In this document: in pieces, positions 1-64,000 of the stretch
How the letters are laid out: each line of letters starts with the position of its first letter
Numbering within the stretch: the first letter of the stretch is position 1
NCBI GenBank assembly: GCA_038327765.1
Contig: JBBQLI010000002.1
Location: forward strand, 933-64,932
Length of the DNA stretch: 64,000 nt
From: Candidatus Limnocylindrales bacterium
GTDB lineage: Bacteria > Chloroflexota > Limnocylindria > Limnocylindrales > CSP1-4
Direction of reading: 5' to 3'
The notes under the pieces: generated by a model
Database searches by the model: none
What the model was told of the DNA's origin: nothing
What the model saw: the letters and a program-made list of their open reading frames with translations, nothing else
Made by a program: the position numbers and the translations under genes

Positions 1-221
1 GCGCCGAGGTCCCGGGCCGTCGCGGCATACCCGGCCAGCGTCTGCGAGAGGATCGCCCGCGCCTCGACGCCGAGGTGGTGCCGATCATGGACGGCCGCAC
101 CAAGCCCCAGGAAGGCCGACTCGTCGACGATCGGCTCCAGCCGATGATCCGCGATGCCGGCGACCAGGAGATGGACCGAGTTCGAACCGACGTCGATCGA
201 CGCCCCGACCGCTGGCGGCAT
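1..221 (-). CDS. ppx: Exopolyphosphatase / pppGpp phosphohydrolase (Ppx/GppA family), N-terminal fragment; the 3' part lies beyond the left edge
   Basis: Reverse translation from ATG at 221..219 reads MPPAVGASIDVGSNSVHLLVAGIADHRLEPIVDESAFLGLGAAVHDRHHLGVEARAILSQTLAGYAATARDLGA with no stop before the window edge. IDVGSNSVHLLV is the ASKHA phosphate-1 motif of Ppx/GppA. It is not in the ORF track because no stop lies inside the window. Confidence 0.7.
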   Translation of the reverse strand, partial: MPPAVGASIDVGSNSVHLLVAGIADHRLEPIVDESAFLGLGAAVHDRHHLGVEARAILSQTLAGYAATARDLG

Positions 222-252
222 CGATCGACTTCGTGGCGGGGTCGACCCCGGA

Positions 253-1038
253 TCAGGCGCCAGTGGTGGGCTTTCGCGGGGTCCGCGTCTTGGCCGCGGT
301 GGCGCGCGGAGAGCGAGTCGTGGTGGCCGGCTTCCGGGTCGCAGGCTTGCGGGTCGCAGGCTTGCGGGTCGCAGCTGCCGGCTTCGGCGCAGCGGCCGGC
401 GTCGGCGGGGCCGCCGGGGAGGCGATCGGCTTGGTCGTCGCGGGCTTGCGGGTTGCCGGCGTCCGGCTGGCGCTCGCGGGCTTGCCGGCTGTCTGCTTGT
501 GGGCAGCGGCCTTCGCCTTCGGCTTTGCCACGACCGCGGACGTGACGGCTCCCGTCGACGTGGCGGAGGCCGGCTTCGCCTTCGGCGTGCGGGTCGCGAC
601 CGGCTTCGACTTCGACTTCGACTTGGCGGCCGACGTCGCCGCCGCTGGCGTCTTCACGGGCGAGACGGCCGCGGCTGCCGTGCTCGATGCAGCGCCGATA
701 TCGGCCACAGCACCGGCAGCGGCGTTCGCCGCCGACCCCACGGCCTGGCTCACGATCTGGGCGACCCGACCGGCGATCCTGCCCACCTCGGCGGCGGCTT
801 CGCCGGCCTGCTTCGACCGCTTCGAGATCTCCTTCTTGCCCTTGCCGGCCTTCGCCGAGGCCAGTTGGTGGACGCGCTTCGACTCGGTCTGGCGCGCCGC
901 GGTCAGCTTCGATTCGAGTTTATGGAGCTCTCGTGCGGCCCCCTTGGACAAGGGCATGACCGCGGCCTTCGCGTCATCGACCAGGCCGCTCGCGGCGGTC
1001 TTGACCGCGGCCGCCGTGGACTTGTGCTTCTTCGGCAT
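253..1038 (-). CDS. Lys/Ala/Pro-rich histone H1-like repeat protein (AKP-repeat DNA-binding tail as in AlgP / PhaF / Hlp C-terminus)
   Basis: ORF 253..1203 trimmed to the ATG at 1038 (MPKKHKSTAAAVK...). The N-terminal half looks helical. The C-terminal half is AKSKSKSKP, PKAKPA and ATRKPATRKPATRKPATT repeats. GC3 is high in this frame. The + strand ORF 233..1528 over the same DNA is an Ala/Gly/Val-rich mirror image. Confidence 0.55.
   Translation of the reverse strand: MPKKHKSTAAAVKTAASGLVDDAKAAVMPLSKGAARELHKLESKLTAARQTESKRVHQLASAKAGKGKKEISKRSKQAGEAAAEVGRIAGRVAQIVSQAVGSAANAAAGAVADIGAASSTAAAAVSPVKTPAAATSAAKSKSKSKPVATRTPKAKPASATSTGAVTSAVVAKPKAKAAAHKQTAGKPASASRTPATRKPATTKPIASPAAPPTPAAAPKPAAATRKPATRKPATRKPATTTRSPRATAAKTRTPRKPTTGA
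331..375. repeat. 15-bp tandem DNA repeat (cttSCgggtcgcagg units, about 3 copies) encoding the ATRKP peptide repeat
   Basis: cttccgggtc gcaggcttgcgggtc gcaggcttgcgggtc gcagc is read directly from the sequence. It lies in frame inside the K/A/P-rich CDS. Confidence 0.8.
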
Positions 1039-1156
1039 TCGACGTGTCTCCCGTCGCCAGGCCTCGGAGCCCGGCATCATGGTCCCGGCGGTGGGTCTCG
1101 GTCCGACGTGCCAGGGCTCGCAAACGTACCATCGGAACGTTAACGACGGAGGCACG

Positions 1157-1528
1157 ATGCCATACATCTTGATCGGGGTGGGCGGGTTCGCCGGCGCGAT
1201 CACGCGCTACGTGGTCGATGGGTTCGTGTCGGATCGCACCGGCGGCGGCTTCCCGTGGGGCACCTTCGTGATCAATCTCACGGGTTCCTTCGTGCTGGGG
1301 CTGCTGTTCGCGCTGAGCCAGGAGCGGGCGATCCTGCCCGCAGACATCCGGGCGCCCGTCATGATCGGCTTCATCGGCGCGTACACCACCTTCTCGACAT
1401 GGATGCTCGAGTCGTGGCGGCTCATGGAGGCGGGCGCCTGGTCATCGGCCGTCGCGAACCTCGGCGGTTCGCTCGTGCTCGGCCTGGTGGCCGTCTTCCT
1501 TGGCATGACGCTCGGGAGGGCGATCTGA
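1157..1528 (+). CDS. crcB: Fluoride ion channel CrcB/FluC
   Basis: The C-terminal 123 aa of ORF 233..1528, from ATG 1157 (GGAGG 6-7 nt upstream), read MPYILIGVGGFAGAITRYVV...GTFVINLTGSFVLG...GFIGAYTTFSTW. This is the typical 4-TM CrcB with the GxxTTFSTF/W signature. Confidence 0.9.
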   Translation: MPYILIGVGGFAGAITRYVVDGFVSDRTGGGFPWGTFVINLTGSFVLGLLFALSQERAILPADIRAPVMIGFIGAYTTFSTWMLESWRLMEAGAWSSAVANLGGSLVLGLVAVFLGMTLGRAI

Positions 1529-1878
1529 TGGAGATCACAGGACGCGCACTGATCGCCCGGATCTACATCGGCGAGGCCGATCGACACGACGGCCAGCCGC
1601 TGTACCACATGATCGTGGCGCTGCTCCGTGAGCACGGGCTCGCCGGGGCCACGGTGTTGCGCGGTATCGAGGGATACGGCGCGAACTCCCACCTGCACAC
1701 CACCCGGATCCTGCGCCTGTCCGAAGACCTGCCGATCGTCATCGAGGTCGTCGATCAGGAGGATCGCCTGCGAGCCGTGCTTCCGGAGGTCGATGCGCTG
1801 ATCGGCGACGGGCTGATCACGCTCGAACGCGTGGAGGTGTTCGCCTACCGCGCCAACGGGCCGACCACCCAAGACTAA
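1528..1878 (+). CDS. DUF190 (PII-like fold) protein, the usual crcB partner
   Basis: MEITGRALIARIYIGEADRHDGQPLYHMIVALLREHGLAGATVLRGIEGYG... The start ATG shares one base with the crcB stop (TGATG at 1526-1530). A DUF190/crcB pairing is a well-known synteny. Confidence 0.8.
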   Translation: MEITGRALIARIYIGEADRHDGQPLYHMIVALLREHGLAGATVLRGIEGYGANSHLHTTRILRLSEDLPIVIEVVDQEDRLRAVLPEVDALIGDGLITLERVEVFAYRANGPTTQD

Positions 1879-1934
1879 CGGCACGTTAACGCCGGCCGAA
1901 CACCGGGTTATCCGGGGGCGGCGACGCTCAGGCC

Positions 1935-2627
1935 ATGCCACCTTCCGACGCAGGACACGCTGCGCTGCGTCCCGGCTGGATCGGGCTGGCCGTGGACGGG
2001 CCGCTGCTCGCCCTCGCAGACCGGGCACGGATCGTCGGCGACATCGCGGCGTTCATGGCGCTGGTGGACCAGGCGCGGCCACGGATCGCGGTCGTCAGCG
2101 AGCCCCCGGCAACCGCGGAGCTCCTTGATTGGCTGGCCCACGAACGACGGCGCCGCACGCGGCTGCGGATCGTCCACCTTGCGGCTGAGGACGCGGTCGA
2201 TGCACGGCTCGACGCGCTACGCCGCGGCTTCGATGCAGCCCTTCCCTCCACCATCGAACCGGACGAACTGCACGGTCGCCTATCGCTTCTTGACGAGGGC
2301 GCGCACCCGCCGCCTGGAACGGCCATCGAGATCGCGGCGGGCCTCGAACTCGACCTGATGGCGCACGAGTTGCGGCGCGACGGCGCCCCGGTCCACCTCC
2401 GCCCCAAGGAGTTCCAGCTCCTGGCGATGCTGGCGGGGCATCCCGGTCGCGCCTATTCGCGTCGGCAGCTGCTCGACCGGGTGTGGGGCCAGGAGCATGA
2501 CGGCGATCCTCGCACGGTCGACGTCCACATCCGCTGGCTGCGGTCGAAGATCGAGCGCGATCCCGCGCGGCCGGTCCTGGTCACGCTGCGCGGGATCGGC
2601 TATCGCTTGGACCCGCCGGACCGCTAA
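1935..2627 (+). CDS. OmpR/PhoB-type winged-helix regulator with a degenerate (pseudo-)receiver domain
   Basis: The C-terminus is a classical OmpR wHTH: LRPKEFQLLAMLAGHPGRAYSRRQLLDRVWG...RTVDVHIRWLRSKIE...LVTLRGIGYRL. The N-terminal 120 aa are receiver-like, but the phospho-acceptor position reads RIAVVSEPP (Ser instead of Asp), the acidic pair is reduced to one Asp (LAVDG), and the conserved Lys position reads LPSTI. Confidence 0.75.
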   Translation: MPPSDAGHAALRPGWIGLAVDGPLLALADRARIVGDIAAFMALVDQARPRIAVVSEPPATAELLDWLAHERRRRTRLRIVHLAAEDAVDARLDALRRGFDAALPSTIEPDELHGRLSLLDEGAHPPPGTAIEIAAGLELDLMAHELRRDGAPVHLRPKEFQLLAMLAGHPGRAYSRRQLLDRVWGQEHDGDPRTVDVHIRWLRSKIERDPARPVLVTLRGIGYRLDPPDR

Positions 2628-2806
2628 CCGCGCGCGTCTGGCTCCGGCTCGTTCTGCGGGCGATCGAAGCCCGGCAACTCCTCGAGATCGGCACCGGTGG
2701 GTTCGCCGGTGTTCGGCTCCTTCAACCTGGCGCCACCGATGGGTCCTTCGATGATGTCGCTCGCGTCCGGCCCGTCGGCCCCGGCACTGGTCTCATCCTG
2801 GTTCAT
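2624..2806 (-). CDS. Small acidic protein (60 aa), unknown function
   Basis: ORF 2624..2848 trimmed to the ATG at 2806, which is preceded by GAAGGAGG with a 6-nt spacer. The protein reads MNQDETSAGADGPDASDIIEGPIGGARLKEPNTGEPTGADLEELPGFDRPQNEPEPDARG. I recognise no homology. Confidence 0.4.
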   Translation of the reverse strand: MNQDETSAGADGPDASDIIEGPIGGARLKEPNTGEPTGADLEELPGFDRPQNEPEPDARG

Positions 2807-2875
2807 CGCGACCTCCTTCGACGTCTGGGCCCATCGGGCCGCGACCAAGCGTACCCGCGGCAGGTGCGGACGTGG

Positions 2876-3275
2876 TCACTCGTGGGTCGGTGATCGGTCG
2901 TCCAGGATCCGGTCGGCCTTGCGGTCGATCCGCCCCCTTGTCGGCGGAGCTGAGCTCCCCCTACTCCCTCGGCCGTCTCGGTGATCAGGTACAGCTCGTG
3001 GATGCCCGCGGAGCGAGCGAGATCCTCGGCATGGGCGACCAGGTCGCGGCCGAGGCCTTCGCCGCGACGGTCTGGCGAGACCACCACGGACCGGGGCAGG
3101 GCGGCGCCGTCATGTGCTTCAAGCGCTGCGGCGCCGACGCGCCGACGCGCGGACCGTGACGAGCCACGACGCCGAGCGCGAAGGCCTCGACCGCGCCATC
3201 GAGCGGGAGATCGGCGTCGACGAGCAGCGCCTCGACCGCCGCCAGATCCGATGATCACGCGGTCTCGATCCGCAT
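2876..3275 (-). pseudogene. arsN2: Disrupted ArsN2-type GNAT N-acetyltransferase
   Basis: Three reading frames must be joined. MRIETA-TGA(3257..3255)-SSDLAAVEALLVDADLPLDGAVEAFALGVVARHGPRVGA switches frame at an 8-bp tandem duplication (cgccgacg x2, 3132-3147) into AAALEAHDGAALPRSVVVSPDRRGEGLGRDLVAHAEDLARSAGIHELYLITETAEG (GNAT motif A). There is another frame change near 2960-2970. The ATG overlaps the arsM stop (TGATG). Confidence 0.7.
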
Positions 3276-4084
3276 CAGCAGCAGCCACCCGCACCGCATC
3301 CGCAGCTGGCTTCGGCCATCGGAAGACCCTCCGTCGCCGCGTCGATGAACGGTCGGGCGTCGGCGGGCTTGGTGGCCTTGATGATCGCGCTGACCATCCC
3401 GTCCGCGACGCTGTGCGTGCTCGTGAGCGAGATATCGGTCAGACCGACGGCAGCCAGACCGGCACGGAACTCGGAGAAGGACAGGGCTCCCGCGATGCAG
3501 CCGACGTAGGAGCCGCGCTCGGCCCGCTGCTCCGCCGTCAGGTGATCCTCGGCGACGATGTCGGTGATACCCATGCGACCGCCGGGCCGGAGGACACGCG
3601 CGATCTCGCGGAACACGGCCGGCTTGTCCGCGGCGAGGTTGATGACGCAGTTGCTGATCACGACGTCGACCGAATCCGCGGGCAGTGGGATGTCCTCGAT
3701 CGTGCCTCGCACGAATTCGACATTGGTGGCTCCGGCGTCGGCGACATTGCGCTGCGCGAGGGCGAGCATCTCATCGGTCATGTCCAGGCCGATGGCGCGA
3801 CCCGTGGGGCCGACCCGCCTGGCCGACAGCAGCACATCGATCCCGCCGCCGGACCCAAGGTCGAGCACCCGCTCGCCCTCACGGAGCTCCGCGACCGCGA
3901 TGGGATTGCCGCAACCGAGCGATGCAAGGACGGCAGCTTCCGGGAGTTCGTCGCGCTCGAGCACGGAATAGAGCTCGGCGCCGATGGTGTCGGCGCTGCT
4001 GCTGCAGCACGAACCGTCACGAGCCTGGACCGCGGCGGCCGCATAGCGCGCGCGGACTTCCTGGTGGATGGTCTCGATGGTCAT
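3275..4084 (-). CDS. arsM: Arsenite S-adenosylmethionine methyltransferase
   Basis: ORF 3275..4708 trimmed to the ATG at 4084. The protein reads [19 protein letters not shown]...DGSCCSS...ASLGCGNP...[38 protein letters not shown]...ISNCVINL...YVGCIAGAL...CGCGAGGCC. It shows the conserved Cys pairs and SAM-binding GxGxG of ArsM. Confidence 0.9.
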
Positions 4085-4092
4085 GGCGGTCC

Positions 4093-4263
4093 TCAGCAGC
4101 TGGTGGGCGCCCCGCGCACGACGCGCGAGAGACGCTCGAACAGGGTGGTCGATGCGGCGCGACAAGCGCGAGCGCACAGGGCGATCGTGGCCAGACGGTC
4201 GGCGTGCGTACGTCGCTCGCGCTCCTCCCGGATGACGGCGATGAATTCGGGTGTCGGGTACAT
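4093..4263 (-). CDS. Small Cys-containing protein (56 aa), unknown function; first cistron of the arsM operon
   Basis: ORF 4093..4335 trimmed to the ATG at 4263, with AAGGAG 8 nt upstream. The protein reads MYPTPEFIAVIREERERRTHADRLATIALCARACRAASTTLFERLSRVVRGAPTSC. GC3 is about 80% in this frame. Its stop lies 8 nt before the arsM ATG. Confidence 0.5.
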   Translation of the reverse strand: MYPTPEFIAVIREERERRTHADRLATIALCARACRAASTTLFERLSRVVRGAPTSC

Positions 4264-4287
4264 GGTCTCGGCTCCTTGGTGTGTGCT

Positions 4288-4323
4288 GTATTGATACTTG
4301 ACGATATCGATAGTTGTCAATAC
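4288..4323. promoter_or_regulatory. AT-rich imperfect palindrome in the arsR / arsM-operon divergent promoter; putative ArsR operator
   Basis: The sequence is gtattgatacttgacgatatcgatagttgtcaatac. The outer 7-bp arms GTATTGA/TCAATAC are perfect and the core CGATATCG is palindromic. It is by far the most AT-rich stretch in this region and lies between the two divergent start codons. Confidence 0.6.
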
Positions 4324-4324
4324 C

Positions 4325-4663
4325 ATGCCCGACATGAAGCGCCAGACCGACCCCGATGTCCTCCTCCTCCAGGCAGCCGCGGATCCGAATCGCCTCGCGA
4401 TCCTGCGTCAGCTCGCCGCATCGGATGGCGTGTGCGCCTGCGATTTCACGGATTGCTGCGACGTGGCCCAGCCCACCGTGAGCCACCACCTCAAGGTCCT
4501 GCGCGATGGCGGCTGGGTGCGCAGCGAGCGACGCGCCTCGTTCATCTACTACTTCCTGCGGCCCGAGGCGGTGGAGCGCTTCCAGCAGATCTGCGGCGAG
4601 ATGTCGCCGGCCGCCGGTCTCGTCTCGACCCGGGCGCTGCCGGTCATCCAGCCGCAGGCCTGA
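4325..4663 (+). CDS. arsR: ArsR/SmtB-family metalloregulator
   Basis: MPDMKRQTDPDVLLLQAAADPNRLAILRQLAASDGVCACDFTDCCDVAQPTVSHHLKVLRDGGWV... It has an ArsR HTH with the VCxC As(III)-binding motif. The start is taken at 4325, downstream of the palindrome. ATG 4334 and GTG 4298 are alternatives. Confidence 0.85.
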   Translation: MPDMKRQTDPDVLLLQAAADPNRLAILRQLAASDGVCACDFTDCCDVAQPTVSHHLKVLRDGGWVRSERRASFIYYFLRPEAVERFQQICGEMSPAAGLVSTRALPVIQPQA

Positions 4664-4702
4664 CGGCGGATCGCGCGACCTCGGGCTGAGCACCTCCGGG
4701 CC

Positions 4703-4746
4703 GTTCACGGAGCGTTAACGAACCGCGAACGAGCCGTTCACCCCCG
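4703..4746 (+). promoter_or_regulatory. PHO box: four consecutive 11-nt direct repeat units
   Basis: The units are GTTCACggagc GTTAACgaacc GCGAACgagcc GTTCACccccg, with exact 11-nt phasing, about 120 nt upstream of pstS. They match the actinobacterial PhoP/RegX3 direct-repeat unit (GTTCAC core). Confidence 0.7.
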
Positions 4747-4866
4747 GGAGCGACGGTGGAGTCGTCAAGCGAGGGAGACCGAAGACCCCTGCCGACCGGG
4801 CCATCCCCAGGCCCGCCCGACCGATCGCGTGCCGAACTGTCGCGCGACATCAGGAGGAACAAGAGA

Positions 4867-5781
4867 GTGACGCTCACGACCCCGAAGCGCCTCGGCGCGC
4901 TGGCCTTGGTGGCCGCGATCGCCATCGGCGCATGCTCAGGCTCGACTGCCACGTCAAGTCCATCAGCCGCTGGGCCGAGCGCGGCCCCGAGCACCGCGGG
5001 CGGCAGCCCTGCCGCATGCGTCGCTGGCAAGATCACGGCCCTCGGCTCCACAGCCCTTCAGCCGCTGGTCGACGCGGCCGGCAAGAAGTACACCGCCGCA
5101 TGCCCCGGTGCCACGGTCGACGTGCAGGGCGGCGGTTCCGGCACCGGCCTGACCCAGGTCCTTGGTGGTGGCGCGGATATCGGCAACTCCGACGTCACCG
5201 CGGAGTCGAAGCTCAAGCCGGAGGAAGCCTCCCAGCTGGTCGACCACGTCGTGGCGCGCCAGGGCTGGGTCGTCGTCCTCAACAAGGACATCACCGGCGT
5301 CACGAACCTGACCTCGGCCCAGGAGACCGATATCTGGACCGGCAAGGTCACCAACTGGAAGGACGTCGGCGGGAATGACCTCGCCATCGTCCTGATCCTG
5401 CGCCCCGCCTCCTCGGGCACTCGCTCGGTCTTCAAGAAGATCGTCCTTGGCGGCGCGACCGAGGCGAACGGGACCGCCCTCACCGAAGACTCCAACGGTG
5501 CGGTCACGACCGCCGTCAGCAAGACGTCCGGTTCGATCAGCGTCGTCGGGTTCGCCTACTACCAGCAGAACAAGGGTGACCTCACGGCCATCCAGCTCGA
5601 CGGGGTCGACGCCTCGGTCGCCAACCTGACCAACGGCACCTACAAGCTGCAGGGCTTCGGTCACATGTACTCCAAGGGAGCCGCGACCGGGCTTGGCCAG
5701 GCCTTCCTGACCTACATGCTGAGCGACGACGTCCAGAAGACCCTCATCCCCTCGCTGTTCTACGGCCCCGCCGGGCAGTAA
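4867..5781 (+). CDS. pstS: Phosphate ABC transporter substrate-binding lipoprotein
   Basis: GTG 4867 has CAGGAGGA 9 nt upstream. The lipobox is LVAAIAIGAC. Diagnostic motifs: GSTALQPLV...GGGSGTGL...SSGTRSVF.... Confidence 0.9.
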   Translation: MTLTTPKRLGALALVAAIAIGACSGSTATSSPSAAGPSAAPSTAGGSPAACVAGKITALGSTALQPLVDAAGKKYTAACPGATVDVQGGGSGTGLTQVLGGGADIGNSDVTAESKLKPEEASQLVDHVVARQGWVVVLNKDITGVTNLTSAQETDIWTGKVTNWKDVGGNDLAIVLILRPASSGTRSVFKKIVLGGATEANGTALTEDSNGAVTTAVSKTSGSISVVGFAYYQQNKGDLTAIQLDGVDASVANLTNGTYKLQGFGHMYSKGAATGLGQAFLTYMLSDDVQKTLIPSLFYGPAGQ

Positions 5782-5891
5782 CCTCGCCTTCCGGACGGAC
5801 GACCCCGTGCTCGGACGGGGTCGTCCGTCGACCATTTCTGGCAGGATCGTGGGACGATCCACCAACGACGCCATGACGACTGGAGTTCCGG

Positions 5892-6833
5892 GTGACCAAC
5901 GCCGCCGCCTCCCTCGCCGCCACCCCGATGGCTCGGCCGGCCACGCTCCGTGAGCGGCTTGACCTGCCGAAACGGGTCACGCTGGCCGCGGCTGCCGTGG
6001 TCGTCCTGCTCGTCGGCCTGCTCCTCTCCTTCATCGCCTGGAACGGCATCCAGATCTTCACGGATGCCGGGGTCCCCCTCGGCCAGATCTTCTCGACGAC
6101 GTGGTCGCCCACGGAGGACGTCGGCGAGGTCGCGAACTTCGGCATCCTGCCGTTCATCGCGGGGACGCTCGGCGTCATGGTCGTCGCCGCAGCGATCGCG
6201 ACGCCGCTCTCCGTGGGTCTCGCCCTCTTCATGGCGGAGATCGCCCCGAACTGGGCCCGCTCCATCACGCGACCGGCGATGGAAGTCTTCGTCGGGATCC
6301 CGAGCGTGGTCTATGGCTGGCTTGGCCTGACGATCCTCGTCCCGTTCCTCCAGCAGAACCTCAAGGGACTCGGGTTCACCGTCGGGTTCAGCTGGTTCGC
6401 TGGCTCGCTCGTGCTCGCCCTCATGATCCTCCCCACGATCTCGAGCATCGCCTACGACAGCTTCATCACGGTGCCGGGCGAACTGCGGAACGCCTCGCTG
6501 GCCCTCGGGACGACACGCTGGCAGACGATCCGCCACGTGCTCCTGAAGGCGGCGGGCACCGGGATCGTCACCGCGATCGTCCTCGGCATGATGCGCGCCG
6601 CCGGCGAGGCGCTCGCCGTCCAGATGGTGATCGGCAACCGCCCGGTCATGCCGACGAGCCTCACCCAGCCGCTGACCACGCTGACCAGCCAGATCACGCT
6701 GGACATGGGCAACACCGTGGCCGGGTCGCCGTGGAACGAATCACTCTGGACGATGGGGCTGGTCCTCCTCCTCATGTCCCTCGGGTTCGTGACGATCGTC
6801 CGCATCCTCTCGCGCCGTGGCGGCCGGGCATGA
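5892..6833 (+). CDS. pstC: Phosphate ABC transporter permease PstC
   Basis: Multi-TM protein with the EAA-type loop ...[23 protein letters not shown].... Confidence 0.9.
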   Translation: MTNAAASLAATPMARPATLRERLDLPKRVTLAAAAVVVLLVGLLLSFIAWNGIQIFTDAGVPLGQIFSTTWSPTEDVGEVANFGILPFIAGTLGVMVVAAAIATPLSVGLALFMAEIAPNWARSITRPAMEVFVGIPSVVYGWLGLTILVPFLQQNLKGLGFTVGFSWFAGSLVLALMILPTISSIAYDSFITVPGELRNASLALGTTRWQTIRHVLLKAAGTGIVTAIVLGMMRAAGEALAVQMVIGNRPVMPTSLTQPLTTLTSQITLDMGNTVAGSPWNESLWTMGLVLLLMSLGFVTIVRILSRRGGRA

Positions 6834-7717
6834 GACGAACCCTGCTCGCGGACCGGATCGCGACTGCCGTCCTGTGGGCCATCGCGGTCTTCGTGGTCCT
6901 GATCCTCGTCGCGATCATCGCCCATTTCCTGCTGGCGGCGATCGGGACCATCGGTCCGTCCTTCCTCTTCGGCGACCCGAGCGACTCGAGCGTCGGCGGC
7001 GTGGGGCCGATCCTGTGGAACTCGATCTACATCCTGATCCTGACCCTGCTGATCACCGTCCCGCTCGGACTGCTCGGCGGGATCTACCTCGCGGAGTACG
7101 CGAAGCCGTCCCCACTCACGACGCTCATCCGCTTCTGCCAGGAGCTCATCAGCTCGGTCCCGTCGATCGTGGTCGGGCTGTTCGGGCTGGCGCTGTTCGT
7201 GAATGCCACCCATTGGGGGTTCACCGCGCTCAGTGGCGCGCTTGCGCTGACCGTGTTCAATCTGCCCCTGATGGCGCGCCTGGCCGAACAGGCGATCCGC
7301 GCGGTCCCCGATGACGAGCGGAGCGCGAGTCTCGCCCTCGGCACGACCAAATGGGACACCATCGTCCACGTCGTCCTGCCGATCGCGATCCCGGGCCTCG
7401 TCACGGCGATCATCCTCACCGCGGGACGGATCTTCGGGGAGGCGGCGGCGCTCATCTTCACGGCCGGGCTCTCTACCCCGACCCACTACGACTTCGCGAA
7501 CCTCGACCTGACCGATCCGCGCTCGCCGTGGAGTCCATTCCATGCTGCGACCACCCTCTCGGTCTACATCTGGAAGATCAATTCCGAGGGTCTCGGGAGT
7601 TTCGTGCAACAGATCGCCGACACGACCTCGGCGGTGCTCGTGATCCTTGTCCTGTTCTTCAATCTCAGCGCCAGAGGTCTGGGGCGGGCGCTCCAGCGAC
7701 GTGTCACCGGCGCGTGA
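6830..7717 (+). CDS. pstA: Phosphate ABC transporter permease PstA
   Basis: From ORF 6101..7717, in frame at ATG 6830 ([21 protein letters not shown]...). ATGA overlap with the pstC stop. Diagnostic motif: ...[24 protein letters not shown].... Confidence 0.9.
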
Positions 7718-7752
7718 CGATCGACCGTGACCTACCATCGCCGGAGGACCCG

Positions 7753-8607
7753 ATGACGACCATGACTGCCGACTCTCCATCTCCCACCAGACCGCTCGTC
7801 CCCGTGATCGGGGCCAGCCCGGCCGACGCGGCCGTCGCCACCAAGCTGGCGATGACGGACGTCGACATCTACTACGGGCCGCGTCGCGCCGTGCGTGGCG
7901 TGAACCTGACGATCCGGGCGAACTCGATCACGGCATTCATCGGACCGTCGGGCTGCGGCAAGAGCACGGTCCTGCGCTGCTTCGACCGGATGAACGACCT
8001 CATCCCGAGCGCACGGGTGACCGGCACCGTCACGCTCGACGATCAGGACATCTACGCCAGCGGCGTCCAGGCCGTCGAGGTCCGCCGACGAGTCGGTCTC
8101 GTCTTCCAGCGGCCGAACCCGTTCCCGATGTCCATCTACGAGAACATCGCGTATGGGCCGCGCCGCCATGGCGTGACGAACAAGGCCACCATCGACGAGA
8201 TCGTGGAGCGCTCGCTCCACCGCTCGGCGTTGTGGGACGAGGTCAAGGACGACTACCGCAAGAAGTCCGCGCTGTCGCTCTCGGGTGGCCAACAACAGCG
8301 GATGTGCATCGCCCGAACCCTCGCGACGGACCCTGAGGTCATCCTGATGGATGAGCCGTGTTCCGCCCTGGACCCGATCGCCACGCTCAAGATCGAGGAC
8401 CTGATGGCCGAGCTGCGCCAGAGCTACACCATCGTGATCGTGACCCACAACATGCAGCAGGCGTCGCGGATCAGCAACCAGACGGCGTTCTTCACGCTCG
8501 GTGAGGACCGCGCGGGCTATCTCGAGGAGATGGACGACACCGCGACGATCTTCACCAACCCGAAGCAGCAGCTGACCGAGGACTACGTCTCAGGTCGGTT
8601 CGGATGA
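7753..8607 (+). CDS. pstB: Phosphate ABC transporter ATP-binding protein
   Basis: ATG 7753 follows GGAGGA. It has Walker [10 protein letters not shown], signature LSGGQQQR, Walker B ILMDEP and the C-terminal YVSGRFG typical of PstB. Confidence 0.93.
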
Positions 8608-9377
8608 GCCCCGAGGAGAGCGCCATGACCGACAAGGAGCGAGCCGCGGAGACCGTCCACGAGCAGGTCAGCGAGATCATCGGCCGCGCCGAGGCCGCGC
8701 CGCCCGTATCGGACGTGCGCCCGCCACGTGAGCCGCTCGATCGCGAACAGCGCGAGGTCAAGGACGCGGTCCTGCGGATGGGGATGCTGGTCGAGGAGGC
8801 GATCCGGGCGGCGATGTCTGCCCTTTCCGCCCACGATGCCGACGCGGCCCTCGCGGTCATCGCCGGTGACGGCCGGATCAACGAGGCGCAGCGCCACGCC
8901 TCCACCCAGATCGCGCGGGTGATCGCGATGCAGGGGCCGGTCGCACGCGACCTGCGCTTCCTGCTCTCTCTGGATCACGTGACCTACGAACTGGAACGGA
9001 TCGGTGACCACGCCGCGTCGGTGGCCAAGCAGGTCCGCAAGCTGGCGCCCGAGCCGCCGCTGAAGGACTACATCGACCTGCCCCAGATGGGCGAGCTGGC
9101 CGCGCAACTCGTCCACGGGATCCTGCGCGCCCTCGTGGACATCGACCAGGTCCAGGCACGGGCCGTGGCGGCGCGCGACGATGAGATCGACGCCCTGTAT
9201 CACAAGACCTTCGCCGACGTGGTCGACCTGATGCGTGCGAGCCCCGACAACGTGGAGCGTGGCACGAGGATCCTGTTCGCCGCCCACTACATCGAGCGGA
9301 TCGGCGACCGGGTCACGAATATCGCCGAGGACGTGGTCTTCCTCGCCAGCGGCGAGGTCGAGGACCTCAACCCGTGA
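8604..9377 (+). CDS. phoU: Phosphate signalling complex protein PhoU (with about a 45-aa N-terminal extension)
   Basis: ATGA overlap with the pstB stop. It has two PhoU repeats with ERIGDHA / [12 protein letters not shown] motifs. Confidence 0.9.
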
Positions 9378-9856
9378 GCGACCGGCGACCCATCCGGGTC
9401 GTGTTCGTGTGCACTGGGAACTCGTGCCGGAGCATCATCGGTGAGGCCCTCCTGCGGACCCACGGCGGTCCGGATTTCGAGGTCTTCAGTGCGGGCACGG
9501 ACCCCAAGGGGCTCAACGAGCGCTCGCTGCGGACGCTGGACGAGGCCGGGATCGCTCACCCGTGGGCGCGCTCGAAGTCAGTGACGGAATACCTCGGGCA
9601 ACCGTTCGACTACGTGGTGACCGTGTGCGACCAGGCTCGGCAGGCGTGCCCGGTCTTCCCCGGTTCGCACGAGTCCCTGCACTGGGGCTACGAGGACCCG
9701 GCCGAGGCGACCGGCACCGAGGACGAACAGATGGCCGTCTACCGGCACGTCTTGACCCAGATGGGGATCCGCATCCGCGAGTTCATCCCGATCGCGCTCC
9801 GCGCGCGGGCCGAGGCGGAGGCAGCGACGGCACCCGCAGCGACGGCACCCGCCTGA
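9374..9856 (+). CDS. arsC: Arsenate reductase, thioredoxin-coupled LMW-PTPase type
   Basis: GTGA overlap with the phoU stop. It has the P-loop VCTGNSCRS, a second and third Cys in VTVCDQARQACP, and HWGYEDPA. This mirrors the B. subtilis/S. aureus ArsC Cys10/Cys82/Cys89 layout. Confidence 0.8.
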   Translation: MSDRRPIRVVFVCTGNSCRSIIGEALLRTHGGPDFEVFSAGTDPKGLNERSLRTLDEAGIAHPWARSKSVTEYLGQPFDYVVTVCDQARQACPVFPGSHESLHWGYEDPAEATGTEDEQMAVYRHVLTQMGIRIREFIPIALRARAEAEAATAPAATAPA

Positions 9857-9869
9857 CCCGGTACCCTCG

Positions 9870-10349
9870 GTGGGCATGATCGAACTGCAGTTCCTGCGCC
9901 ATGCCCATGCCGGCGACCCGGGTGCGTTCGACGGACCGGATTCCGCGCGACCGCTATCCGAGAAGGGCGAACGCCAGGCGAACCGCCTCGGCAGGTTCCT
10001 CGCCGGCACCGGATTCCTGCCGGACGCGATCATCACCTCACCCAAGATCCGCGCGCTCCGGACGGCGGAGCTTGTCGCGCTCCACCTGGGACTGCCGTTC
10101 TCGATCGATGACCGCCTGGGTGGCCCGCTGGAACTCGAGTCCCTCGATGCGCTCCTGACCGAGGCCGGCGACCCGGTCCGACCAGTGCTCGTCGGCCACG
10201 ACCCCGATTTCAGCGAACTCGTCTCGTTGCTTGCCGGCATCGACCATCTGCCGATGCGCAAGGGCTCGCTCGCGCGGATCGACCTGGACCGCCCTCTGCG
10301 ACCCCGCAGCGGGACGCTGCGCTGGCTGGTGCCGCCGGACCTCCTCTGA
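9870..10349 (+). CDS. sixA: SixA-type phosphohistidine phosphatase (histidine phosphatase superfamily branch 1)
   Basis: LRHAHAG...LSEKGERQA...ITSPKIRALRTAE...LVGHDPDF, that is the RHG/RHA and H catalytic motifs in a short 159-aa format like SixA. It starts 13 nt after arsC. Confidence 0.7.
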   Translation: MGMIELQFLRHAHAGDPGAFDGPDSARPLSEKGERQANRLGRFLAGTGFLPDAIITSPKIRALRTAELVALHLGLPFSIDDRLGGPLELESLDALLTEAGDPVRPVLVGHDPDFSELVSLLAGIDHLPMRKGSLARIDLDRPLRPRSGTLRWLVPPDLL

Positions 10350-10783
10350 GCGCCGGGCGTCGCCCGAGCGGCACTGGCGCCCGAGCGCCCGGACGTCGCT
10401 GGCCTCTCGCGTCGTGACCGCGAGTCTCCTCGTGGCGGGAGTGCACCGGCCGGACGTCGCTGGCCGCCCGTTGCGTCCCGTCCGCCATTTCGATGCCGAC
10501 CAGATTGCTAGGCGCGTTCGACACCCGGTTGTGAGGTCGCGCGCCCGTCCGCCCCGGTCGCCTGAGCGTGAGCGAGGCTGACTCAAGGAAGGGATCCGCC
10601 GAGATGGCGCCGACACTGTGCCTACCGTTCCGCCAGACGTCGAAATGGCGGATAAGTCGGGCTGGGGCAGCGGTGGCCCGAAGGACCCGAGCGGCGTCAC
10701 CCCGTGAGCTCGCAACCGCCGGGCGCCGGTCCGTGACAGCCGAGTCCGGGCGCGACTGGCCCTGACCGCGCGGCAACGGGCGG

Positions 10784-12094
10784 TCAGTCGGCGACCGCCG
10801 GGAACGGCAGCGCGATCGGATCGGTGGCGAGGCGGCTCCGGCCGTCTGCGTCGAAGCGATCCAGACCCAGGTCCGTGACGTCGATGAGGTCGGTCGCGCC
10901 CCGCGTGACGAGGTCCGCGGCGACGCGGGCTACCCCGGGCCCCCACATCATCCCGTGCCCACCGGCCGACGCGACCGTCACGCCCGCGATCACGCTCCCC
11001 TCGGGTGTCAGCGCCGTCCCGAGGATCGGCAGGTGGTCAGGCGTGTAGTCGATGGTGGCCGCCCAGATCTTGCGCAGCCCCAGGCCGCGGGTCACCGGCA
11101 CGAAGTCGGCGAGGCGCTCGCGCATCCGCTCGTAGAACGCCCAGTCGATGTCGCGGGCTTCGCCGGGTCGCTCGTCCGGGTCGCTCCAGCCGAAGAGCAG
11201 ACCGCCCTCCTCGAGCCGCCAGTAGAGGCCACGGCCGATGTCGAAGACCATCGGCATGCGCGCCACATCAAAGGCGGCATGCGGTTCAAGGACAGCGACC
11301 GTGTGCCGTGCCATTCCCGCCGGGATACGCAGACCCGCGAGCCGTCCCACCGCGCGCAGGCCGGGCCCGCCAGTGAGGAGGACGCGCTCGGTCTCGATGA
11401 TGCCGGCGTCCGTCTCGACGGCGACGACCCGACTCCCTGACCCATCGGTGACGGTCCGGAGGCCGGTGAAGGCTGTGCGCTCGCGCAGCTCCACCCCGCT
11501 CCGCTGCATCGCGAGCGAATACGCGCGGACGTTCCGTGGCGGATCGATGCAGCCGTCGGTCTCCATGTAACTGCCGCCACGATGACCCTCGGTCGACATG
11601 GTGACGGCGGTCGCGGCCGCCTGCGCAGCATCCAGCCAGCGCACATCGAGGCCCTCGTGCCGCTGCATCGCGACGCGTTCCCGGCCAGCCCGTTCGTCGT
11701 CCTCGGTGACGGCGAGGATCAGATAGCCGAGCTCGCGGAAGCCCGAGTCGGTGCCATAGGCGGCCTGCTGGCCGCGATAGAACCCGATGGACCAGGCACC
11801 CAGGGCGACCGTCGCCGGGGTACCCCCTTGCGCGCGCACGATCCCAGCGGCCCGCGACGAGGCGCCCATCCCGGCAAGTCCCCGCTCCACGACGATCACG
11901 CGCCCCATGCCGGCGTCCTTCGCAAAGACCGAGGCCCAGCCGCCGATGGTCCCCGCACCCACCACCACCAGGTCCGCGCGTTCCGTCACGTGCTGGTCTC
12001 CGATACGAAGCCGACCCATCGAGGATAGCCAGCGGGTGGCCTGATCGCGAAGCGCGTCGCGCGTCGCGCGTCGCAGGACCGCGGGCCGCGGCAT
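10784..12094 (-). CDS. FAD-dependent oxidoreductase (DAO family, sarcosine-oxidase-beta / glycine-oxidase-like)
   Basis: DLVVVGAGTIGGWASVFAKDAGMGRVIVVERG...GASSRAAGIVR is a dinucleotide-binding GxGxxG fold. The start may instead be the ATG at 12019. Confidence 0.75.
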   Translation of the reverse strand: MPRPAVLRRATRDALRDQATRWLSSMGRLRIGDQHVTERADLVVVGAGTIGGWASVFAKDAGMGRVIVVERGLAGMGASSRAAGIVRAQGGTPATVALGAWSIGFYRGQQAAYGTDSGFRELGYLILAVTEDDERAGRERVAMQRHEGLDVRWLDAAQAAATAVTMSTEGHRGGSYMETDGCIDPPRNVRAYSLAMQRSGVELRERTAFTGLRTVTDGSGSRVVAVETDAGIIETERVLLTGGPGLRAVGRLAGLRIPAGMARHTVAVLEPHAAFDVARMPMVFDIGRGLYWRLEEGGLLFGWSDPDERPGEARDIDWAFYERMRERLADFVPVTRGLGLRKIWAATIDYTPDHLPILGTALTPEGSVIAGVTVASAGGHGMMWGPGVARVAADLVTRGATDLIDVTDLGLDRFDADGRSRLATDPIALPFPAVAD

Positions 12095-12154
12095 CGCGCC
12101 GATCGCCGGCCTCTGGACAGCCTGCCGGGGTCGCGCGTCACACCCCGATCCCGG

Positions 12155-12826
12155 TCACCCGTCCAGGGCCGCCGCCTCCACGCACACGGCGACCACGCCA
12201 AGACGTGCCAGCCGGTTGAACACCGCACGGCGACGGACCGTCCATGCCGCGACGTCCAGCGACGCGGCACGAGCGGCGGCCATCCCCTCGGCCGCGATCC
12301 CGTTCCATTCCACAGCGATGCCGCGACAACGAAGCTCCACGGCGGCCGCGATCGTGGCCTCGTCCAGGGTGATCGCATTCAGCCAGCGCGGCCACGCAGG
12401 AGCCAGCCCGGCGACGCGCTCCAGCGTGGCCGTCTCGAACGACGACACCACGGCGTTGTTGAGGTCGGCGCCGCGGCCGGAGGCCAGCACCTCCACCACG
12501 GCCCGATCGTGGTCGCCCTTCAGCTCGACATCGAGGAACGGGCGACGGCCCACCGTACTCAGCACGTCGGCAAGTGACGCGACACCGAGCAGTTCGAGGG
12601 CGGCCGCGCTGAGCTCATCCACGCGCTCGGGCCGGCCCTGGACACGAGCCAGCGTGTCGTCGTGGACGACCACCGGGACGTCGTCGCGCGATCGCCGGAC
12701 ATCGAATTCCAGCCCGTCGCAGCCCGGCACCGCAAGGGCAGCCTGGAACGCCGCGATCGTGTTCTCGGGCGCGCGCCGCCAGTCGCCGCGATGGGCGAGT
12801 CGCATGGTGCGCATGACCATGGGCAC
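12155..12826 (-). CDS. ugpQ: Glycerophosphodiester phosphodiesterase
   Basis: MRLAHRGDWRRAPENTIAAFQAALAVPGCDGLEFDVRRSRDDVPVVVHDDTL carries the HRG...EN...E.D...HD motifs of the GDPD family. Several in-frame ATGs lie between 12805 and 12826. Confidence 0.85.
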   Translation of the reverse strand: MPMVMRTMRLAHRGDWRRAPENTIAAFQAALAVPGCDGLEFDVRRSRDDVPVVVHDDTLARVQGRPERVDELSAAALELLGVASLADVLSTVGRRPFLDVELKGDHDRAVVEVLASGRGADLNNAVVSSFETATLERVAGLAPAWPRWLNAITLDEATIAAAVELRCRGIAVEWNGIAAEGMAAARAASLDVAAWTVRRRAVFNRLARLGVVAVCVEAAALDG

Positions 12827-12832
12827 GGTCGG

Positions 12833-13579
12833 TCAGCCGATCTCGAGATGCGCGCTCAGCCCGAGGTGGTCGCTCGGGTAGAGCGTCGGATCCTCGGGGT
12901 CCGGGCGGTCGAACACGAGCCGCGCATCAAGCACGCGAACCGGGCCGCGGACCCAGACGTAGTCGAGACAATCGGGGTCGCCGTCGGTGTCCATCGCCGG
13001 CGCCTGGAGGCCCGATGGCCACGTGACGGCCGGCTCTGCACCGTTGGCGGTCGCGAACGCGGAACGGAATCCGGCCGCGGTCATCCGGGCGTACGTGGGC
13101 TCCTGCGGATCGGCATTGAAGTCACCGACCACGATCGTGGCCGTCGTGCCGGCGTCGTCGCCAAGCCACGCGAGCAGGGCCGCCGCCTGGTCGTCGCGCT
13201 GGGCATCACCGTCCACGACGTGATGCAGATGCGTGACCACGACGCGGACCGTCGAACCGCCCGGGAGCGACACCACGGCACGGTGCGCCGCTCGTGCCAG
13301 GCCCAGGTCAAGGCGTTCGACATCGGTCGCGGCGAGCGGCGCCTTGATCAGGAGGCTGTTGCCGTATTCGGGTCGACCCGCCCAGCCTCGGACGGCGGCG
13401 TAGTGGGCCTCCCCGGCCGCACCGATCAGGCGGTCCTGCTGGAGCACGTAGACCACCTCCTGGAGCCCCAGGAGATCCGGCTGGAGCGCGGCCATGTCGG
13501 CAAGGATCAGCGGCAGGCGTTCCGGCCAGCGGTCGGCCAGGTTCAGGATATTGAGCGTCGCGACGTGCAGGCGGTCCAT
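12833..13579 (-). CDS. Endonuclease/exonuclease/phosphatase (EEP) family hydrolase
   Basis: ORF trimmed to the ATG at 13579 (GGAGGA upstream). The protein reads MDRLHVATLNILN...LLGLQEV...VVVTHLHH...VVGDFNA...PSDHLGLSAHL, the canonical EEP catalytic motifs. Confidence 0.85.
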   Translation of the reverse strand: MDRLHVATLNILNLADRWPERLPLILADMAALQPDLLGLQEVVYVLQQDRLIGAAGEAHYAAVRGWAGRPEYGNSLLIKAPLAATDVERLDLGLARAAHRAVVSLPGGSTVRVVVTHLHHVVDGDAQRDDQAAALLAWLGDDAGTTATIVVGDFNADPQEPTYARMTAAGFRSAFATANGAEPAVTWPSGLQAPAMDTDGDPDCLDYVWVRGPVRVLDARLVFDRPDPEDPTLYPSDHLGLSAHLEIG

Positions 13580-13634
13580 CGATCCTCCGTTCGGGCGTGG
13601 CGGCGGGTTCGAGCGTGGCGGCAAGTTCGGTCGG

Positions 13635-14864
13635 TCAGGACGCCGGCGCTCTCGGGATGGCGAACGAGAACGTCGAACCGGCGCCCTCGTCGGAGTCGAC
13701 CCAGATGCGCCCCCCATGTTGCTCGATGACGTGGCGCGCGATGGCGAGTCCCAGCCCGGTCCCTCCGGCTTCGCCTCGGCTGCGCGCGCGATCCACCTTG
13801 TAGAACCGCTCGAACACGCGCGCCTGCGCGGCCTTGGGGATCCCCAGCCCATGATCCTCGACCGATGTCACGACCTCATCCGCGGCCGGACGGACGCGAA
13901 CGGTCACGGCACCGCCGTCCGGACTGAACTTGACCGCGTTGTGCAGTAGGTTCACCAGGACCTGACCCAGGCGCGCCTCATCGCCGCGAACCAGCGGGAT
14001 CGGTTCAGCGATCTCGACGCCAAGGGTCACGCCCTGGCGATCCGCGAACAGCCGCAGACGCTCCGTGGAGGTCGTCGCGAGCCGACCCATATCCACGTCG
14101 TGGAGGAGCAGCGGCGACGTCCCGGTCTCGATCCGGGAGAGGTCCAGCAGCTCGTTGACCATCTGGACGATATGACCGGTCTCCACCTCGATCTTGCCGA
14201 TCCGGTCGCGCATCTTCGCCGGGATGCTATCGCCGGCTGCTTCGGCTTCGCGGGTGAGCGTCTCGGCGAGCAGGCTCACCGTGGTCAACGGCGTGCGCAG
14301 CTCATGCGAAAGGTTGTCGATGAACTCCGCCCGGATCTGCTGGAGTCGGCGCAGCTCCGAGACATCCTCGAGGACCACCCAGAGTCCTCGCACCGGTGAT
14401 CGCCACGCCCGGACGATCAGGACGGTCCGATCGGTCCCGAGCCGGACTTCCCCGGTGGCGGTGCCAGTGGTCCGGGCCCGCTCGACGATGTCCTCCAGAC
14501 GGCCGGTGAGGAACGCGCTGGTCGATGTCAGCCCACGCAGCGAGCCGGTGGGTCGGTCGAGGAAGACGTGCGCGGCCGTGTTCGCGAGCTCGATGCGCCG
14601 ATCGTCGGCGAGCCACACGATGCCGATGCCGACATGCTCGATCAGGTCGGCGACATCGCGGCGCAGCCCGTCGAGATCGACCGCGACGGCATCGCTCGTC
14701 TCGATCAGGCGGCGGACCCGCCCGCGCGTGTCGTCGATGGTGGTGCGGCCGGCGGTCTGCCCGCGGATGTCGTCAAGCGTTCGCCCGCGCGACAGCGCGA
14801 CCCAGACCACGGCGGCGAGCGCGACCGACTGGGCGATGACGAAGAGGATGAGCGCGCCGTCCAC
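13635..14864 (-). CDS. Sensor histidine kinase (SenX3/PhoR-like: TM, PAS-like, HisKA, HATPase)
   Basis: H-box SHELRTPLTTV, N-box LLHNAVKFSP, G1 DHGLGI, G2 GGTGLGLAI. The start is taken at GTG 14864 (VDGALILFVIAQSVALAAVVWV = TM helix), because the upstream part of ORF 13635..15161 overlaps the preceding gene and is Arg/Ser-rich. Confidence 0.85.
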   Translation of the reverse strand: MDGALILFVIAQSVALAAVVWVALSRGRTLDDIRGQTAGRTTIDDTRGRVRRLIETSDAVAVDLDGLRRDVADLIEHVGIGIVWLADDRRIELANTAAHVFLDRPTGSLRGLTSTSAFLTGRLEDIVERARTTGTATGEVRLGTDRTVLIVRAWRSPVRGLWVVLEDVSELRRLQQIRAEFIDNLSHELRTPLTTVSLLAETLTREAEAAGDSIPAKMRDRIGKIEVETGHIVQMVNELLDLSRIETGTSPLLLHDVDMGRLATTSTERLRLFADRQGVTLGVEIAEPIPLVRGDEARLGQVLVNLLHNAVKFSPDGGAVTVRVRPAADEVVTSVEDHGLGIPKAAQARVFERFYKVDRARSRGEAGGTGLGLAIARHVIEQHGGRIWVDSDEGAGSTFSFAIPRAPAS

Positions 14865-14910
14865 GAGGCGAGCATGGCACAGCAGACCGCGCCGCGGCCG
14901 GGTCGGCCGA

Positions 14911-15975
14911 TCAGCGGTCGCGCGGCGGCCGACGCACGCGCGGCGGGACCGGGTCTGGCGGGAGCAGCCACGGACGCCAGGCGACCGTGAGGTCGTCGAA
15001 CGTGCTTCCCGGGAATGCGTGGCGCAGGACCACGAGGTGCGCCAGCCGGGCGACGGCGCGGCGTGCACGCGCGGTCGCAGCCGCGTCGACGACGGCCGGC
15101 ACCTGCTCGGCGGCGTCCCGCGCCGCGAGGATCGTGGAGACGCGCAGGCCATCGTCATCATCGGCCGACAATCCGCCCGGCCAGGGTGCGCTGGTCCCGC
15201 TCAGGGTCGCCGCGGTGCTCGCGGTGGCCCGGACCCCGGCCGCGTCGAGTCCGGCGATCCGACGCAGCAACCCTTCCATCGCCGCCGTGTTCGGTCCGTA
15301 TCGTGGCTGGCCCACGGCGGCGTCCCAGCCACGCGTCAGCCGTTCCTGCGTCCGACCCCGGAACGGCTCGCTCAGGAGCTCATCGAGGAACGGCCCCAGG
15401 ACCAGTTCGGTGGCGTACCCGTCGATCGCGTCGCGCGCCGCAGGGGCGTCGGCTGCCGCCGGCCGGTTCGCCGTCACGGCCGACTCCATGGCGTCCAGCG
15501 CGGCCAGCCGGTCCGGTGGGAGGAATCGCCGGATGGTGGCACCGAACGCGATCGGCGGTGCTTCGGCGAGGGCCAGCCGGTCGAGGTCCGTGGGCGTCAG
15601 CGTCCGCAGCCGCTCGATGAACCGGTCCGCTGCGCTCGCCTGGTCAGCCGCGCGGGAATGGGTCCGAGCCATCGGCGGCGCGGGCGGCGCTTGCCCGGGA
15701 CCGCGGGCATGCCACGCGCCATCCCGAACGCTGCGCGACCCCGGCACGCGTAACCCACGATCGCGGTCATAGCGCTCGCGCAGGTCCGCATCGGTGAGCC
15801 AGTCGTGGGCGACGTTGATGCGTTTCGCAAGCTCCAGCCCGTCGTCGCCCGCCACGTCGGGATGGTGCCGTCTGAGCAGCGCCCGCCAGGCCACCTCGAT
15901 CGTCTCGACGCTGGCGTCCGTGGGCACACCAAGCCGGGCGTACAGGTCGTCGTCGGGCAGTGTCGGGCGTGGCAT
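14911..15975 (-). CDS. J-domain protein (non-DnaJ architecture)
   Basis: The N-terminus reads DLYARLGVPTDASVETIEVAWRALLRRHHPDVAG...AKRINVAHDWL with the HPD motif. The remaining 280 aa are Ala-rich, with no Zn-finger or DnaJ C-terminal domain. Confidence 0.75.
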   Translation of the reverse strand: MPRPTLPDDDLYARLGVPTDASVETIEVAWRALLRRHHPDVAGDDGLELAKRINVAHDWLTDADLRERYDRDRGLRVPGSRSVRDGAWHARGPGQAPPAPPMARTHSRAADQASAADRFIERLRTLTPTDLDRLALAEAPPIAFGATIRRFLPPDRLAALDAMESAVTANRPAAADAPAARDAIDGYATELVLGPFLDELLSEPFRGRTQERLTRGWDAAVGQPRYGPNTAAMEGLLRRIAGLDAAGVRATASTAATLSGTSAPWPGGLSADDDDGLRVSTILAARDAAEQVPAVVDAAATARARRAVARLAHLVVLRHAFPGSTFDDLTVAWRPWLLPPDPVPPRVRRPPRDR

Positions 15976-16036
15976 GACGGGTCCATCGTAGGGTCCGGCC
16001 GTCCGGCCCGACCGCTATGCTCGCGGGACGCGTCGG

Positions 16037-16687
16037 ATGGAGTCGGACCGACGCCTGGAGGGTGGACCGTTGAGCTTCATCAAGCGGGCACAGGAGGCCG
16101 CCAAGTCCGCGGCCGAACAGGCGCAGCACGCAGCCGAGCAGGCGCGGACCAGGGCCGGCGAGGCGGGCGAGGCGGCCCAGCACGCCGCCGGTCAGGCGCG
16201 AGTCAAGGCCGGCGAGGCCGCGGCATCGGCCGGACGCCAGGCGCACGACCCGGCCACCCAGGAGCGTCTCGGCAAGCAGGCACGCGACGCGATGGGCATG
16301 GCCCGCCGCGGCATCACCACGGTCGTCGAGCGGATCGACCCGAACACGTTGGCGGAATTGATCATCAAGGCGACCGCGCTCCAGGAGATGACGAACAAGG
16401 CGCTGCGCAAGAAAGGCTCGCCCTATCGCGTCTCGGAGATCTCGATCGAGGCCTCGATCCCGCCAGGCGTCTCATTCGCGATCGGTCGGATCGACGATCC
16501 GGAGGAGATGATGACCGGCGACACCGTAGAGTCGGCGGCGCTCGTCGAGGCCATGGCCGAGACCGGAGAAGCCGTCATCTCCCTCGACGGCACGACGCTC
16601 GACGAGGCCACCATCGATGCCGCCCGGGCAGCGTTGACCGAGGATGTGGCGAACGAACTGGCCGAGACGGAGATCAGCGCCCCGTAA
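16037..16687 (+). CDS. Hypothetical protein with an N-terminal AEQA/AGEA amphipathic repeat region
   Basis: Plausible composition and high GC3. Sequence: FIKRAQEAAKSAAEQAQHAAEQARTRAGEAGEAAQHAAGQARVKAGEAA... then a globular C-terminus. I recognise no family. The start is uncertain. Confidence 0.5.
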   Translation: MESDRRLEGGPLSFIKRAQEAAKSAAEQAQHAAEQARTRAGEAGEAAQHAAGQARVKAGEAAASAGRQAHDPATQERLGKQARDAMGMARRGITTVVERIDPNTLAELIIKATALQEMTNKALRKKGSPYRVSEISIEASIPPGVSFAIGRIDDPEEMMTGDTVESAALVEAMAETGEAVISLDGTTLDEATIDAARAALTEDVANELAETEISAP

Positions 16688-18377
16688 GAAGTGCCTCGAC
16701 GTCTTCGACCGATCGCGTGGAGCGCTCGCCGGTCGCCCGGTCCGTGACCTCGATGCCGCCGGCCTCGAGCGAGCGCGGGCTGACCGTCAGGATCAGCGGC
16801 ATCCCGAGCAATTCGGCGTCCTTGAACTTGACGCCCGGCGACTCGTCGCGGTCGTCCCACAGGATCTCGTGGCGCGGACCGGCGTCGGCCGCCAGCGCGT
16901 GGAGCCGCTCCGCGACCACATCGACCTTCGGATCGCGGGCCGACCCGATGGTGACGAGGTGCGCCGCGTAGGGCGCTACTTCCGCGGGCCACACGATCCC
17001 CTTGTCGTCGTGGTGGGCCTCGACGATGCAGGCGACGTTGCGCCCGACGCCGATCCCGTAGGAGCCCATGACGATCGGGTGCGCCTGACCGTCCTCGCCA
17101 AGGTAGGTGGCTCCGAACGCGTCGGTGTACTTGGTCCCGAGCTTGAAGATGTTGCCGACCTCGATGCCGTTGCGAAGGATCACCGGCTGTCCGCAGGTGG
17201 GACACGGATCGCCGTCCTGGGCATTGGTCAGGTCCGCGACCACGTCGGGCATGAAGTCGCGCGGCACGTTGACATTGCGGTAGTGGAATCCTTCGCGGTT
17301 CGCCCCAGCGACCAGGTTGGGCGAGGCGGCCACGAGCGAGTCGACCACCACCGTGGTCCCGCTGGCGCCGATCGGCGACCCGTAGCCAGGCTCCATCTTC
17401 GCGGCCCGGATCTCCTCGACCGTCGCTGGACGGATCCCGCCGGTGGCGGCGACCGCGTTGACCAGCTTGGTCTCGTTGACCTCATGGTCACCCCGGACGA
17501 TCGCGGTCACGAGCCGACCGTCGCCCGTCATGAAGAACGCGGCCTTGGCGGTCCGCTCAGGCCCGATGTGCAGGTAGGCGCTCAGCGACGCGATCGTGGT
17601 GGTGCCGGGCGTGGCGACCTCCTCGAGGGCGAGGGGCTCCTCCGCGGTGGTCGCCCCGTGAGGGATGACGGCCACCTGTCGGTTCGCGGCGTAGCCACAT
17701 GCCTCGCACAGGACGAGCACGTCCTCACCGGCCGGGTTGAGCACCATGAACTCGTGGGCCTGGCTGCCTCCCATCATCCCGACGTCGGAGGAGACGGCGA
17801 TCGCGTCGAGACCAAGGCGCTCGAAGATGCGGACGTACGCGCCGTGTTGCGCCCAGTAGCTGGCGTCGAGACCGGCCTCGTCGCGGTCGCAGCTATAGGC
17901 GTCCTTCATCACGAACTCGCGGACGCGGATGAGGCCGCCCCTGGCCCGCGGCTCGTCGCGCCACTTGGTCTGGAAGTGGTAGATCTGCATGGGGAGTTGG
18001 CGATACGACTTCACGATGTCGGCGAGGAGCAGGCCGACGACCTCCTCGTGGGTCATGGCGAGGACCATGTCCCGTCCGTTGCGATCCTTGAACCGGCCGA
18101 GCTCCGGCCCGATGGCGTCATAGCGGCCACTGGCCCGCCAGACATCGGCCGGGTGGACCACCGGCATCTCCATCTCCTGGGCGCCGATCCGGTCCTGTTC
18201 CTCGCGGATGATCTGTTCGACGCGAGCGTCGACGCGCTTGCCGAGCGGCAGCAGCGAGTAGATCCCGGAACCGAGCTGACGCACGTACCCGGCGCGCTGG
18301 AGCAGACGATGCGACGGCATCTCGGCGTCGGCCGGGTCGTCGCGGAGCGTCGTGAAGAAGAGGTGGGAGAGTCGCAT
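16674..18377 (-). CDS. proS: Proline--tRNA ligase
   Basis: MRLSHLFFTTLRDDPADAEMPSHRLLQRAGYVRQLGSGIYSLLPLG... 567 aa, bacterial-type ProRS with an editing insertion. Confidence 0.95.
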   Translation of the reverse strand: MRLSHLFFTTLRDDPADAEMPSHRLLQRAGYVRQLGSGIYSLLPLGKRVDARVEQIIREEQDRIGAQEMEMPVVHPADVWRASGRYDAIGPELGRFKDRNGRDMVLAMTHEEVVGLLLADIVKSYRQLPMQIYHFQTKWRDEPRARGGLIRVREFVMKDAYSCDRDEAGLDASYWAQHGAYVRIFERLGLDAIAVSSDVGMMGGSQAHEFMVLNPAGEDVLVLCEACGYAANRQVAVIPHGATTAEEPLALEEVATPGTTTIASLSAYLHIGPERTAKAAFFMTGDGRLVTAIVRGDHEVNETKLVNAVAATGGIRPATVEEIRAAKMEPGYGSPIGASGTTVVVDSLVAASPNLVAGANREGFHYRNVNVPRDFMPDVVADLTNAQDGDPCPTCGQPVILRNGIEVGNIFKLGTKYTDAFGATYLGEDGQAHPIVMGSYGIGVGRNVACIVEAHHDDKGIVWPAEVAPYAAHLVTIGSARDPKVDVVAERLHALAADAGPRHEILWDDRDESPGVKFKDAELLGMPLILTVSPRSLEAGGIEVTDRATGERSTRSVEDVEALLTGR

Positions 18378-18446
18378 GGCCGGTCAAGGATACCGGCACG
18401 CGGCATCGACCCGTCGCGGACCAGCTGCTGGACGGACTCGACTGGG

Positions 18447-18911
18447 TCAGGCTGCCGGCGTCGCCGCTGCGGCATGCGGCCACGGCGGTCTCGCCCGGCC
18501 ATCCCCGAGCTCGAGCCAGCGGATCGCGTACGCACACCGGACGCTCTCGAGTCGGGCGGCTTCGCGTTCGAAGGAGGCCGCCAGCGACGACCGGCTGCGG
18601 ATCGGTCCGAGGTCCGTCCGGATCGCTTCCACCTGCCGGACGAACGCGGGCTCGCTCCAGGCGGCGGGCGCGGCCGTCCGGCTCGTCCCCGCGACCGACC
18701 GAACGAGACGAAGCGCATCCAGCGCCAACGCCCGTCTGGGCGTCGACGCTGAAGCGGGAGAGAGGAGCCCGTTCGAAGGGAGGAGGTCCTCGAACGGTCG
18801 GAGGGTGCCGCCGGTCGCCGCTGCGTCGCCGACCCGCGACCCTCGCGTCGGGTGGGGATCGGGCGGACGAGCGACGATCGACATGCCCGCAGTCTCGGTG
18901 GGCGACATCAA
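18447..18911 (-). CDS. Hypothetical protein (weak call)
   Basis: This is the only ORF in the 0.9-kb proS-regulator gap with consistently high GC3. I recognise no domain. An alternative start at 18884 gives MSIVARPP. Confidence 0.3.
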   Translation of the reverse strand: MMSPTETAGMSIVARPPDPHPTRGSRVGDAAATGGTLRPFEDLLPSNGLLSPASASTPRRALALDALRLVRSVAGTSRTAAPAAWSEPAFVRQVEAIRTDLGPIRSRSSLAASFEREAARLESVRCAYAIRWLELGDGRARPPWPHAAAATPAA

Positions 18912-18983
18912 CGGCGGCTTATCGTGGAGTGAACCTTTGCGTACGAGGGGCGGGCCGCTGGCGATAAAGCGAGCCAGTCGCGG

Positions 18984-19069
18984 GCCGGGTCATGGCCCAC
19001 TGGTCGCGTCGTGGCCCACGAGCCGGGTCATGGCCCACGGGTCGCGTCGTGGCCCACGAGCCGGGTCGT
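18984..19069. repeat. 38-bp tandem repeat, 2.3 copies, with an internal about 19-bp sub-period (GGCCCAC core)
   Basis: gccgggtcatggcccacTggtcgcgtcgtggcccacga (18984-19021), then the same with G at the variable base (19022-19059), then a partial third copy gccgggtcgtg. It is read directly from the sequence. Confidence 0.85.
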
Positions 19070-19303
19070 GAGCCGCGCGACCAGTGGCTGGTCCGGCGAA
19101 CGCCCCTTTGTGCATCGCTGTGTCCCCAGGCACGCAGATTCGGCACAGACCCTCGTGGACGCATCCCCGGGATGCAGAACGTGCCGGATCCGAGTCTGGT
19201 CCACGCTCGGAAGTCTGGAAGAGCGTGTGTGACACACGCGGCGATGGTCATGCCGGCAAGGGGGGTCACGCGCCGTGGTGATCAGGCCGGGGAGCCACGC
19301 ACG

Positions 19304-19999
19304 CTAGGTCGGGCGGCGGAATACATAGCCCACGCCGCGGACCGTGTGGATGAACGCCGGATGGCCGGCATCCTCCTCGATCTGGCTGCGCAGCCAATGG
19401 ACGTGGACATCGACCGTGCGCGTCTCACCGGCGTAGTCGTAGCCCCACACGTGCTCGAGCAGCTGGTCGCGGGTGAAGACCTGGCCGGGATGCCGGATCA
19501 GGAACGCGAGCAGTTCGAACGCCTTGGGCTTGATGGGCAGGACCGCCCCATCGCGCAGCAGGCGATGCCCGCCGAGGTCCGCCTGCACGCGACCCAGGTC
19601 GATGATGGCCGGCGGGTCGCCGATCGCCACGTTCTGTTCGGAGCGGCGGAACATCGCCCGGATCCGGGCGGTCAGCTCGCGCAGGCTGAACGGCTTCGTG
19701 ACGTAGTCGTCGGCACCGAGTTCCAGGCCGACCACCTTGTCCAACTCCGAATCCTTGGCGGTCAGCATCACGATCGGCACGCCCGATTCGGCCCGGATGA
19801 TGCGGCAGACCTCGATGCCGGAGAGCTCCGGAAGCATCAGGTCCAGCAGGACGAGGTCCGGGCGCTCGGCACGGAACGCGGTCAGCGCCTCGCGCCCATC
19901 GGCGGCGGCAACGACCCGGAATCCATCCGCTTCGAGCGCTTCGACCAGGGTCTCGCGCAGGGTCGGCTCGTCGTCGACGACGAGGATCGTTCGTGCCAT
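19304..19999 (-). CDS. OmpR/PhoB-family response regulator (PhoP/RegX3-like)
   Basis: ORF trimmed to the ATG at 19999. The protein reads MARTILVVDDEPTLRETLVEALEADGFRVVAAADGREALTAFRAERPDLVLLDLMLPELSG...MLTAKDSELDKVVGLELGADDYVTKPFSLREL...TRTVDVHVHWLRSQIE...TVRGVGYVFR. It has the complete receiver signature (DD, D, T, K). Confidence 0.9.
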   Translation of the reverse strand: MARTILVVDDEPTLRETLVEALEADGFRVVAAADGREALTAFRAERPDLVLLDLMLPELSGIEVCRIIRAESGVPIVMLTAKDSELDKVVGLELGADDYVTKPFSLRELTARIRAMFRRSEQNVAIGDPPAIIDLGRVQADLGGHRLLRDGAVLPIKPKAFELLAFLIRHPGQVFTRDQLLEHVWGYDYAGETRTVDVHVHWLRSQIEEDAGHPAFIHTVRGVGYVFRRPT

Positions 20000-20060
20000 C
20001 CACTCGCCATCATACGAACCACTGTTAACGCATCGTTGGCGGTCGGCCGGCCGGCGCGGT

Positions 20061-20447
20061 TCAGCCCTTGCGGGACTCGGGGAGCGCCACGAAGTACTCG
20101 ACGAAGTCCGCGCACCGGCCCTCGGCATCGAAGCGCAGTGTCCAGATGTTGTAGTAGAGGTCGCGCAGCGAGCCGTCCGGCTTCGTGTAGCGGCTCTCCC
20201 CGGTCGCGACCGCGCGATCGCCTTCGACGATGTACGGCTCGTAGTGCGCGGTCCAGGACCCGGCTGCATCGGGACTCTCGAGCCAGTCCGCGACGATCGC
20301 GTCCCGACCGACGACAGGTTCCTCGTCATACGGGTGGTAGCGATAGGTCGCGTCGGCACTGAACAGGTCGGCGATGATCGCCGGGTCGTACGTGCGCCAC
20401 GCCTCGACATAGCGGTCGAGCCAACGCTGGACATCGTCATGGGTCAT
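20061..20447 (-). CDS. NTF2-like (SnoaL/DUF4440-type) protein
   Basis: MTHDDVQRWLDRYVEAWRTYDPAIIADLFSADATYRYHPYD... A paralog lies at 35443..35832. Confidence 0.7.
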   Translation of the reverse strand: MTHDDVQRWLDRYVEAWRTYDPAIIADLFSADATYRYHPYDEEPVVGRDAIVADWLESPDAAGSWTAHYEPYIVEGDRAVATGESRYTKPDGSLRDLYYNIWTLRFDAEGRCADFVEYFVALPESRKG

Positions 20448-20520
20448 GGTTGCTCCTCAGCGATCCGGTTCGAGAAGGTCAGCATCCGCGCGAACCCTGA
20501 CAGACCGTGTCATGTTCGTC

Positions 20521-22008
20521 TCAGCCGCCGTCGAGGACCTCGACCGCCCGATCGATGCGGGCCAGTGCCCGCTCATGCCCGAGCGCGACCAGGGTGTCGA
20601 ACAGCGGTGGCGTCGCGGTCCGGCCCGTGACGGCGACACGGATCGCCATGAACAGATCGCCGGCCTTCCAGCCCCGGGCTTCCGCGAGCGCTCGGAGCGG
20701 TGGCTCCAGCTCGTCGGCCTCGAAGGAGACGGCACCGGCATGGGCGATGAGCTCGCGCGCGGCGGCCAGACCGGCCCGAGTGGTCTCGACATCCCAGCGC
20801 TTCGGGACGAGCATCGCGGGCTCGACGGCGACATCCTCCACCCACAGGAAGCCGACCAGGTCGCCGATCGCGCCGAGGGTCGGCAAGCGTTCCTGGACCA
20901 CGGGGAGCAGCGAGCGCAGCTCCTCGTCGGACGGCATCCGCTCGATCCGACCGGCTGCCAGCTCGGCCGCGACGAACGGCCGCAGCCGATCGATGAGTTC
21001 ATCGGGTTCGAGACGGCGGATCCACTGGCCATTCAGCCATTCGAGACGCTCGCGGTCGAAGACGGCGCCCCCCTTGTGGATCGCATTGATATCGAACCGG
21101 GCGATGATCTCGTCGATCGAGAGGACCTCGTCCTCGTTGCCGCTCGACCAGCCGAGCAGTGCCAGGTAGTTGACCAGCGCCTCCCGGATGAAGCCCTGCG
21201 CGATGTAGTCATCGAGCGCGGTCTGGCTCTTGCGCTTGCTCATCTTCGAGCGGTCCGCGTTGAGGATCAGCGGCAGATGGGCGAACTCCGGGACCTGATA
21301 GCCAAGCGCCCGGAACAGCAGGATGTGCTTGGGCGTGTTCGAGAGGTGATCCTCGCCGCGGATGACTTTTGTGATCTGCATGGCCGCATCGTCGACGACC
21401 ACGGTGAAGTGGTAGAGCGGCGTCCCGTCGCTGCGGACGATGACGAAGTCGCCTCCGAGATTCGAAACGTCGATCTCGACATGACCACGGACGAGATCGT
21501 CGAACGCGACGACCCCCTCCCCCACCCGGAACCGGAGTGCGCCACGGCGACCCTCGGCGACGAATGCCGCGCGCTCCTCGGACGTCAGGCCGGCGCACCG
21601 ACCGACGTACTTCGGCGGCAGCTTCGCCGCTTCCTGGGCCTGGCGATCGGCGGCCAGCTCCTCAGAGGTGCAAAAGCACGGATACGCCTGGTCCGCGGCA
21701 AGGAGGAGCTCCGCGGCGGCGGCATAGGAGGGCAGGCGCTGCATCTGTCGATACGGGGCGTACGGCCCCCGCGACCCGTCTCCCGCGACCTCGGGTCCCT
21801 CGTCCCAGTCCATCCCCAGCCAATGGAGGCCCTCGAGGATGTCCTTCTCGAACGCGAGCGTGCTGCGGGCCACGTCCGTGTCCTCCAGGCGCAGGACGAA
21901 GGTGCCCTCGACGTGGCGGGCGTGCAGGAAGTTGAAGAGTGCCGTGCGAGCCGTGCCGATATGCAGCGGCCCGGTGGGGCTGGGAGCGATCCGGACGCGA
22001 TCCATCAT
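20521..22008 (-). CDS. gltX: Glutamate--tRNA ligase
   Basis: RIAPSPTGPLHIGTARTALFNFLHARH (HIGH) and KMSKRK (KMSKS) class-I motifs; 495 aa. Confidence 0.95.
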   Translation of the reverse strand: MMDRVRIAPSPTGPLHIGTARTALFNFLHARHVEGTFVLRLEDTDVARSTLAFEKDILEGLHWLGMDWDEGPEVAGDGSRGPYAPYRQMQRLPSYAAAAELLLAADQAYPCFCTSEELAADRQAQEAAKLPPKYVGRCAGLTSEERAAFVAEGRRGALRFRVGEGVVAFDDLVRGHVEIDVSNLGGDFVIVRSDGTPLYHFTVVVDDAAMQITKVIRGEDHLSNTPKHILLFRALGYQVPEFAHLPLILNADRSKMSKRKSQTALDDYIAQGFIREALVNYLALLGWSSGNEDEVLSIDEIIARFDINAIHKGGAVFDRERLEWLNGQWIRRLEPDELIDRLRPFVAAELAAGRIERMPSDEELRSLLPVVQERLPTLGAIGDLVGFLWVEDVAVEPAMLVPKRWDVETTRAGLAAARELIAHAGAVSFEADELEPPLRALAEARGWKAGDLFMAIRVAVTGRTATPPLFDTLVALGHERALARIDRAVEVLDGG

Positions 22009-22787
22009 CAGGTCCCGGCGGGCGGGCTGACGGGCGTGCCCGTCGCTGGATGCGCGACCGCCTGGCCCGGGACCCGGTGGAAGAGGCCCGGGTCGGCCTC
22101 GCCAGGCAGGACACGGACGAGGCCCGCCGGTCGCAGCCCGAGGGTCGCGCGTCCGCGCGGACCGTCGAGCGTCAGCGAGTCAAGAGATTCGGAGCGGGCG
22201 AGGACCGTGATGTGCGCCCCGGGCGTCAGTGCCCGTGCTTCCAGGTAGGAGAGCAGTCCGGCATCTTCTTCGGCCTCCTCGGTGATCCGATAGATCGTCG
22301 CCCGCTCACCGGCGCCGATCTCGCTGAGCTTGGTCCCGGCCGGTCGGCGGCGGGCGGTCGCGGCGTCGATGGGATTGCCATGGGGGCACGTTTCGGGGTG
22401 CCCGAGCATCTCGTCGAGGCGCGCCTCGACGCGCGGCGAGATCGCGCCCTGGAGCTTCATCGCCTCATCGTCCGACTCGGCCCAGCCGAGCCCGATGACC
22501 GTGGTCAGGAGCCACTCGAGCAGCGCATGACGACGGAAGATGCCATCGGCGGCGGTCCGTCCGGCGTCCGTGAGGTGGAGCTGTCGACCCTCGGCCTGGG
22601 CGACGAGTCCATCGGCCACGAGCCGTCGGAACATCTCGCTCGACGCCTGCGTGGTCACGCCGAGATGGCGGGCGATCTGTGATGCCGTCACGCGACCACC
22701 TTCCTGGGACCCCGCCATCACCCGGAGCGCGAGCAGGTATTGCTGGGCCGCGGTGGAGAGATCGTGCGGGTCGTGGCGAGGCGGCAT
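22008..22787 (-). CDS. DtxR/IdeR/MntR-family metal-dependent repressor with a C-terminal FeoA/SH3-like domain
   Basis: AAQQYLLALRVMAGS...VTASQIARHLGVTTQASSEMFRRLVADGLV...RRHALLEWLL...DDEAMKLQGAISP...CPHGNPI. Its stop shares one base with the gltX ATG (TGATG). Confidence 0.85.
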   Translation of the reverse strand: MPPRHDPHDLSTAAQQYLLALRVMAGSQEGGRVTASQIARHLGVTTQASSEMFRRLVADGLVAQAEGRQLHLTDAGRTAADGIFRRHALLEWLLTTVIGLGWAESDDEAMKLQGAISPRVEARLDEMLGHPETCPHGNPIDAATARRRPAGTKLSEIGAGERATIYRITEEAEEDAGLLSYLEARALTPGAHITVLARSESLDSLTLDGPRGRATLGLRPAGLVRVLPGEADPGLFHRVPGQAVAHPATGTPVSPPAGT

Positions 22788-22791
22788 GACC

Positions 22792-24351
22792 TCAGGATAC
22801 GGGACGCGCCCGCGATCCCATCGAGCGGACGCGTCGCGCCACTGCGAACGCGATCCCGGCGACCCACGCGATCACGAGCACGATCCCGAGCGTGTCCGAG
22901 CGGGACTGGACGTCGATCGCCGTTCCGCCGGCGGATAACAGGAGTGCCGTCGGCACGGCCGTGACGACGAGCGCGACGGCGCCGGTCGCGGTCACCGCAG
23001 CGAGCCACGGCGAGAGCAGGAGGATCCCGAGGACGAGCAGACCGACGACCGGGGCCACCACGGGCTCGCCGACCGAGCAGCTTGCTGCGAACCGACCGCA
23101 GCCGGTCAGCTCCCCGACCAGCCAGGCGACGCCGAACAGGATGGGGAGCCAGGCGATGAGCGCCTGGACGAGCCGCCAGCGCCCCCGGCCGGTGCGTTCG
23201 TCGGTCAATGCCCGCCCCAGGTCGGTCGCCGCCGTGGCAAGGTCCGGCGGTGGCTCATCCGACGCGAGCGCCCATGGCTCGGCGCGCGGCGCGGACCGGT
23301 CCATCGTCTCCGGCCGGTCCGCGGTCCCGCCTCGCGGTCCCGTCGTCCGCGGTGATCCCGGCGGGTACGGATGGTCCCCCTCGGTCAAGGGAGAGGCCCA
23401 CCACGAGGATGGCTCGTGCATCGATCCGCCGGTCGAGGGACGGTCGCGCTCCGCGGCTGGCGGGGGGTCGGGGCGCCTTCTCGGGGCGGCTTCGTCGTGC
23501 GCTGCGTCGCCGTGGGCGGCACGGACGTCGCCCGCGGGGTCGGTCTGCGCGTCGGCGCTGCCCGATCCGCCGTTCGCGTCTCCTCCGGCGCCCGCGTGTC
23601 GGCCCGTCCGGCGACGCGCCCGTGCCTGGTATTCCGGTCCGTGCTTGCGGGGATCGGCGTACTCCTTCGGGTTGATCGTCCAGTAGGTGCCACTGGTCGT
23701 GCCGTACCAGCTGGCGCCACCCCAGTCGGGCTCGAACGGGAGCTGATCCACACCGTCGTACGAGGTGGAACCGAACGTGGCTTTCGGCTGGCTGGGGTCC
23801 GCCTCGGCCGAGTCGTCCCTGGCGCCGGCCGTCCCAGGAGCGGGTCTGTCGGCGCCACCGGTGGCCCTCGGACCACGGGCCTGGCTCGTGTCCGGTCGCG
23901 AACGCGCTCCGCCCGCGCTCCTGCCACTCCCGCCCGCTGAGCTGCCGCCGGCCGCGGGATCCGTGCCGCCCCCGGCGGCGCCACCGCTTCCCGGGGTCGT
24001 GTCACTCCCGGGGCTGGCACTCCCCGGCGCTGCGCCGCGCCCGCGCCGCGGCCGACCGCCATACGCCCGGTGCGCCGCGTCGGCACGATCCGGATCGGCG
24101 GCCGACGGCCGGGCCGGACCGCTGGAACCGGACGGGGACGATGACGACCCGCGCGCGCCCCGGCGCGCCGCGCCGCTCGTCACCAGCTGTTCGTAGGCGG
24201 CCTGGATCGCCAGGAACCGAGGCAGCGCCAAAGGCCCTGCGGCATCGGGGTGGTTGACCTTGGCCAGCGCCCGATAGGCACGCCGGATCTCCTCGGCCGA
24301 TGCGCCGCGCGACACCCCGAGGGTTCGATAGGGGTCGGTGCCGGGCGTCAT
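22792..24351 (-). CDS. Membrane-anchored J-domain protein with a long low-complexity linker
   Basis: The N-terminus reads DPYRTLGVSRGASAEEIRRAYRALAKVNHPDAAG (HPD). It is followed by about 330 aa of G/A/S/P/R-rich sequence, then C-terminal hydrophobic helices (LVQALIAWLPILFGVAWLVG..., VVAPVVGLLVLGILLLSPWLAAV..., IVLVIAWVAGIAFAV). Confidence 0.75.
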   Translation of the reverse strand: MTPGTDPYRTLGVSRGASAEEIRRAYRALAKVNHPDAAGPLALPRFLAIQAAYEQLVTSGAARRGARGSSSSPSGSSGPARPSAADPDRADAAHRAYGGRPRRGRGAAPGSASPGSDTTPGSGGAAGGGTDPAAGGSSAGGSGRSAGGARSRPDTSQARGPRATGGADRPAPGTAGARDDSAEADPSQPKATFGSTSYDGVDQLPFEPDWGGASWYGTTSGTYWTINPKEYADPRKHGPEYQARARRRTGRHAGAGGDANGGSGSADAQTDPAGDVRAAHGDAAHDEAAPRRRPDPPPAAERDRPSTGGSMHEPSSWWASPLTEGDHPYPPGSPRTTGPRGGTADRPETMDRSAPRAEPWALASDEPPPDLATAATDLGRALTDERTGRGRWRLVQALIAWLPILFGVAWLVGELTGCGRFAASCSVGEPVVAPVVGLLVLGILLLSPWLAAVTATGAVALVVTAVPTALLLSAGGTAIDVQSRSDTLGIVLVIAWVAGIAFAVARRVRSMGSRARPVS

Positions 24352-24400
24352 CTCGGGTTCGGTCGCTCCAGCGTGTGACGTCGCTCCGGCGTGACCGGGA

Positions 24401-25543
24401 TCAGCCGATCAGTTCGCCGACGGGCGCCAGTTCGAATTCGGCGATCGCCTCGGCCCCGACTCGTCCATGCGGGTCAAGCGAGACGGGGCGGTGATAGCGC
24501 GCCAGGGCTCGCAGCGCGGCTCCGTCCAGGATGCCGGCCTGACGACTGGCTTCCACCGAGGCCGCCCACGTCCCGCGGTCGTACCCATCCCCATCTTCGA
24601 TCTTGATGGCCAATCCGGATGCCGCCGCGCGGGTGCCGCTGGTCCGCACCCCCGGAGCGATCGCGATGGCGCGCAGCGCCTCCATCCCGGCCTTGCTGAC
24701 GAGGCGACCCGGGACAGCCTTCATGAGCGACGTGTCGAGGCGGTCGTGTCGGCCGCCGATCATGTCGGGTTCGGCCAGCATCGCGTCGCGAACGATCGTC
24801 AGACCGGTGGCGATCTCATTGCGCGGATCGCGGGCCGGGATGGCCGACGGGTCGGCCAGCATCGCGTAGGCGCGGGCCACGGAGCGGAGCGGGAATGCGA
24901 AGGTCTCCACACCGCAGCCGTCGAGCGCGGTCCGGAGCTTGTCCGGCGTGGTGCCGTAGGCCTTCGCGACAGCGGCGCGATACGCCACCTGCGACGGATG
25001 GGCAGCCTTCCAGTAGTCGACCGGGTCCCAGCCCTTGAGCCGCGACAGCAGCAGCGAGACCGAATGCTGCCCCGAACACATGTGACGGATCGGGCCGGCC
25101 TTCTCGCCATCGCGGGCAAGGCGGGCCGCCGTGAGGGCATCCAGCGGCATCCCTTCCGAGCCGCAGGCCAGGTTTGCCTGGCTGACGCCCGCACGCCGGT
25201 AGATGCCCTGGAGCGTCCGCACGTGGATGTCCTCGCCCGAGTGCGAGCTCGCCAGGATCGCGATCTCGGCGGGCTGGAGGTCGAAGGCGGCGATCCCGCC
25301 AGCTTCGATGAGCGCCAGTACCCCGAAGGGCTTCACGGTGGAGCGCAGCGTGACGATCCGGTCGGGGTCGCCGAGGACCCGGATCAGGCCGCCTTCGACG
25401 TCGGCTTCGACGATATCGCCGCGATGGACGCTCTCCTCGATCCCATTGCGCAGCTGGCGCACGAGGATGGGCGTCGCGCTGGCGCGACGAGCCGCGGGAC
25501 GGGCGGTGGCGCGGCGCGGCCGGTTGGCCGCAGGAGCGGTCAC
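24401..25543 (-). CDS. Asparaginase II family protein
   Basis: [16 protein letters not shown]...[11 protein letters not shown]...[13 protein letters not shown]...MCSGQHS... matches the L-asparaginase II (AnsA-Rhizobium type) family pattern. Confidence 0.75.
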
Positions 25544-25671
25544 GGGTGAGGGGATCTCCGCTGTCGGTGGGGCACGAGGAACGCGAGGATACCCCTCCGG
25601 ACCGCTCGACGCGTCGGTACGATGAGGGTCACCGGCATGCCCATCGGATCCGCCGTCGAGGGAGGTCTTCC

Positions 25672-26310
25672 GTGACCGTCTCCACCCTGCACGTCTCGCA
25701 TCACCCGGCTGTCCTGCACAAACTGGCCGTCCTCCGCGACGAGCACACCGAACCGAAGAAGTTCCGCGAGGTCGTGCGCGAGCTGTCGTGGCTGCTCGGC
25801 TACGAGGCGCTGGCGGACGTCGGGGTCAAGTCGCGCGAGATCGTGACGCCGATGGAGCCGATGACGGCCCACGAACTCGGTGAGCGGATCGGGCTGGTGC
25901 CGATCCTGCGGGCCGGCCTGGGCATGGTCGATGCGATGCTGGAGCTGATGCCGACGGCACAGGTCTGGCACCTTGGCCTCTTCCGCGACGAGAAGACCCT
26001 GCGACCGGTCGAGTACTACAACAAGCTCCCCGACTCCGCGTCGGTCGACCTGTGCCTGATCCTCGATCCGATGCTGGCGACCGGTGGGTCCGCCACGGCC
26101 GCGATCGAGGTCCTCAAGAAGTGGGGCGCGGTGCGCATCAAGCTGGTCAACCTGATCGCGGCGCCGGAGGGGGTGGCGGCGGTGACGTCGGCGCACCCGG
26201 ACGTCGACATCTACACCGCGGCCCTGGACCGCGGCCTCAACAAAAAGGGCTATATCCAGCCGGGTCTCGGCGACGCCGGCGATCGCCAGTTCGGGACGGG
26301 CAAGGTCTGA
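25672..26310 (+). CDS. upp: Uracil phosphoribosyltransferase
   Basis: GTG 25672 follows GGAGG. Sequence: [23 protein letters not shown]...[11 protein letters not shown]...[12 protein letters not shown]...[16 protein letters not shown]. Confidence 0.93.
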
Positions 26311-26333
26311 CGGACGTTCAGTCGTGGAAGCCA

Positions 26334-26360
26334 CTCGTTTCGAGCCTCTGCTGAAACGAG
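26334..26360 (+). terminator. Hairpin terminator after upp
   Basis: ctcgtttc-(11 nt loop)-gaaacgag followed by GTTTC, 24 nt after the upp stop. Confidence 0.55.
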
Positions 26361-26477
26361 GTTTCGCGACACGACCAGCCCGGCCCGCCTCGACCAGAAC
26401 GAGAGCAGCCCCATCGCCCCTGGCTCGCGGGTCAGCGCGTCGACGGGAGCCTTCTCCTCGTGGCTTAGACTCGCCGC

Positions 26478-27035
26478 ATGGGACTCTTGACCTTCAGCAT
26501 CAACGTCACCCTGGACGGCTGCGTCGACCACCGGGAGGGAATCGCCGACGACGAGACCCACGCCTTCTTCACCCGCCTCATGGACGAGGGCGGGGCGATG
26601 CTGTGGGGCCGCATCACCTACGAGATGATGGAGAGCTACTGGCCGGCGGTCGCCCGCGGCGACGAGGAGGCGCCCCCGGCGATGCGCGAGTGGGCGGTCA
26701 AGCTGGAGGCCAAGCCGAAGTACGTGGTGTCGTCGACCCGAACGGACTTCCCGTGGACCAACAGCCACCACATCGGCGGCGACCTGCGCACGGGCGTGCA
26801 GAAACTCAAGGACGCGACCCCGGCCGGCGTGCTCCTCGGGAGCGGCACGCTCGCGACGGAGCTGGACCGGCTGGATCTGATCGACGAGTACGTGTTCCTC
26901 GTCCATCCCAGGATCGCCGGCCACGGCCCGACCCTGTACCAGAACGGCCTGCCCAGCACGCGACGGCTCGAGCTGATCTCGGCGAAGTCGCTCCGCAGCG
27001 GCGCGGTCGCCATGCACTACCGGCGCGCGCGCTGA
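26478..27035 (+). CDS. Dihydrofolate reductase-like (RibD C-terminal domain) family protein
   Basis: LTFSINVTLDGCVDHREG...MLWGRITYEMM...YVVSSTR...LLGSGTLATEL...IDEYVFLVHPRIAGHG. Confidence 0.8.
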   Translation: MGLLTFSINVTLDGCVDHREGIADDETHAFFTRLMDEGGAMLWGRITYEMMESYWPAVARGDEEAPPAMREWAVKLEAKPKYVVSSTRTDFPWTNSHHIGGDLRTGVQKLKDATPAGVLLGSGTLATELDRLDLIDEYVFLVHPRIAGHGPTLYQNGLPSTRRLELISAKSLRSGAVAMHYRRAR

Positions 27036-27055
27036 CGGAACCACGGCCCGCTGGT

Positions 27056-27083
27056 GCGAGCCAGCTAGAGCGTGCTGGCTCGC
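27056..27083 (+). terminator. 10-bp perfect GC-rich hairpin after the DHFR-like gene
   Basis: gcgagccagc-tagagcgt-gctggctcgc, 20 nt after the stop. There is no U-tract. Confidence 0.5.
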
Positions 27084-27467
27084 TCGATGCGACTCACAGT
27101 CGACAGATCGGGGTCGAAGGGTGTCCTCGCTCGCCCCCGGCGCCCAAATGACGACTGGGTGTCGACAAATCGGCCCGTGGAAGCGCGAGCGATCGCGTTC
27201 CGGCCGCATGTGTCGACTCTGAGGCGACACACCGACGACCGAACGCCGCCCGCCAGATCGCCAGACCGCGAGACCGCGAGACCGCCCGACCGCCGACCGG
27301 AGATACACCTCCCGCCTGCATCCGCGGCGAACCGCCGGCCCCGGAACGGATCGCGGCGGCGGTCGCGCTGTTCTGTCACGGGATCGCGACGGGCTGATCT
27401 GGGGGACGTGCGCGGCCACGACCCCGACCGTGCCCCTGTCTGGCCCGGTGTCTGCCACAATCGGTCC

Positions 27468-28337
27468 ATGCGAGTTGCAGTCACCGGTGGCAGCGGGAAA
27501 CTCGGGCGAGTGGTCGTCGCCGACTTGCTCGACCACGGCTACGACGTGGTGGCTCTCGACCTTCAGCCGCCGCGGGACCCGGCAGTCTCGTTCACCCGCA
27601 TCGACCTGACCGACTACGGCCAGGTGGTCGAGGCCCTGACCCACATCGATTCGCGCTATGACGGCGTGGATGCCGTGGTGCATCTTGCGGCGATCCCCGC
27701 TCCTGGGATGATCGCGAATGCCGCCACGTTCGCGAACAACGCGGTCTCCACCTACAACGTGTTCTCGGCGGCCCGTCAGGCAGGCATCAAGAATGTGGTG
27801 TGGGCCTCGAGCGAGACGGTGCTCGGCCTCCCGTTCGATACGCCGCCGCCGTATGCGCCGGTCGACGAGGAGTACGCGGTCCGGCCCGAGTCCACCTATT
27901 CGCTGGTCAAGGATCTCGAAGAGGAGATGGCGCGCCAATTCTGCCGCTGGGATCCGGCGCTCAAGATGATCGGCCTGCGCTTCTCGAACGTCATGGAGCC
28001 GGGCGATTACGCGGCGTTCCCGTCCTACGACCCGGACCCGCTCCTGCGCAAGTGGAACCTGTGGGGCTACATCGACGCGCGTGATGGCGCACAGGCGGTC
28101 CGCCGGGCGCTCGAGCATCCGGCCACCGGGACCGACGTCTTCATCATCGCCAACGCCGACACCGTGATGTCGCGCTCGAGCGCATCGCTGATGGCCGAGG
28201 TCTTCCCGGACGTGCCGATCCACGGCAAGCTCGACGAGCACCAGACGCTCCTGTCGATCGACAAGGCGCGGCGCGTCCTGGGGTATGCACCCGCGCATGG
28301 TTGGCGCGACGAAGTGAGCCGCACCACCGGAGCATGA
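27468..28337 (+). CDS. NAD-dependent epimerase/dehydratase family protein
   Basis: MRVAVTGGSGKLGRVVVADLL...ASSETVLG...YSLVKDLEE, that is Rossmann GxxGxxG and the S...YxxxK triad. Confidence 0.85.
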   Translation: MRVAVTGGSGKLGRVVVADLLDHGYDVVALDLQPPRDPAVSFTRIDLTDYGQVVEALTHIDSRYDGVDAVVHLAAIPAPGMIANAATFANNAVSTYNVFSAARQAGIKNVVWASSETVLGLPFDTPPPYAPVDEEYAVRPESTYSLVKDLEEEMARQFCRWDPALKMIGLRFSNVMEPGDYAAFPSYDPDPLLRKWNLWGYIDARDGAQAVRRALEHPATGTDVFIIANADTVMSRSSASLMAEVFPDVPIHGKLDEHQTLLSIDKARRVLGYAPAHGWRDEVSRTTGA

Positions 28338-29050
28338 GCGCGGTCGACGGCGTCGACTACGGCGCGTTCGACGCGCTCACCTTCGACTGCTACGGGACCC
28401 TCATCGATTGGGAGGCCGGGCTGTCCGCCGGCCTGCGGGCGCTGCTGGGGCCGGCGGGCGCGCCGACCGACCGCGAGGCGTTGCTGGAGGCCTACGCTGG
28501 CTTCGAAGCCGACGCGGAACGGCCGCCGTATCGCCGCTACCGGGAGGTCCTCGCGATCGGGGGACGCGGTGTGGCGCGGGTATACGGGGTGGCGGTGGAC
28601 GACGCGGCCGTCGAGCGGTTCGGCGGCTCTGTCGTCGACTGGCCCGCGTTCCCGGATTCGGCTGCGGCGCTCGAGCGACTCAAGACCCGATTCCGCCTCG
28701 GCGTGCTCACCAACTGCGACGACGACCTGTTCGCGGCATCGAACCGGCGGCTCGGCGTCGCGTTCGACTGGGTGGTCACGGCCCAGCAGGTCGGTGGCTA
28801 CAAGCCCGATCCGCGCAACTTCGAGGTGCTGTTCGAGCGACTCGGGCTGCCGCGCGAACGGATCCTCCACGTCGCTCAGAGCCTCTACCACGACCACGTT
28901 CCGGCCAAGGCGCTCGGGCTGACGACCGTCTGGATCGACCGGCGGCATGGTCGCGTCGGCGCTGGTGCGACACCGGTCCCGGACGTTGCGGCGCGGCCCG
29001 ACGCGACGTTCCCAGATATGGCGTCATTCGCCGCGGCCGCGGTGCCGTGA
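28334..29050 (+). CDS. HAD-superfamily hydrolase (haloacid dehalogenase type II-like)
   Basis: ATGA overlap with the epimerase stop. Sequence: ALTFDCYGTLIDWE (DxYGT motif I)...LTNCD...GGYKPD...WIDR. Confidence 0.8.
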   Translation: MSAVDGVDYGAFDALTFDCYGTLIDWEAGLSAGLRALLGPAGAPTDREALLEAYAGFEADAERPPYRRYREVLAIGGRGVARVYGVAVDDAAVERFGGSVVDWPAFPDSAAALERLKTRFRLGVLTNCDDDLFAASNRRLGVAFDWVVTAQQVGGYKPDPRNFEVLFERLGLPRERILHVAQSLYHDHVPAKALGLTTVWIDRRHGRVGAGATPVPDVAARPDATFPDMASFAAAAVP

Positions 29051-29821
29051 GCGGAGCGTCACGGTCGATGGCTCGAACCAGACAAGACCGGCCTCGTGCG
29101 GCGGCGCTGTACCGGCGCTAAGGGCGCGGACCCAGGCGGCGGACGGCGCCGGGAACGCTGCGGCAAACAGGTTCGGATATCGGCCGACGAGCCGATGGTT
29201 CGCGGCAGTCGCGCTCACGACCCAGACGGTCGCGACACGATACGGCGGCGCACCACCACCGAGGACGCTGGCCAGATCTGCGGCCTCGGTGGCCTTTCGA
29301 TGCGTACTCCGGATCGCGGCGCCGAGATCGCCGAACGTATTCCATGCCTCGATCAGGATCAGAACGCGGTGACGATCGTCGCGAAGAGCGACATCGGTGG
29401 AATGGCGAGGGTCGAGCGGGCGGGTAGGAAGTTCGACTGCCGCTCGCCGGCCCGTCGAGCGTGCGAGTCCGAGCATCGCTTCCTGGATCCGCAGATGGCC
29501 CGCATCCGCGAGGGTCGCGTCCGGGTCTGTGGGGCGGGAGAAGCCGACGGCCAGCGGCCGCCCCAGCACGACCCCGAGCGCGATCCATTTCTCGAGCGGG
29601 ACGCTACCGCCTCGACCGAGTTCGATGGCGCTGATCCACGTCTGATGGACCCCGAGCCGCTCGGCCACCGCCGACTGGGTGAGCCGCAGTGCCCGCCGGT
29701 CGGCCCGCACTTCGCGACCAAGAACGGCCGCGATTGTCGTCGTCCGACGTGCCGCCTCGCGCAGGGGCTCCCGGCCGCGGTTTCTGGTCATCCGTGGCTG
29801 CGTGGGCTCCGTCATGGCCAC
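29024..29821 (-). CDS. XRE-family HTH protein with an uncharacterised C-terminal domain (possible PD-(D/E)xK-like core)
   Basis: The HTH reads LRLTQSAVAERLGVHQTWISAIELGRG. The C-terminal part contains ...STDVALRDDRHRVLILIEAWN.... It overlaps the HAD gene end convergently by 27 nt. Confidence 0.65.
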   Translation of the reverse strand: MAMTEPTQPRMTRNRGREPLREAARRTTTIAAVLGREVRADRRALRLTQSAVAERLGVHQTWISAIELGRGGSVPLEKWIALGVVLGRPLAVGFSRPTDPDATLADAGHLRIQEAMLGLARSTGRRAAVELPTRPLDPRHSTDVALRDDRHRVLILIEAWNTFGDLGAAIRSTHRKATEAADLASVLGGGAPPYRVATVWVVSATAANHRLVGRYPNLFAAAFPAPSAAWVRALSAGTAPPHEAGLVWFEPSTVTLRSRHRGRGE

Positions 29822-30015
29822 CAGTCTTAACGTCAGCGATCATCGGCCACGTATCGGCCTGCCCAGCCGCTCTGTGCGAGTGAGCGCTACCTTCGAGGAC
29901 GGTTCGTGCGCGGGAACACGGTTCGGCCGACGTGCTGGCGCATCAGTCCTCCCTCGCGAGCACCCCAGGGGCGCCGGGGACAGCCTCCAAAACGCTGGAG
30001 TTACGACTGTGAGTC

Positions 30016-30170
30016 TTGCGGGCGGCGGACTTGCGGGCGGCTAGCGGCGGACTCGCGGGCGGCGGGAAGCGGCGGGCAGCCGGGCGGCGGGCGGCGGACT
30101 TGCGGGCGGCGGGCAGCCGGGCGGCGGGCGGCGGACTCGCGGGCGGCGGGCGGCGGGCGGCGGTCGTGCG
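30016..30170. repeat. Irregular GC-rich tandem repeat (cggcggactYgcgggcgg cores at about 30023, 30045, 30092, 30129) with G-quadruplex-capable runs
   Basis: Read directly. G3-N4-G3-N5-G3-N4-G3 lies at 30104-30128, and G3-N7-G3-N5-G3-N4-G3 at 30064-30091 on the + strand. The tract lies between the SBP gene stop and the XRE gene start. Confidence 0.8.
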
Positions 30171-30193
30171 GGTTCCGTCCGAGTCCCGCGGCG

Positions 30194-31510
30194 CTAGAAG
30201 CCGCCCGCGGCGATATCCACGACGCTGCGCTGGAATGACGAGCCCTTGGCGTCCAGGTCGGAGAGCTCGGAGAGGGCCGTCGTCGCCAGGTCCATGCGCA
30301 ACGCATCCTCGGACGGTGCCTCCCGGAGGATGCCGGCACCCACGGCGATGTCGACGCTCCGCTTCCAGAGGCTCGGATCGACCAGCCCGATCCCGTTCGG
30401 CGATGGCCAGATGAGGGCGTTGACTTCATTCAGCTGCCACGCCTGATGGCCGGTCCGCAGGCTGGGATCCAGGCTCGCACTCACGCCCGGGTCCGCGATG
30501 GTCGTCGCGCTCTCGCTGGCCCCCGTGCCGGCACTGGCGCCCGCGCCCGGGTCGGGGCTCCCCGTCGGGCTCCCGCTCCCGTCCGCGCCGGCATCGCGCA
30601 CGTCCTTGACGCAGTCGGCCTGATGGTCACGACAGAAGATCCAGCCCTCGAACGAGGCCTTGAGGAACCGCACCGCGACCTCCTCGTTACCGGACTTGGC
30701 TAGCCAGGAGGCACGGGCGAACACGGCGTCCTGGAGCATCGCCGTGCCCTCATCGTTGTAGTTGATGACATCGAGGTCCACGGGCCGGTAGAGTGCGCCG
30801 GTCTCGGGGTTCGTCGTCTCCAGGATCCGCGCGTATTCGTTGTAGATCATGGCCTCGGCCACATCGACCTGTTTCGTGAGCAGGGACGAGACATCGGGTG
30901 CCTGGATGACCTTCGTATAGCCTTTCCCTGGCTGAAGGCCGTATTTCGTCGCCGCTGCCGTCACCTCGAACTCATTTCCGAAGCCCCAGACGCCGACGCG
31001 CTTGTGCACGAAATCCTTGGGCGACGTGATGTCCGCGGTCTTGAACGAGACCGAGAGCGTGCCCGAGCGCTGGAACACCTGCGCGATATCGACCAGGTCG
31101 GACGCCGGGCTGGCCTCACGTGCCTGGAGCATCTTCGGCACCCACGAGACGGTGAACTCAGGCCCGTTGCCCTCGGAGCCGATGCGCTGCGGGGCGATGC
31201 CCGGACCGCCCGGGACGATCGTGACCTCGATCCCTTCGGCCGCGTAATACCCCTGCTTGACGGCCGCCAGGTAGCCCGCGAATTGGGCCTGCGCTACCCA
31301 CTGGAGCTGGAGCCGGACCTTCGTCACGGCCGGCGGCCTGCTCGCGGGCGGGGCGACCGATGGTGTCAGCGCGACGCTCGGCGGGGCGACGCTCGGCGGG
31401 GCGGTGGCGACCGGCACCGTCGATATCGTTGACCCCTGGCACGCAGACGCCAGAAACACCGCGCTCGCGACGACGGCCAGGATGCGTGAGCGCATCGGGC
31501 GCGTCGCCAT
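30194..31510 (-). CDS. ABC-transporter substrate-binding lipoprotein, NMT1/THI5-like (nitrate/sulfonate/HMP type)
   Basis: The lipobox is FLASAC. Sequence: KVRLQLQWVAQAQFAGYLAAVKQGYYAAEGIEVTIVPGG.... A low-complexity G/S/A/P insert is present. No cognate permease or ATPase lies adjacent. Confidence 0.7.
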   Translation of the reverse strand: MATRPMRSRILAVVASAVFLASACQGSTISTVPVATAPPSVAPPSVALTPSVAPPASRPPAVTKVRLQLQWVAQAQFAGYLAAVKQGYYAAEGIEVTIVPGGPGIAPQRIGSEGNGPEFTVSWVPKMLQAREASPASDLVDIAQVFQRSGTLSVSFKTADITSPKDFVHKRVGVWGFGNEFEVTAAATKYGLQPGKGYTKVIQAPDVSSLLTKQVDVAEAMIYNEYARILETTNPETGALYRPVDLDVINYNDEGTAMLQDAVFARASWLAKSGNEEVAVRFLKASFEGWIFCRDHQADCVKDVRDAGADGSGSPTGSPDPGAGASAGTGASESATTIADPGVSASLDPSLRTGHQAWQLNEVNALIWPSPNGIGLVDPSLWKRSVDIAVGAGILREAPSEDALRMDLATTALSELSDLDAKGSSFQRSVVDIAAGGF

Positions 31511-31513
31511 CGA

Positions 31514-32851
31514 TCAGCCGGTCACGGCCCGGTCGGCGATCGACAGGACGCGGTCGATGATCTCGAAGCCGTCCGCGAGTTGCGCTTCGGTGATCGTCAG
31601 GGGCGGGTTGGTGTGGATGGAATTGTTCGCAAGCATCGTGTAGAGCCCGGCCTCGCGGAATGCCTTCCCGATCGCCTTCATCTCGTCCGACGTGCCGTTG
31701 AAGGCGGTCAGCGGCGTCCACGGATCGCGGCTCCGGACCAGGTCGATGATCCCGAACAGCCCGAGGTTGCGGACTGCGCCCACGCTCGGATGCTTCGCGG
31801 CGAGATCGAGATGGTGCTGGCGCATCACCGGGCCAAGCCGCGCGGCCCGCTCGATCAGCCCGTCCTCCTCGTAGACCTTGATCGTCGCGAGGGATGCGGC
31901 CAGGCTGATCGGATGGCTGCTGTAGGTCAGGCCGCCGTAGAACATCTTCGTGTCGAACTGCTCCGCGATCCCGTGGCGCATCGCGACGGCGCCAAGCGGC
32001 AGGTAACTGGACGTGAGGCCCTTGGCCATCGTCATGAGATCCGGCGTGACATCCCAGTGGTCGATGGCGAACCACTTCCCGGTCCGCCCGAAGCCAGCCA
32101 TCACCTCGTCGGCGACCATGAGGATCCCGTACCGGTCGCAGATGTCGCGGACGCCCTTGATGTAGCCGTCGGGCGGGATGAGGATGCCGTTGGTCCCGAC
32201 GATGGTCTCGAGGAAGATCGCGGCGATCGTGTGCGGGCCCTCGTAGCGGACCACGTCCTCGAGCCCTTGCAGGCTCTCGGCCACGGGCCGTGGCTCGGGC
32301 TCGCCCCAGCGGTGCGTGTCGGGGTAGCGGACCACACCGACCAGGCCCGGCTCATTGGCCCAGCGCCGGGGGTCGCCGGTCAGGCTCATGGCCCCGAGGG
32401 TCGCCCCGTGGTACGAGCGGTAGCGGGCGAGCACCTTGTACCGCCCGGTGACGTGGCGCGCGAACTTGATCGCGTTCTCGATCGCCTCCGCGCCACCGAG
32501 CGTGAAGAAGACCTTGTCCATGTCGCCAGGGAGGATCTCGGCGAGCTTGGCGCCCAGCCGCGCCCGGATCTCGGTGGTGAATGCCGGCTGCACGTACTGG
32601 AGCTTGAGCGCCTGCTCGGTGATGGCGTCGATGACGCGGCGATCCCCGTGGCCGATGTTGACGGACATCAGCTGGCTGTTGAAATCGAGGATCCGCTGGC
32701 CCTCCGGGGTGTACAGGTAGACGCCCTCGGCGTGGTCGATCGCGATCGGGTCGACCGTGCCCTGGACCGACCACGAGAAGAACGTGTGTTCCTTCGAGAG
32801 GGCGGCGATCTCGGCGCTGGACATCGTCCCCGGTGCCGTGCTGATACCCAT
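31514..32851 (-). CDS. Class-III (omega) aminotransferase
   Basis: DEVMAGFGRTGKWFAIDHW (PLP-Lys region), 445 aa. It resembles beta-alanine/taurine:pyruvate aminotransferases. Confidence 0.85.
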   Translation of the reverse strand: MGISTAPGTMSSAEIAALSKEHTFFSWSVQGTVDPIAIDHAEGVYLYTPEGQRILDFNSQLMSVNIGHGDRRVIDAITEQALKLQYVQPAFTTEIRARLGAKLAEILPGDMDKVFFTLGGAEAIENAIKFARHVTGRYKVLARYRSYHGATLGAMSLTGDPRRWANEPGLVGVVRYPDTHRWGEPEPRPVAESLQGLEDVVRYEGPHTIAAIFLETIVGTNGILIPPDGYIKGVRDICDRYGILMVADEVMAGFGRTGKWFAIDHWDVTPDLMTMAKGLTSSYLPLGAVAMRHGIAEQFDTKMFYGGLTYSSHPISLAASLATIKVYEEDGLIERAARLGPVMRQHHLDLAAKHPSVGAVRNLGLFGIIDLVRSRDPWTPLTAFNGTSDEMKAIGKAFREAGLYTMLANNSIHTNPPLTITEAQLADGFEIIDRVLSIADRAVTG

Positions 32852-33276
32852 GGATCACCTCGGGGCAGGTCGTCCGCAGTGAAGCGGCGGACCTGGGCGG
32901 GACTCGGATCGGACGGCGCGCATGCGCCGCCGCTGGGGTCGCCATTACAGCACATCCGGACCGGCTGACGAGACCCGACCCAGCCCGTGGGTGCCTGCCC
33001 GGTCGCATGCCTGATGACAAGGTTGCGAGATCCCGTATAGACTCCGCGCGCCGACCGGCCCCCCAAGGTCACAAGGATCGACAACTCAAGAGTCCGAGCG
33101 CGCACCGGCTCCCCGAGTCAGCTCCTGGCATCCCCCAAGATGCCGCGGGTCCCCACGACCCACCTCTCCCGGCCACGCCTCCCTCGCCGTGCCTGCTGTG
33201 GACCCCAGCCATCAATCCGCCGTCGCGCCCCCGCGCGACGTCCCGGCAGGAAGGAACTCCATTGCGATCGACACGC

Positions 33277-33924
33277 ATGGGCGCGCGAGCGTTCATCCCC
33301 CTGGCATTGGCCGCCACCATCCTCTTCAGCGGACACCCGGTCGCCACCGTCGCGGCTGTCGAAGCGTCCCCGGTCGTCACCCCGGATCCCACCCCGATCG
33401 TCGATCCCGCCCCGACGCCCGATCCCATGGCGACCCCCACCCCGACGCCCGATCCCACCCCGGCGCCGACCGCCACGCCCGTCCCGACCGCGAGCGCCAC
33501 CCCGGCGCCGACCCCCACACCACGACCGCGGGTGACCGAGGCGCAGCAGATCATCGCCATCGCGAAGAAGCAGCTCGGCGACCCATGGGTCTACGGGGCG
33601 ACCGGTCCGAAGGCCTTCGACTGCTCGGGTCTCGTCGCCTATGCGTTCCGCAAGGCCGGCGACCTTCGTGCGCTCGACCACGGCCGGCTCCGGTCGGCCG
33701 GCGCGATCTACCGCTGGTTCAAGGCCCGCGGCCTCGCGAGTGGCTCTAACCCGCACCCTGGCGACCTCGTCATCTGGGGTGGTGGCACGCACATCGGGAT
33801 CTACATCGGCAACGGCAAGGCGATCAGCACGCTGACCCGCGGCGTGACGATCCATCGGGTCCACGCGGTCACGGCGCGATTCACCGCCTACCTCCACACC
33901 GGGATGTGGAAGGCGACCAACTAG
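33277..33924 (+). CDS. Secreted NlpC/P60 cell-wall peptidase
   Basis: Signal peptide MGARAFIPLALAATILFSG, a Pro/Thr linker, then GATGPKAFDCSGLVAYAF...HIGIYIG (Cys-His catalytic core). An alternative TTG start lies at 33262, closer to AGGAAGGA. Confidence 0.85.
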   Translation: MGARAFIPLALAATILFSGHPVATVAAVEASPVVTPDPTPIVDPAPTPDPMATPTPTPDPTPAPTATPVPTASATPAPTPTPRPRVTEAQQIIAIAKKQLGDPWVYGATGPKAFDCSGLVAYAFRKAGDLRALDHGRLRSAGAIYRWFKARGLASGSNPHPGDLVIWGGGTHIGIYIGNGKAISTLTRGVTIHRVHAVTARFTAYLHTGMWKATN

Positions 33925-33940
33925 CCGAGGCGCGGCCGGG

Positions 33941-35365
33941 CTAGGGGTTGCGCTCCGCGGCGTCGATGACGACCGCGGCGGTCCGGTCGATGTCGCTCTC
34001 GGTCGTCCCCCAGCCGGAGACCGAGAAGCGCATCGCCGCGCGACCCTGCCAGATGGTCCCACCGAGCCACGCCGTCCCATCGGCCTGGACAGCGGCGATG
34101 ACCGCGCGGGTCCGTGCGTCGCCAGTCGTCCCGGCCCCGTCCGCGCCATCCGCCTCGAACCGCACCAGCACCTGGTTCAGGACGACATCGTTGAGCACCG
34201 TGGCGCCCGGTGCGGAACGCAGGTGGTCGGCCATGCGCCGGGCCAGGGCGCAGTCGCGTTCGATCAGCTCGACGAGCCCGCTTCGTCCGAGTGACCGGAG
34301 TGCGGCCAGCACGGTGAACCCGCGCGCGCGGCGTGAGGATTCGGGTACCCAGTTGTAGTTGTCGCGCTCGCCCCCTGCGGTCTCGACGTAGTACGAGGCA
34401 CCGAGCGTCATCGCGGCATGGTGGGCAGCCGCATCGCGCACGAAGACGAGCCCCGAGTCGTAGGGAACGTTGAGCCACTTGTGGGCATCGGTCGACCATG
34501 AGTCGGCATCGTGATAGCCCGCCATCAGGCCCTCCAGCGACGGGGTGGCTGCAGCCCAGATCCCGAACGCACCATCGATATGCACCCAGGCATCACGCTC
34601 GTGCGCGATGGCGATCAGCTCGGCGAATGGATCGAACGCCCCGGAATTCACGTTGCCCGCCTGGAGCGCGACGATCGTCGGACCCTCGATCGACGCGAGG
34701 ACCTCGCGCAGCGCAGCGGGTCGCATCCGTCCCTGGTCGTCTGCAGCGATGCGCCGCACCCGCTCGCCTTCCCGGCCCATCCCGAGCATCTGGAGCGAGG
34801 CGTAGACCGTGACATGCGTCCCTTCGTGGGTGATCACCGTGACCGGCGGCGCACCCTGGAGTCCCAGCCGCTCCACGTCCCAGCCGACGCGGCCGAGGAC
34901 GCCGTGGCGCGCGGCGGCCAGCGCGGTGAAGTTCGCCATCGTCGCGCCGGTCACGAACCCGACGCTCGACTCGGCGGGCAGACCCAGCAGCTCGAGCAGC
35001 CAGCTGGCGGCCACCTCCTCGGCGACAGCCGCGGCAGGCGACAGCGCATACAGGCCGGCGTTCTGGTCCCACGCGCTGGTGAGCCAGTCGGCCGCCAGTG
35101 CTGCCGGCAGACTGCCGCCCACGACGAAGCCGAAGAAGCGCGGGCCGGCACTGGCGATGAGCCCAGGTTCCGCCGCGATCGCGAGCGCAGCGACCACGTC
35201 GGCGGGCGAACTCGGGCCGTCCGGCAGCGGCCCGCCCAACGCGGCGCGCAACGCCGCCAGGTCCACGGCCGGTCCCACGGGTCGATCGTCGAGCGAGGCG
35301 AGGTAGGCCGTCGCCGTCTCGGCGGTCCGCTGGAGCAGGGCGGCGAGATCCGGATCGACGGGCAT
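33941..35365 (-). CDS. PLP-dependent (group II) amino-acid decarboxylase
   Basis: GATMANFTALAAAR...SWSTDAHKWLNVPYDSG (PLP-Lys in HKW), 474 aa. Confidence 0.8.
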   Translation of the reverse strand: MPVDPDLAALLQRTAETATAYLASLDDRPVGPAVDLAALRAALGGPLPDGPSSPADVVAALAIAAEPGLIASAGPRFFGFVVGGSLPAALAADWLTSAWDQNAGLYALSPAAAVAEEVAASWLLELLGLPAESSVGFVTGATMANFTALAAARHGVLGRVGWDVERLGLQGAPPVTVITHEGTHVTVYASLQMLGMGREGERVRRIAADDQGRMRPAALREVLASIEGPTIVALQAGNVNSGAFDPFAELIAIAHERDAWVHIDGAFGIWAAATPSLEGLMAGYHDADSWSTDAHKWLNVPYDSGLVFVRDAAAHHAAMTLGASYYVETAGGERDNYNWVPESSRRARGFTVLAALRSLGRSGLVELIERDCALARRMADHLRSAPGATVLNDVVLNQVLVRFEADGADGAGTTGDARTRAVIAAVQADGTAWLGGTIWQGRAAMRFSVSGWGTTESDIDRTAAVVIDAAERNP

Positions 35366-35442
35366 GGGCTGGAGCCTCCACTGTGAAGGTCAAGCGTAGC
35401 GCCCGGTGGTACGGTGAGCGCGCAACGACAGGAGGACCCACG

Positions 35443-35832
35443 ATGGATCACGACGCGTTCAAAGGCTGGCTCGATCGGTACGTCGACGCCTGGCGACTCC
35501 TGGATCCGACCGCCATCGGCGACCTGTTCAGCCTCGATGTCCGCTACGCCTTCGACCCGTTCGGGGAAGCGCTCGTCGGACGTCCGGCGGTGGTCGCCGC
35601 GTGGGTCGGCTCACCGGATGAACCTGGCTCCTGGCAGGCCGACTACGAGGTCCTCGCCGTCGATGGCGACGTGGGCGTCGCCCACGGCCGGACGCGCTAC
35701 CTGACGGACGATCGGGCAGGCATCGATCGCGAATTCGCGAACGTGTTCGTCTGTCGGTTCGACGCTGCGGGGCGCTGCCGTGAGTTCACCGAGTACTACA
35801 TGCGCGAGCGTCCCGAAGCGATCCCTGACTGA
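35443..35832 (+). CDS. NTF2-like (SnoaL/DUF4440-type) protein, paralog of 20061..20447
   Basis: ATG 35443 follows GGAGGA. The sequence MDHDAFKGWLDRYVDAWRLLDPTAIGDLFSLDVRYAFDPFG...FDAAGRCREFTEYYM aligns along its whole length with the other copy. Confidence 0.7.
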   Translation: MDHDAFKGWLDRYVDAWRLLDPTAIGDLFSLDVRYAFDPFGEALVGRPAVVAAWVGSPDEPGSWQADYEVLAVDGDVGVAHGRTRYLTDDRAGIDREFANVFVCRFDAAGRCREFTEYYMRERPEAIPD

Positions 35833-35920
35833 CCAGCGCCCGGACGTCCGGCGATCGCGACGGCCGGTGTACGCTCACGACCTTCGATCAGCATCCCCAC
35901 TCGAGCGAGGTGCCGCCCCG

Positions 35921-36772
35921 ATGCCCCGAACCGTGCGTGGCGCGCTCGTCCAGGCCAGCTGGACCGGCGACAAGGAATCGATGATCGTGAAACACGAGGC
36001 GTATGCCCACGAGGCGGCCAAGGCTGGCGCCCAGTTCATCCTGTTCCAGGAGCTGTTCTACGGGCCGTACTTCTGCCAGGTCCAGGACGCCAAGTACTAC
36101 AGCTATACCGAGCTGATCCCCGACGGCCCCACCACCAAGCGGATGCAGGATCTCGCGAAGGCGACCGGGATGGTGGTCGTCGCGCCGATGTACGAGGAGG
36201 ACGAGAAGGCCTCGGGCATCTACTACAACACGGCCGCTGTCATCGACGCCGACGGGACGTACCTCGGCAAGTACCGCAAGACGCACATCCCGCACGTGAG
36301 CGGCTTCTGGGAGAAGTTCTATTTCCGGCCCGGCAACCTGGGCTACCCCGTGTTCGAGACCGCCGTCGGCAAGATCGGCGTCTACATCTGCTACGACCGT
36401 CACTTCCCGGAGGGCGCCCGGGCGCTCGGGTTGAACGGCGCCGAGATCGTGCTGATCCCGTCGGCGACCTCACGCGGGCTCTCCGAGTACCTCTGGAAGA
36501 TCGAGCAGCCGAGCCACGCGGTCGCCAACGGCTACTACGTCGGGACTATCAACCGGGTCGGCATCGAGTCCGAGTACGGCGATGACGATTTCTATGGGCA
36601 GAGCTACTTCGTCGACCCGCGCGGGCAGTACGTGGGGAGCGTCGGCTCGGCCCATGACGAGGAGCTGATCATCCGCGATCTCGATCTCGACAAGATCGCC
36701 GAGGTCCGCAACACGTGGCAGTTCTATCGGGATCGCCGGCCCGATGCATATGGGGATATCACCCGGCCCTAG
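35921..36772 (+). CDS. Nitrilase-superfamily beta-ureidopropionase / N-carbamoyl-amino-acid amidohydrolase
   Basis: Glu-Lys-Cys triad context: FQELF, YRKTHIP, GVYICYDRHFPE. Confidence 0.8.
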   Translation: MPRTVRGALVQASWTGDKESMIVKHEAYAHEAAKAGAQFILFQELFYGPYFCQVQDAKYYSYTELIPDGPTTKRMQDLAKATGMVVVAPMYEEDEKASGIYYNTAAVIDADGTYLGKYRKTHIPHVSGFWEKFYFRPGNLGYPVFETAVGKIGVYICYDRHFPEGARALGLNGAEIVLIPSATSRGLSEYLWKIEQPSHAVANGYYVGTINRVGIESEYGDDDFYGQSYFVDPRGQYVGSVGSAHDEELIIRDLDLDKIAEVRNTWQFYRDRRPDAYGDITRP

Positions 36773-36852
36773 AACGCGCTATCATCCGCGCGGCTCGGCT
36801 GTCTGGAGGAGGACAGCCGAGCTGCTTGTTTCTCCGGCTCCGGAGGAGCCCG

Positions 36853-37845
36853 ATGCAGTTCGGTTTCACGCTCAAACCCGACCACACGATCGAGCGGACG
36901 CTGGCCCTGACCCGCCAGGCGGAGGCGGCCGGCTTCGAGTACGGCTGGCTGTTCGACTCGCATGTCCTGTGGCGCGATCCCTATCCGCTGTTGACCCTGA
37001 TGGCCGGGGTCACCGAACGGATGCGACTGGGGACGTGCGTGACCAACCCGGGAACCCGTGAGCCATCGGTGACCGCCTCGGCGCTCGCCACGCTCGACGA
37101 GGTCAGCGGCGGCCGGATGGACCTCGGCATCGGGCGAGGCGACTCGGCCCGGCGGGTGCTCGGCAAGCCGCCGATCACGATGGCGAACACGGAGGAGGCG
37201 ATCCGGGTCATCCGGGCGCTCGTGGCCGGCGAGTCGATCGACTACGAGGGAACGCCGCTCCGCTTCCCGTGGACCTCGGGCTGGAATCTGCCGGTCTGGG
37301 TCGCCGGGTATGGCCCGCTGGCACTGGCGATGACCGGGCGCGTGGCCGACGGCATCATCCTCCAGCTCGCGGACCCCGACCTCATCCGGTGGTTCGCCGG
37401 GCAGGTCCGCGAGGCGGCTGTGGCCGCTGGGCGGGATCCCGCCTCGATCCGGATCCAGGCGGCCGCACCGGCCCATGTCGGCCCGCGGGACGTCGGACGC
37501 GACTGCACCCGCTGGTTCCCTGCCCTGGTCTCGAACCATGTCGTGGATCTCATCGCCAAGGTGCCGCCCGACCGATTGCCGGAGAGCCTGACGGGCTACG
37601 TCGCTGATCGCTCCGGGTACGACTACCTGCATCACGCCGAGGTCGGCTCGTCGAACGCGTCGTTCGTCGGCGACGAAGTGACCGACCGGTTCTGCATCCT
37701 CGGCTCGGCCGCCGAACATGTCGCGAAGCTGCGCGAGCTGGCCGACGCCGGCGTAGACCAGTTCAACCTCTACCTCATGAACGGCGATGAGGAGGGCCAG
37801 CTCGAGGCATACGGGCGCGATGTGATCCCTCTCCTGCGCCGGTAG
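36853..37845 (+). CDS. Luciferase-like monooxygenase (LLM) family oxidoreductase, probably F420-dependent class
   Basis: ATG 36853 follows GGAGGAG. Sequence: MQFGFTLKPDH...GFEYGWLFDSHVLW...RMRLGTCVTNP...MDLGIGRGDS...VWVAGYGP...FCILGSAAEHVAKLRELADAGVDQF. The F420 versus FMN choice cannot be decided by eye. Confidence 0.75.
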   Translation: MQFGFTLKPDHTIERTLALTRQAEAAGFEYGWLFDSHVLWRDPYPLLTLMAGVTERMRLGTCVTNPGTREPSVTASALATLDEVSGGRMDLGIGRGDSARRVLGKPPITMANTEEAIRVIRALVAGESIDYEGTPLRFPWTSGWNLPVWVAGYGPLALAMTGRVADGIILQLADPDLIRWFAGQVREAAVAAGRDPASIRIQAAAPAHVGPRDVGRDCTRWFPALVSNHVVDLIAKVPPDRLPESLTGYVADRSGYDYLHHAEVGSSNASFVGDEVTDRFCILGSAAEHVAKLRELADAGVDQFNLYLMNGDEEGQLEAYGRDVIPLLRR

Positions 37846-37980
37846 GGCACACTTGACCGGGCACGCGACGAACGCTCAGGGGAACCTGGTCATGCCCGGC
37901 ATCAAGCCATTCACGATCAGCGGTCGGTCGGTCCGGGTGATTGGAGTCGCCCGGCGGACGGCCGTGGGGGGAGATCGAAC

Positions 37981-40059
37981 GTGACCGATCGGCGTCTGTC
38001 GCTGGCGGGCTGGCGTGAGTCGCTCGCGGGCGCGAGCGATCTGCTCAGCCACTGGCGTGCGCTGCTGGCGGTCAGTCGCCCACGGACCTGGCTCAGCACG
38101 GCCATCCCGTTCCTGGTCGGTGCGGTCGAGGTCCAGCGCGGGCTGAGCCCCGCCATCATCCTGGGGATCATCTATTTCCTCGGCCCGTATCACCTGCTGG
38201 TGAACGGCGAAACGGCCCTGTCCGGCGCCCTGGCGGGCGCGAGCATCGCGCAGCGCCGGATCGCCATCGCGCTCACGAACCTGCCATTACTGATCGTCAT
38301 CGTGCTCCTCGCGGGCGCGACGGCCGGTCTGGGGCTGACCCTCGCCGTCGCCGCGGCCGTCGCATCCACGGTCCCGCCACTCCATGTGAGGGAACGGGCG
38401 CTGCGGGACGCGCTGACGGGCGCGCTCCAGGTCGTCGTCCCCGCTGTGTGCGGGTTCCTCGTCGCGGGTCGGGCGCTGGAAGACGTGCCCTGGCCCGCCA
38501 TCGTCGCCTTCACGCTCTGGGTGATCGCGTCCCAGGCGTTGCGCGCGATCGGGACGGTCGGCGTGGATCGGGACGCGGGGCCGGCCCTCATCGCGTCGAT
38601 ACTCGGGGGCCGGGTCACCGCGGCGCTGTCGATCGGCGGCTATCTCCTGGCAGCAGCGATCGTCGCGACCCTTGGCCCCCTCGGCGTGGTGGCCGCATTC
38701 GGGCTGATCCTGTATGCCCTGCTGCCCGTGATGATCCTGGCCTCGCCTCGCGACGATCCCGAGCCGGAGCGCAGCGCCGCCCGCCGCGCCTGGGCTGGCT
38801 TCCTCGGTCTCGATATCCTCGTGGGCTTGTGGCTGGCCCAGCTCCTCCTGCGGCAGTGGGGCCTTGTGACCGTCTCCGCGTTCTCGATCGCACTCTGGGC
38901 GTCGGCGATCATCCTCGTGTATGCCGTCCTGGATATCGTGGCGACCCGTCTCAGCACCCGTCGGCGCGTCGCGGACGACCGCACGGCCGCGCACGCCGCG
39001 GTCCCATCGCTGACGATCGTCGTGGCGGTCCGTGACGGGGCCGCGACCGTGGTCGACACCATCGATGCGCTCTGCCAGCAGACCTACGCGGACGGGACGA
39101 TCCTCGTCGTCGACGACGGGTCGACCGATGGGTCCGCGGCGATCGCGGCCGCTCGACTCGGGCGGGCCGGGACGGTCATCAAGGCACCGCCGAGACCGCC
39201 CGGCTGGACCGCTCGGAGCTGGGCCCGTCATGTCGGTGTCGAGACTGCGACGACCGACCTGGTCCTGTTCGTCGACGCGGACACGCACCTTGTCCCGGTG
39301 GCGGCGCGGATCCTCGTGGAGCAGTTCCAACTGGGCCGGTACGAGCTCCTGTCCGGTGTCCCAGGCTACGACATGCCGACGCGCGCGGAGCGGGCCGCGG
39401 TCCCCGGCTTCCCGCTCCTCCTCTTCGGGTTCGTGCCCGTGTGGCTGTCGGCGGTGACATCCGGGCGTCCGGCTCCCGCCGCGTTCGCCTACGGCCCGTT
39501 GCTGCTCGTCCAGCGCGCGGCGTACCAGGCCTGCGGCGGCCTCGCGGCGAAGCCCGCGACCGCGCGAGAGGACGTGGAGCTCGCGCATACCTTTGCCCGA
39601 GCTGGGCAGCGCATCGGGACGGTCCACGCGGCCGACCTCGCGACGACCCGGCGCTACCGGACGGTGCGGGCCACCATGGCCGGCTGGCGACGCAGCCTCA
39701 TCCCGAACGCGGGTGGCTCGCTCGCCGGCGGGATCGCCACGATCGCGTTGGAGCTCCTGGTCTTCGTCGTGCCGTTCGTGCTGCCGCCTTTTGCGATCCT
39801 GAGCCACCAGGAGCCTCGATCGGTGATCGTGAGCTTCGTGCCCCTCGCCCTGCTGCTGGTCATGCGGCTCGCCCTCACGCTCACCCAGCGGCAATCCGCG
39901 TGGACGATCCTGTGGCATCCGGTGACCGTCGTCCTGACACTGGTCGGCCAGCTGCTGGGCATCGTGGACCACCTAACGGGGCGCGGCCTCGAGACCGGTG
40001 GGACGGCCGTACTCATCCCCGAGGGCCTGGTCGCCGAAGGGTCGGTCCCGGAAGGCTAG
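37981..40059 (+). CDS. Polytopic membrane fusion: UbiA-prenyltransferase-like N-terminal domain + GT2 glycosyltransferase + C-terminal TM region
   Basis: The N-terminal about 330 aa hold multiple TM helices with a UbiA-like second motif (GVDRDAG), but the first Asp-rich motif is degenerate (LLVNGETALSG). The GT2 core reads PSLTIVVAVRDGAATVVDTIDALCQQTYADGTILVVDDGSTDGS...FVDADT. Confidence 0.6.
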   Translation: MTDRRLSLAGWRESLAGASDLLSHWRALLAVSRPRTWLSTAIPFLVGAVEVQRGLSPAIILGIIYFLGPYHLLVNGETALSGALAGASIAQRRIAIALTNLPLLIVIVLLAGATAGLGLTLAVAAAVASTVPPLHVRERALRDALTGALQVVVPAVCGFLVAGRALEDVPWPAIVAFTLWVIASQALRAIGTVGVDRDAGPALIASILGGRVTAALSIGGYLLAAAIVATLGPLGVVAAFGLILYALLPVMILASPRDDPEPERSAARRAWAGFLGLDILVGLWLAQLLLRQWGLVTVSAFSIALWASAIILVYAVLDIVATRLSTRRRVADDRTAAHAAVPSLTIVVAVRDGAATVVDTIDALCQQTYADGTILVVDDGSTDGSAAIAAARLGRAGTVIKAPPRPPGWTARSWARHVGVETATTDLVLFVDADTHLVPVAARILVEQFQLGRYELLSGVPGYDMPTRAERAAVPGFPLLLFGFVPVWLSAVTSGRPAPAAFAYGPLLLVQRAAYQACGGLAAKPATAREDVELAHTFARAGQRIGTVHAADLATTRRYRTVRATMAGWRRSLIPNAGGSLAGGIATIALELLVFVVPFVLPPFAILSHQEPRSVIVSFVPLALLLVMRLALTLTQRQSAWTILWHPVTVVLTLVGQLLGIVDHLTGRGLETGGTAVLIPEGLVAEGSVPEG

Positions 40060-40161
40060 GTCGGCCGACCGGCCGGGCCGTCGCGCGCACGATAAGCCCG
40101 GCCTTCGCTACCATCACGAGCCTGACCGTCCCTCCCGCTCACTCGCCCCGCGGAGGCCCCG

Positions 40162-41559
40162 ATGCGCACGCTCATCGTCAACGGCACGATCGTCACCGCG
40201 GACGGTTCGACTGCGGCCGACGTCCTCATCGATGGCGAGGTCATCGTCCAGGTCGGGCGCGACCTGCCCGCCGCGGGCGTCAACGCCGACGAGACGATCG
40301 ATGCGACCGGGAGGTATGTGATCCCGGGCGGCATCGACGTCCATACGCACATGGAATTGCCCTTCGGCGGCACCTTCGCCAAGGACACGTTCGAGACGGG
40401 GACCCGCGCCGCCGCGTTCGGCGGCACCACGTCGATCGTGGATTTCGCCGTCCAATCGCGCGGGAAGTCGCTGCGCGAGGGCCTGGATGCGTGGCACGCG
40501 AAGGCCGAAGGGAACGCCGTCGCCGACTACGGGTTCCATATGATCATGAGCGACGTCAATGACGCGACGCTCGCCGAGATGGATGGCCTGGTCGCCGAGG
40601 GGATCCCGGACTTCAAGCTGTTCACCGCGTATCCGGGTGTCTTCTACAGCGATGACGGGGCGATCTTCCGGGCGCTCCAGCAGAGCGCGAAGAACGGCGG
40701 GCTGATCATGATGCACGCCGAGAACGGGATGGCGATCGATGTCGTGGCGGCCCAGACGGTCGCCGCCGGCACCACCGATCCGATCGGGCATGGGCTGGCG
40801 CGCAAGCCGATCTTCGAGGGCGAGGCCACCAATCGCGTCATCCGCCTGGCCGAGGCGGCCGGAGCGCCGATCTACTTCGTGCATCTCTCCGCCTCTGACG
40901 CGTTGAGCGAGGTCCGCGCCGCGCGAGATCGGGGCGCGAAGGTCTTCGCCGAGACGTGCCCGCAGTACCTGTTCCTCTCGCTGGAGGATCTCGGGCACGG
41001 GTTCGAAGGCGCCAAGTTCGTGTGCTCGCCACCGCTGCGCTCGAAGGAGACCTGGGACGACCTATGGACGGGCCTGGTCAAGGACGACCTCCAGCTCGTG
41101 GCGACGGACCATTGCCCGTTCGATTTCCACGGCCAGAAGGAGCTGGGGGTCGGCGATTTCCGCAAGATCCCGAACGGGCTCCCGGGCGTCGAGGACCGGC
41201 TGGACCTCCTCCACGACGGAGGTGTCGTGGCCGGCCGCATCACGCGCGAACGGTGGGTGGAGATCGTCTCGACAGCGCCGGCCAAGCTGTTCGGGATGTA
41301 CCCGCAGAAGGGTGCCGTGGCCGTTGGTTCGGACGCAGACCTCGTCATCTACGATCCGAACCGGCGGCACACGATCTCCGCGACGACCCACCACATGGAC
41401 GTCGACTATTCCTGCTACGAGGGCCGCAGCGTCCAGGGCGGGTCGGACGTGGTGCTGAGCCGCGGGTCCGTGATCGTCCGTGACGGCGCGTTCACCGGGA
41501 AGAAGGGCCACGGCCGGTTCGTCAGGCGAGCTCCGGCGGAGTACGTTCGCCACGCCTGA
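40162..41559 (+). CDS. hydA: Dihydropyrimidinase / D-hydantoinase
   Basis: MRTLIVNGTIVTADG...VIPGGIDVHTHMELPFGGT...MMHAENG...FVHLS...ATDHCPF, the cyclic amidohydrolase metal ligands. Confidence 0.9.
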   Translation: MRTLIVNGTIVTADGSTAADVLIDGEVIVQVGRDLPAAGVNADETIDATGRYVIPGGIDVHTHMELPFGGTFAKDTFETGTRAAAFGGTTSIVDFAVQSRGKSLREGLDAWHAKAEGNAVADYGFHMIMSDVNDATLAEMDGLVAEGIPDFKLFTAYPGVFYSDDGAIFRALQQSAKNGGLIMMHAENGMAIDVVAAQTVAAGTTDPIGHGLARKPIFEGEATNRVIRLAEAAGAPIYFVHLSASDALSEVRAARDRGAKVFAETCPQYLFLSLEDLGHGFEGAKFVCSPPLRSKETWDDLWTGLVKDDLQLVATDHCPFDFHGQKELGVGDFRKIPNGLPGVEDRLDLLHDGGVVAGRITRERWVEIVSTAPAKLFGMYPQKGAVAVGSDADLVIYDPNRRHTISATTHHMDVDYSCYEGRSVQGGSDVVLSRGSVIVRDGAFTGKKGHGRFVRRAPAEYVRHA

Positions 41560-42481
41560 GGGTCGCGCGGTCGTCGTCATCGACGGCGGGCTTGCCACCG
41601 AACTCGAGGCGCGCGGCCACGACCTCAGCGACCGACTCTGGTCCGCGCGGCTGCTGCTGACCGAGCCCGATGCGATCGAGGCCGTCCACCTCGCCTATTT
41701 CGACGCCGGTGCCACGGTCGCGACGACCGCCAGCTACCAGGCGACGATCCCGGGCTTCGAGGCTGCCGGGATGGATCGCGAGATCGCGCTGGACGCGATC
41801 CGCCGGAGCGTCGCCATCGCGCAGCAAGCACGCCAGCGCTTCGCCGACGAACGTGGGGTCCCGATCGAGGACCTTCGCATCGCGGGTTCCGTCGGACCAT
41901 ATGGCGCGATGCTCGCGGACGGTTCCGAGTACCGCGGCGACTACGACCCGGGCGCCGCGGCGCTGGTCGAGCTTCACTTGCCGCGGATGGAAGCGCTGCT
42001 CGAGGCCGGCGCGGACCTACTCGCGCTCGAGACGATCCCGACGGTCCGCGAGGCCGAGGTGCTCGTCCGGCTGGTGGAGTCGCTCGGTGCCACGGCGTGG
42101 CTCTCGTATCAGTGTCGCGATGCACGCTCGACCGCGGCCGGTGAACCGATCGAGACCGCCGTGCAGGTGGCGGATGGAGTGACGGAGATCGTCGCGGTCG
42201 GTGTCAATTGCACGCCGCCACGAGCCTTGCCGGGACTCCTGCTTCGCGCCGAAGACGTGGCGACGCATCCGCTGATCGCCTATCCCAACGCCGGAGACCG
42301 CTGGGAACCTGGGTCACACCGCTGGGTCGCCGATACCGGCGGTGGCTACGACCCGGTGGCCGTCGCCGGCTGGCGGTCGCTCGGCGCGACATGGCTCGGC
42401 GGGTGCTGCGGGACGGGCCCGGACGAGATCGCCCGCCTCGTCGCGGCGCTGGCGAACGGGCAGGCGCCGGCGGCCGGCTGA
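41480..42481 (+). CDS. mmuM: Homocysteine S-methyltransferase
   Basis: VIDGGLATELE...YQAT...GVNCT...GGCCGTGPDEI (Zn-binding Cys). The only in-frame canonical start is ATG 41480, which gives an 80-nt overlap with hydA. Confidence 0.8.
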   Translation: MTARSPGRRATAGSSGELRRSTFATPEGRAVVVIDGGLATELEARGHDLSDRLWSARLLLTEPDAIEAVHLAYFDAGATVATTASYQATIPGFEAAGMDREIALDAIRRSVAIAQQARQRFADERGVPIEDLRIAGSVGPYGAMLADGSEYRGDYDPGAAALVELHLPRMEALLEAGADLLALETIPTVREAEVLVRLVESLGATAWLSYQCRDARSTAAGEPIETAVQVADGVTEIVAVGVNCTPPRALPGLLLRAEDVATHPLIAYPNAGDRWEPGSHRWVADTGGGYDPVAVAGWRSLGATWLGGCCGTGPDEIARLVAALANGQAPAAG

Positions 42482-42631
42482 CCGGCGGTCTCGGCAAGTG
42501 GAGATTTCGTTTCGCGCAACGCGTCCCGCGGGGCGGCGGCGCAACGAACGAGCCGCCAGCGAGCATCCGGAACCGCGGACTCGCGACAGGAACGGGAGAA
42601 CGGCCCGGATCGCGAGCCCGATACTGCCGGC

Positions 42632-43663
42632 ATGTCGTTCGATCCCGCGGTCATCCTGCTCGCCCTCGGGCTGTCGATCCCGCCATCGTTCGCGTACCTC
42701 GTCGTCCTGAACGCGGTGGACCGGTACGAGAAGGAACCGTGGACCGTCCTGCTGGCCTGCGTCGGGTTCGGCGCGTTCGTCGCGCCGGCGGTCTCGGCGA
42801 TCGTGCTCGCCGCCGTGGGTCGGCCCGTGTCGCTGGCGCCGCAGTTCGCGCTGGGTCCAGGCTCCGGCGATGCCCTGGTCGGGATCGTCGAAGAGGTCGT
42901 GAAGGCGAGCTGCCTGCTGGCGATGGTGCGCCTCGTCCGCGACGAGTTCGACGACATCCTCGACGGGGTCATCTACGGCGCCGCGATCGGGGCCGGGTTC
43001 GCCGCCACGGAGTCGTTCCTCTTCGCCGCCGGGGGCACGGGTTCACTTGACGGCGGGACGATCGGGGCGCTCCTCTTGGCGGGTCTGGATCACGCGTTCT
43101 ACGGGATGGTCTTCGGTGCCGTCGCCGGGTACGCCGCAGGCCAGCGTGACGGGTCGTCGTCGTGGTCGCGCATCGTGATCGTCTACGGCGTCGCAACGGC
43201 GGCGCTCGCCCACGCACTCCACGACACGTTGCCCGCCATCCTGACCCGCGTCCTCGATCGGCCCGATGCGGCGACCGGCACCCTGACCACCGCCATCGCC
43301 GAAGGCATCAACGTGCTCGGGCTCCTGACCCTTGCCCTCGTGATCAAGGCCGCGTGGCATCGCGAGGGTCGGGTCGTTCGCGAGCAGCTGGCCGACGAGG
43401 TGACGAGCGGCGTGCTGGGAGCGGACGACGTCGAGACGATCGGATCCATCCCGCGCCGGCTCCGCGAGCAGCGCGACGCGTTCCGACGTGATGGCCTGGG
43501 CGGCGTCCGCGCCACCCGCCGCCTCTACGCGACCGCCGGGGAGCTGGCATTCGCAAAGGAGCAGCTGGCCGTCCGGCGCCGCGTCCGACCGTCAGAGACG
43601 CGGGTCGATGACCTGCGCGCCGAGATCCGCCGCCTGCGGACGCAGCTGGGCGACACGCGATGA
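42632..43663 (+). CDS. PrsW-family intramembrane metalloprotease
   Basis: It has multiple TM helices, VDRYEKEPW, EEVVKASCLL (EExxK), FDDILDGVIYGAAIGAGFAATESF and LAHALHDTL (HxxxD), followed by a roughly 110-aa C-terminal soluble, likely cytoplasmic region. Confidence 0.85.
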   Translation: MSFDPAVILLALGLSIPPSFAYLVVLNAVDRYEKEPWTVLLACVGFGAFVAPAVSAIVLAAVGRPVSLAPQFALGPGSGDALVGIVEEVVKASCLLAMVRLVRDEFDDILDGVIYGAAIGAGFAATESFLFAAGGTGSLDGGTIGALLLAGLDHAFYGMVFGAVAGYAAGQRDGSSSWSRIVIVYGVATAALAHALHDTLPAILTRVLDRPDAATGTLTTAIAEGINVLGLLTLALVIKAAWHREGRVVREQLADEVTSGVLGADDVETIGSIPRRLREQRDAFRRDGLGGVRATRRLYATAGELAFAKEQLAVRRRVRPSETRVDDLRAEIRRLRTQLGDTR

Positions 43664-45324
43664 CGTCAGCGGCGGTCCACAGCGCGACGACCGCGAGGCG
43701 ACTGACGGCGGTCGCCATCTCGCTCTGGCTCTCGCTGGCCGGCACCGGCACGGCCCAGGCCGCCGGGATCCAGCTTGCTGCTGAGCCCGGCTCGCTCCAT
43801 CGGGCGCTCCTCTATCACCTCGACTTCGCCACCGACGTCGATGGCACGCCGATCGACGAAGGCGACACGTTCCAGGCTGGGATCCCGCGCGTGCTGACGC
43901 TGCTTGGCTGGGACCACGTGCCGTCCGGGACCTCGCTCCGCCTCCGCATCTACGCAGACAGCCGGCTCGTGTATGACGACACCCGACCGGTCACCCGCGA
44001 GGACGATGGCGGGTTCGTGTTCGATCTCGAGCCGTCCGGCGGCGTCCCTGCCGGCGCGTACGTCGCGCAGCTCGACTACAACGGCGTGCCCGATGAGATC
44101 GCGACGTTCGCCGTGATCCCCGCCGGCGCAGCGCCCGGGCCTGGCACGACGACACCGACCCCGGCTGGCCGCTCGAGCCTCACGGGCCCGGTCCCGTACG
44201 CGAATCCCGCCGACGTCCTGGTCGTGACGCGCGCATCCGTGCTCCGGCGGACGCTCGGCGCACGAGCCGATGCGGTCCTCGCCGCCGCGGCCAAGGTCGG
44301 CACGCTACGCGACCTCGAGGCCGATGGGGTCAAGCGCGCGACTCCGGACGCGGCCATCGAGGAGGTCCATCGCCTCCTGCGGGCCGGTCGCTATCGCTAC
44401 CTGCTGATCCTGGGCAACGACGACGCGGTGCCGTACGCCCACATGGCGAACCCGGTGGCCGCTGACGAGCGCGATGTGCTCGACAGCTGGGATCTCCCGG
44501 CCGACTGGGTCCCCTCCGACGACCCGTACACGGACCTGGACGGAGATCAGTGGACGATCCCGGACATCGCCATCGCCCGCATCCCTAGCAGTGATGACGC
44601 GGATCTGCTCCTCACCCAGCTCGGGGTGAACATCCCGACGGACAACGGCGGATTCGCCCTGATCAACCAGAAACGCCGTGGCGTCGCCGAGCCCGTCCTC
44701 GAGACGATGGCCGGCGCGATGGATCTCGACCGGCACTACACGCCGCCGACGACGCCCGCCTCGATCCCGGCGACCTCGCGAGCGGCACGCTACACGTACA
44801 TCCTGCTCCACGGGATCGGCGTCACCACCGATAGCTGGGTCTCGGACCTGGTGGCGTGGTCGCCGGAGGACATCAAGAACCTCGACGGGTCGTGGATCGT
44901 GAAGGCAGGCGGGCAGGTCGACGCGATCGGCGTCGCCCAGGCCGGGGTGGCTGGCGGGATCGTGGACGTCGGCGCGTGCTACGGCGGATGGACGCTCGAC
45001 ACGATCCAGGCGCCGACGCACAAGACAGCCGCAAACGATCTTGCGCTGGATTACCTGCGATCAGGGACGCGCGCCTACGTCGCCGATACGCATATCTCGT
45101 ACAGCGCGCCGATCGGCCTCGACGGCGTCCCGGTGGCGCGGACCGGCTTCGAGCTGCTGTTCTGGCGCGCGGTCGTGGCGGGCGCATCGCCGATCGATGC
45201 GTTCCAGGCGGCCAAGGTGGGCTTGGGCAGGGCGCTCGATGCGGCCGTCGCGGCGGGCGACAGCGACGCGGCCGCGCTCGACTACAAGACCATCGAGATC
45301 ATGGGCTACCTGGGCCGGCCGTGA
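43660..45324 (+). CDS. Secreted clan-CD cysteine peptidase-like protein (peptidase C25 / caspase-like fold)
   Basis: ATGA overlap with the prsW stop. The signal TTARRLTAVAISLWLSLAGTGTAQA may be Tat-type. A C25-like block follows: YRYLLILGNDDAVPY...SDDPYTDLDGDQWTIPDIAIARIP. The His-Gly and Ala-Cys dyads are each preceded by hydrophobic strands (YTYILLHGIG; GIVDVGACYGG). Confidence 0.6.
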   Translation: MTSAAVHSATTARRLTAVAISLWLSLAGTGTAQAAGIQLAAEPGSLHRALLYHLDFATDVDGTPIDEGDTFQAGIPRVLTLLGWDHVPSGTSLRLRIYADSRLVYDDTRPVTREDDGGFVFDLEPSGGVPAGAYVAQLDYNGVPDEIATFAVIPAGAAPGPGTTTPTPAGRSSLTGPVPYANPADVLVVTRASVLRRTLGARADAVLAAAAKVGTLRDLEADGVKRATPDAAIEEVHRLLRAGRYRYLLILGNDDAVPYAHMANPVAADERDVLDSWDLPADWVPSDDPYTDLDGDQWTIPDIAIARIPSSDDADLLLTQLGVNIPTDNGGFALINQKRRGVAEPVLETMAGAMDLDRHYTPPTTPASIPATSRAARYTYILLHGIGVTTDSWVSDLVAWSPEDIKNLDGSWIVKAGGQVDAIGVAQAGVAGGIVDVGACYGGWTLDTIQAPTHKTAANDLALDYLRSGTRAYVADTHISYSAPIGLDGVPVARTGFELLFWRAVVAGASPIDAFQAAKVGLGRALDAAVAAGDSDAAALDYKTIEIMGYLGRP

Positions 45325-45665
45325 CGGCGCACGGGCGCCTGATCGGAGCGTGGACCACCGCGCTCGTAGCCGGCTGGCTGGCGGTCGCCCTGCTGGGCGG
45401 ACCCGTGGCGACTGCGGCGGACGACCTGGGGGCGGCGCTCCACCCCGCCACCCCGGTGACCGAGGCGATCGCACGGACCAGCGCCGCGACCATCATCCGC
45501 CTCCAGTACCAGGAACTGACCGCGCTCGAGCCGACAGTCACGCACGCCACGGACTTCGGCGGCGATCGCTGGGTGCTCGTCTATGCCCGGTCGAACCCGG
45601 TCTCGGGTGTCCGCGTCTCGATCGACACGGTCCGTGGAGTGGTCCGCCTCACGAACTTCCCCTGA
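45321..45665 (+). CDS. Small exported/membrane-anchored PepSY-like protein
   Basis: GTGA overlap with the preceding stop. The N-terminal hydrophobic segment reads LIGAWTTALVAGWLAVALLGG. The C-terminus reads DRWVLVYARSNPVSGVRVSIDTVRGVVRLTNF, which resembles the PepSY pattern (Y.v......v.vDa.tG.v). Confidence 0.5.
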   Translation: MTAHGRLIGAWTTALVAGWLAVALLGGPVATAADDLGAALHPATPVTEAIARTSAATIIRLQYQELTALEPTVTHATDFGGDRWVLVYARSNPVSGVRVSIDTVRGVVRLTNFP

Positions 45666-45686
45666 CGTCCTCCCCTTCCCCTTCGG

Positions 45687-45711
45687 CAAGATTGCGTCGG
45701 ATGCAATCTTG
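45687..45711. terminator. 9-bp perfect hairpin in a low-GC convergent gap (possible bidirectional terminator)
   Basis: caagattgc-gtcggat-gcaatcttg, 22 nt after the PepSY-like stop. The Rieske gene ends at 45877 on the other strand. Confidence 0.5.
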
Positions 45712-45876
45712 TCCGGTCCGTCATGGGTGCGGCGATGGAACCGTGCGCTCGGCGCACGATCTGACGGTCCGGATCCGCTCCGTTGTCGGACCCATGCGTG
45801 AGACGCACACGATGCCGGTCGGCCACGAGTCCGACCGATATAGATTGCATTTCGTGCAAGGAGCCCTTGGGGCGCC

Positions 45877-47055
45877 CTACCCGATCGTGGGGTGGCCCAT
45901 CTCGCGGCGGTAGCGCTCGTTGAAGTCGAACAGGAACCGGTCCTGGCGCGGGTAGATGCCGGTCGTGTAGGCGCGCGAGGAGACCCCGGTCTGGGCTCGC
46001 TCGCAGACGAGCCAGTCCTGCTTCGAGATGAGGTCCCACAGCTCCACGACCGGTTCCGGCTTGAATGACGCCGAGGCGATCGTCTCGGGTCGAAACAGGT
46101 ACTCGGAGACCACGGTGGTGTGCCCGGGGCCGCGCGGATAGAGGATGTAGTACATCGCGCTGTCCGGGTGCAGGTTCAGGAGCAGGTTCGGGAACTGGAA
46201 GGTGCCGTAGTACATGCTGTAGTCGTCGAGCTGGAGGTCCGGGAAGCGCGGCAGCTCGGACTGCCCCGACTTCGTGAAGCTGGTCGCGCCCTCGATCATC
46301 CAGTTGCCGTCGTCGTGGGTCTCCTCGTCCCAGACCTCGCCGAACCGGTAGAGCGGGACCACCGCCACCAGCTCGGGATGAACGGTCGGGCAGTGCAGGC
46401 ACTCGTTGTAGTTCTCGACCACGATCTTCCAGTTGGCCTTGACCTCGTAGACGATGCGCACGCCGACGCGCAGCTCATCCAGCTTGTAGCGATCGAAGTT
46501 CGTGATGCTCTCGGTGCCCTCGGATAGCGCCGTCAGCAGGGGCTCCGGCGTCTCGGACAGGTTCACGAAGATGAACCCGCCGTACTCCCCCACTCCGACC
46601 GCATGGAGCGGGTAGTCGGCTCGGTCGAAGGTCTCATCCTGGTCCACGTTCGGCGTCCCGACGAGCTTCCCGTCGAGGTCGTACGACCACGCGTGGTACG
46701 GACACTTGAAGACCTTGCTGACGTGGCCACAGGACGGCTCGTCGTCGAGGAGCTTGGTGCCACGGTGGGCACATACGTTGTAGAACGCGTGCAGCTCCCC
46801 GGCCCGGTTGCGAGCGATGAAGATCGACTCGCCCGCGACGTCGCGCACGAGGTAGTCGCCCGTTCGTGGCACGTCCTCGCCGCGGCCGACACAGATCCAG
46901 CCGCCGAACCAGATCCGTTCGCGCTCCTCGGCGTAGGTGGCCTGGCTGGCGTATTCGGTGCCGGAGAGCGTCGGGCGCGGCTGCCACTTCGGCCCGCGCA
47001 AGTGCTCGCGCCGCTCATTGCGGTCGGCCGTCGGTCGAGGCTGGGTCTGCGTCAT
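45877..47055 (-). CDS. Rieske [2Fe-2S] non-heme-iron oxygenase, alpha/oxygenase subunit
   Basis: Rieske motif CAHRGTKL...CPYHAWSY. Mononuclear iron site NECLHCPTVHPEL. Confidence 0.85.
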   Translation of the reverse strand: MTQTQPRPTADRNERREHLRGPKWQPRPTLSGTEYASQATYAEERERIWFGGWICVGRGEDVPRTGDYLVRDVAGESIFIARNRAGELHAFYNVCAHRGTKLLDDEPSCGHVSKVFKCPYHAWSYDLDGKLVGTPNVDQDETFDRADYPLHAVGVGEYGGFIFVNLSETPEPLLTALSEGTESITNFDRYKLDELRVGVRIVYEVKANWKIVVENYNECLHCPTVHPELVAVVPLYRFGEVWDEETHDDGNWMIEGATSFTKSGQSELPRFPDLQLDDYSMYYGTFQFPNLLLNLHPDSAMYYILYPRGPGHTTVVSEYLFRPETIASASFKPEPVVELWDLISKQDWLVCERAQTGVSSRAYTTGIYPRQDRFLFDFNERYRREMGHPTIG

Positions 47056-47068
47056 CGTCGTCGACTCC

Positions 47069-48610
47069 TCAGCGGGTCCGGGGAAAGCCGAGGTCGATCC
47101 TGGACGTGCCCGGATCCGGCCAGCGCGAGGTCACGATCTTGGCCCTCGTATAGAACTGGATCCCCTCCGGGCCGTACATGTGCAGGTCGCCGAAGAGCGA
47201 CGACTTCCAGCCACCGAAGCTGTAATAGGCGACCGGGACCGGGATCGGCACGTTGATGCCGACCATGCCGGCGTTCACTTCGAACTGGAACTGCCGCGCC
47301 GCGCCCCCGTCACGGGTGAAGATGGCCGTCCCGTTGCCATATGGGTTGTCGTTGACCAGCCGGACCGCTTCCTCGTAGGTCGCCACGCGCACGACGGTCA
47401 GCACCGGCCCGAAGATCTCGTCGCGGTACGCGTCCATGCCCGTGGTGACATGGTCGATGAGGCTGACCCCGAGGTAGAAGCCATCGGACTCGTCGTAGAG
47501 CGGGTGCTCGCGACCGTCCGCGACCACCGTGGCGCCCTGCTCCGCGCTCGAGGAGAGGTAGCTGGCCACCTTGTCGCGGTGCTGCTTCGTGACCAGCGGC
47601 CCCATCTCGGAGCTCGGGTCCGACCCCGGGCCCACCTTGATCTTCGGGAGCCTGGCGTTGATGGCGGCGACCAGCGGATCCGCGACGTCCCCGACCGCCA
47701 CGATCGTGGCGATCGCCATGCACCGTTCCCCGGCGGAGCCGTAGCCGGCGGAGATGGCCGCGTCGGCGGCCATGTCGATATCCGCATCCGGCAGCACGAT
47801 CATGTGATTCTTGGCCCCACCGAGGGCCTGGATGCGCTTGCCGGCCTTCGTGCCGGTCTCGTAGATGTAGCGGGCGATCGGCGTCGAACCGACGAAGCTG
47901 ACGGCCGCGATGTCGGGGTGGGCGAGGATCGCATCCACGGCCACCTTGTCGCCGTGGATGACGTTGAAGACCCCGTCCGGGACACCGGCATCGGCGAGCA
48001 GCCGAGCCATGAAGTCGGCCGCGGACGGATCCTTCTCCGAGGGCTTCAGGATGAAGGTGTTGCCGGTCGCCAGGGCTGTCGCGAACATCCACATCGGCAC
48101 CATCGCCGGGAAATTGAACGGAGTGATGCCGGCGACCACGCCCAGGGGCTGGCGGATCTGGTAGACATCGACGCCGGTGCTCACCTGTTCGCTGAACCCG
48201 CCCTTCAGCAGGTTCGGGACGCCACAGGCGAATTCAAGGTTCTCAAGGCCGCGGGCGATCTCGCCGAGCGCATCGGACGGGACCTTGCCGTGCTCCGAGG
48301 TCAGGAGCGCCGCGAGCTCGATCCTCCGCTGCTCCACGAGATTCCGGATCCTGAACATGATGTCGGTGCGCTTCGACAGCGACGTCGCGCGCCAGGCCGG
48401 GAACGCGGCCTTCGCGGCGGCGACCGCAGCGGCGACCTCGTCGACCGAGGCGAAGTCGACATGCTTCGTCACCCGGCCCGTCGCCGGGTCGTAGACGGTA
48501 CCCTCGCGACCCGACGTGCCGGCAACGCTGCGACCACCGATCCAGTGACCGATGCGACCGGTTGGCGGGCTGGCCATATCGACGGCGCCCGACGCTGCGA
48601 CCTGTGTCAT
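47069..48610 (-). CDS. mmsA: CoA-acylating methylmalonate/malonate-semialdehyde dehydrogenase
   Basis: 513 aa ALDH. Sequence: HWIGGRSV...FPAWRATSLSKRTDIMFRIRNLVE...ILKPSEKDP...GERCMA... matches the MmsA subfamily pattern. Confidence 0.85.
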   Translation of the reverse strand: MTQVAASGAVDMASPPTGRIGHWIGGRSVAGTSGREGTVYDPATGRVTKHVDFASVDEVAAAVAAAKAAFPAWRATSLSKRTDIMFRIRNLVEQRRIELAALLTSEHGKVPSDALGEIARGLENLEFACGVPNLLKGGFSEQVSTGVDVYQIRQPLGVVAGITPFNFPAMVPMWMFATALATGNTFILKPSEKDPSAADFMARLLADAGVPDGVFNVIHGDKVAVDAILAHPDIAAVSFVGSTPIARYIYETGTKAGKRIQALGGAKNHMIVLPDADIDMAADAAISAGYGSAGERCMAIATIVAVGDVADPLVAAINARLPKIKVGPGSDPSSEMGPLVTKQHRDKVASYLSSSAEQGATVVADGREHPLYDESDGFYLGVSLIDHVTTGMDAYRDEIFGPVLTVVRVATYEEAVRLVNDNPYGNGTAIFTRDGGAARQFQFEVNAGMVGINVPIPVPVAYYSFGGWKSSLFGDLHMYGPEGIQFYTRAKIVTSRWPDPGTSRIDLGFPRTR

Positions 48611-48714
48611 GGGAAGACCTCACCTGGGCGACGCGTCGGCATGCGACGGTCGATGCTGGACCTGATCGCAACGATACTCGGTCGCGGCCGCGAGCCGGGT
48701 CGGCGTCCCATCCC

Positions 48715-49584
48715 TCAGGAAGGGGCCGCTGCCTCCATGACGGGCCGGCCGAGACGCCTGGTCTCCCCTACCAGGACCACGAGGCTCCCGACCGCCACGG
48801 CAACCGCGATGATCGTGCCGACATTGGCCGGTCCGAGCAGCGCCGGGTCTCGCCAGGTGACCGAGACGACGGCACGCGCGATGGCCCACGCCGCGAGTCC
48901 AAGCAGGAACGGTCGCCCGTCGCGCACCGCGAAGGCGCCACTGATGAGGAGTGCGGTCAGCGCGATGGCCAGGATGAGCGCCGCCGTGCCTTCGTAGATC
49001 TGCGACGGCGTGGCGGCGAAGGCCGGCGCCAGCGATCCCCACGGGCCGGGCCCGGCGTAGGCCGTCGCCCATGGCTGGAGAGAGGGCTGGCCCTGGCCGG
49101 CACCGCCGAGGACCATCGCCAGCTTGCCGCCCCCGATGGCGACGAGCAGCGGCACGGTCAGGAGGTGCAGCCAGCGACCGACCGGCGCCCGCAGGAGACG
49201 TGCCACGTAGGCCCCGGTCAGCAGGCCGCCGACCACCCCGAGCCCGAGTTCCATGCCGCCCGCCGACGGATCGAGCAGCGCGCCAGGGTTCGCCCCGTAG
49301 AAATCGAGATGCAGGAAGGCATACCCGAGCCGGCCACCCAGGACCGCGCCAGGGACGACGCCGACCACGATGAACAGCAGGTCATCCGGGCGGAGCTGCG
49401 CCCGGCGGGCCATGAGGCCCGCCACGCTGAGCACGGCGACGATGATCAGCCCGAGGGCGACCGTCTGCCAGCGCACGACCAGGCCGTCGGCGACATGGAG
49501 CACGGGGTCGAAGGCAAGCGTCAGGACGGCGATGGGCACGATGGCAGGAGTGTAGCGAACCGCCGGGTGTCGGCCAGCCGACAC
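48715..49584 (-). CDS. Prolipoprotein diacylglyceryl transferase (Lgt)-family membrane protein, divergent
   Basis: FDPVLHV...VRWQTVALGL, GGRLGYAFLH, GGMELGLGVVGG and PSQIYEG align with Lgt landmarks. The GRLGNFxNGE block, however, reads GGKLAMVLGGAG. Confidence 0.6.
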   Translation of the reverse strand: MSAGRHPAVRYTPAIVPIAVLTLAFDPVLHVADGLVVRWQTVALGLIIVAVLSVAGLMARRAQLRPDDLLFIVVGVVPGAVLGGRLGYAFLHLDFYGANPGALLDPSAGGMELGLGVVGGLLTGAYVARLLRAPVGRWLHLLTVPLLVAIGGGKLAMVLGGAGQGQPSLQPWATAYAGPGPWGSLAPAFAATPSQIYEGTAALILAIALTALLISGAFAVRDGRPFLLGLAAWAIARAVVSVTWRDPALLGPANVGTIIAVAVAVGSLVVLVGETRRLGRPVMEAAAPS

Positions 49585-49725
49585 CTCCGCTGTCAGCCAT
49601 GGGGTCGTCCAGCCGTCACGGGGCGGACATCATCGGGCCAACCGGTGGCGTCTGGGGAAGATCGCCAGCGGGCCCTGGGGGTGACGAGGGGACGGCGGGC
49701 TTGGGGGCCCGCCGGACCCGGACCC

Positions 49726-49759
49726 GACGCCCGGCCCACGGGGGGACGGGCCGGGCGTC
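49726..49759 (+). other. 12-bp perfect GC hairpin 30 nt upstream of the SARP start, inside a G-run-rich divergent promoter region
   Basis: gacgcccggccc-acggggggac-gggccgggcgtc. Upstream, GGGGGTGACGAGGGGACGGCGGGCTTGGGGG (about 49675-49706) is G-quadruplex-capable. Confidence 0.6.
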
Positions 49760-49789
49760 GTCGCATGGACGCGGGGGCGTGCCGACGAC

Positions 49790-50602
49790 ATGACACAACG
49801 CCGACCCACCGGACGTGCCCACCTGCAGGTGGCGCTGCTCGGTCAGCTCGAGGTCAGGACCGGCCACGGGACAGCGGTCGCGCTCGCCGGCCGCCACGCA
49901 CCCGCCCTCTTTGCGATGCTGGTGATCGCGCGCCGTCCGCGCAGTCGCGAGGCGATCGCCGCGGATCTCTGGCCGGACTCGGGTGCGGCATCCATCGGCA
50001 CCCTCCGTCAGGCTCTCTGGCTGATCCGTCGCGGTCTGGTCGAAGCGGACATCCCGCCGGACGACATCCTCGACCTGCGCCCGGATTCGATCGGGCTCCG
50101 ACCCGACGCGCGGCTGGAGGTCGACATCGACCTCTTCGAGCGCTGCCTCGACGACCCGACCTGCGGCCTGGAGCAGGCCGTCGCCCTCTATCGCGGCGAC
50201 CTGGTCGAGGTCCTGGGCCACGACGGGTTCGCGCTGGAACGCGAACGACTCGCCGACCGCTATGAGGACGCGCTGGTCACCGTGGCCGAGCGTCGGCTCC
50301 GCGACGGCGACCTCGACGGTGCCCGCCGCGCGGCCGAGCACGTCCTGGTTCGCGACCCGCTCCGGGAAGAGGCGCACGCCACGCTCATCGCGGTCTACGG
50401 CCAGAGCGGATCGCGTTCCCAGGTGGTCCGCCAGTACCGACGCCTGAGCGTGGTCCTCGCCCGCGAACTCGAGGAACGGCCGCTACCCGAGACGGACGCC
50501 ACCTATCGCCGGGCCATGCTCGATTGCGTCCGCCGCTCGGTGGAACGTTCGCTCGAGCTGGAACCCGAGCGCCTGCCCGCCCTCGTATCGATCCCGCGCT
50601 GA
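49790..50602 (+). CDS. SARP-family (AfsR/DnrI-type) regulator: winged helix + BTAD
   Basis: LQVALLGQLEVRTG...ALFAMLVIARRPRSREAIAADLWPD...LRQALWLIRR...DIDLFERCL...LYRGDLV...REEAHATLIAVYGQSGSRSQVVRQYRRL. Confidence 0.8.
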   Translation: MTQRRPTGRAHLQVALLGQLEVRTGHGTAVALAGRHAPALFAMLVIARRPRSREAIAADLWPDSGAASIGTLRQALWLIRRGLVEADIPPDDILDLRPDSIGLRPDARLEVDIDLFERCLDDPTCGLEQAVALYRGDLVEVLGHDGFALERERLADRYEDALVTVAERRLRDGDLDGARRAAEHVLVRDPLREEAHATLIAVYGQSGSRSQVVRQYRRLSVVLARELEERPLPETDATYRRAMLDCVRRSVERSLELEPERLPALVSIPR

Positions 50603-50606
50603 CGCG

Positions 50607-53209
<2,603 letters not shown>

Positions 53210-53452
53210 GTCGTTCGGGACTCCTGAAGCGCGGACGATCACGATCGATCGACCGGCCGCGCGTGACGCAGGACCTGGGGTCCCGCAGGAGTCGGCTTCC
53301 GCAGTCGTACTTGGCGGGATGCTACCACGTTGCAAGAAGGGCTCGTAAACGTTGCGCCACGGTTGCGGTGCGAAGGGACAACGAGGCACCTCCGCCGCAC
53401 CCACTTGACGGCCGCGCAGAGACGACCCTACAGTCGGGGGACAACCGAAGAC

Positions 53453-53565
53453 GCTCTTATCAAGAGTTGGCTGAGGGACCGGCCCGATGACGCCACGACA
53501 ACCTACCGGCGACGCGTCGGCAAGGTGCCAATTCCGGGCAGGACCCCCTGCAAGATATGGGCCTC
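53453..53565 (+). ncRNA. SAM-I (S-box) riboswitch aptamer
   Basis: CTCTTATCAAGAGTTGGCTGAGGGACCGGCCCGATGACGCC...GGTGCCAATTCCGGGCAGG...CAAGATATGGG shows the P1 CUCUUAUC/AGAUA(U)G, the GAGGGA...GGCCCGAUGA kink-turn/P2 segment and the GGUGCCAAUUCC segment of the S-box consensus. It lies about 85 nt upstream of the metM-like start. A CCTCCC tract just downstream could pair with the GGGAG SD. Confidence 0.85.
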
Positions 53566-53648
53566 CCTCGGAGCCCCTGTTCTGACCTGAAGGTCGTCTG
53601 CCCGTACCCGGTCCCTGGGCTGCTCGCCTTCTGCCCGGGAGCTCCGCG

Positions 53649-54974
53649 ATGACGACGCAGATCCACATCGAACCACCGACGACCGCCGCAGCCGAGGGCG
53701 GCCACGACCGCATCCTCGGCATGCGCTGCCGGAACTGCGGGCGGGCCGAGGCCATCGGTCTGTCCTACGTCTGTCCGGGTTGTTTCGGGCCGCTCGAAGT
53801 GGCCTACGACTACGCGGTCATCGCACGCACCCTGACACGTGCCGCGATCGAGCAACGCGGACCCGGGATCTGGCGCTACGCGGAGCTGCTCCCGGTCGAT
53901 GCGCCCCCGGCGCGCTCCCTGGCCGTCGGATCCACGCCGTTGATCGCCGCCGATCGCCTGGCGCCGTCGCTGGGCGTCGACCGGCTTTGGCTCAAGGACG
54001 ACACGCGTAATCCCTCGTTGAGCTTCAAGGATCGGGCCGTGGCCGTGGCTGTGGCCCGCGCCGTCGAATTCGGTGTCGAGGCCCTTGCCTGCGCATCGAC
54101 CGGCAACCTCGCGGGCGCGACCGCTGCTGCGGCGGCCGCCGTCGGCCTCCCGGCCTACGTCTTCATCCCGTCCGACCTCGAACCGGCCAAGGTCGACCAC
54201 GCCCTCGCGTATGGCGCCACGGTGGTCCCGATCGCCGGCACGTACGACGACGTGAACCGGCTCTGCCTCGAGGTGGCCGATGAGACCGGCTGGGGCTTCG
54301 TCAACATCAACCTGCGACCGTTCTACGCCGAGGGGTCCAAGACCCTCGCCTACGAGATCGCCGAATCGCTCGGCTGGCGCTCTCCGGACGTGGTCGTGGG
54401 ACCGGTCGCCTCAGGCGCGATGTTCACGCGGGTGGCGCGTGGCTTCGAGGAACTCGCCGACCTGGGGCTGATCGAGCGTCGGCCGATCCGTTTCGTCGGC
54501 GCGCAGGCAGCCGGCTGCGCGCCGGTCGCGACCGCGTTCGAGCGCGGCACGGACATCATCGAACCCGTCCGCGAGCCCGCGACCTTCGTCCGTTCGCTCG
54601 CGATCGGGAACCCGGCCGACGGCCGCTACGCCGTGGAGCTCGCGGTGGAGAGCGGCGGATCGATCGAGGCCATCGATGACCCCACGACGGCGGCGCGGAT
54701 CCGCGACGTGGCCCGTCTGGAGGGCATCTACCCCGAGACCGCCGGGGGTGTGACCCTCGGTGCGGTGGCGGCGGCCCGGCGGCGCGGGATCATCCGACCC
54801 GATGACGAGGTCGTGGCACTGCTTACCGGCAACGGCCTCAAGACGCCCGATGCCCGCACCCTGGGGCATGGCGACGGGATCGCCCGTCCCGGAGAGCCCG
54901 GGCTGGCACCGGTACTCCGGCCCAGTCTGAGCGCGTTCGAGGCCTGGCTGAGCGGCGCCGGAAGCCCGCGATGA
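53649..54974 (+). CDS. metM: Threonine-synthase-like PLP enzyme with an N-terminal zinc ribbon (MetM-like, O-phosphohomoserine-dependent homocysteine synthase candidate)
   Basis: Zinc ribbon CRNCGRAEAIGLSYVCPGCFG. PLP-Lys context NPSLSFKDRAV. ThrC fold. It is linked to a SAM riboswitch and a ThiS/MoaD-type carrier. Confidence 0.7.
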   Translation: MTTQIHIEPPTTAAAEGGHDRILGMRCRNCGRAEAIGLSYVCPGCFGPLEVAYDYAVIARTLTRAAIEQRGPGIWRYAELLPVDAPPARSLAVGSTPLIAADRLAPSLGVDRLWLKDDTRNPSLSFKDRAVAVAVARAVEFGVEALACASTGNLAGATAAAAAAVGLPAYVFIPSDLEPAKVDHALAYGATVVPIAGTYDDVNRLCLEVADETGWGFVNINLRPFYAEGSKTLAYEIAESLGWRSPDVVVGPVASGAMFTRVARGFEELADLGLIERRPIRFVGAQAAGCAPVATAFERGTDIIEPVREPATFVRSLAIGNPADGRYAVELAVESGGSIEAIDDPTTAARIRDVARLEGIYPETAGGVTLGAVAAARRRGIIRPDDEVVALLTGNGLKTPDARTLGHGDGIARPGEPGLAPVLRPSLSAFEAWLSGAGSPR

Positions 54975-55243
54975 GCACGGTCCGGATCCCGCCGACGCTC
55001 CGCACATCCACCGGCGGCGCCAAGCAGGTGGAGGTGCCGGGCGGCACGGTCCGCCAGGTCGTCAGCGCGCTGGTCGCGGCGCACCCGGCGCTCGGCGCCC
55101 AGCTCCTTGCGGCCGATGGCGATCTGAACCGGTTCGTCAACGCCTTCCTCAACGACACGGACATCCGCCACCTCCAGGCGCTCGATACCCCGGTCGGCGA
55201 CGGCGACACCCTCGTCCTGCTACCGGCGATGGCTGGCGGCTGA
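54971..55243 (+). CDS. metO: ThiS/MoaD-family sulfur-carrier protein (MetO-like)
   Basis: ATGA overlap with the preceding stop. It is 90 aa, carries the beta-grasp pattern and ends in ...LLPAMAGG (a C-terminal Gly-Gly). Confidence 0.75.
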   Translation: MSTVRIPPTLRTSTGGAKQVEVPGGTVRQVVSALVAAHPALGAQLLAADGDLNRFVNAFLNDTDIRHLQALDTPVGDGDTLVLLPAMAGG

Positions 55244-55316
55244 CGCATCCGGGCCGCATCGCGCGGCGCTGGCGGCCGCGGCGACGGACCTGCGGAGCGG
55301 GGCTGGCCGAGGCTCC

Positions 55317-55685
55317 TCAGTCGAGGTGGTACACCTCACGCAGGTCGAGCCACCACGATCCGGGTTCGCGGTCCGGAAACGGCTCCTGCATCGGGTCGGT
55401 GATCTTCCACCAGGCGTTGACTGCCGGATCCTCGGCCATCCGCGCCATGTCGGCCGCGAAGTCCTCGCCCACGTACTCGACATAGGCGAACAGCAGGTCG
55501 CCGTGACGATAGATCGAATAGTTGCGCAGGTTCGCGCGCCTGATGGCGGCGTTGACTTCGGGCCGCGGATCGGCGTGGATCCGTTCGTACTCCACGACGT
55601 GCTCCGCGCGCACGCGGATGACCTGGCCGAACCGGCGGATGCCGCTCAAGGGATGCCCACCCGTCGCATCAGCCCTTGAGGGCAC
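55317..55685 (-). CDS. rhaM: L-rhamnose mutarotase
   Basis: RFGQVIRVRAEHVVEYERIHA...PEVNAAIRRANLRNYSIYRHGDLLFAYVEYVGEDF...WWKITDPMQEP. An alternative TTG start at 55649 would remove the overlap with the upstream permease. Confidence 0.85.
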   Translation of the reverse strand: MPSRADATGGHPLSGIRRFGQVIRVRAEHVVEYERIHADPRPEVNAAIRRANLRNYSIYRHGDLLFAYVEYVGEDFAADMARMAEDPAVNAWWKITDPMQEPFPDREPGSWWLDLREVYHLD

Positions 55686-56694
55686 CGACGAGGAGACCGC
55701 GGGTGATGTAGCGCTCGAGCGTGACGGCCATCGCCACGACGGGCGCGATCATGATCAGGATCAGGACCGACATCGCCCACCACTGGGGTCCGCGCGTCGC
55801 GTTCTGGGCGGCCACCTGGAGCGGCATCGTCTGCGCCTTCGCACTGGTGAGCACGAGCGCGATGAGGAACTCGTTCCAGGCGAAGATGAGCACGATCAGG
55901 AAGCTGGCCACCAGGCCCGGCACCGAGATCGGCAGGACGATCGAGCGCACGATCCGCCACGTCGACGCCCCGTCGACCGCCGCAGATTCCTCCAGCTCGC
56001 GCGGGAGCGAGGCGAAATAGTCGCGCATGAGCCAGACGACGATCGGGAGATTCGTGGCGACGTACGTGATGATCAGCGCTCCGATGTTGTCGAGCAGCCC
56101 GACCTGCTGGTAGAGCACGTACAACGGGATCGCCACCGCGATGGGCGGGAGGATGCGCTGCGAGATCAGCCAGAACGCGATGTCGCTGTTACCGAAGGCG
56201 CGCACGAACCGGCGCCCGATGGTCTGGGCGAGGATCAGCAGGATGGCGACCCCGGATGCGACAGAGATCAAGGGCGGGGCCCCGAGCGCCATCGTCACGA
56301 AGATGAACGCGAAGGCGAGGATGACCAGGCCCACCATCCCGACCCGCGGCCGATACGTGAAGCGCACGAGCGCGTAGGCCGCCATCGAGCCGAGGATCAA
56401 GGCGAAGACCGACGACGTGATGCCCACGATGATCGTGTTCGTGTAGGGCCGGATCGTGTCGTTCCCGAGGTCGAACAGGATGTATTTCCACGCGTCCAGG
56501 GTGGGCTGGAAGTCGACGAACGGGACATAGAACGGACCCTTGTCCACCTGGTAGGCCGTCTTGAACGACGTGACGAAAAGCCAGTAGATCGGGAAGAGCA
56601 CCACGAACGCCCAGACGAGGAGCAGCAGGAATGCCCCGAACTTCGCCCTGGGGGAGAGGTCAGTGACGCCGCGGCGCCGGAACGGGTTCTTCAT
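55669..56694 (-). CDS. Carbohydrate ABC transporter permease (MalG-like)
   Basis: Six TM helices. EAA loop ELEESAAVDGASTWRIVRSIVLP. Confidence 0.88.
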   Translation of the reverse strand: MKNPFRRRGVTDLSPRAKFGAFLLLLVWAFVVLFPIYWLFVTSFKTAYQVDKGPFYVPFVDFQPTLDAWKYILFDLGNDTIRPYTNTIIVGITSSVFALILGSMAAYALVRFTYRPRVGMVGLVILAFAFIFVTMALGAPPLISVASGVAILLILAQTIGRRFVRAFGNSDIAFWLISQRILPPIAVAIPLYVLYQQVGLLDNIGALIITYVATNLPIVVWLMRDYFASLPRELEESAAVDGASTWRIVRSIVLPISVPGLVASFLIVLIFAWNEFLIALVLTSAKAQTMPLQVAAQNATRGPQWWAMSVLILIMIAPVVAMAVTLERYITRGLLVGALKG

Positions 56695-57857
56695 ACGTGC
56701 TCCGTGACGCGTCGTCGGACGAAGCTGACATAGACCGTGGCCACCACCGACACCAGGATCAGCAGCAGGTAGGCGACCGCCGCGGATCGACCGATGTTCA
56801 GGGTGTTCCAGTCGATATAGGCCTGCAGCGTCATGGACTGGGTGGCCGTCCCAGGCCCGCCGCCAAGCAGGATGTTCGGCATATCGATGATCTTGAAGCC
56901 CTCGATCATGCGGATGAGGATGATCGTGGTGGTGACCGGCAGCAGGGCCGGCACGGTGATGTGCTGGAAGCTCTGCCAGCGACTGGCGCCGTCGACCAGG
57001 GCCGCCTCGCGGACCTCCTGGTCAAGGCTCTCGATGGCCGCCAGCAGGACGATGAAGACAAATGGGGTCCACTGCCAAGTGTCGCCGATGATCACCGCCG
57101 CACGTGCAAGCCACGGGTCGGTGACCCACGTGAAGTTGCGCAGGCCCAGCGCCACCCAGATGGGCTCAAGGGGACCCTTGGACGTGTCGGTCATCATCAG
57201 GAACATGTAGCCGACGCCGACCGGCGTGATCGTCAGTGGGATCAGGAACGAGACCCGGAAGAACCGCCGCAGCGGCACCTGCTGGACGGCGAGCATCGCC
57301 AGCCCCAGGCCGAGACCGTACTGCAGTCCGATCCCCACGAACACGAAGATCAGGGTCACCACGAGCGAGCCGGGACGACCCCCGTCGGCCGCCAGCGTCT
57401 GCACCAGCAGGTCGACCGACGCGAACAGGAAGACGCCACCGATCGCTCGGAGGACGAGGCCGCGACGGCGGACGGCGCCGCTTCGGGCGGCACGGACCCA
57501 GGCCACCACCGAGAGCGCGACCGTGATCGCGAGGATGGCCCAGCCGATCGGGGTGGGGGTCTTCAGGACCCCGAGGAAATGCGATCGCTCCAGGCCGAAC
57601 AGGAGTGACTGGTAGTTCGCGAAGCCGACGAAGTCGAGCTTGATGCCGCCCTGCTGGAAGACGAGTTTCGAGACGGACAGCGCGACGGAGGCGACGAGCG
57701 GGAAGACGGACAGGACAAGGATGAGGAGAACGGCGGGCCAGATGAATAACCATCTGGCCGCGCCGTCTGAGCGCCACGCGTCGAGGGTGTCAGTCGCCCG
57801 ACGCGTGGCCCGACCCCGCAGCGCCGATCCTGTTGGGAGCGGCTCCGCTGGTGTCAT
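56691..57857 (-). CDS. Carbohydrate ABC transporter permease (MalF-like)
   Basis: ORF trimmed to the ATG at 57857, 10 nt after the SBP stop. EAA loop VREAALVDGASRWQSFQHITVP. ATGA-type overlap with the next permease. Confidence 0.85.
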   Translation of the reverse strand: MTPAEPLPTGSALRGRATRRATDTLDAWRSDGAARWLFIWPAVLLILVLSVFPLVASVALSVSKLVFQQGGIKLDFVGFANYQSLLFGLERSHFLGVLKTPTPIGWAILAITVALSVVAWVRAARSGAVRRRGLVLRAIGGVFLFASVDLLVQTLAADGGRPGSLVVTLIFVFVGIGLQYGLGLGLAMLAVQQVPLRRFFRVSFLIPLTITPVGVGYMFLMMTDTSKGPLEPIWVALGLRNFTWVTDPWLARAAVIIGDTWQWTPFVFIVLLAAIESLDQEVREAALVDGASRWQSFQHITVPALLPVTTTIILIRMIEGFKIIDMPNILLGGGPGTATQSMTLQAYIDWNTLNIGRSAAVAYLLLILVSVVATVYVSFVRRRVTEHV

Positions 57858-57867
57858 CTCGATCCGA

Positions 57868-59448
57868 TTATCGCTGGACGCCGAGGCTGGCGACATACGC
57901 TGCCAGCTGCTTGTCCTTGCCGACCTCGTTGGTGATGGCATCCCAGCCATCCGAGATCGCCTGCTCGGCGCCGGCGGCGTCGAGTTCTCCAGCGAGGTAC
58001 TGGGCGACGGCCGTGTCCAGCACGTCCTGCTCATAGCGCTTGGTCTGCGGGATGCGCAGGTCGAGCACCATGTTCTTGTTCGTGAGGCTGGCCTTGATGG
58101 CGCCGAGGTAGTCGGTCGCTGCGGCCTGGCTCAGGCCCGCGTCGATCCACGGCTGGATGTTCTCGAACTGCGAGGTGCGATACGGGTTGTAGCCGGTCTT
58201 GCCAAGGGTCACGTCGACACCCGACTGTGCCGGCGCGCTCATGTACGAGAGGAAGTCATAGGCGGCATCGGCGTTGGCCGACTTCGCGTTGACGGCGCCC
58301 GACCACCCACCGAACGAGGCGAACGGTGCGTAGTTGACGCCACCGACGGCGTTCGGGCAGGTCGTCGCGTCGCACGCCACGAGCTTGCCGGATGCGCGAT
58401 CGAGGATCTGGGTCCAGCCTGGGGTGATCGTCGAGCCGACCTTGTCCTGGGCGAACGTGCCCGGGGCCAGGGTGCCGATGTCGCCCCAGTCCATCGAGAG
58501 GGCACAGCGCCCGGTCGTGAACAGGCCGCGCGTCGCGCCCACGTCGAGATTGAGCTCGTCGGGCGGTCCGACCTTCGCGGTCTTGGCGTAGGTGTCGAGG
58601 GCCCTGCTGATGGCTTCGTTGGCGCCGAACAGCGGCTTCATGGTGGTGGTGTCGAAGAACGCGCCCTGACCGGTGCCCTGGCTCTGCAGGAGGCCCGCGG
58701 CGATCGAGATGATCCACCAGAAGCTCTGGGCGCCCTTCTTCTTGGCGATGCAGGAGCCGTAGTCCGGCTGGCCGTCGCCGTTGAGGTCGGTGCCGTTGTA
58801 CTTCGCGGCATCCGTCAGGTACTCATCCCATGTGGTCGGCGCCTTGAGCCCGTCCTTGTCGAACAGGTCCTTGCGGTAATAGACCATGTGGAAGTCGCCG
58901 TCGAGCGGGACCGTGTAGACCTTGCCGTTGTAGGTCGCGTTGAAATCGCGGAAGAACGGGCCGATGTCCTGCCAGTTCAGCTGCGCGTCGTTCTTGACCT
59001 TGTCAGTGAGGTCGAGCAGGTAGCCCGGGCCGACGAAGTCGCCCATCCACTGCGGGTCGAACACGTACGCGTCGAACGCGTTCGTGCCGGTCGACGCGTC
59101 GAGGAGCGCCTTGTCGTAGATCGTCTGGAAGCCGACCGCGACCACGTTCACGTGACCACCGGTCAGCTGCTCCCAGTCCGGCGCGCGGCGCTGGAGCGGC
59201 TCCGCGACCTGCGGGCCGTTGAGGGTGAGGATGTTGACGTTGATGCCCGCGAACTTGGTCCCCTTCGGCGGGACCGGGGTCGCGCTGGGCGCCGTAGACT
59301 GGACTGCGGTCGACGGTGCGGGCGTCGCCGGCGCGGGTGTTGCGACCGGGGCGACGGTCGGTGACGGACTGGCCGCCGGACTGCAACCAGTCAGGATCAG
59401 AACCAAGCCGATCGCAGGCGCGACCGATCTGAATCGCGACACGGGCAT
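57868..59448 (-). CDS. Carbohydrate ABC transporter substrate-binding lipoprotein
   Basis: The lipobox is LILTGC. This is a large family-1 SBP. GTG 59442 (6 nt after GGAGG) is an equally good start. Confidence 0.85.
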   Translation of the reverse strand: MPVSRFRSVAPAIGLVLILTGCSPAASPSPTVAPVATPAPATPAPSTAVQSTAPSATPVPPKGTKFAGINVNILTLNGPQVAEPLQRRAPDWEQLTGGHVNVVAVGFQTIYDKALLDASTGTNAFDAYVFDPQWMGDFVGPGYLLDLTDKVKNDAQLNWQDIGPFFRDFNATYNGKVYTVPLDGDFHMVYYRKDLFDKDGLKAPTTWDEYLTDAAKYNGTDLNGDGQPDYGSCIAKKKGAQSFWWIISIAAGLLQSQGTGQGAFFDTTTMKPLFGANEAISRALDTYAKTAKVGPPDELNLDVGATRGLFTTGRCALSMDWGDIGTLAPGTFAQDKVGSTITPGWTQILDRASGKLVACDATTCPNAVGGVNYAPFASFGGWSGAVNAKSANADAAYDFLSYMSAPAQSGVDVTLGKTGYNPYRTSQFENIQPWIDAGLSQAAATDYLGAIKASLTNKNMVLDLRIPQTKRYEQDVLDTAVAQYLAGELDAAGAEQAISDGWDAITNEVGKDKQLAAYVASLGVQR

Positions 59449-59471
59449 CCTCCTCTTGACCCCGCCACCGT

Positions 59472-59489
59472 CGTTCAGCATACTGAACG
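59472..59489. promoter_or_regulatory. 18-bp near-perfect palindrome CGTTCAGCATACTGAACG in the SBP/IclR divergent promoter; putative IclR operator
   Basis: Read directly. A related half-site ctgaCCATACTG (reverse strand) lies at about 59507-59520. The same core recurs at 61610-61623. Confidence 0.65.
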
Positions 59490-59611
59490 CCCGGCCGTAG
59501 GTTGGACAGTATGGTCAGCCGGATTAAGGAAAGTCAATATGTCGGACGGAGGCCAGCGTGCTGTCCGGTACCTCGGTGCCGGCTGAGCGCAAGTGACGGT
59601 CCGATGGCGGA

Positions 59612-60445
59612 GTGGTGACGAAGATGGCGAGCGCGAACCCACACTCGATACCCGACAGCGACCGAGACGGGGCAGGGCGTCAGGACGTCGAATCCCTGGC
59701 TCCTGCCGTCAACCGTGCCGCGGCCATCCTCGATGAGTTGGTGCGCGCCGACGGTGAGCCCATGGGCCCGAGCGAGCTTGCCCGGCGGCTCCGCCTCCCA
59801 AAGTCGTCGATCGCGAACATCTGCGCGGCCCTCGCCGATGTCGGGTTCGTGCGCCGCGTCGGGACCGGGTTCGCGCTGGGCCGGCGGCTGGCCGAACTCG
59901 GCGGCGCCTACCTCGCCACGGTCGACCAGGTCCAGGAGTTCTACGAGGCCTCGCGCAGCCTCCCGACCGCCTCGGACGAGACGCTCCAGCTGGCGGTCCT
60001 CGACGGACTCGAGGTGACCTACCTCGCGCGCCACGACGGGACCCAGCCGGTCAGCCTGACCTCTGGCATCGGACGGCGGCTGCCGGCGTTCTCGACGGCC
60101 ACGGGCAAGGCCGCCCTCGCCTCCCTCGATGACGAGGCGCTCGACGAGCGACTCGCCGGGCTCTCGATCCTCCCTCGTCCCACGCGCAAGGCGCACGGGA
60201 CCGTCGCTGAGCTCCTCGCGGATATCGCCGAGATCCGTCGACGCGGGTATGCCATGGACGATGAGGAGACCGTCGAAGGGGTCGTCTGCTATAGCGTGGT
60301 CGTCCCGAGCCGACAGCCGGGCGAACCGCCGTGTGCCGCCAGCGTCACCTTGCTCAAGGTGCGCGCCACCGCCGAGCGGGTGACGGCTCTCATCGTCGAT
60401 CTGCGCGCGCTCTCGGCGGCCTTGTCCGACCCGATCCGCCGCTAG
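59612..60445 (+). CDS. IclR-family transcriptional regulator
   Basis: AVNRAAAILDELVRADGEPMGPSELARRLRLPKSSIANICAALADVGFV (wHTH) plus an IclR effector domain (...FSTATGKAALASL...RGYAMDDEETVEGVVCYSV). Confidence 0.88.
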   Translation: MVTKMASANPHSIPDSDRDGAGRQDVESLAPAVNRAAAILDELVRADGEPMGPSELARRLRLPKSSIANICAALADVGFVRRVGTGFALGRRLAELGGAYLATVDQVQEFYEASRSLPTASDETLQLAVLDGLEVTYLARHDGTQPVSLTSGIGRRLPAFSTATGKAALASLDDEALDERLAGLSILPRPTRKAHGTVAELLADIAEIRRRGYAMDDEETVEGVVCYSVVVPSRQPGEPPCAASVTLLKVRATAERVTALIVDLRALSAALSDPIRR

Positions 60446-60473
60446 ACGCCGCCGGGGCCCGCCCCCACCGCGC

Positions 60474-61532
60474 TCACGCCGGGGTCGGCGCCTCGGCGGG
60501 GATCAGTCCCTCGGCGCGAAGGTCGTCCCAGAGCTCGGTCGGGATGGGAAGGCGCATGAACGCCGGATAGCTGTCGAGGTGCTCGACCGTACGGACTCCC
60601 GCGATCAGCGCGGTCACGGCTGGATGAGCGAGCGGGAACTGGATCGCGGCTGCCCGGATCGGGACGTCGTGTCGCTCGCAGACCGCGGCGATCTGCCGTG
60701 CGCGCGCCACGATGTCGTCCGAGGCGGGACCGTAGTCGAACCGGCTGCCGGGCCGGGGGTCGACGAGCACGCCGCTGTTCATGACGCCGCCGATCATGAT
60801 CGCGATGTCGCGCTCGAGGCAGGCAGGCAGGAGTTCGGAGAGCGCCTCCTGGTCGAGGAGGGTGTACCGGCCGGCAAGCAGGAAGACGTCCATGTCGGTC
60901 TCCTGCGCGAACCGGAGGAGCATCGCCGACTGGTTCATGCCGGCCCCGATCGCACCGACGACGCCGTCGGCGCGCAGCCGCTCGAGCGCGGGATAGGCTC
61001 CGTCGAGGACGGCTCGCCAGTGCCGGTCGGGATCGTGGATGTACAGGATGTCGATGCGCGACAGACCCAGCCGCTCGAGGCTGGCCTCGACCGAGCGCAG
61101 GACTCCATCGAAGGAGTAGTCGTAGACCAGCCGCCGGTCCGTGGTCCCCTCGTAGTACGCGTCGTCCCGGTCCCCGAGAGCCTGGCGGTCGACGTCGTCA
61201 TCGGGACTGACGTCCTCCACCCGTTTGACCAGGCGACCGACCTTGGTCGACAGCACGAACTCGCCACGCGGGCGCGCGGCCAGCGCCGCGCCGAGTCGAC
61301 ACTCGGAGGTCCCGTAGCCATAGAGCGGGGCGACATCGAACGAGCGGATGCCGATCGACCAGGCATGATCGATGGTGGCAGCGGCCGCATCGTCACTGAT
61401 GAGCTGGAACAGGCCACCGATGGAAGCCGCACCGAAGCCCAGTCGCGTGACCTCGAGCGACGTCCGCCCGACGCGGACCCGCTCGAACGGCTCGAACGGC
61501 ATGGGGACCCTCCAGGGTTGCGGGGGTGTCAT
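60474..61532 (-). CDS. Aldo/keto reductase (L-fucose / D-threo-aldose 1-dehydrogenase-like)
   Basis: LGFGAASIGGLF...FDVAPLYGYGTSE...STKVGR...LYIHDPD. The start may be the ATG at 61502 (MPFEPF). Confidence 0.8.
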   Translation of the reverse strand: MTPPQPWRVPMPFEPFERVRVGRTSLEVTRLGFGAASIGGLFQLISDDAAAATIDHAWSIGIRSFDVAPLYGYGTSECRLGAALAARPRGEFVLSTKVGRLVKRVEDVSPDDDVDRQALGDRDDAYYEGTTDRRLVYDYSFDGVLRSVEASLERLGLSRIDILYIHDPDRHWRAVLDGAYPALERLRADGVVGAIGAGMNQSAMLLRFAQETDMDVFLLAGRYTLLDQEALSELLPACLERDIAIMIGGVMNSGVLVDPRPGSRFDYGPASDDIVARARQIAAVCERHDVPIRAAAIQFPLAHPAVTALIAGVRTVEHLDSYPAFMRLPIPTELWDDLRAEGLIPAEAPTPA

Positions 61533-61609
61533 CCGGCACCATCCCGCCGGGGCGGTTGGTTGACTGCGTCGTCCGTGCTCGCGTATCGTTCAGTCCGTCG
61601 TCCGTGGGG

Positions 61610-61623
61610 CAGTATACTGAACG
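61610..61623. promoter_or_regulatory. Second copy of the operator core: CAGTATACTGAACG (perfect 10-bp palindrome CAGTATACTG) in the AKR/FAH divergent promoter
   Basis: Read directly. A CGTTCAG half-site also lies at 61587-61593. Confidence 0.6.
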
Positions 61624-61690
61624 TCGGGGTGCCGGTGGCCGTCCATCCATTCTTTCGGAGCCTCGCCCCAGCCCCGTCGAGGTCCCGGCG

Positions 61691-62578
61691 ATGCGACTGA
61701 TCTCGTACCAGGCGGCAACAGAGAGCGCGGCCCTGGGTGTCGTCTCGGGGACGATGTGGATCCCTGCGGTAATCCTCCTCCCGGATGGTCCCGCAACCAT
61801 GGCCGCCCTGCTCGCCGGTGGCGCGACCGCGCTGGCGGCGCTTGCTTCCGCAGCCGATCCCGGACGCATCGCCCGCGACGGCCAGCCCCTGTCGACCGCG
61901 CCGCTCCTGGCCCCCGTGCCACGGCCCGGCAAGGTGGTCGCCATCGGGCGGAACTACCGTGACCACACAGCCGAGGAGGGGGTCGAAGCACCCCTCGCCC
62001 CGCTGATCTTCAGCAAATGGCCGAGCAGCGTGATCGGACCCGGGGCGGACATCCGCTGGGACCCGACCCTTGCCACGCAGGTCGACTACGAGGCGGAGCT
62101 GGCCGTGGTGATCGGCAGGACCGCGCGACACGTGTCGGAAGCCGATGCCCTCGACTACGTCCTTGGGTACACGTGCCTGAACGATGTGTCCGCCCGCGAC
62201 CTCCAGTTCGGGGATGGCCAGTGGACCCGCGGCAAGTCGCTCGATACGTTCTGTCCGATGGGGCCCGTCCTGGTCACTGCGGAAGAGGTCCCGGACCCGC
62301 AGGCGCTCGCGATCCGCTGCGAGGTCCGCGGCCGGACGCTCCAGGACGCGACCACCGCGGACATGTATTTCGGCGTGGCAGCCATCATCAGCCACTGCTC
62401 GCAGGCGTTCGTCCTGGAGCCCGGTGACGTCATCGCGACCGGGACGCCGGGCGGCGTCGGGATCTTCCGCGACCCGCCGATCCTGCTCGGCGATGGCGAC
62501 GAGGTGGTCGTGGAGATCGAAGGCATCGGCCGCCTCGTCAACACGTGTCGGTTCGAGCGCAGGGCGGCCGTCTCATGA
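61691..62578 (+). CDS. Fumarylacetoacetate hydrolase (FAH) family protein (2,4-diketo-3-deoxy-sugar-acid hydrolase-like)
   Basis: ORF trimmed to MRLISYQ... at 61691. Sequence: GKVVAIGRNYRDH...DYEAELAVVIG...GYTCLNDVSARD...KSLDTFCPMGP...GDVIATGTPGGVG. Confidence 0.85.
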   Translation: MRLISYQAATESAALGVVSGTMWIPAVILLPDGPATMAALLAGGATALAALASAADPGRIARDGQPLSTAPLLAPVPRPGKVVAIGRNYRDHTAEEGVEAPLAPLIFSKWPSSVIGPGADIRWDPTLATQVDYEAELAVVIGRTARHVSEADALDYVLGYTCLNDVSARDLQFGDGQWTRGKSLDTFCPMGPVLVTAEEVPDPQALAIRCEVRGRTLQDATTADMYFGVAAIISHCSQAFVLEPGDVIATGTPGGVGIFRDPPILLGDGDEVVVEIEGIGRLVNTCRFERRAAVS

Positions 62579-63600
62579 GCGCCTCGACCGAGCGATTCCT
62601 CGTGACCGGCGCGCTTGGCTGCATCGGGGCGTGGACCGTGCGGGCGCTCGTGCGCGAGGGCGTTGCCGTCACCACGTTCGACCTGGGCCAGGACACGCGC
62701 CGACTCCGCCTGATCATGTCCCCCGCCGAGCTGAGCCGGGTGACGCTGCGGACCGGTGACATCACGGACCTCGGTGCGCTGAGCGCGGCGATGGATTCGG
62801 ACGGCGTCACCAACGTCATCCACCTGGCCGCGCTGCAGATCCCGATGGCGCGCGCGGACCCGCCGCTCGGAGCGCTGGTCAATGTCGTCGGCACCGTGAA
62901 TGTGTTCGAGGCGGTCAAACGCCGGGCACGTGGCGCCCCCATGGCGCCCGTCGTCTACACGAGTTCGATCGGCATGTTCGGTTCGGATGATGCGGACGCC
63001 GACACCGGTCGATTGACGGCCGATGCGACGGCCCATCCCATGAACCACTACGGGGTCTACAAGCTCGCCAACGAGGGCAATGCCCGCGTCTACGCGCTGG
63101 ACGAGGGGATCTCGAGCGTCGGCGTGCGGCCGATGACCGTCTATGGCGCCGGCCGCGACCAGGGCATGACGTCCGGTCCGACCAAGGCCATCGTCGCCGC
63201 GGTCCTCGGCCAGCCCTACCGCGTCGCCTTCAGCGGTCTCACGCTCTACCAGTACGCCGAGGACGTGGCGCACATCCTGGTCCGCGCAAGTCGGAGCGGG
63301 ATCGAGGGAGCACACGTATTCAACCTGCCCGGGGTCGTGGGCGATGGCCCGGCCTTCCAGCGCGCCATCGATGCGGTCCTCCCGGGCGCCAGTGAGCGGA
63401 TCACGTTCGCCCCGGTCGACCTGCCGTTCCCGTCCGAGATCGACCATGACGGGATCGAGATCCTCGGGCCGCTTCCGCTCACATCGATCGACGACGGCGT
63501 CCGTGCCACCATCGAGATCTTTCGCAGCCTCGCCGAGGCGGGCGACCTCGATCCACGTGCACAGGGCCTCGAACCCGCCGCGGTGCCATCGACCCCGTAG
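62575..63600 (+). CDS. NAD(P)-dependent SDR/epimerase family dehydrogenase
   Basis: ATGA overlap with the FAH stop. Sequence: FLVTGALGCIGAW...YTSS...YGVYKLANE (YxxxK). Confidence 0.8.
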   Translation: MSASTERFLVTGALGCIGAWTVRALVREGVAVTTFDLGQDTRRLRLIMSPAELSRVTLRTGDITDLGALSAAMDSDGVTNVIHLAALQIPMARADPPLGALVNVVGTVNVFEAVKRRARGAPMAPVVYTSSIGMFGSDDADADTGRLTADATAHPMNHYGVYKLANEGNARVYALDEGISSVGVRPMTVYGAGRDQGMTSGPTKAIVAAVLGQPYRVAFSGLTLYQYAEDVAHILVRASRSGIEGAHVFNLPGVVGDGPAFQRAIDAVLPGASERITFAPVDLPFPSEIDHDGIEILGPLPLTSIDDGVRATIEIFRSLAEAGDLDPRAQGLEPAAVPSTP

Positions 63601-63713
63601 TCCGTCGCCCCTCGCCTCCATCGTGGTTTCGCCGTCCCGGTCTACCTCCTCCGGACCTGGGCGGCGAAACCATGTCCGGTACCGGTGATGCCCGACGGGG
63701 TACCGTTGGCGGC

Positions 63714-64000
63714 ATGACCGAACACGTTGACCTGGCCATCGTCGGTGGCGGGATCATCGGCCTCGCCACGGCCCTTCGACTCAGCGAGGCCCATCCCGGG
63801 CTGCAGATCGCGATCCTCGAAAAGGAGTCGGCCCTCGCCACGCACCAGTCGGGGCACAACAGCGGGGTCCTGCACGCGGGCCTCTATTACGCGCCTGGTT
63901 CGCTCAAGGCACGGTTGTGCCGGGAGGGCAAGACGCAGCTGGAGGCCTTCGCCGGGGCACATGGGATCCCGCTGCGCTACCCGGGAAAGTTGGTGATCGC
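63714..64000 (+). CDS. lhgO: L-2-hydroxyglutarate oxidase/dehydrogenase, N-terminal fragment (continues past the right edge)
   Basis: The frame is not in the ORF track because it has no stop. It reads MTEHVDLAIVGGGIIGLATALRLSEAHPGLQIAILEKESALATHQSGHNSGVLHAGLYYAPGSLKARLCREG.... This is close to the E. coli LhgO/YgaF N-terminus as I recall it. Confidence 0.8.
   Translation, partial: MTEHVDLAIVGGGIIGLATALRLSEAHPGLQIAILEKESALATHQSGHNSGVLHAGLYYAPGSLKARLCREGKTQLEAFAGAHGIPLRYPGKLVI

Follow-up and report, generated by a model that had tools for sequence, protein, structure and literature searches.

Arsenate reaches and poisons cells by way of phosphate transporters, a textbook problem to which most known answers are separate ars operons that are switched on only once arsenite appears. 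A locus in the genome of an uncultured soil/sediment Chloroflexota bacterium (Limnocylindrales), in which pstSCAB-phoU, the gene set for high-affinity phosphate uptake, runs via overlapping codons into genes for an arsenate reductase (arsC) and a SixA-like phosphatase (sixA), raises the question of whether arsenate detoxification may be built into phosphate uptake itself, and what a histidine phosphatase would do there. The locus was analysed within a 64-kb stretch of DNA, referred to here as the window, at the left edge of which a ppx gene is located. The genes concerned are as follows.

3275..4084, minus strand: arsM, arsenite methyltransferase (NF008823, 284.7 bits, above the cut-off of 263)
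4325..4663, plus strand: arsR, metalloregulator of the ArsR/SmtB type (NF033788, 80 bits, above the cut-off of 55; Pfam HTH_5)
4867..5781, plus strand: pstS, phosphate-binding lipoprotein (TIGR02136, 226.4 bits, above the cut-off of 206.6)
5892..6833, plus strand: pstC, permease (TIGR02138, 263.4 bits, above the cut-off of 196.45)
6830..7717, plus strand: pstA, permease (TIGR00974, 252.5 bits, above the cut-off of 193.45)
7753..8607, plus strand: pstB, ATPase (TIGR00972, 383.3 bits, above the cut-off of 343.2)
8604..9377, plus strand: phoU (TIGR02135, 185.3 bits, above the cut-off of 130.25)
9374..9856, plus strand: arsC, predicted thioredoxin-type arsenate reductase with the LMW-phosphatase fold (Pfam LMWPc)
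9876..10349 (or from GTG 9870), plus strand: sixA, predicted SixA-like histidine phosphatase (Pfam His_Phos_1)

All five pst-phoU genes stand in order, each scoring above its curated cut-off, and pstS begins at GTG 4867, which is preceded by AGGAGG. Exact codon overlaps join pstC to pstA (ATGA 6830-6833), pstB to phoU (ATGA 8604-8607) and phoU to arsC (GTGA 9374-9377). The open reading frames and family assignments bear out the original prediction in its genes and their coordinates, its codon overlaps and its ArsC motifs, and also in the placement of arsR-arsM immediately upstream, where the two genes form a divergent pair directly before the operon, with arsR on the same strand as pstS and 203 nt upstream of it. 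The claim that no hairpin or gap separates the genes holds only for pstC/pstA, pstB/phoU, phoU/arsC and arsC/sixA, but not for pstA/pstB, which are 35 nt apart, or for pstS/pstC. Similarly, a sixA start 13 nt past the end of arsC (9856) is correct for GTG 9870, but nearly all homologues begin at the equivalent of ATG 9876 (MIEL...), which leaves a 19-nt gap. The interval between pstS and pstC is occupied by a strong hairpin.

5794..5829, plus strand: 15-bp G+C-rich hairpin in the 110-nt pstS-pstC gap (best 50-nt stretch, -35.4 kcal/mol)

Hairpins of -32 to -36 kcal/mol are found at the same position in all seven assessable relatives. The structure probably either terminates part of the transcription or stabilises the pstS message, and PstS would in this way be kept in excess over the downstream gene products.

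The synteny survey that the original prediction had proposed covered 56 assessable Limnocylindrales loci (ArsC identity of at least 50 %), and the phoU-arsC-sixA layout was found to recur in 28 of them, that is, in roughly half of the related species that were sampled. The 4-nt overlap of the phoU stop with the arsC start is present in at least 24 species, while at least 15 have arsC and sixA overlapping, by either 1 or 4 nt; sixA occurs in every locus with phoU-arsC, and arsC-sixA is the tightest pair. An arsM gene lies no more than 6 kb away in 21 of the 28 loci, and arsR/arsM adjoin the operon in most relatives. The gene arrangement exceeds chance, since the same order and overlaps recur in dozens of species-level genomes.

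The regulation of the locus may be approached through two further features.

4703..4741, plus strand: Pho-box-like array of four hexamers with exact 11-nt spacing (GTTCAC-N5-GTTAAC-N5-GCGAAC-N5-GTTCAC)
1935..2627, plus strand: OmpR/PhoB-type regulator without the phospho-acceptor Asp (Pfam Trans_reg_C only)

The array is the sole site in the window that scores at least 16/20 (none was obtained in 30 shuffles), and at least 20 relatives have a similar array between 110 and 155 nt ahead of pstS. Pho-type control of the pst-phoU-arsC-sixA operon is therefore likely. Binding of an OmpR/PhoB-family regulator to the array would turn the operon on under phosphate scarcity. Orthologues of the regulator listed above (55-73 % identity), all without the Asp, end just before pstS in eight relatives, directly upstream of the pstS box. 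A weaker phased array is also seen at 1852-1912, near the regulator gene.

We consider it probable that pstS-(hairpin)-pstCAB-phoU-arsC-sixA constitutes one phosphate-starvation operon that is co-transcribed and induced by phosphate limitation. The notion that arsC is built into the pst-phoU operon is upheld by the recurrent phoU/arsC overlap, the Pho-box-like array, the arsR/arsM neighbours and the hallmarks of ArsC, and the stop/start overlaps would couple the translation of arsC and sixA to that of phoU. It appears distinctly unlikely that arsC and sixA are expressed mainly from a promoter of their own inside phoU, or that read-through from arsR also drives the operon, such that expression tracks arsenic rather than phosphate. 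Here, arsR does point at pstS, with no terminator-like hairpin between the two genes, and pstS1/phoU are under ArsR control in Agrobacterium (PMC3834237); however, the conserved overlaps favour coupling to phoU, and arsR read-through is not a general rule, because nearly all relatives have their arsR gene either behind sixA or on the opposite strand. At a G+C content of 68 %, promoter scans are uninformative.

Judged by its sequence and predicted fold, ArsC has every hallmark of a thioredoxin-coupled arsenate reductase, including the motifs CTGNSCRS, VTVCDQARQAC and HWGYEDP. The P-loop CX5R(S/T) with its nucleophilic Cys (C13-TGNSC-R19-S20) is retained in 88 of 90 homologues with respect to C13, R19 and S20, the other two being truncated sequences. 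The C-X6-C redox pair is equally well kept (C85 in 90/90 homologues and C92 in 89/90) and aligns with Cys87/Cys94 of DiArsC2 (PMC10483234), while the catalytic Asp of the HWG(F/Y)xDP motif, D108, is found in all 90. The best matches in the sequence search are all thioredoxin-type arsenate reductases, with Deinococcus indicus ArsC2, which was crystallised with arsenate (8p5n, E 9e-37), as the best solved relative; the predicted fold matches this enzyme with a target-normalised TM-score of 0.91 and 41 % identity in the structural alignment. In the fold search, ranks 1-16 are thioredoxin-type enzymes (DiArsC2, B. subtilis, pI258; target-normalised TM-scores 0.84-0.93), all of ranks 1-19 are arsenate reductases, and tyrosine phosphatases follow only from rank 20. 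The genes of a sister paralogue clade (support 100/99) reside in conventional ars operons, together with those for Acr3 and for ArsR or MerR. The protein ends in a helical, Ala-rich tail of ~20 residues, and some members of its family are fused to MerR or cNMP-binding domains.

The LMW-phosphatase fold and P-loop would also suit a tyrosine or arginine protein phosphatase, which together with SixA would form a signalling-phosphatase pair attached to PhoU. Such family fusions agree with this reading, as does the score of the 160-aa protein against the ArsC equivalog TIGR02691, which lies below the cut-off (111.9 versus 174.3 bits) in a full-length but divergent match. Nevertheless, it is highly improbable, as the relay-specific Cys85/Cys92 and Asp108 are kept in nearly all of ~90 sequences, arsenate reductases rank above all tyrosine/arginine phosphatases in both sequence and fold searches, and the nearest paralogues are those of ars operons with Acr3.

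The SixA-like protein is spanned by TIGR00249 (model positions 3-154 of 154), at a score below the curated cut-off (51.5 versus 74.5 bits). Its N-terminal motif is L-R10-H11-A-H-A-G, i.e. RHA instead of RHG, and R10, H11, R61 and H110 are invariant among 21 sequences. In E. coli SixA, R61 and H110 have their counterparts in the segments SPFLRA and SHLP. The structural model (pLDDT 93.5) consists of a single minimal domain of ~160 aa and has TM-scores of 0.83 to Alr0221 (3f2i) and 0.79-0.81 to E. coli SixA (1ujb); the fold matches also include the MutT1 histidine-phosphatase domain and the small-molecule phosphatase RosC. From these features, we infer an active SixA-type histidine phosphatase that would be made together with ArsC.

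With regard to its role, the gene context is informative. In four species, arsC-sixA is found apart from phoU, behind or near polyphosphate genes: in three loci (L054, L055 and L057) the pair follows a CYTH-CHAD gene, which in L054 has ppk1 ahead of it, and in the fourth (L046) CYTH-CHAD and ppx are a few kb away; none of the four has an adjoining phoU. By this context, the SixA-like protein would belong to the phosphate/polyphosphate economy and not to PhoU specifically. The HPt domain of ArcB is a SixA substrate. The original prediction had proposed that SixA, co-expressed with PhoU, dephosphorylates the Pho sensor kinase (13635-14864) and thereby resets the phosphate signal, a role that is unsupported, yet unrefuted, by the present analysis and that we regard as very unlikely. 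While sixA follows phoU-arsC in 28 loci and the kinase is PhoR/PnpS-like and shares its neighbourhood with phosphate-scavenging genes, the reading is weakened because sixA is tied most tightly to arsC and not to phoU, and because arsC-sixA is located behind or near polyphosphate genes in the four species without an adjoining phoU. Moreover, the regulator conserved beside pstS is devoid of the phospho-acceptor Asp. None of the known SixA substrates, the HPt domain and also NPr and Ndk (PMC6282199, PMC12934123), is the phospho-accepting His of a simple sensor kinase of the non-hybrid kind.

Another reading, somewhat doubtful but possible, is that the SixA-like enzyme targets the phosphohistidine of an enzyme in polyphosphate or nucleotide metabolism, namely PPK1 or nucleoside diphosphate kinase, or a small phosphate ester, and tunes phosphate spending in starvation, its tie to ArsC being one of shared regulation only. 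The position of arsC-sixA behind ppk1 and CYTH-CHAD in some species, the ppx gene at the edge of the window and the fold matches to MutT1 and RosC are consistent with such targets. Furthermore, Ndk is dephosphorylated by E. coli SixA, which aids starvation survival (PMC12934123), and a marine alphaproteobacterial phosphate island combines ppk-SixA-ppx, pst and a Wzb-type LMW phosphatase (PMC10734472). However, neither the translational coupling of sixA to arsC nor the constant presence of sixA after phoU-arsC is explained in this way. It may also be envisaged, although we deem it unlikely, that arsC-sixA is an obligate two-enzyme phosphate-economy module of Limnocylindria, moving as a unit between the tails of pst-phoU and ppk1-CYTH/CHAD, in which arsenate reductase and SixA-type phosphatase act together. 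In such a module, the phosphatase could clear phosphohistidine or an arsenate-derived adduct from a phosphate-handling enzyme (PPK1, Ndk or the Pho kinase, for example) when arsenate competes with phosphate, which, if true, would add a new role to the physiology of SixA-type enzymes.

In the single phosphate-starvation operon favoured here, arsenate entering via Pst would be immediately reduced by ArsC through thioredoxin and a relay that runs from Cys13 via Cys85 to Cys92. The resulting arsenite would serve as the signal for ArsR, freeing the neighbouring arsM, and arsenic would therefore be methylated. No gene for Acr3, the arsenite efflux pump covered by the search, was detected in the 64-kb window. 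The coupling of phosphate and arsenate is known in principle: arsenate enters by phosphate transporters and its reduction is induced under phosphate limitation (10.1101/2024.10.09.617355), while pst genes are found in arsenic islands (PMC3834237). The original prediction was thus not novel in its principle, whereas no paper was found on the particular operon with sixA; what is new is the operon variant in an uncultured class. An abundant soil class places the reductase within the transporter operon, and protection would therefore scale with uptake. By supplying ArsR with its arsenite signal for the neighbouring arsM, the operon would matter for how arsenic is methylated and volatilised in soils poor in phosphate. 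The SixA-type companion gene, in turn, is among the few cases in which a testable lead on a poorly understood enzyme family comes from gene context.

Compared with pstSCAB-phoU of E. coli and B. subtilis, the locus has the same five genes in the same order, 11-nt-phased direct repeats upstream of pstS and a hairpin after pstS, but it differs in two extra cistrons, arsC and sixA, that are overlap-coupled to phoU and in the conserved adjacent regulator lacking the phospho-acceptor Asp. To our knowledge, neither phoU-arsC nor ppk1-CYTH/CHAD has been described as a gene context for SixA. The SixA-like protein shares the ~160-aa minimal fold and the Arg-His...Arg...His core with E. coli SixA (1ujb) and Nostoc Alr0221 (3f2i), although it is only ~25 % identical to them, has RHA for RHG and scores under the family cut-off. 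ArsC resembles the S. aureus pI258, B. subtilis and DiArsC2 (8p5n) enzymes in its fold, CX5R P-loop, Cys82/Cys89-type pair and catalytic Asp, but is encoded in a phosphate-uptake operon, not an ars operon, and carries the Ala-rich C-terminal helix. In the arsenic islands of Agrobacterium, Herminiimonas and Halomonas (Li et al. 2013, PMC3834237), arsenic-resistance genes likewise adjoin pst-phoU, with the same rationale that arsenate mimics phosphate; there, however, pst is a second copy and a separate unit beside aio/ars operons, whereas here arsC is inside the pst operon and the neighbour is arsM, not an efflux pump. The marine HIMB59 phosphate islands (PMC10734472) also unite pst-phoU, ppk, ppx and SixA-type and LMW phosphatases, but they belong to an unrelated lineage, do not group these genes into a single operon and contain an LMW phosphatase annotated as Wzb, not ArsC.

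The structural gene assignments were based on NCBIfam models, with the operon occupying the plus strand at 4867–10349 of the window, the G+C content of which is ~68–70 %.

Genes of the operon and the neighbouring arsM and arsR
3275–4084, minus strand, arsM (NCBIfam, above the curated cut-off)
4325–4663, plus strand, arsR (NCBIfam, above the curated cut-off)
4867–5781, plus strand, pstS (NCBIfam, above the curated cut-off)
5892–6833, plus strand, pstC (NCBIfam, above the curated cut-off)
6830–7717, plus strand, pstA (NCBIfam, above the curated cut-off)
7753–8607, plus strand, pstB (NCBIfam, above the curated cut-off)
8604–9377, plus strand, phoU (NCBIfam, above the curated cut-off)
9374–9856, plus strand, arsC, 160-aa LMW-phosphatase-fold protein (ORF and translation; full-length NCBIfam match below the cut-off)
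9876 (or 9870)–10349, plus strand, sixA, 157/159-aa histidine-phosphatase protein (full-length NCBIfam match below the cut-off)

The codon overlaps given in the original prediction were exact when the ORFs were checked. Its claim that no hairpin or gap interrupts the genes fails for pstS and pstC, which are separated by 110 nt with a 15-bp G+C-rich hairpin at 5794–5829, directly 3′ of pstS (z = −2.5 for the pstS–pstC gap). A hairpin after pstS (−32 to −36 kcal/mol) occupies the same place in 7/7 assessable relatives, with differing sequence, and probably makes PstS more abundant than the products of the remaining operon genes. The GTG at 9870 is a possible start of sixA, but the SixA-like homologues begin at the equivalent of the ATG at 9876. 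Scans for consensus promoters and terminators within the operon gave nothing informative, and Rfam gave no match in positions 1–20000 of the window at E values up to 0.1. Downstream, sixA and an FAD-oxidoreductase gene converge on a 434-nt non-coding gap (10350–10783), which has no Rfam match and the first 136 nt of which fold no better than shuffles.

The closest homologues belong to metagenome-assembled genomes labelled Candidatus Limnocylindrales or Chloroflexia, and the sequencing runs that hold the locus sequence are exclusively sediment and soil DNA metagenomes; none of the RNA runs searched for the locus holds it. The window's proteins were mapped onto 80 species-representative loci around ArsC homologues (relatives' loci carry L numbers and homologous proteins P numbers), 56 of which were assessable, having an ArsC of at least 50 % identity and enough flank on both sides. 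The phoU-arsC-sixA order singled out in the original prediction recurred in half of them (28/56), while arsC-sixA without an adjacent phoU match was found in six (two of these being assembly frameshifts), neither arrangement in 22, and phoU-arsC without sixA in 0/56. The 4-nt overlap of the phoU stop and arsC start is found in at least 24 species, and a 1- or 4-nt overlap of arsC with sixA in at least 15. Of the 28 phoU-arsC-sixA loci, 21 have arsM no more than 6 kb away and 19 contain a glycerophosphodiesterase gene. The arsR/arsM pair stands just downstream of sixA in most relatives; in the window it is upstream of pstS and inverted, hence arsR is directed toward pstS. As an operon variant, the pst-phoU-arsC-sixA arrangement is real, conserved and class-wide, and sixA is linked more closely with arsC than with phoU.

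Several loci vary this order. Two tandem arsC-like genes lie between phoU and sixA in L048 (5389–6253) and L053 (7001–7877), and L059 has the order arsC-sixA-arsC. In L081, whose ArsC is 89 % identical and which is the nearest of the relatives with context, an eighth cistron (3161–4360) overlaps the sixA stop and encodes a 399-aa CitMHS-family permease that the window lacks; a remnant of this gene after sixA in the window was rejected, with no trace in the 434-nt gap or in L001–L080. Many of the relatives were assembled from long reads and contain frameshifts, and the rare fused ORFs were left out of the evidence. These comprise an in-frame PhoU-ArsC ORF in L009 (5375–6586) and, in the protein collection, two ArsC-SixA ORFs (P0258 and P0273) and one PhoU-ArsC-SixA ORF (P0354). 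They may be genuine fusions; however, one-base errors at 4-nt overlaps would create such ORFs, only three or four cases occur among hundreds, and phoU is frameshifted in L001 and L015 of the same data set. The fused ORFs are thus most likely one-base assembly errors at overlapping stop and start codons and were not counted as proof of a physical link.

The ArsC protein matches arsC_pI258_fam (NCBIfam) over its full length, at 111.9 bits against a cut-off of 174.3. Residues C13, C85, C92 and D108 are invariant among close homologues and are kept in 88–90 of 90 sequences from all contexts. Among solved structures, its best relative is Deinococcus indicus ArsC2 (8p5n/8p6m; E 9e-37), with the three cysteines aligned, an enzyme from an ars operon with a crystal structure containing arsenate (PMC10483234). 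The predicted structure (pLDDT 87.7) gives target-normalised TM-scores of 0.84–0.93 with D. indicus ArsC2, Bacillus subtilis ArsC and pI258 ArsC, all three of which rank above every tyrosine or arginine phosphatase. The 160-aa protein is a predicted thioredoxin-type arsenate reductase. In an 85-sequence tree, copies behind arsR or fused to a MerR domain, beside Acr3, form a clade with 100/99 support, distinct from the copies linked to pst/sixA; given this separation and the conserved residues and fold, the gene linked to pst is closely paralogous to an ordinary ars-operon reductase and has been recruited to the phosphate operon. Of the arsenite exporters, the search of the 64-kb window covered Acr3 and found none, nor was there a second arsC; with Acr3 missing, arsenite would likely go to ArsM, with ArsR acting as a putative arsenite sensor.

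Hundreds of MerR-HTH-ArsC fusion proteins (~280 aa) were also seen beside Acr3 in Limnocylindrales- and Dormibacteraeota-labelled bins (L025 6596–8538 and L042; proteins P0261–P0359), as were ArsC-cNMP-binding fusions (~300 aa). The reductase domain in such fusions may be the arsenic-sensing part of a regulator.

The SixA-like protein matches TIGR00249 over its full length, below the cut-off (51.5 versus 74.5 bits). Its R10, H11, R61 and H110 are invariant among homologues, and its model (pLDDT 93.5) superposes on Nostoc Alr0221 (TM-score 0.83), Escherichia coli SixA (0.79–0.81) and also Agrobacterium SixA, with RosC, a small-molecule phosphatase, and the histidine-phosphatase domain of MutT1 from mycobacteria as weaker fold matches. 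The invariant residues and the confident, superposing model identify it as a predicted active SixA-type histidine phosphatase. The arsC-sixA pair comes after a CYTH-CHAD gene in L054 (with ppk1 ahead of CYTH-CHAD), L055 and L057, and in L046 ppx separates the pair from CYTH-CHAD, ~3 kb upstream, while pstSCAB lies on the downstream side; a ppx fragment is present at the left edge of the window. These contexts make the pair part of a wider phosphate/polyphosphate neighbourhood. The HPt domain of ArcB is a SixA substrate. Published substrates of SixA include NPr and Ndk (PMC6282199, PMC7948535, PMC12934123). None of the three is the histidine that takes up the phosphoryl group in an ordinary (non-hybrid) sensor kinase, and therefore the original proposal that SixA resets PhoR is considered improbable. 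An enzyme phosphohistidine or a small ester in phosphate/polyphosphate metabolism is rated above it as the target, albeit only tentatively.

Upstream of pstS, at 4703–4741, lies the phased array GTTCAC-N5-GTTAAC-N5-GCGAAC-N5-GTTCAC, to which a simple scan for phased hexamers gives 18/20; in the 64-kb window it alone reaches 16/20, and 30 shuffles yielded no such site. In at least 20 relatives, arrays of the same kind with an 11-nt period precede pstS by 110–155 nt, reading GTTAAC, cTTAAC, a third unit that is degenerate, and finally GTTGAC or GTTCAC. PhoB/PhoP sites are built of direct repeats one helical turn apart, and the match to this architecture suggests that the operon is under Pho control. 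In the ppk1/CYTH-CHAD loci, the sequence immediately before arsC gave no array at the threshold used.

An OmpR/PhoB-type regulator without the phospho-acceptor Asp is encoded at 1935–2627. Its full-length orthologues (46–73 % identity, most 55–73 %) all lack the Asp, and in L001, L002, L004, L009, L012, L013, L023 and L069 they stop immediately ahead of the pstS array; in the window, a ~2.07-kb block (an acetyltransferase-like remnant, arsM and arsR) lies between the two. A weaker array, ACTAAC-N5-GTTAAC-N5-CCGAAC-N5-GTTATC (1852–1912), stands ahead of the regulator gene in the window, as weaker arrays do in L012, L013 and L023, and it is the only site in the 64 kb besides 4703–4741 to reach 14/20. 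It may be this pseudo-receiver regulator that reads the box. On the minus strand, 12155–14864 carries consecutive genes for a PhoR/PnpS-like kinase, an endonuclease/exonuclease/phosphatase-family protein and a glycerophosphodiesterase; the same genes come after the operon in relatives (L081: DAO, GDPD, Exo_endo_phos). The canonical PhoB-like regulator is encoded at a distance from them, at 19304–20002.

The arsenate side of the operon has a good explanation and, in principle, comes as no surprise. Arsenic islands with pst genes, and pstS1/phoU under ArsR control, have been described (PMC3834237), and in cyanobacteria arsenate reduction has been stated to be part of the phosphate-limitation response (10.1101/2024.10.09.617355). 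A full-text literature search combining SixA with arsenate reductase returned no paper describing such an operon; in the three papers that mention both Limnocylindria and arsenic, neither word stands in the title or abstract. The SixA part is the operon's more interesting element. A marine phosphate island brings together pst, ppk, SixA, ppx and an LMW phosphatase (PMC10734472).

Follow-up and report, generated by a model that had tools for sequence, protein, structure and literature searches.

The window, a stretch of 64,000 nucleotides from a member of the Chloroflexota, class Candidatus Limnocylindria (and not of the Actinomycetota, the setting assumed in the preliminary description), carries three co-directional genes on its + strand, which ORF calling places at 42632-43663 (gene 1), 43660-45324 (gene 2) and 45321-45665 (gene 3). 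Gene 1 runs into gene 2 through the overlap ATGA (43660..43663, + strand) and gene 2 into gene 3 through GTGA (45321..45324, + strand), both read directly in the sequence, so the gene calls and the 4-nt stop/start overlaps originally proposed are correct. On the same strand, 18 nt past the stop codon of gene 3, lies a hairpin lacking a T tract (45683..45716), a weak candidate for a terminator: the 81-nt stretch that holds it folds at -30.7 kcal/mol with a z-score of -1.97, and the terminator scan did not detect it.

Gene 1 (42632..43663, + strand) encodes a 343-aa polytopic membrane protease of the PrsW family. Its match to Pfam PF13367 (PrsW-protease; 85.6 bits against a cutoff of 23.5, E 4.3e-24) spans aa 35-203 and delimits the catalytic membrane core (42734..43240, + strand), and the motifs on which the family had initially been recognized, EExxK, FDDILDG, AAIGAGFAATE and HALHD, are all present. 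The codons of E87/E88 occupy 42890-42895 and those of H197/D198, within HALHD, 43220-43225. Among 30 orthologues, H197 and D198 are retained in 30/30, E105, D107, D108 and D111 are likewise invariant, and E87 is found in 28/30; as judged by this retention of the core PrsW residues, the enzyme looks active. The EExxK motif itself is loosened in the Limnocylindria clade, with E88 (17/30) and K91 (10/30) being variable.

Like Bacillus subtilis PrsW, the site-1 protease of the RsiW/sigma-W pathway, gene 1 combines the PF13367 domain with a polytopic membrane topology, and it has the EExxK, FDxxLDG, GFxxxE and HxxxD/N-type motifs of the family. It falls short of equivalog status, scoring 52.7 bits on NCBIfam NF033739, the profile for the B. 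subtilis-type site-1 protease, whose cutoff is 225. It further differs from the B. subtilis enzyme in lacking an accompanying anti-sigma/sigma pair, in its coupling to the cysteine peptidase and small membrane protein of genes 2 and 3, and in bearing an extra tail of ~100 aa. This arginine-rich C-terminal tail (aa 242-343; 43355..43660, + strand), delimited by composition and conservation, contains 23 K/R, a conserved GELAF motif and no hydrophobic segment, and is probably cytoplasmic; it has no domain match in Pfam and resembles no known signalling domain. The tail is conserved both in the orthologues and in distant stand-alone PrsW homologues, and gene 1 belongs to a widespread PrsW subfamily with a probably cytoplasmic, arginine-rich extension.

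Pfam match, structural model and homologues identify the product of gene 2 (43660..45324, + strand; 554 aa) as a cysteine peptidase of gingipain-like type (C25-like, clan CD) that is exported. The AlphaFold2 model has a pLDDT of 86.6 and begins with an export signal at ~aa 1-34 (43660..43761, + strand), in which pLDDT is low and aa 11-23 form a hydrophobic helix; behind it lies an N-terminal beta-sandwich at ~aa 45-155 (43792..44124, + strand), whose strands at aa 55-153 have pLDDT >90. A flexible Pro/Thr/Gly-rich linker follows at ~aa 156-178 (44125..44193, + strand; pLDDT 57-76), differing in length among homologues, and leads into the catalytic domain at aa 179-554 (44194..45321, + strand), defined by Foldseek, invariant residues and the Pfam C25 match. 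The beta-rich N-terminal domain and the Pro/Thr linker, surmised earlier from the letters alone, are thus both seen in the model; in Foldseek, the beta-sandwich returned only generic matches (RhoGDI, UNC119, the Wzt carbohydrate-binding domain and the RsgI4 sensor).

The signal region is less conserved than the mature domains, with a mean pairwise identity of 35% compared to 55-61%. The gene 2 signal contains an RR pair, a possible twin-arginine (Tat) motif, and such a pair lies near the N-terminus in 28/31 homologues (the automated flag, which used a 25-residue window, gave 27/31, and the VVRRL of homologue P0104 sits just beyond it), SR, HR or GR replaces it in the other three, and of the pair only the second Arg is invariant. 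Six of the 31 homologues carry a lipobox in this region. The signal peptide and its lipobox variants predict that the product of gene 2 is extracellular.

Several lines of evidence agree on the nature of the catalytic domain. The match to Pfam PF01364 (C25) scores 30 bits, above the gathering cutoff of 23 (E 4.1e-7), at aa 244-316, and is partial, covering profile positions 65-138, i.e. 74 of 374. Searched with the model, Foldseek retrieved the gingipains RgpB (1cvr, 8.8e-10) and Kgp (4rbm, 2.5e-8), both with a probability of 1.0, followed by weaker matches to separase (1e-4) and Csx29 (2.7e-4); no match emerged when the PDB was searched with a profile built from sequence alone, and NCBIfam gave none either. 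Hydrophobic strands at 378-382 and 434-437 of the model precede His384-Gly385 and Ala439-Cys440, respectively (codons 44809-44811 for His384 and 44977-44979 for Cys440). H384, G385 and C440 are invariant among 31 homologues, and the residue C440 falls on the ACYG of a homologue that has a Pfam C25 match of its own across that region. The clan-CD assignment put forward in the preliminary description is confirmed by profile match, invariant dyads and predicted fold, and with an intact His/Cys dyad in a caspase/gingipain-like alpha/beta fold the peptidase looks active.

The resemblance to RgpB and Kgp of Porphyromonas gingivalis (MEROPS C25, clan CD) extends to the His-Gly...Ala-Cys dyad, its hydrophobic strands and export. 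Unlike the gingipains, with which it shares ~13% identity, gene 2 has neither the type IX secretion C-terminal domain nor Ig-like or haemagglutinin domains at its C-terminus; a gingipain-type prodomain was likewise not detected. Features specific to its subfamily are the N-terminal beta-sandwich and an invariant C-terminal YLGRP; its His-Cys spacing (56 residues) is longer than that of the gingipains.

Gene 3 (45321..45665, + strand) starts with GTG and encodes 114 aa. According to the ORF and its model (pLDDT 88), the product passes the membrane once (or is secreted); its helix at aa 3-25 is followed by further helices and four strands. Conservation in the alignment delimits a hydrophobic N-terminal segment at aa 8-28 (45342..45404, + strand), in which W11, L15, G18, V22, L25, G26 and P28 are conserved. 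The mean pairwise identity of this segment (0.61) exceeds that of the protein's own ectodomain (0.53) and of the gene 2 signal peptide (0.35). Judged by the alignment, where GGP is followed by A-T-A|A, a signal peptide that is cleaved off would fit the N-terminus as well. Homologues of gene 3 were found in the Limnocylindria lineage only.

The PepSY-like character attributed to this protein at the outset does not hold at the level of sequence: even with E values up to 10 allowed, the PepSY profile (Pfam PF03413) matched neither gene 3 nor any of 19 members of its family, and gene 3 matched no HMM in Pfam or NCBIfam. One family member gave a weak PepSY_TM match (0.025), located on the membrane helix. 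At the level of fold, the likeness is suggested by the top Foldseek match, the PepSY-domain protein YpeB (5boi; probability 0.99, E 0.17, rmsd 3.2 A over 74 columns), every other match having a probability <=0.30, and we regard "PepSY-like" as a plausible description of the modelled fold only. Two known systems are comparable. In the bicistronic SleB-YpeB system of Bacillus spores, a protein with an N-terminal membrane helix and PepSY-type domains is likewise encoded directly after an exported hydrolase, but YpeB, with its three PepSY domains, is about four times the size of gene 3, the hydrolase is a lytic transglycosylase rather than a peptidase, and there is no PrsW. The PepSY/FTP propeptides of M4 (thermolysin-like) peptidases are small domains of alpha helices and four strands that restrain a secreted peptidase, as gene 3 putatively does, but they act intramolecularly and on metallopeptidases, whereas gene 3 is a separate membrane protein adjoining a cysteine peptidase.

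The three genes are inherited together with great strictness. Every one of the 38 genome loci with informative flanks has them syntenic and in one and the same order, as do 16/17 metagenome loci retrieved with gene 1 as the query; a gene 1 orthologue was found at every locus having upstream sequence. Gene 1 and gene 2 are spaced by -4 in 31/38 genome loci, and gene 2 and gene 3 by -4 in 26 loci, by -1 in four and by +1 in another four. As the gene order is the same in every informative related locus and 4-nt overlaps occur in most, the arrangement is not a product of chance. Moreover, no other gene, including those flanking the trio in the window, is common to its surroundings across loci. Being kept together across the class with no other shared neighbour, the three proteins very probably act as one cell-surface proteolytic unit.

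An alternative would be that the genes are co-expressed but functionally independent: gene 1 would be a housekeeping protease with its own substrates, while genes 2 and 3, a secreted peptidase (e.g. nutrient-scavenging) and its chaperone, would have been inserted downstream by chance and fixed in the ancestor of the class. In keeping with this, the linkage is absent outside the clade: PrsW homologues bearing the gene 1 tail are stand-alone genes in 56 loci of other lineages, without a shared neighbour, and related C25-like domains occur without PrsW in many secreted architectures (PKD, VWA, dockerin, CarboxypepD_reg and a metallo-beta-lactamase fusion), a PrsW neighbour being absent from the second-tier C25-like homologues examined. 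Gene 2 can also be lost: in one contig (L061) it has shrunk to an in-frame stub of 42 codons, with genes 1 and 3 intact, and is therefore dispensable in at least one genome. The stub, however, retains both overlaps, which speaks for a link between genes 1 and 3 and for the importance of continued translation into gene 3. Two further observations speak against independence, namely that the overlaps and the gene order hold down to ~40-50% protein identity with no rearrangement in >50 loci, and that the gene 3 membrane helix is constrained beyond the need of a simple anchor or signal. On balance, we consider functional independence unlikely. What the stand-alone tailed PrsW homologues and the L061 allele do correct is the picture of a three-part module as an indivisible machine; the co-inherited functional unit stands, on the strength of synteny, and is better described as a PrsW gene to which a lineage-specific pair of peptidase and partner has become attached.

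The immediate surroundings of the trio are occupied by genes for a family-2 glycosyltransferase, an amidohydrolase, an S-methyltransferase, a Rieske oxygenase, an aldehyde dehydrogenase, LGT and a BTAD regulator, and PADLOC anti-phage defence models matched none of the three proteins. In agreement with the initial reading of the locus, there is no sigma or anti-sigma gene within ~5 kb, nor is a sigma factor conserved near the trio in any locus. These observations bear on classical regulated intramembrane proteolysis, in which gene 3 would be an anti-sigma-like PrsW substrate controlling transcription. Gene 1 does belong to the PrsW family, and gene 3 is a single-pass membrane protein from the same operon; yet, with no more than ~7 cytoplasmic residues, gene 3 has no output domain, and the score of gene 1 against the PrsW equivalog profile lies far under its cutoff. 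Together with the missing sigma factor, this makes such a scheme highly improbable.

The reading that we favour, and put at about even, is that of a lineage-specific, translationally coupled operon for a membrane-proximal extracytoplasmic proteolytic module in which gene 3 bridges the peptidase to PrsW. Gene 1 would contribute a glutamic-type intramembrane protease, and gene 2 a gingipain-like cysteine endopeptidase that is exported, carries an N-terminal beta-sandwich and in some species is anchored by lipid. Gene 3, a putative small type-II membrane protein, would most likely touch PrsW within the membrane through its unusually conserved helix and bind the peptidase through its PepSY-like ectodomain, thereby tethering, stabilizing or restraining it. 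The module would cleave or trim proteins of the envelope or membrane in a regulated manner; PrsW and the cysteine peptidase may share their substrates, or each may act on the partner of the other. A precedent for such a division of labour is offered by B. subtilis, in which PrsW cuts RsiW, additional extracytoplasmic trimming proteases are then required, and RasP follows. Formation of a physical complex, the part of gene 3 as adaptor, inhibition or activation at any step, and the choice of substrates are inferred, as distinct from the gene structure, the family and fold assignments, the conserved catalytic residues, the export signals and the strict co-inheritance and coupling, which are shown. 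In its most specific form, the proposal would have gene 3 docked to PrsW by its membrane helix and holding the peptidase by its ectodomain until cleavage of gene 3 by PrsW activates or releases the peptidase, universally across the class; this full version we think improbable.

That gene 3 may inhibit gene 2, or that the three proteins may work as a cascade, has to be weighed separately. Under such a scheme, gene 3 would be a PepSY-type inhibitor that PrsW cleaves upon an envelope signal, freeing or activating the peptidase. YpeB, the best structural match of gene 3, is a PepSY protein that itself undergoes cleavage in germination, and among M4 peptidases PepSY propeptides serve as inhibitors. 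In gene 1 the PrsW residues are conserved, coupling of the three genes is tight, and the strong conservation of the gene 3 juxtamembrane segment and helix is what would be expected of a specific protease recognition site. The missing PepSY HMM match of gene 3 and the L061 contig, which retains genes 1 and 3 without the peptidase that they would control, count against it, and we hold it to be doubtful.

The clan-CD fold and dyad would also fit a role in the sorting or maturation of surface proteins, in which the C25-like enzyme would be a transpeptidase or sortase similar to PorU, a C25 member in type IX secretion, and PrsW would strip the membrane anchors of its cargo. Membrane proximity, the lipobox variants and a class-wide conservation suggestive of an envelope housekeeping role accord with this idea. 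However, the analysis identified neither a family of cargo proteins nor a sorting motif, RgpB and Kgp, which lead the structural matches, are endopeptidases, and nothing ties PrsW to sorting; we view this role as very unlikely.

Compared to the bridged proteolytic module favoured here, the PrsW family is already used outside sigma-factor control, in the release of polymorphic toxins and in fusions to cytoplasmic signalling domains (Zhang et al. 2012, PMC3482391). As in those cases, linked proteins may be processed and a cytoplasmic extension is probably present; unlike the toxin systems, the trio has no fused toxin, immunity gene or polymorphism, and is conserved vertically across a class. It represents an undescribed combination of known families and overturns nothing. 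PrsW is very widespread, and to our knowledge hardly any physiological substrate has been established for it beyond the anti-sigma systems of Bacillus and Clostridioides. As a candidate for a second way in which PrsW acts, the trio can be put to the test with no more than three proteins to be reconstituted, and cleavage of the gene 3 adaptor by PrsW, if true, would be the first defined PrsW substrate and output outside sigma-factor control. It further provides a function-level lead on a gene set conserved in the Limnocylindria, an abundant uncultured class of soil and freshwater, and extends gingipain-like (C25) peptidases, without the type IX secretion domain, into the Chloroflexota, generally regarded as a single-membraned phylum. 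In public annotation, homologues of gene 2 are already named, the NCBI label being "C25 family cysteine peptidase".

Three co-directional genes on the plus strand encode a PrsW-family membrane protease (gene 1, 42632-43663, 343 aa), a C25-like cysteine peptidase (gene 2, 43660-45324, 554 aa) and a small membrane protein (gene 3, 45321-45665, 114 aa, GTG start), with an ATGA overlap at 43660-43663 and a GTGA overlap at 45321-45324 on the same strand. This arrangement, already outlined in the preliminary description, was borne out by the ORF list and the raw sequence, and the same three genes were called independently on a public contig that encodes identical proteins. No paralogue of any of them was found within the window. 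Two proteases of different classes, both probably active, are co-inherited and translationally coupled with a small membrane partner.

Synteny of the trio in relatives had been set beforehand as a refutable expectation, and it held: the gene order 1-2-3 is identical in all 38 loci with both flanks, a count that leaves aside three genome loci cut by contig ends. The single locus lacking genes 1 and 3 encodes a 26%-identical Anaerolineales protein of different architecture. The gene 1/gene 2 overlap is -4 in 31 loci, while genes 2 and 3 are spaced by -4 in 26 loci, by -1 in four and by +1 in four, most exceptions to the -4 overlaps being frameshifted long-read assemblies. The lineage had been misassigned to Actinomycetota; the 42 genome loci retrieved with the gene 2 family are all from Chloroflexota or Limnocylindria metagenome-assembled genomes. 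None of the seven flanking proteins of the window recurs near the trio in other loci, and clustering of flanking ORFs yielded no further gene common to more than 11 loci, only subclade-level neighbours. The trio is therefore a self-contained unit, and a larger operon was rejected on the same observations.

The assignment of gene 1 to the PrsW family was confirmed by a Pfam PrsW-protease match above cutoff (aa 35-203, 4.3e-24). Because it reaches only 52.7 bits against the NCBIfam B. subtilis-type PrsW equivalog, compared to a cutoff of 225, the protein is best regarded as a family member and not as an equivalog. The window sequence carries the EE (42890-42895), FDDILDG, GFAATE and HALHD motifs, and among 30 orthologues E87 (28/30), E127 (29/30), E105, D107, D108, D111, H197 and D198 are conserved or invariant, with E88 (17/30) and K91 (10/30) relaxed. 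The arginine-rich tail (aa 242-343; 23 K/R, no hydrophobic segment) has a conserved GELAF motif and no match to any known domain; it is also the only part for which the positive-charge count was informative about membrane topology. Searching the PDB with the gene 1 sequence returned nothing useful.

For gene 2, the proposed clan-CD, C25-like identity was upheld by three lines of evidence, namely a partial Pfam C25 match (aa 244-316, profile positions 65-138 of 374, E 4.1e-7), the invariance of H384-G385 and C440 in a 31-sequence alignment, and the fold. In the AlphaFold2 model (pLDDT 86.6, pTM 0.85) a signal helix is followed by a beta-sandwich (strands at about aa 55-153); a Pro/Thr linker of low confidence then leads into an alpha/beta domain, where strand 378-382 precedes His384 and strand 434-437 precedes Cys440. 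Its top-ranking Foldseek matches in the PDB are the gingipains RgpB (1cvr, 8.8e-10) and Kgp (4rbm, 2.5e-8), followed by two further proteases of clan-CD type, separase and the CRISPR-associated Csx29; the beta-sandwich gave generic matches only, and sequence searches of the PDB with the family profile and with the Anaerolineales homologue produced nothing useful. A C-terminal Y-x-G-R-P (Y550, G552, R553, P554) is likewise invariant in the alignment. The 184 homologues (clusters at 90% identity) are all about 550 aa long, and those that have a name are called 'C25 family cysteine peptidase' and come from Candidatus Limnocylindrales or Chloroflexota. Export is well supported; an RR, a candidate Tat motif, lies near the N-terminus in 28 of 31 homologues, and six homologues have a lipobox. 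Downstream of the trio by 3.4 kb, an LGT (prolipoprotein diacylglyceryl transferase) gene (48715-49584, minus strand) indicates that a lipoprotein pathway exists in the source organism, and its presence fits the lipobox variants of gene 2 in related species.

The suggestion that gene 3 is PepSY-like is plausible at the level of fold and failed at that of sequence-based family membership. The protein has no Pfam or NCBIfam match, and scanning 19 family members singly for PepSY gave noise only. In the model (pLDDT 88), helices at aa 3-25, 32-40 and 48-62 are followed by four strands within 72-113, and the sole credible Foldseek match is the C-terminal domain of YpeB, made of PepSY repeats (prob 0.99, rmsd 3.2 Å over 74 columns, E 0.17). 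With this one structural match and no HMM match, a PepSY-like fold is plausible, and membership of the family is not demonstrated. Homologues form 22 clusters from the same lineage only. Formally, the N-terminus could be a cleavable signal peptide (GGP, then A30-T31-A32|A33). Against this, pairwise identity averages 0.61 over the hydrophobic segment (aa 8-28), above the 0.53 of the ectodomain and far above the 0.35 of the gene 2 signal peptide (mature gene 2 domains, 0.55-0.61), which argues for a retained membrane helix under functional constraint.

At the loci looked at beyond this clade, the linkage is absent. A gene 2 profile search of 1.84 billion representatives recovered the full architecture in only about seven clusters at 50% identity (>500 bits); below these, scores fall to 216 bits or less, and the catalytic domain alone is shared, in contexts such as metallo-beta-lactamase fusions, PKD, VWA, dockerin and CarboxypepD_reg. 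At the three distant C25-like loci looked at (Anaerolineales, a metallo-beta-lactamase/C25-like fusion and Gemmatimonadales) there is no PrsW neighbour, so a PrsW/C25 link in distant relatives was rejected and the linkage is clade-specific. The Anaerolineales locus L042 (3584-7275) has a different two-protease pairing: the gene for an S41/PDZ (CtpA-like) protease is followed immediately by that for an 873-aa C25-like protein, 26% identical to the catalytic half of gene 2. The nearest outgroup C25-like domains (loci L044, 5974-8973, and L045, 1231-2541) belong to metallo-beta-lactamase fusions of about 850 aa or stand-alone proteins of about 360 aa; at both loci a small lysine/alanine-rich ORF that ends in QG lies downstream of the gene, and these small ORFs bear no relation to gene 3.

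A metagenome search with the gene 1 family separated two groups. Among the orthologues (48-57% identity, full-length matches), 17 loci extend far enough downstream, and 16 of these have gene 2. Distant homologues at 56 loci (L067, L071-L125; 26-36% identity; GC 51-67% in the 13 sampled) match the whole profile including the tail, with a strict EE..K, an invariant VDRYEKEP and an arginine-rich C-terminal tail containing ELAF; none has gene 2, gene 3 or any shared neighbour, and the idea of a common partner for them was dropped. On this basis, gene 1 is a member of a widespread stand-alone PrsW subfamily, to which genes 2 and 3 were attached as a pair in the Limnocylindria lineage. The existence of such stand-alone relatives also keeps mere co-expression of the three genes a serious rival to a joint function.

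A natural allele bears on what the trio preserves. On metagenome contig Ga0315291_10002506 (locus L061, 4969-5447), genes 1 and 3 are intact, and gene 2 has shrunk to an in-frame stub of 42 codons, MSHRLAAVASRWGPRAGRGAGFVLPFFVSEGFPAGHMVYLGRP, composed of the gene 2 start, a beta-sandwich fragment and the last eight codons; its start still lies in the ATGA overlap and its stop in a CCATGA overlap with gene 3. An assembly artefact may be the cause, but three pieces joined in frame argue for a real deletion. If the deletion is real, some genomes can do without gene 2, and what is kept is the gene 1/gene 3 pairing together with translation that runs on into gene 3.

The cysteine peptidase and the gene 3 ectodomain lie outside the cytoplasmic membrane. 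We propose that gene 3 would bridge both proteases, its helix touching PrsW and its ectodomain the peptidase, a role that we liken to that of YpeB with SleB, and that the module may cleave or trim envelope proteins in a regulated way. An inhibitor-release cascade is a specific sub-model and is less likely. Sigma-factor signalling is unlikely, because the cytoplasmic part of gene 3 comprises at most about seven residues and no sigma gene lies nearby, the absence of an adjacent sigma pair having been noted from the outset. A defence or toxin role was dropped, as a PADLOC defence-system search with the three proteins gave no match.

Zhang et al. 2012 (PMC3482391) describe PrsW proteases in three contexts: as site-1 proteases of anti-sigma factors, in releasing fused polymorphic toxins, and as fusions with cytoplasmic signalling domains. 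The trio operon fits none of them. No paper that connects PrsW with C25, PepSY, caspase or Limnocylindria came up in full-text literature searches. The parts are new members of known families, and their combination is an undescribed variant. With only three proteins it is a tractable starting point for PrsW function, although the lineage is uncultured and the mechanism is a proposal.

A promoter and terminator scan found neither a sigma-70-like promoter nor a canonical terminator. A stem-loop of about 15 paired bases lies at 45683-45716, 18 nt past the gene 3 stop and between convergent genes; it has no T tract, and its z-score (-1.97) is marginal. Upstream, the mechanical ORF of an S-methyltransferase (41480-42481) overlaps an amidohydrolase gene (40162-41559) by 80 nt; the protein in the public gene call has just 236 aa, so the true start probably lies farther into the ORF, near 41771. 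Further upstream, a 692-aa ORF (37981-40059) joins a long polytopic N-terminal part to a family-2 glycosyltransferase domain (aa 345-645).
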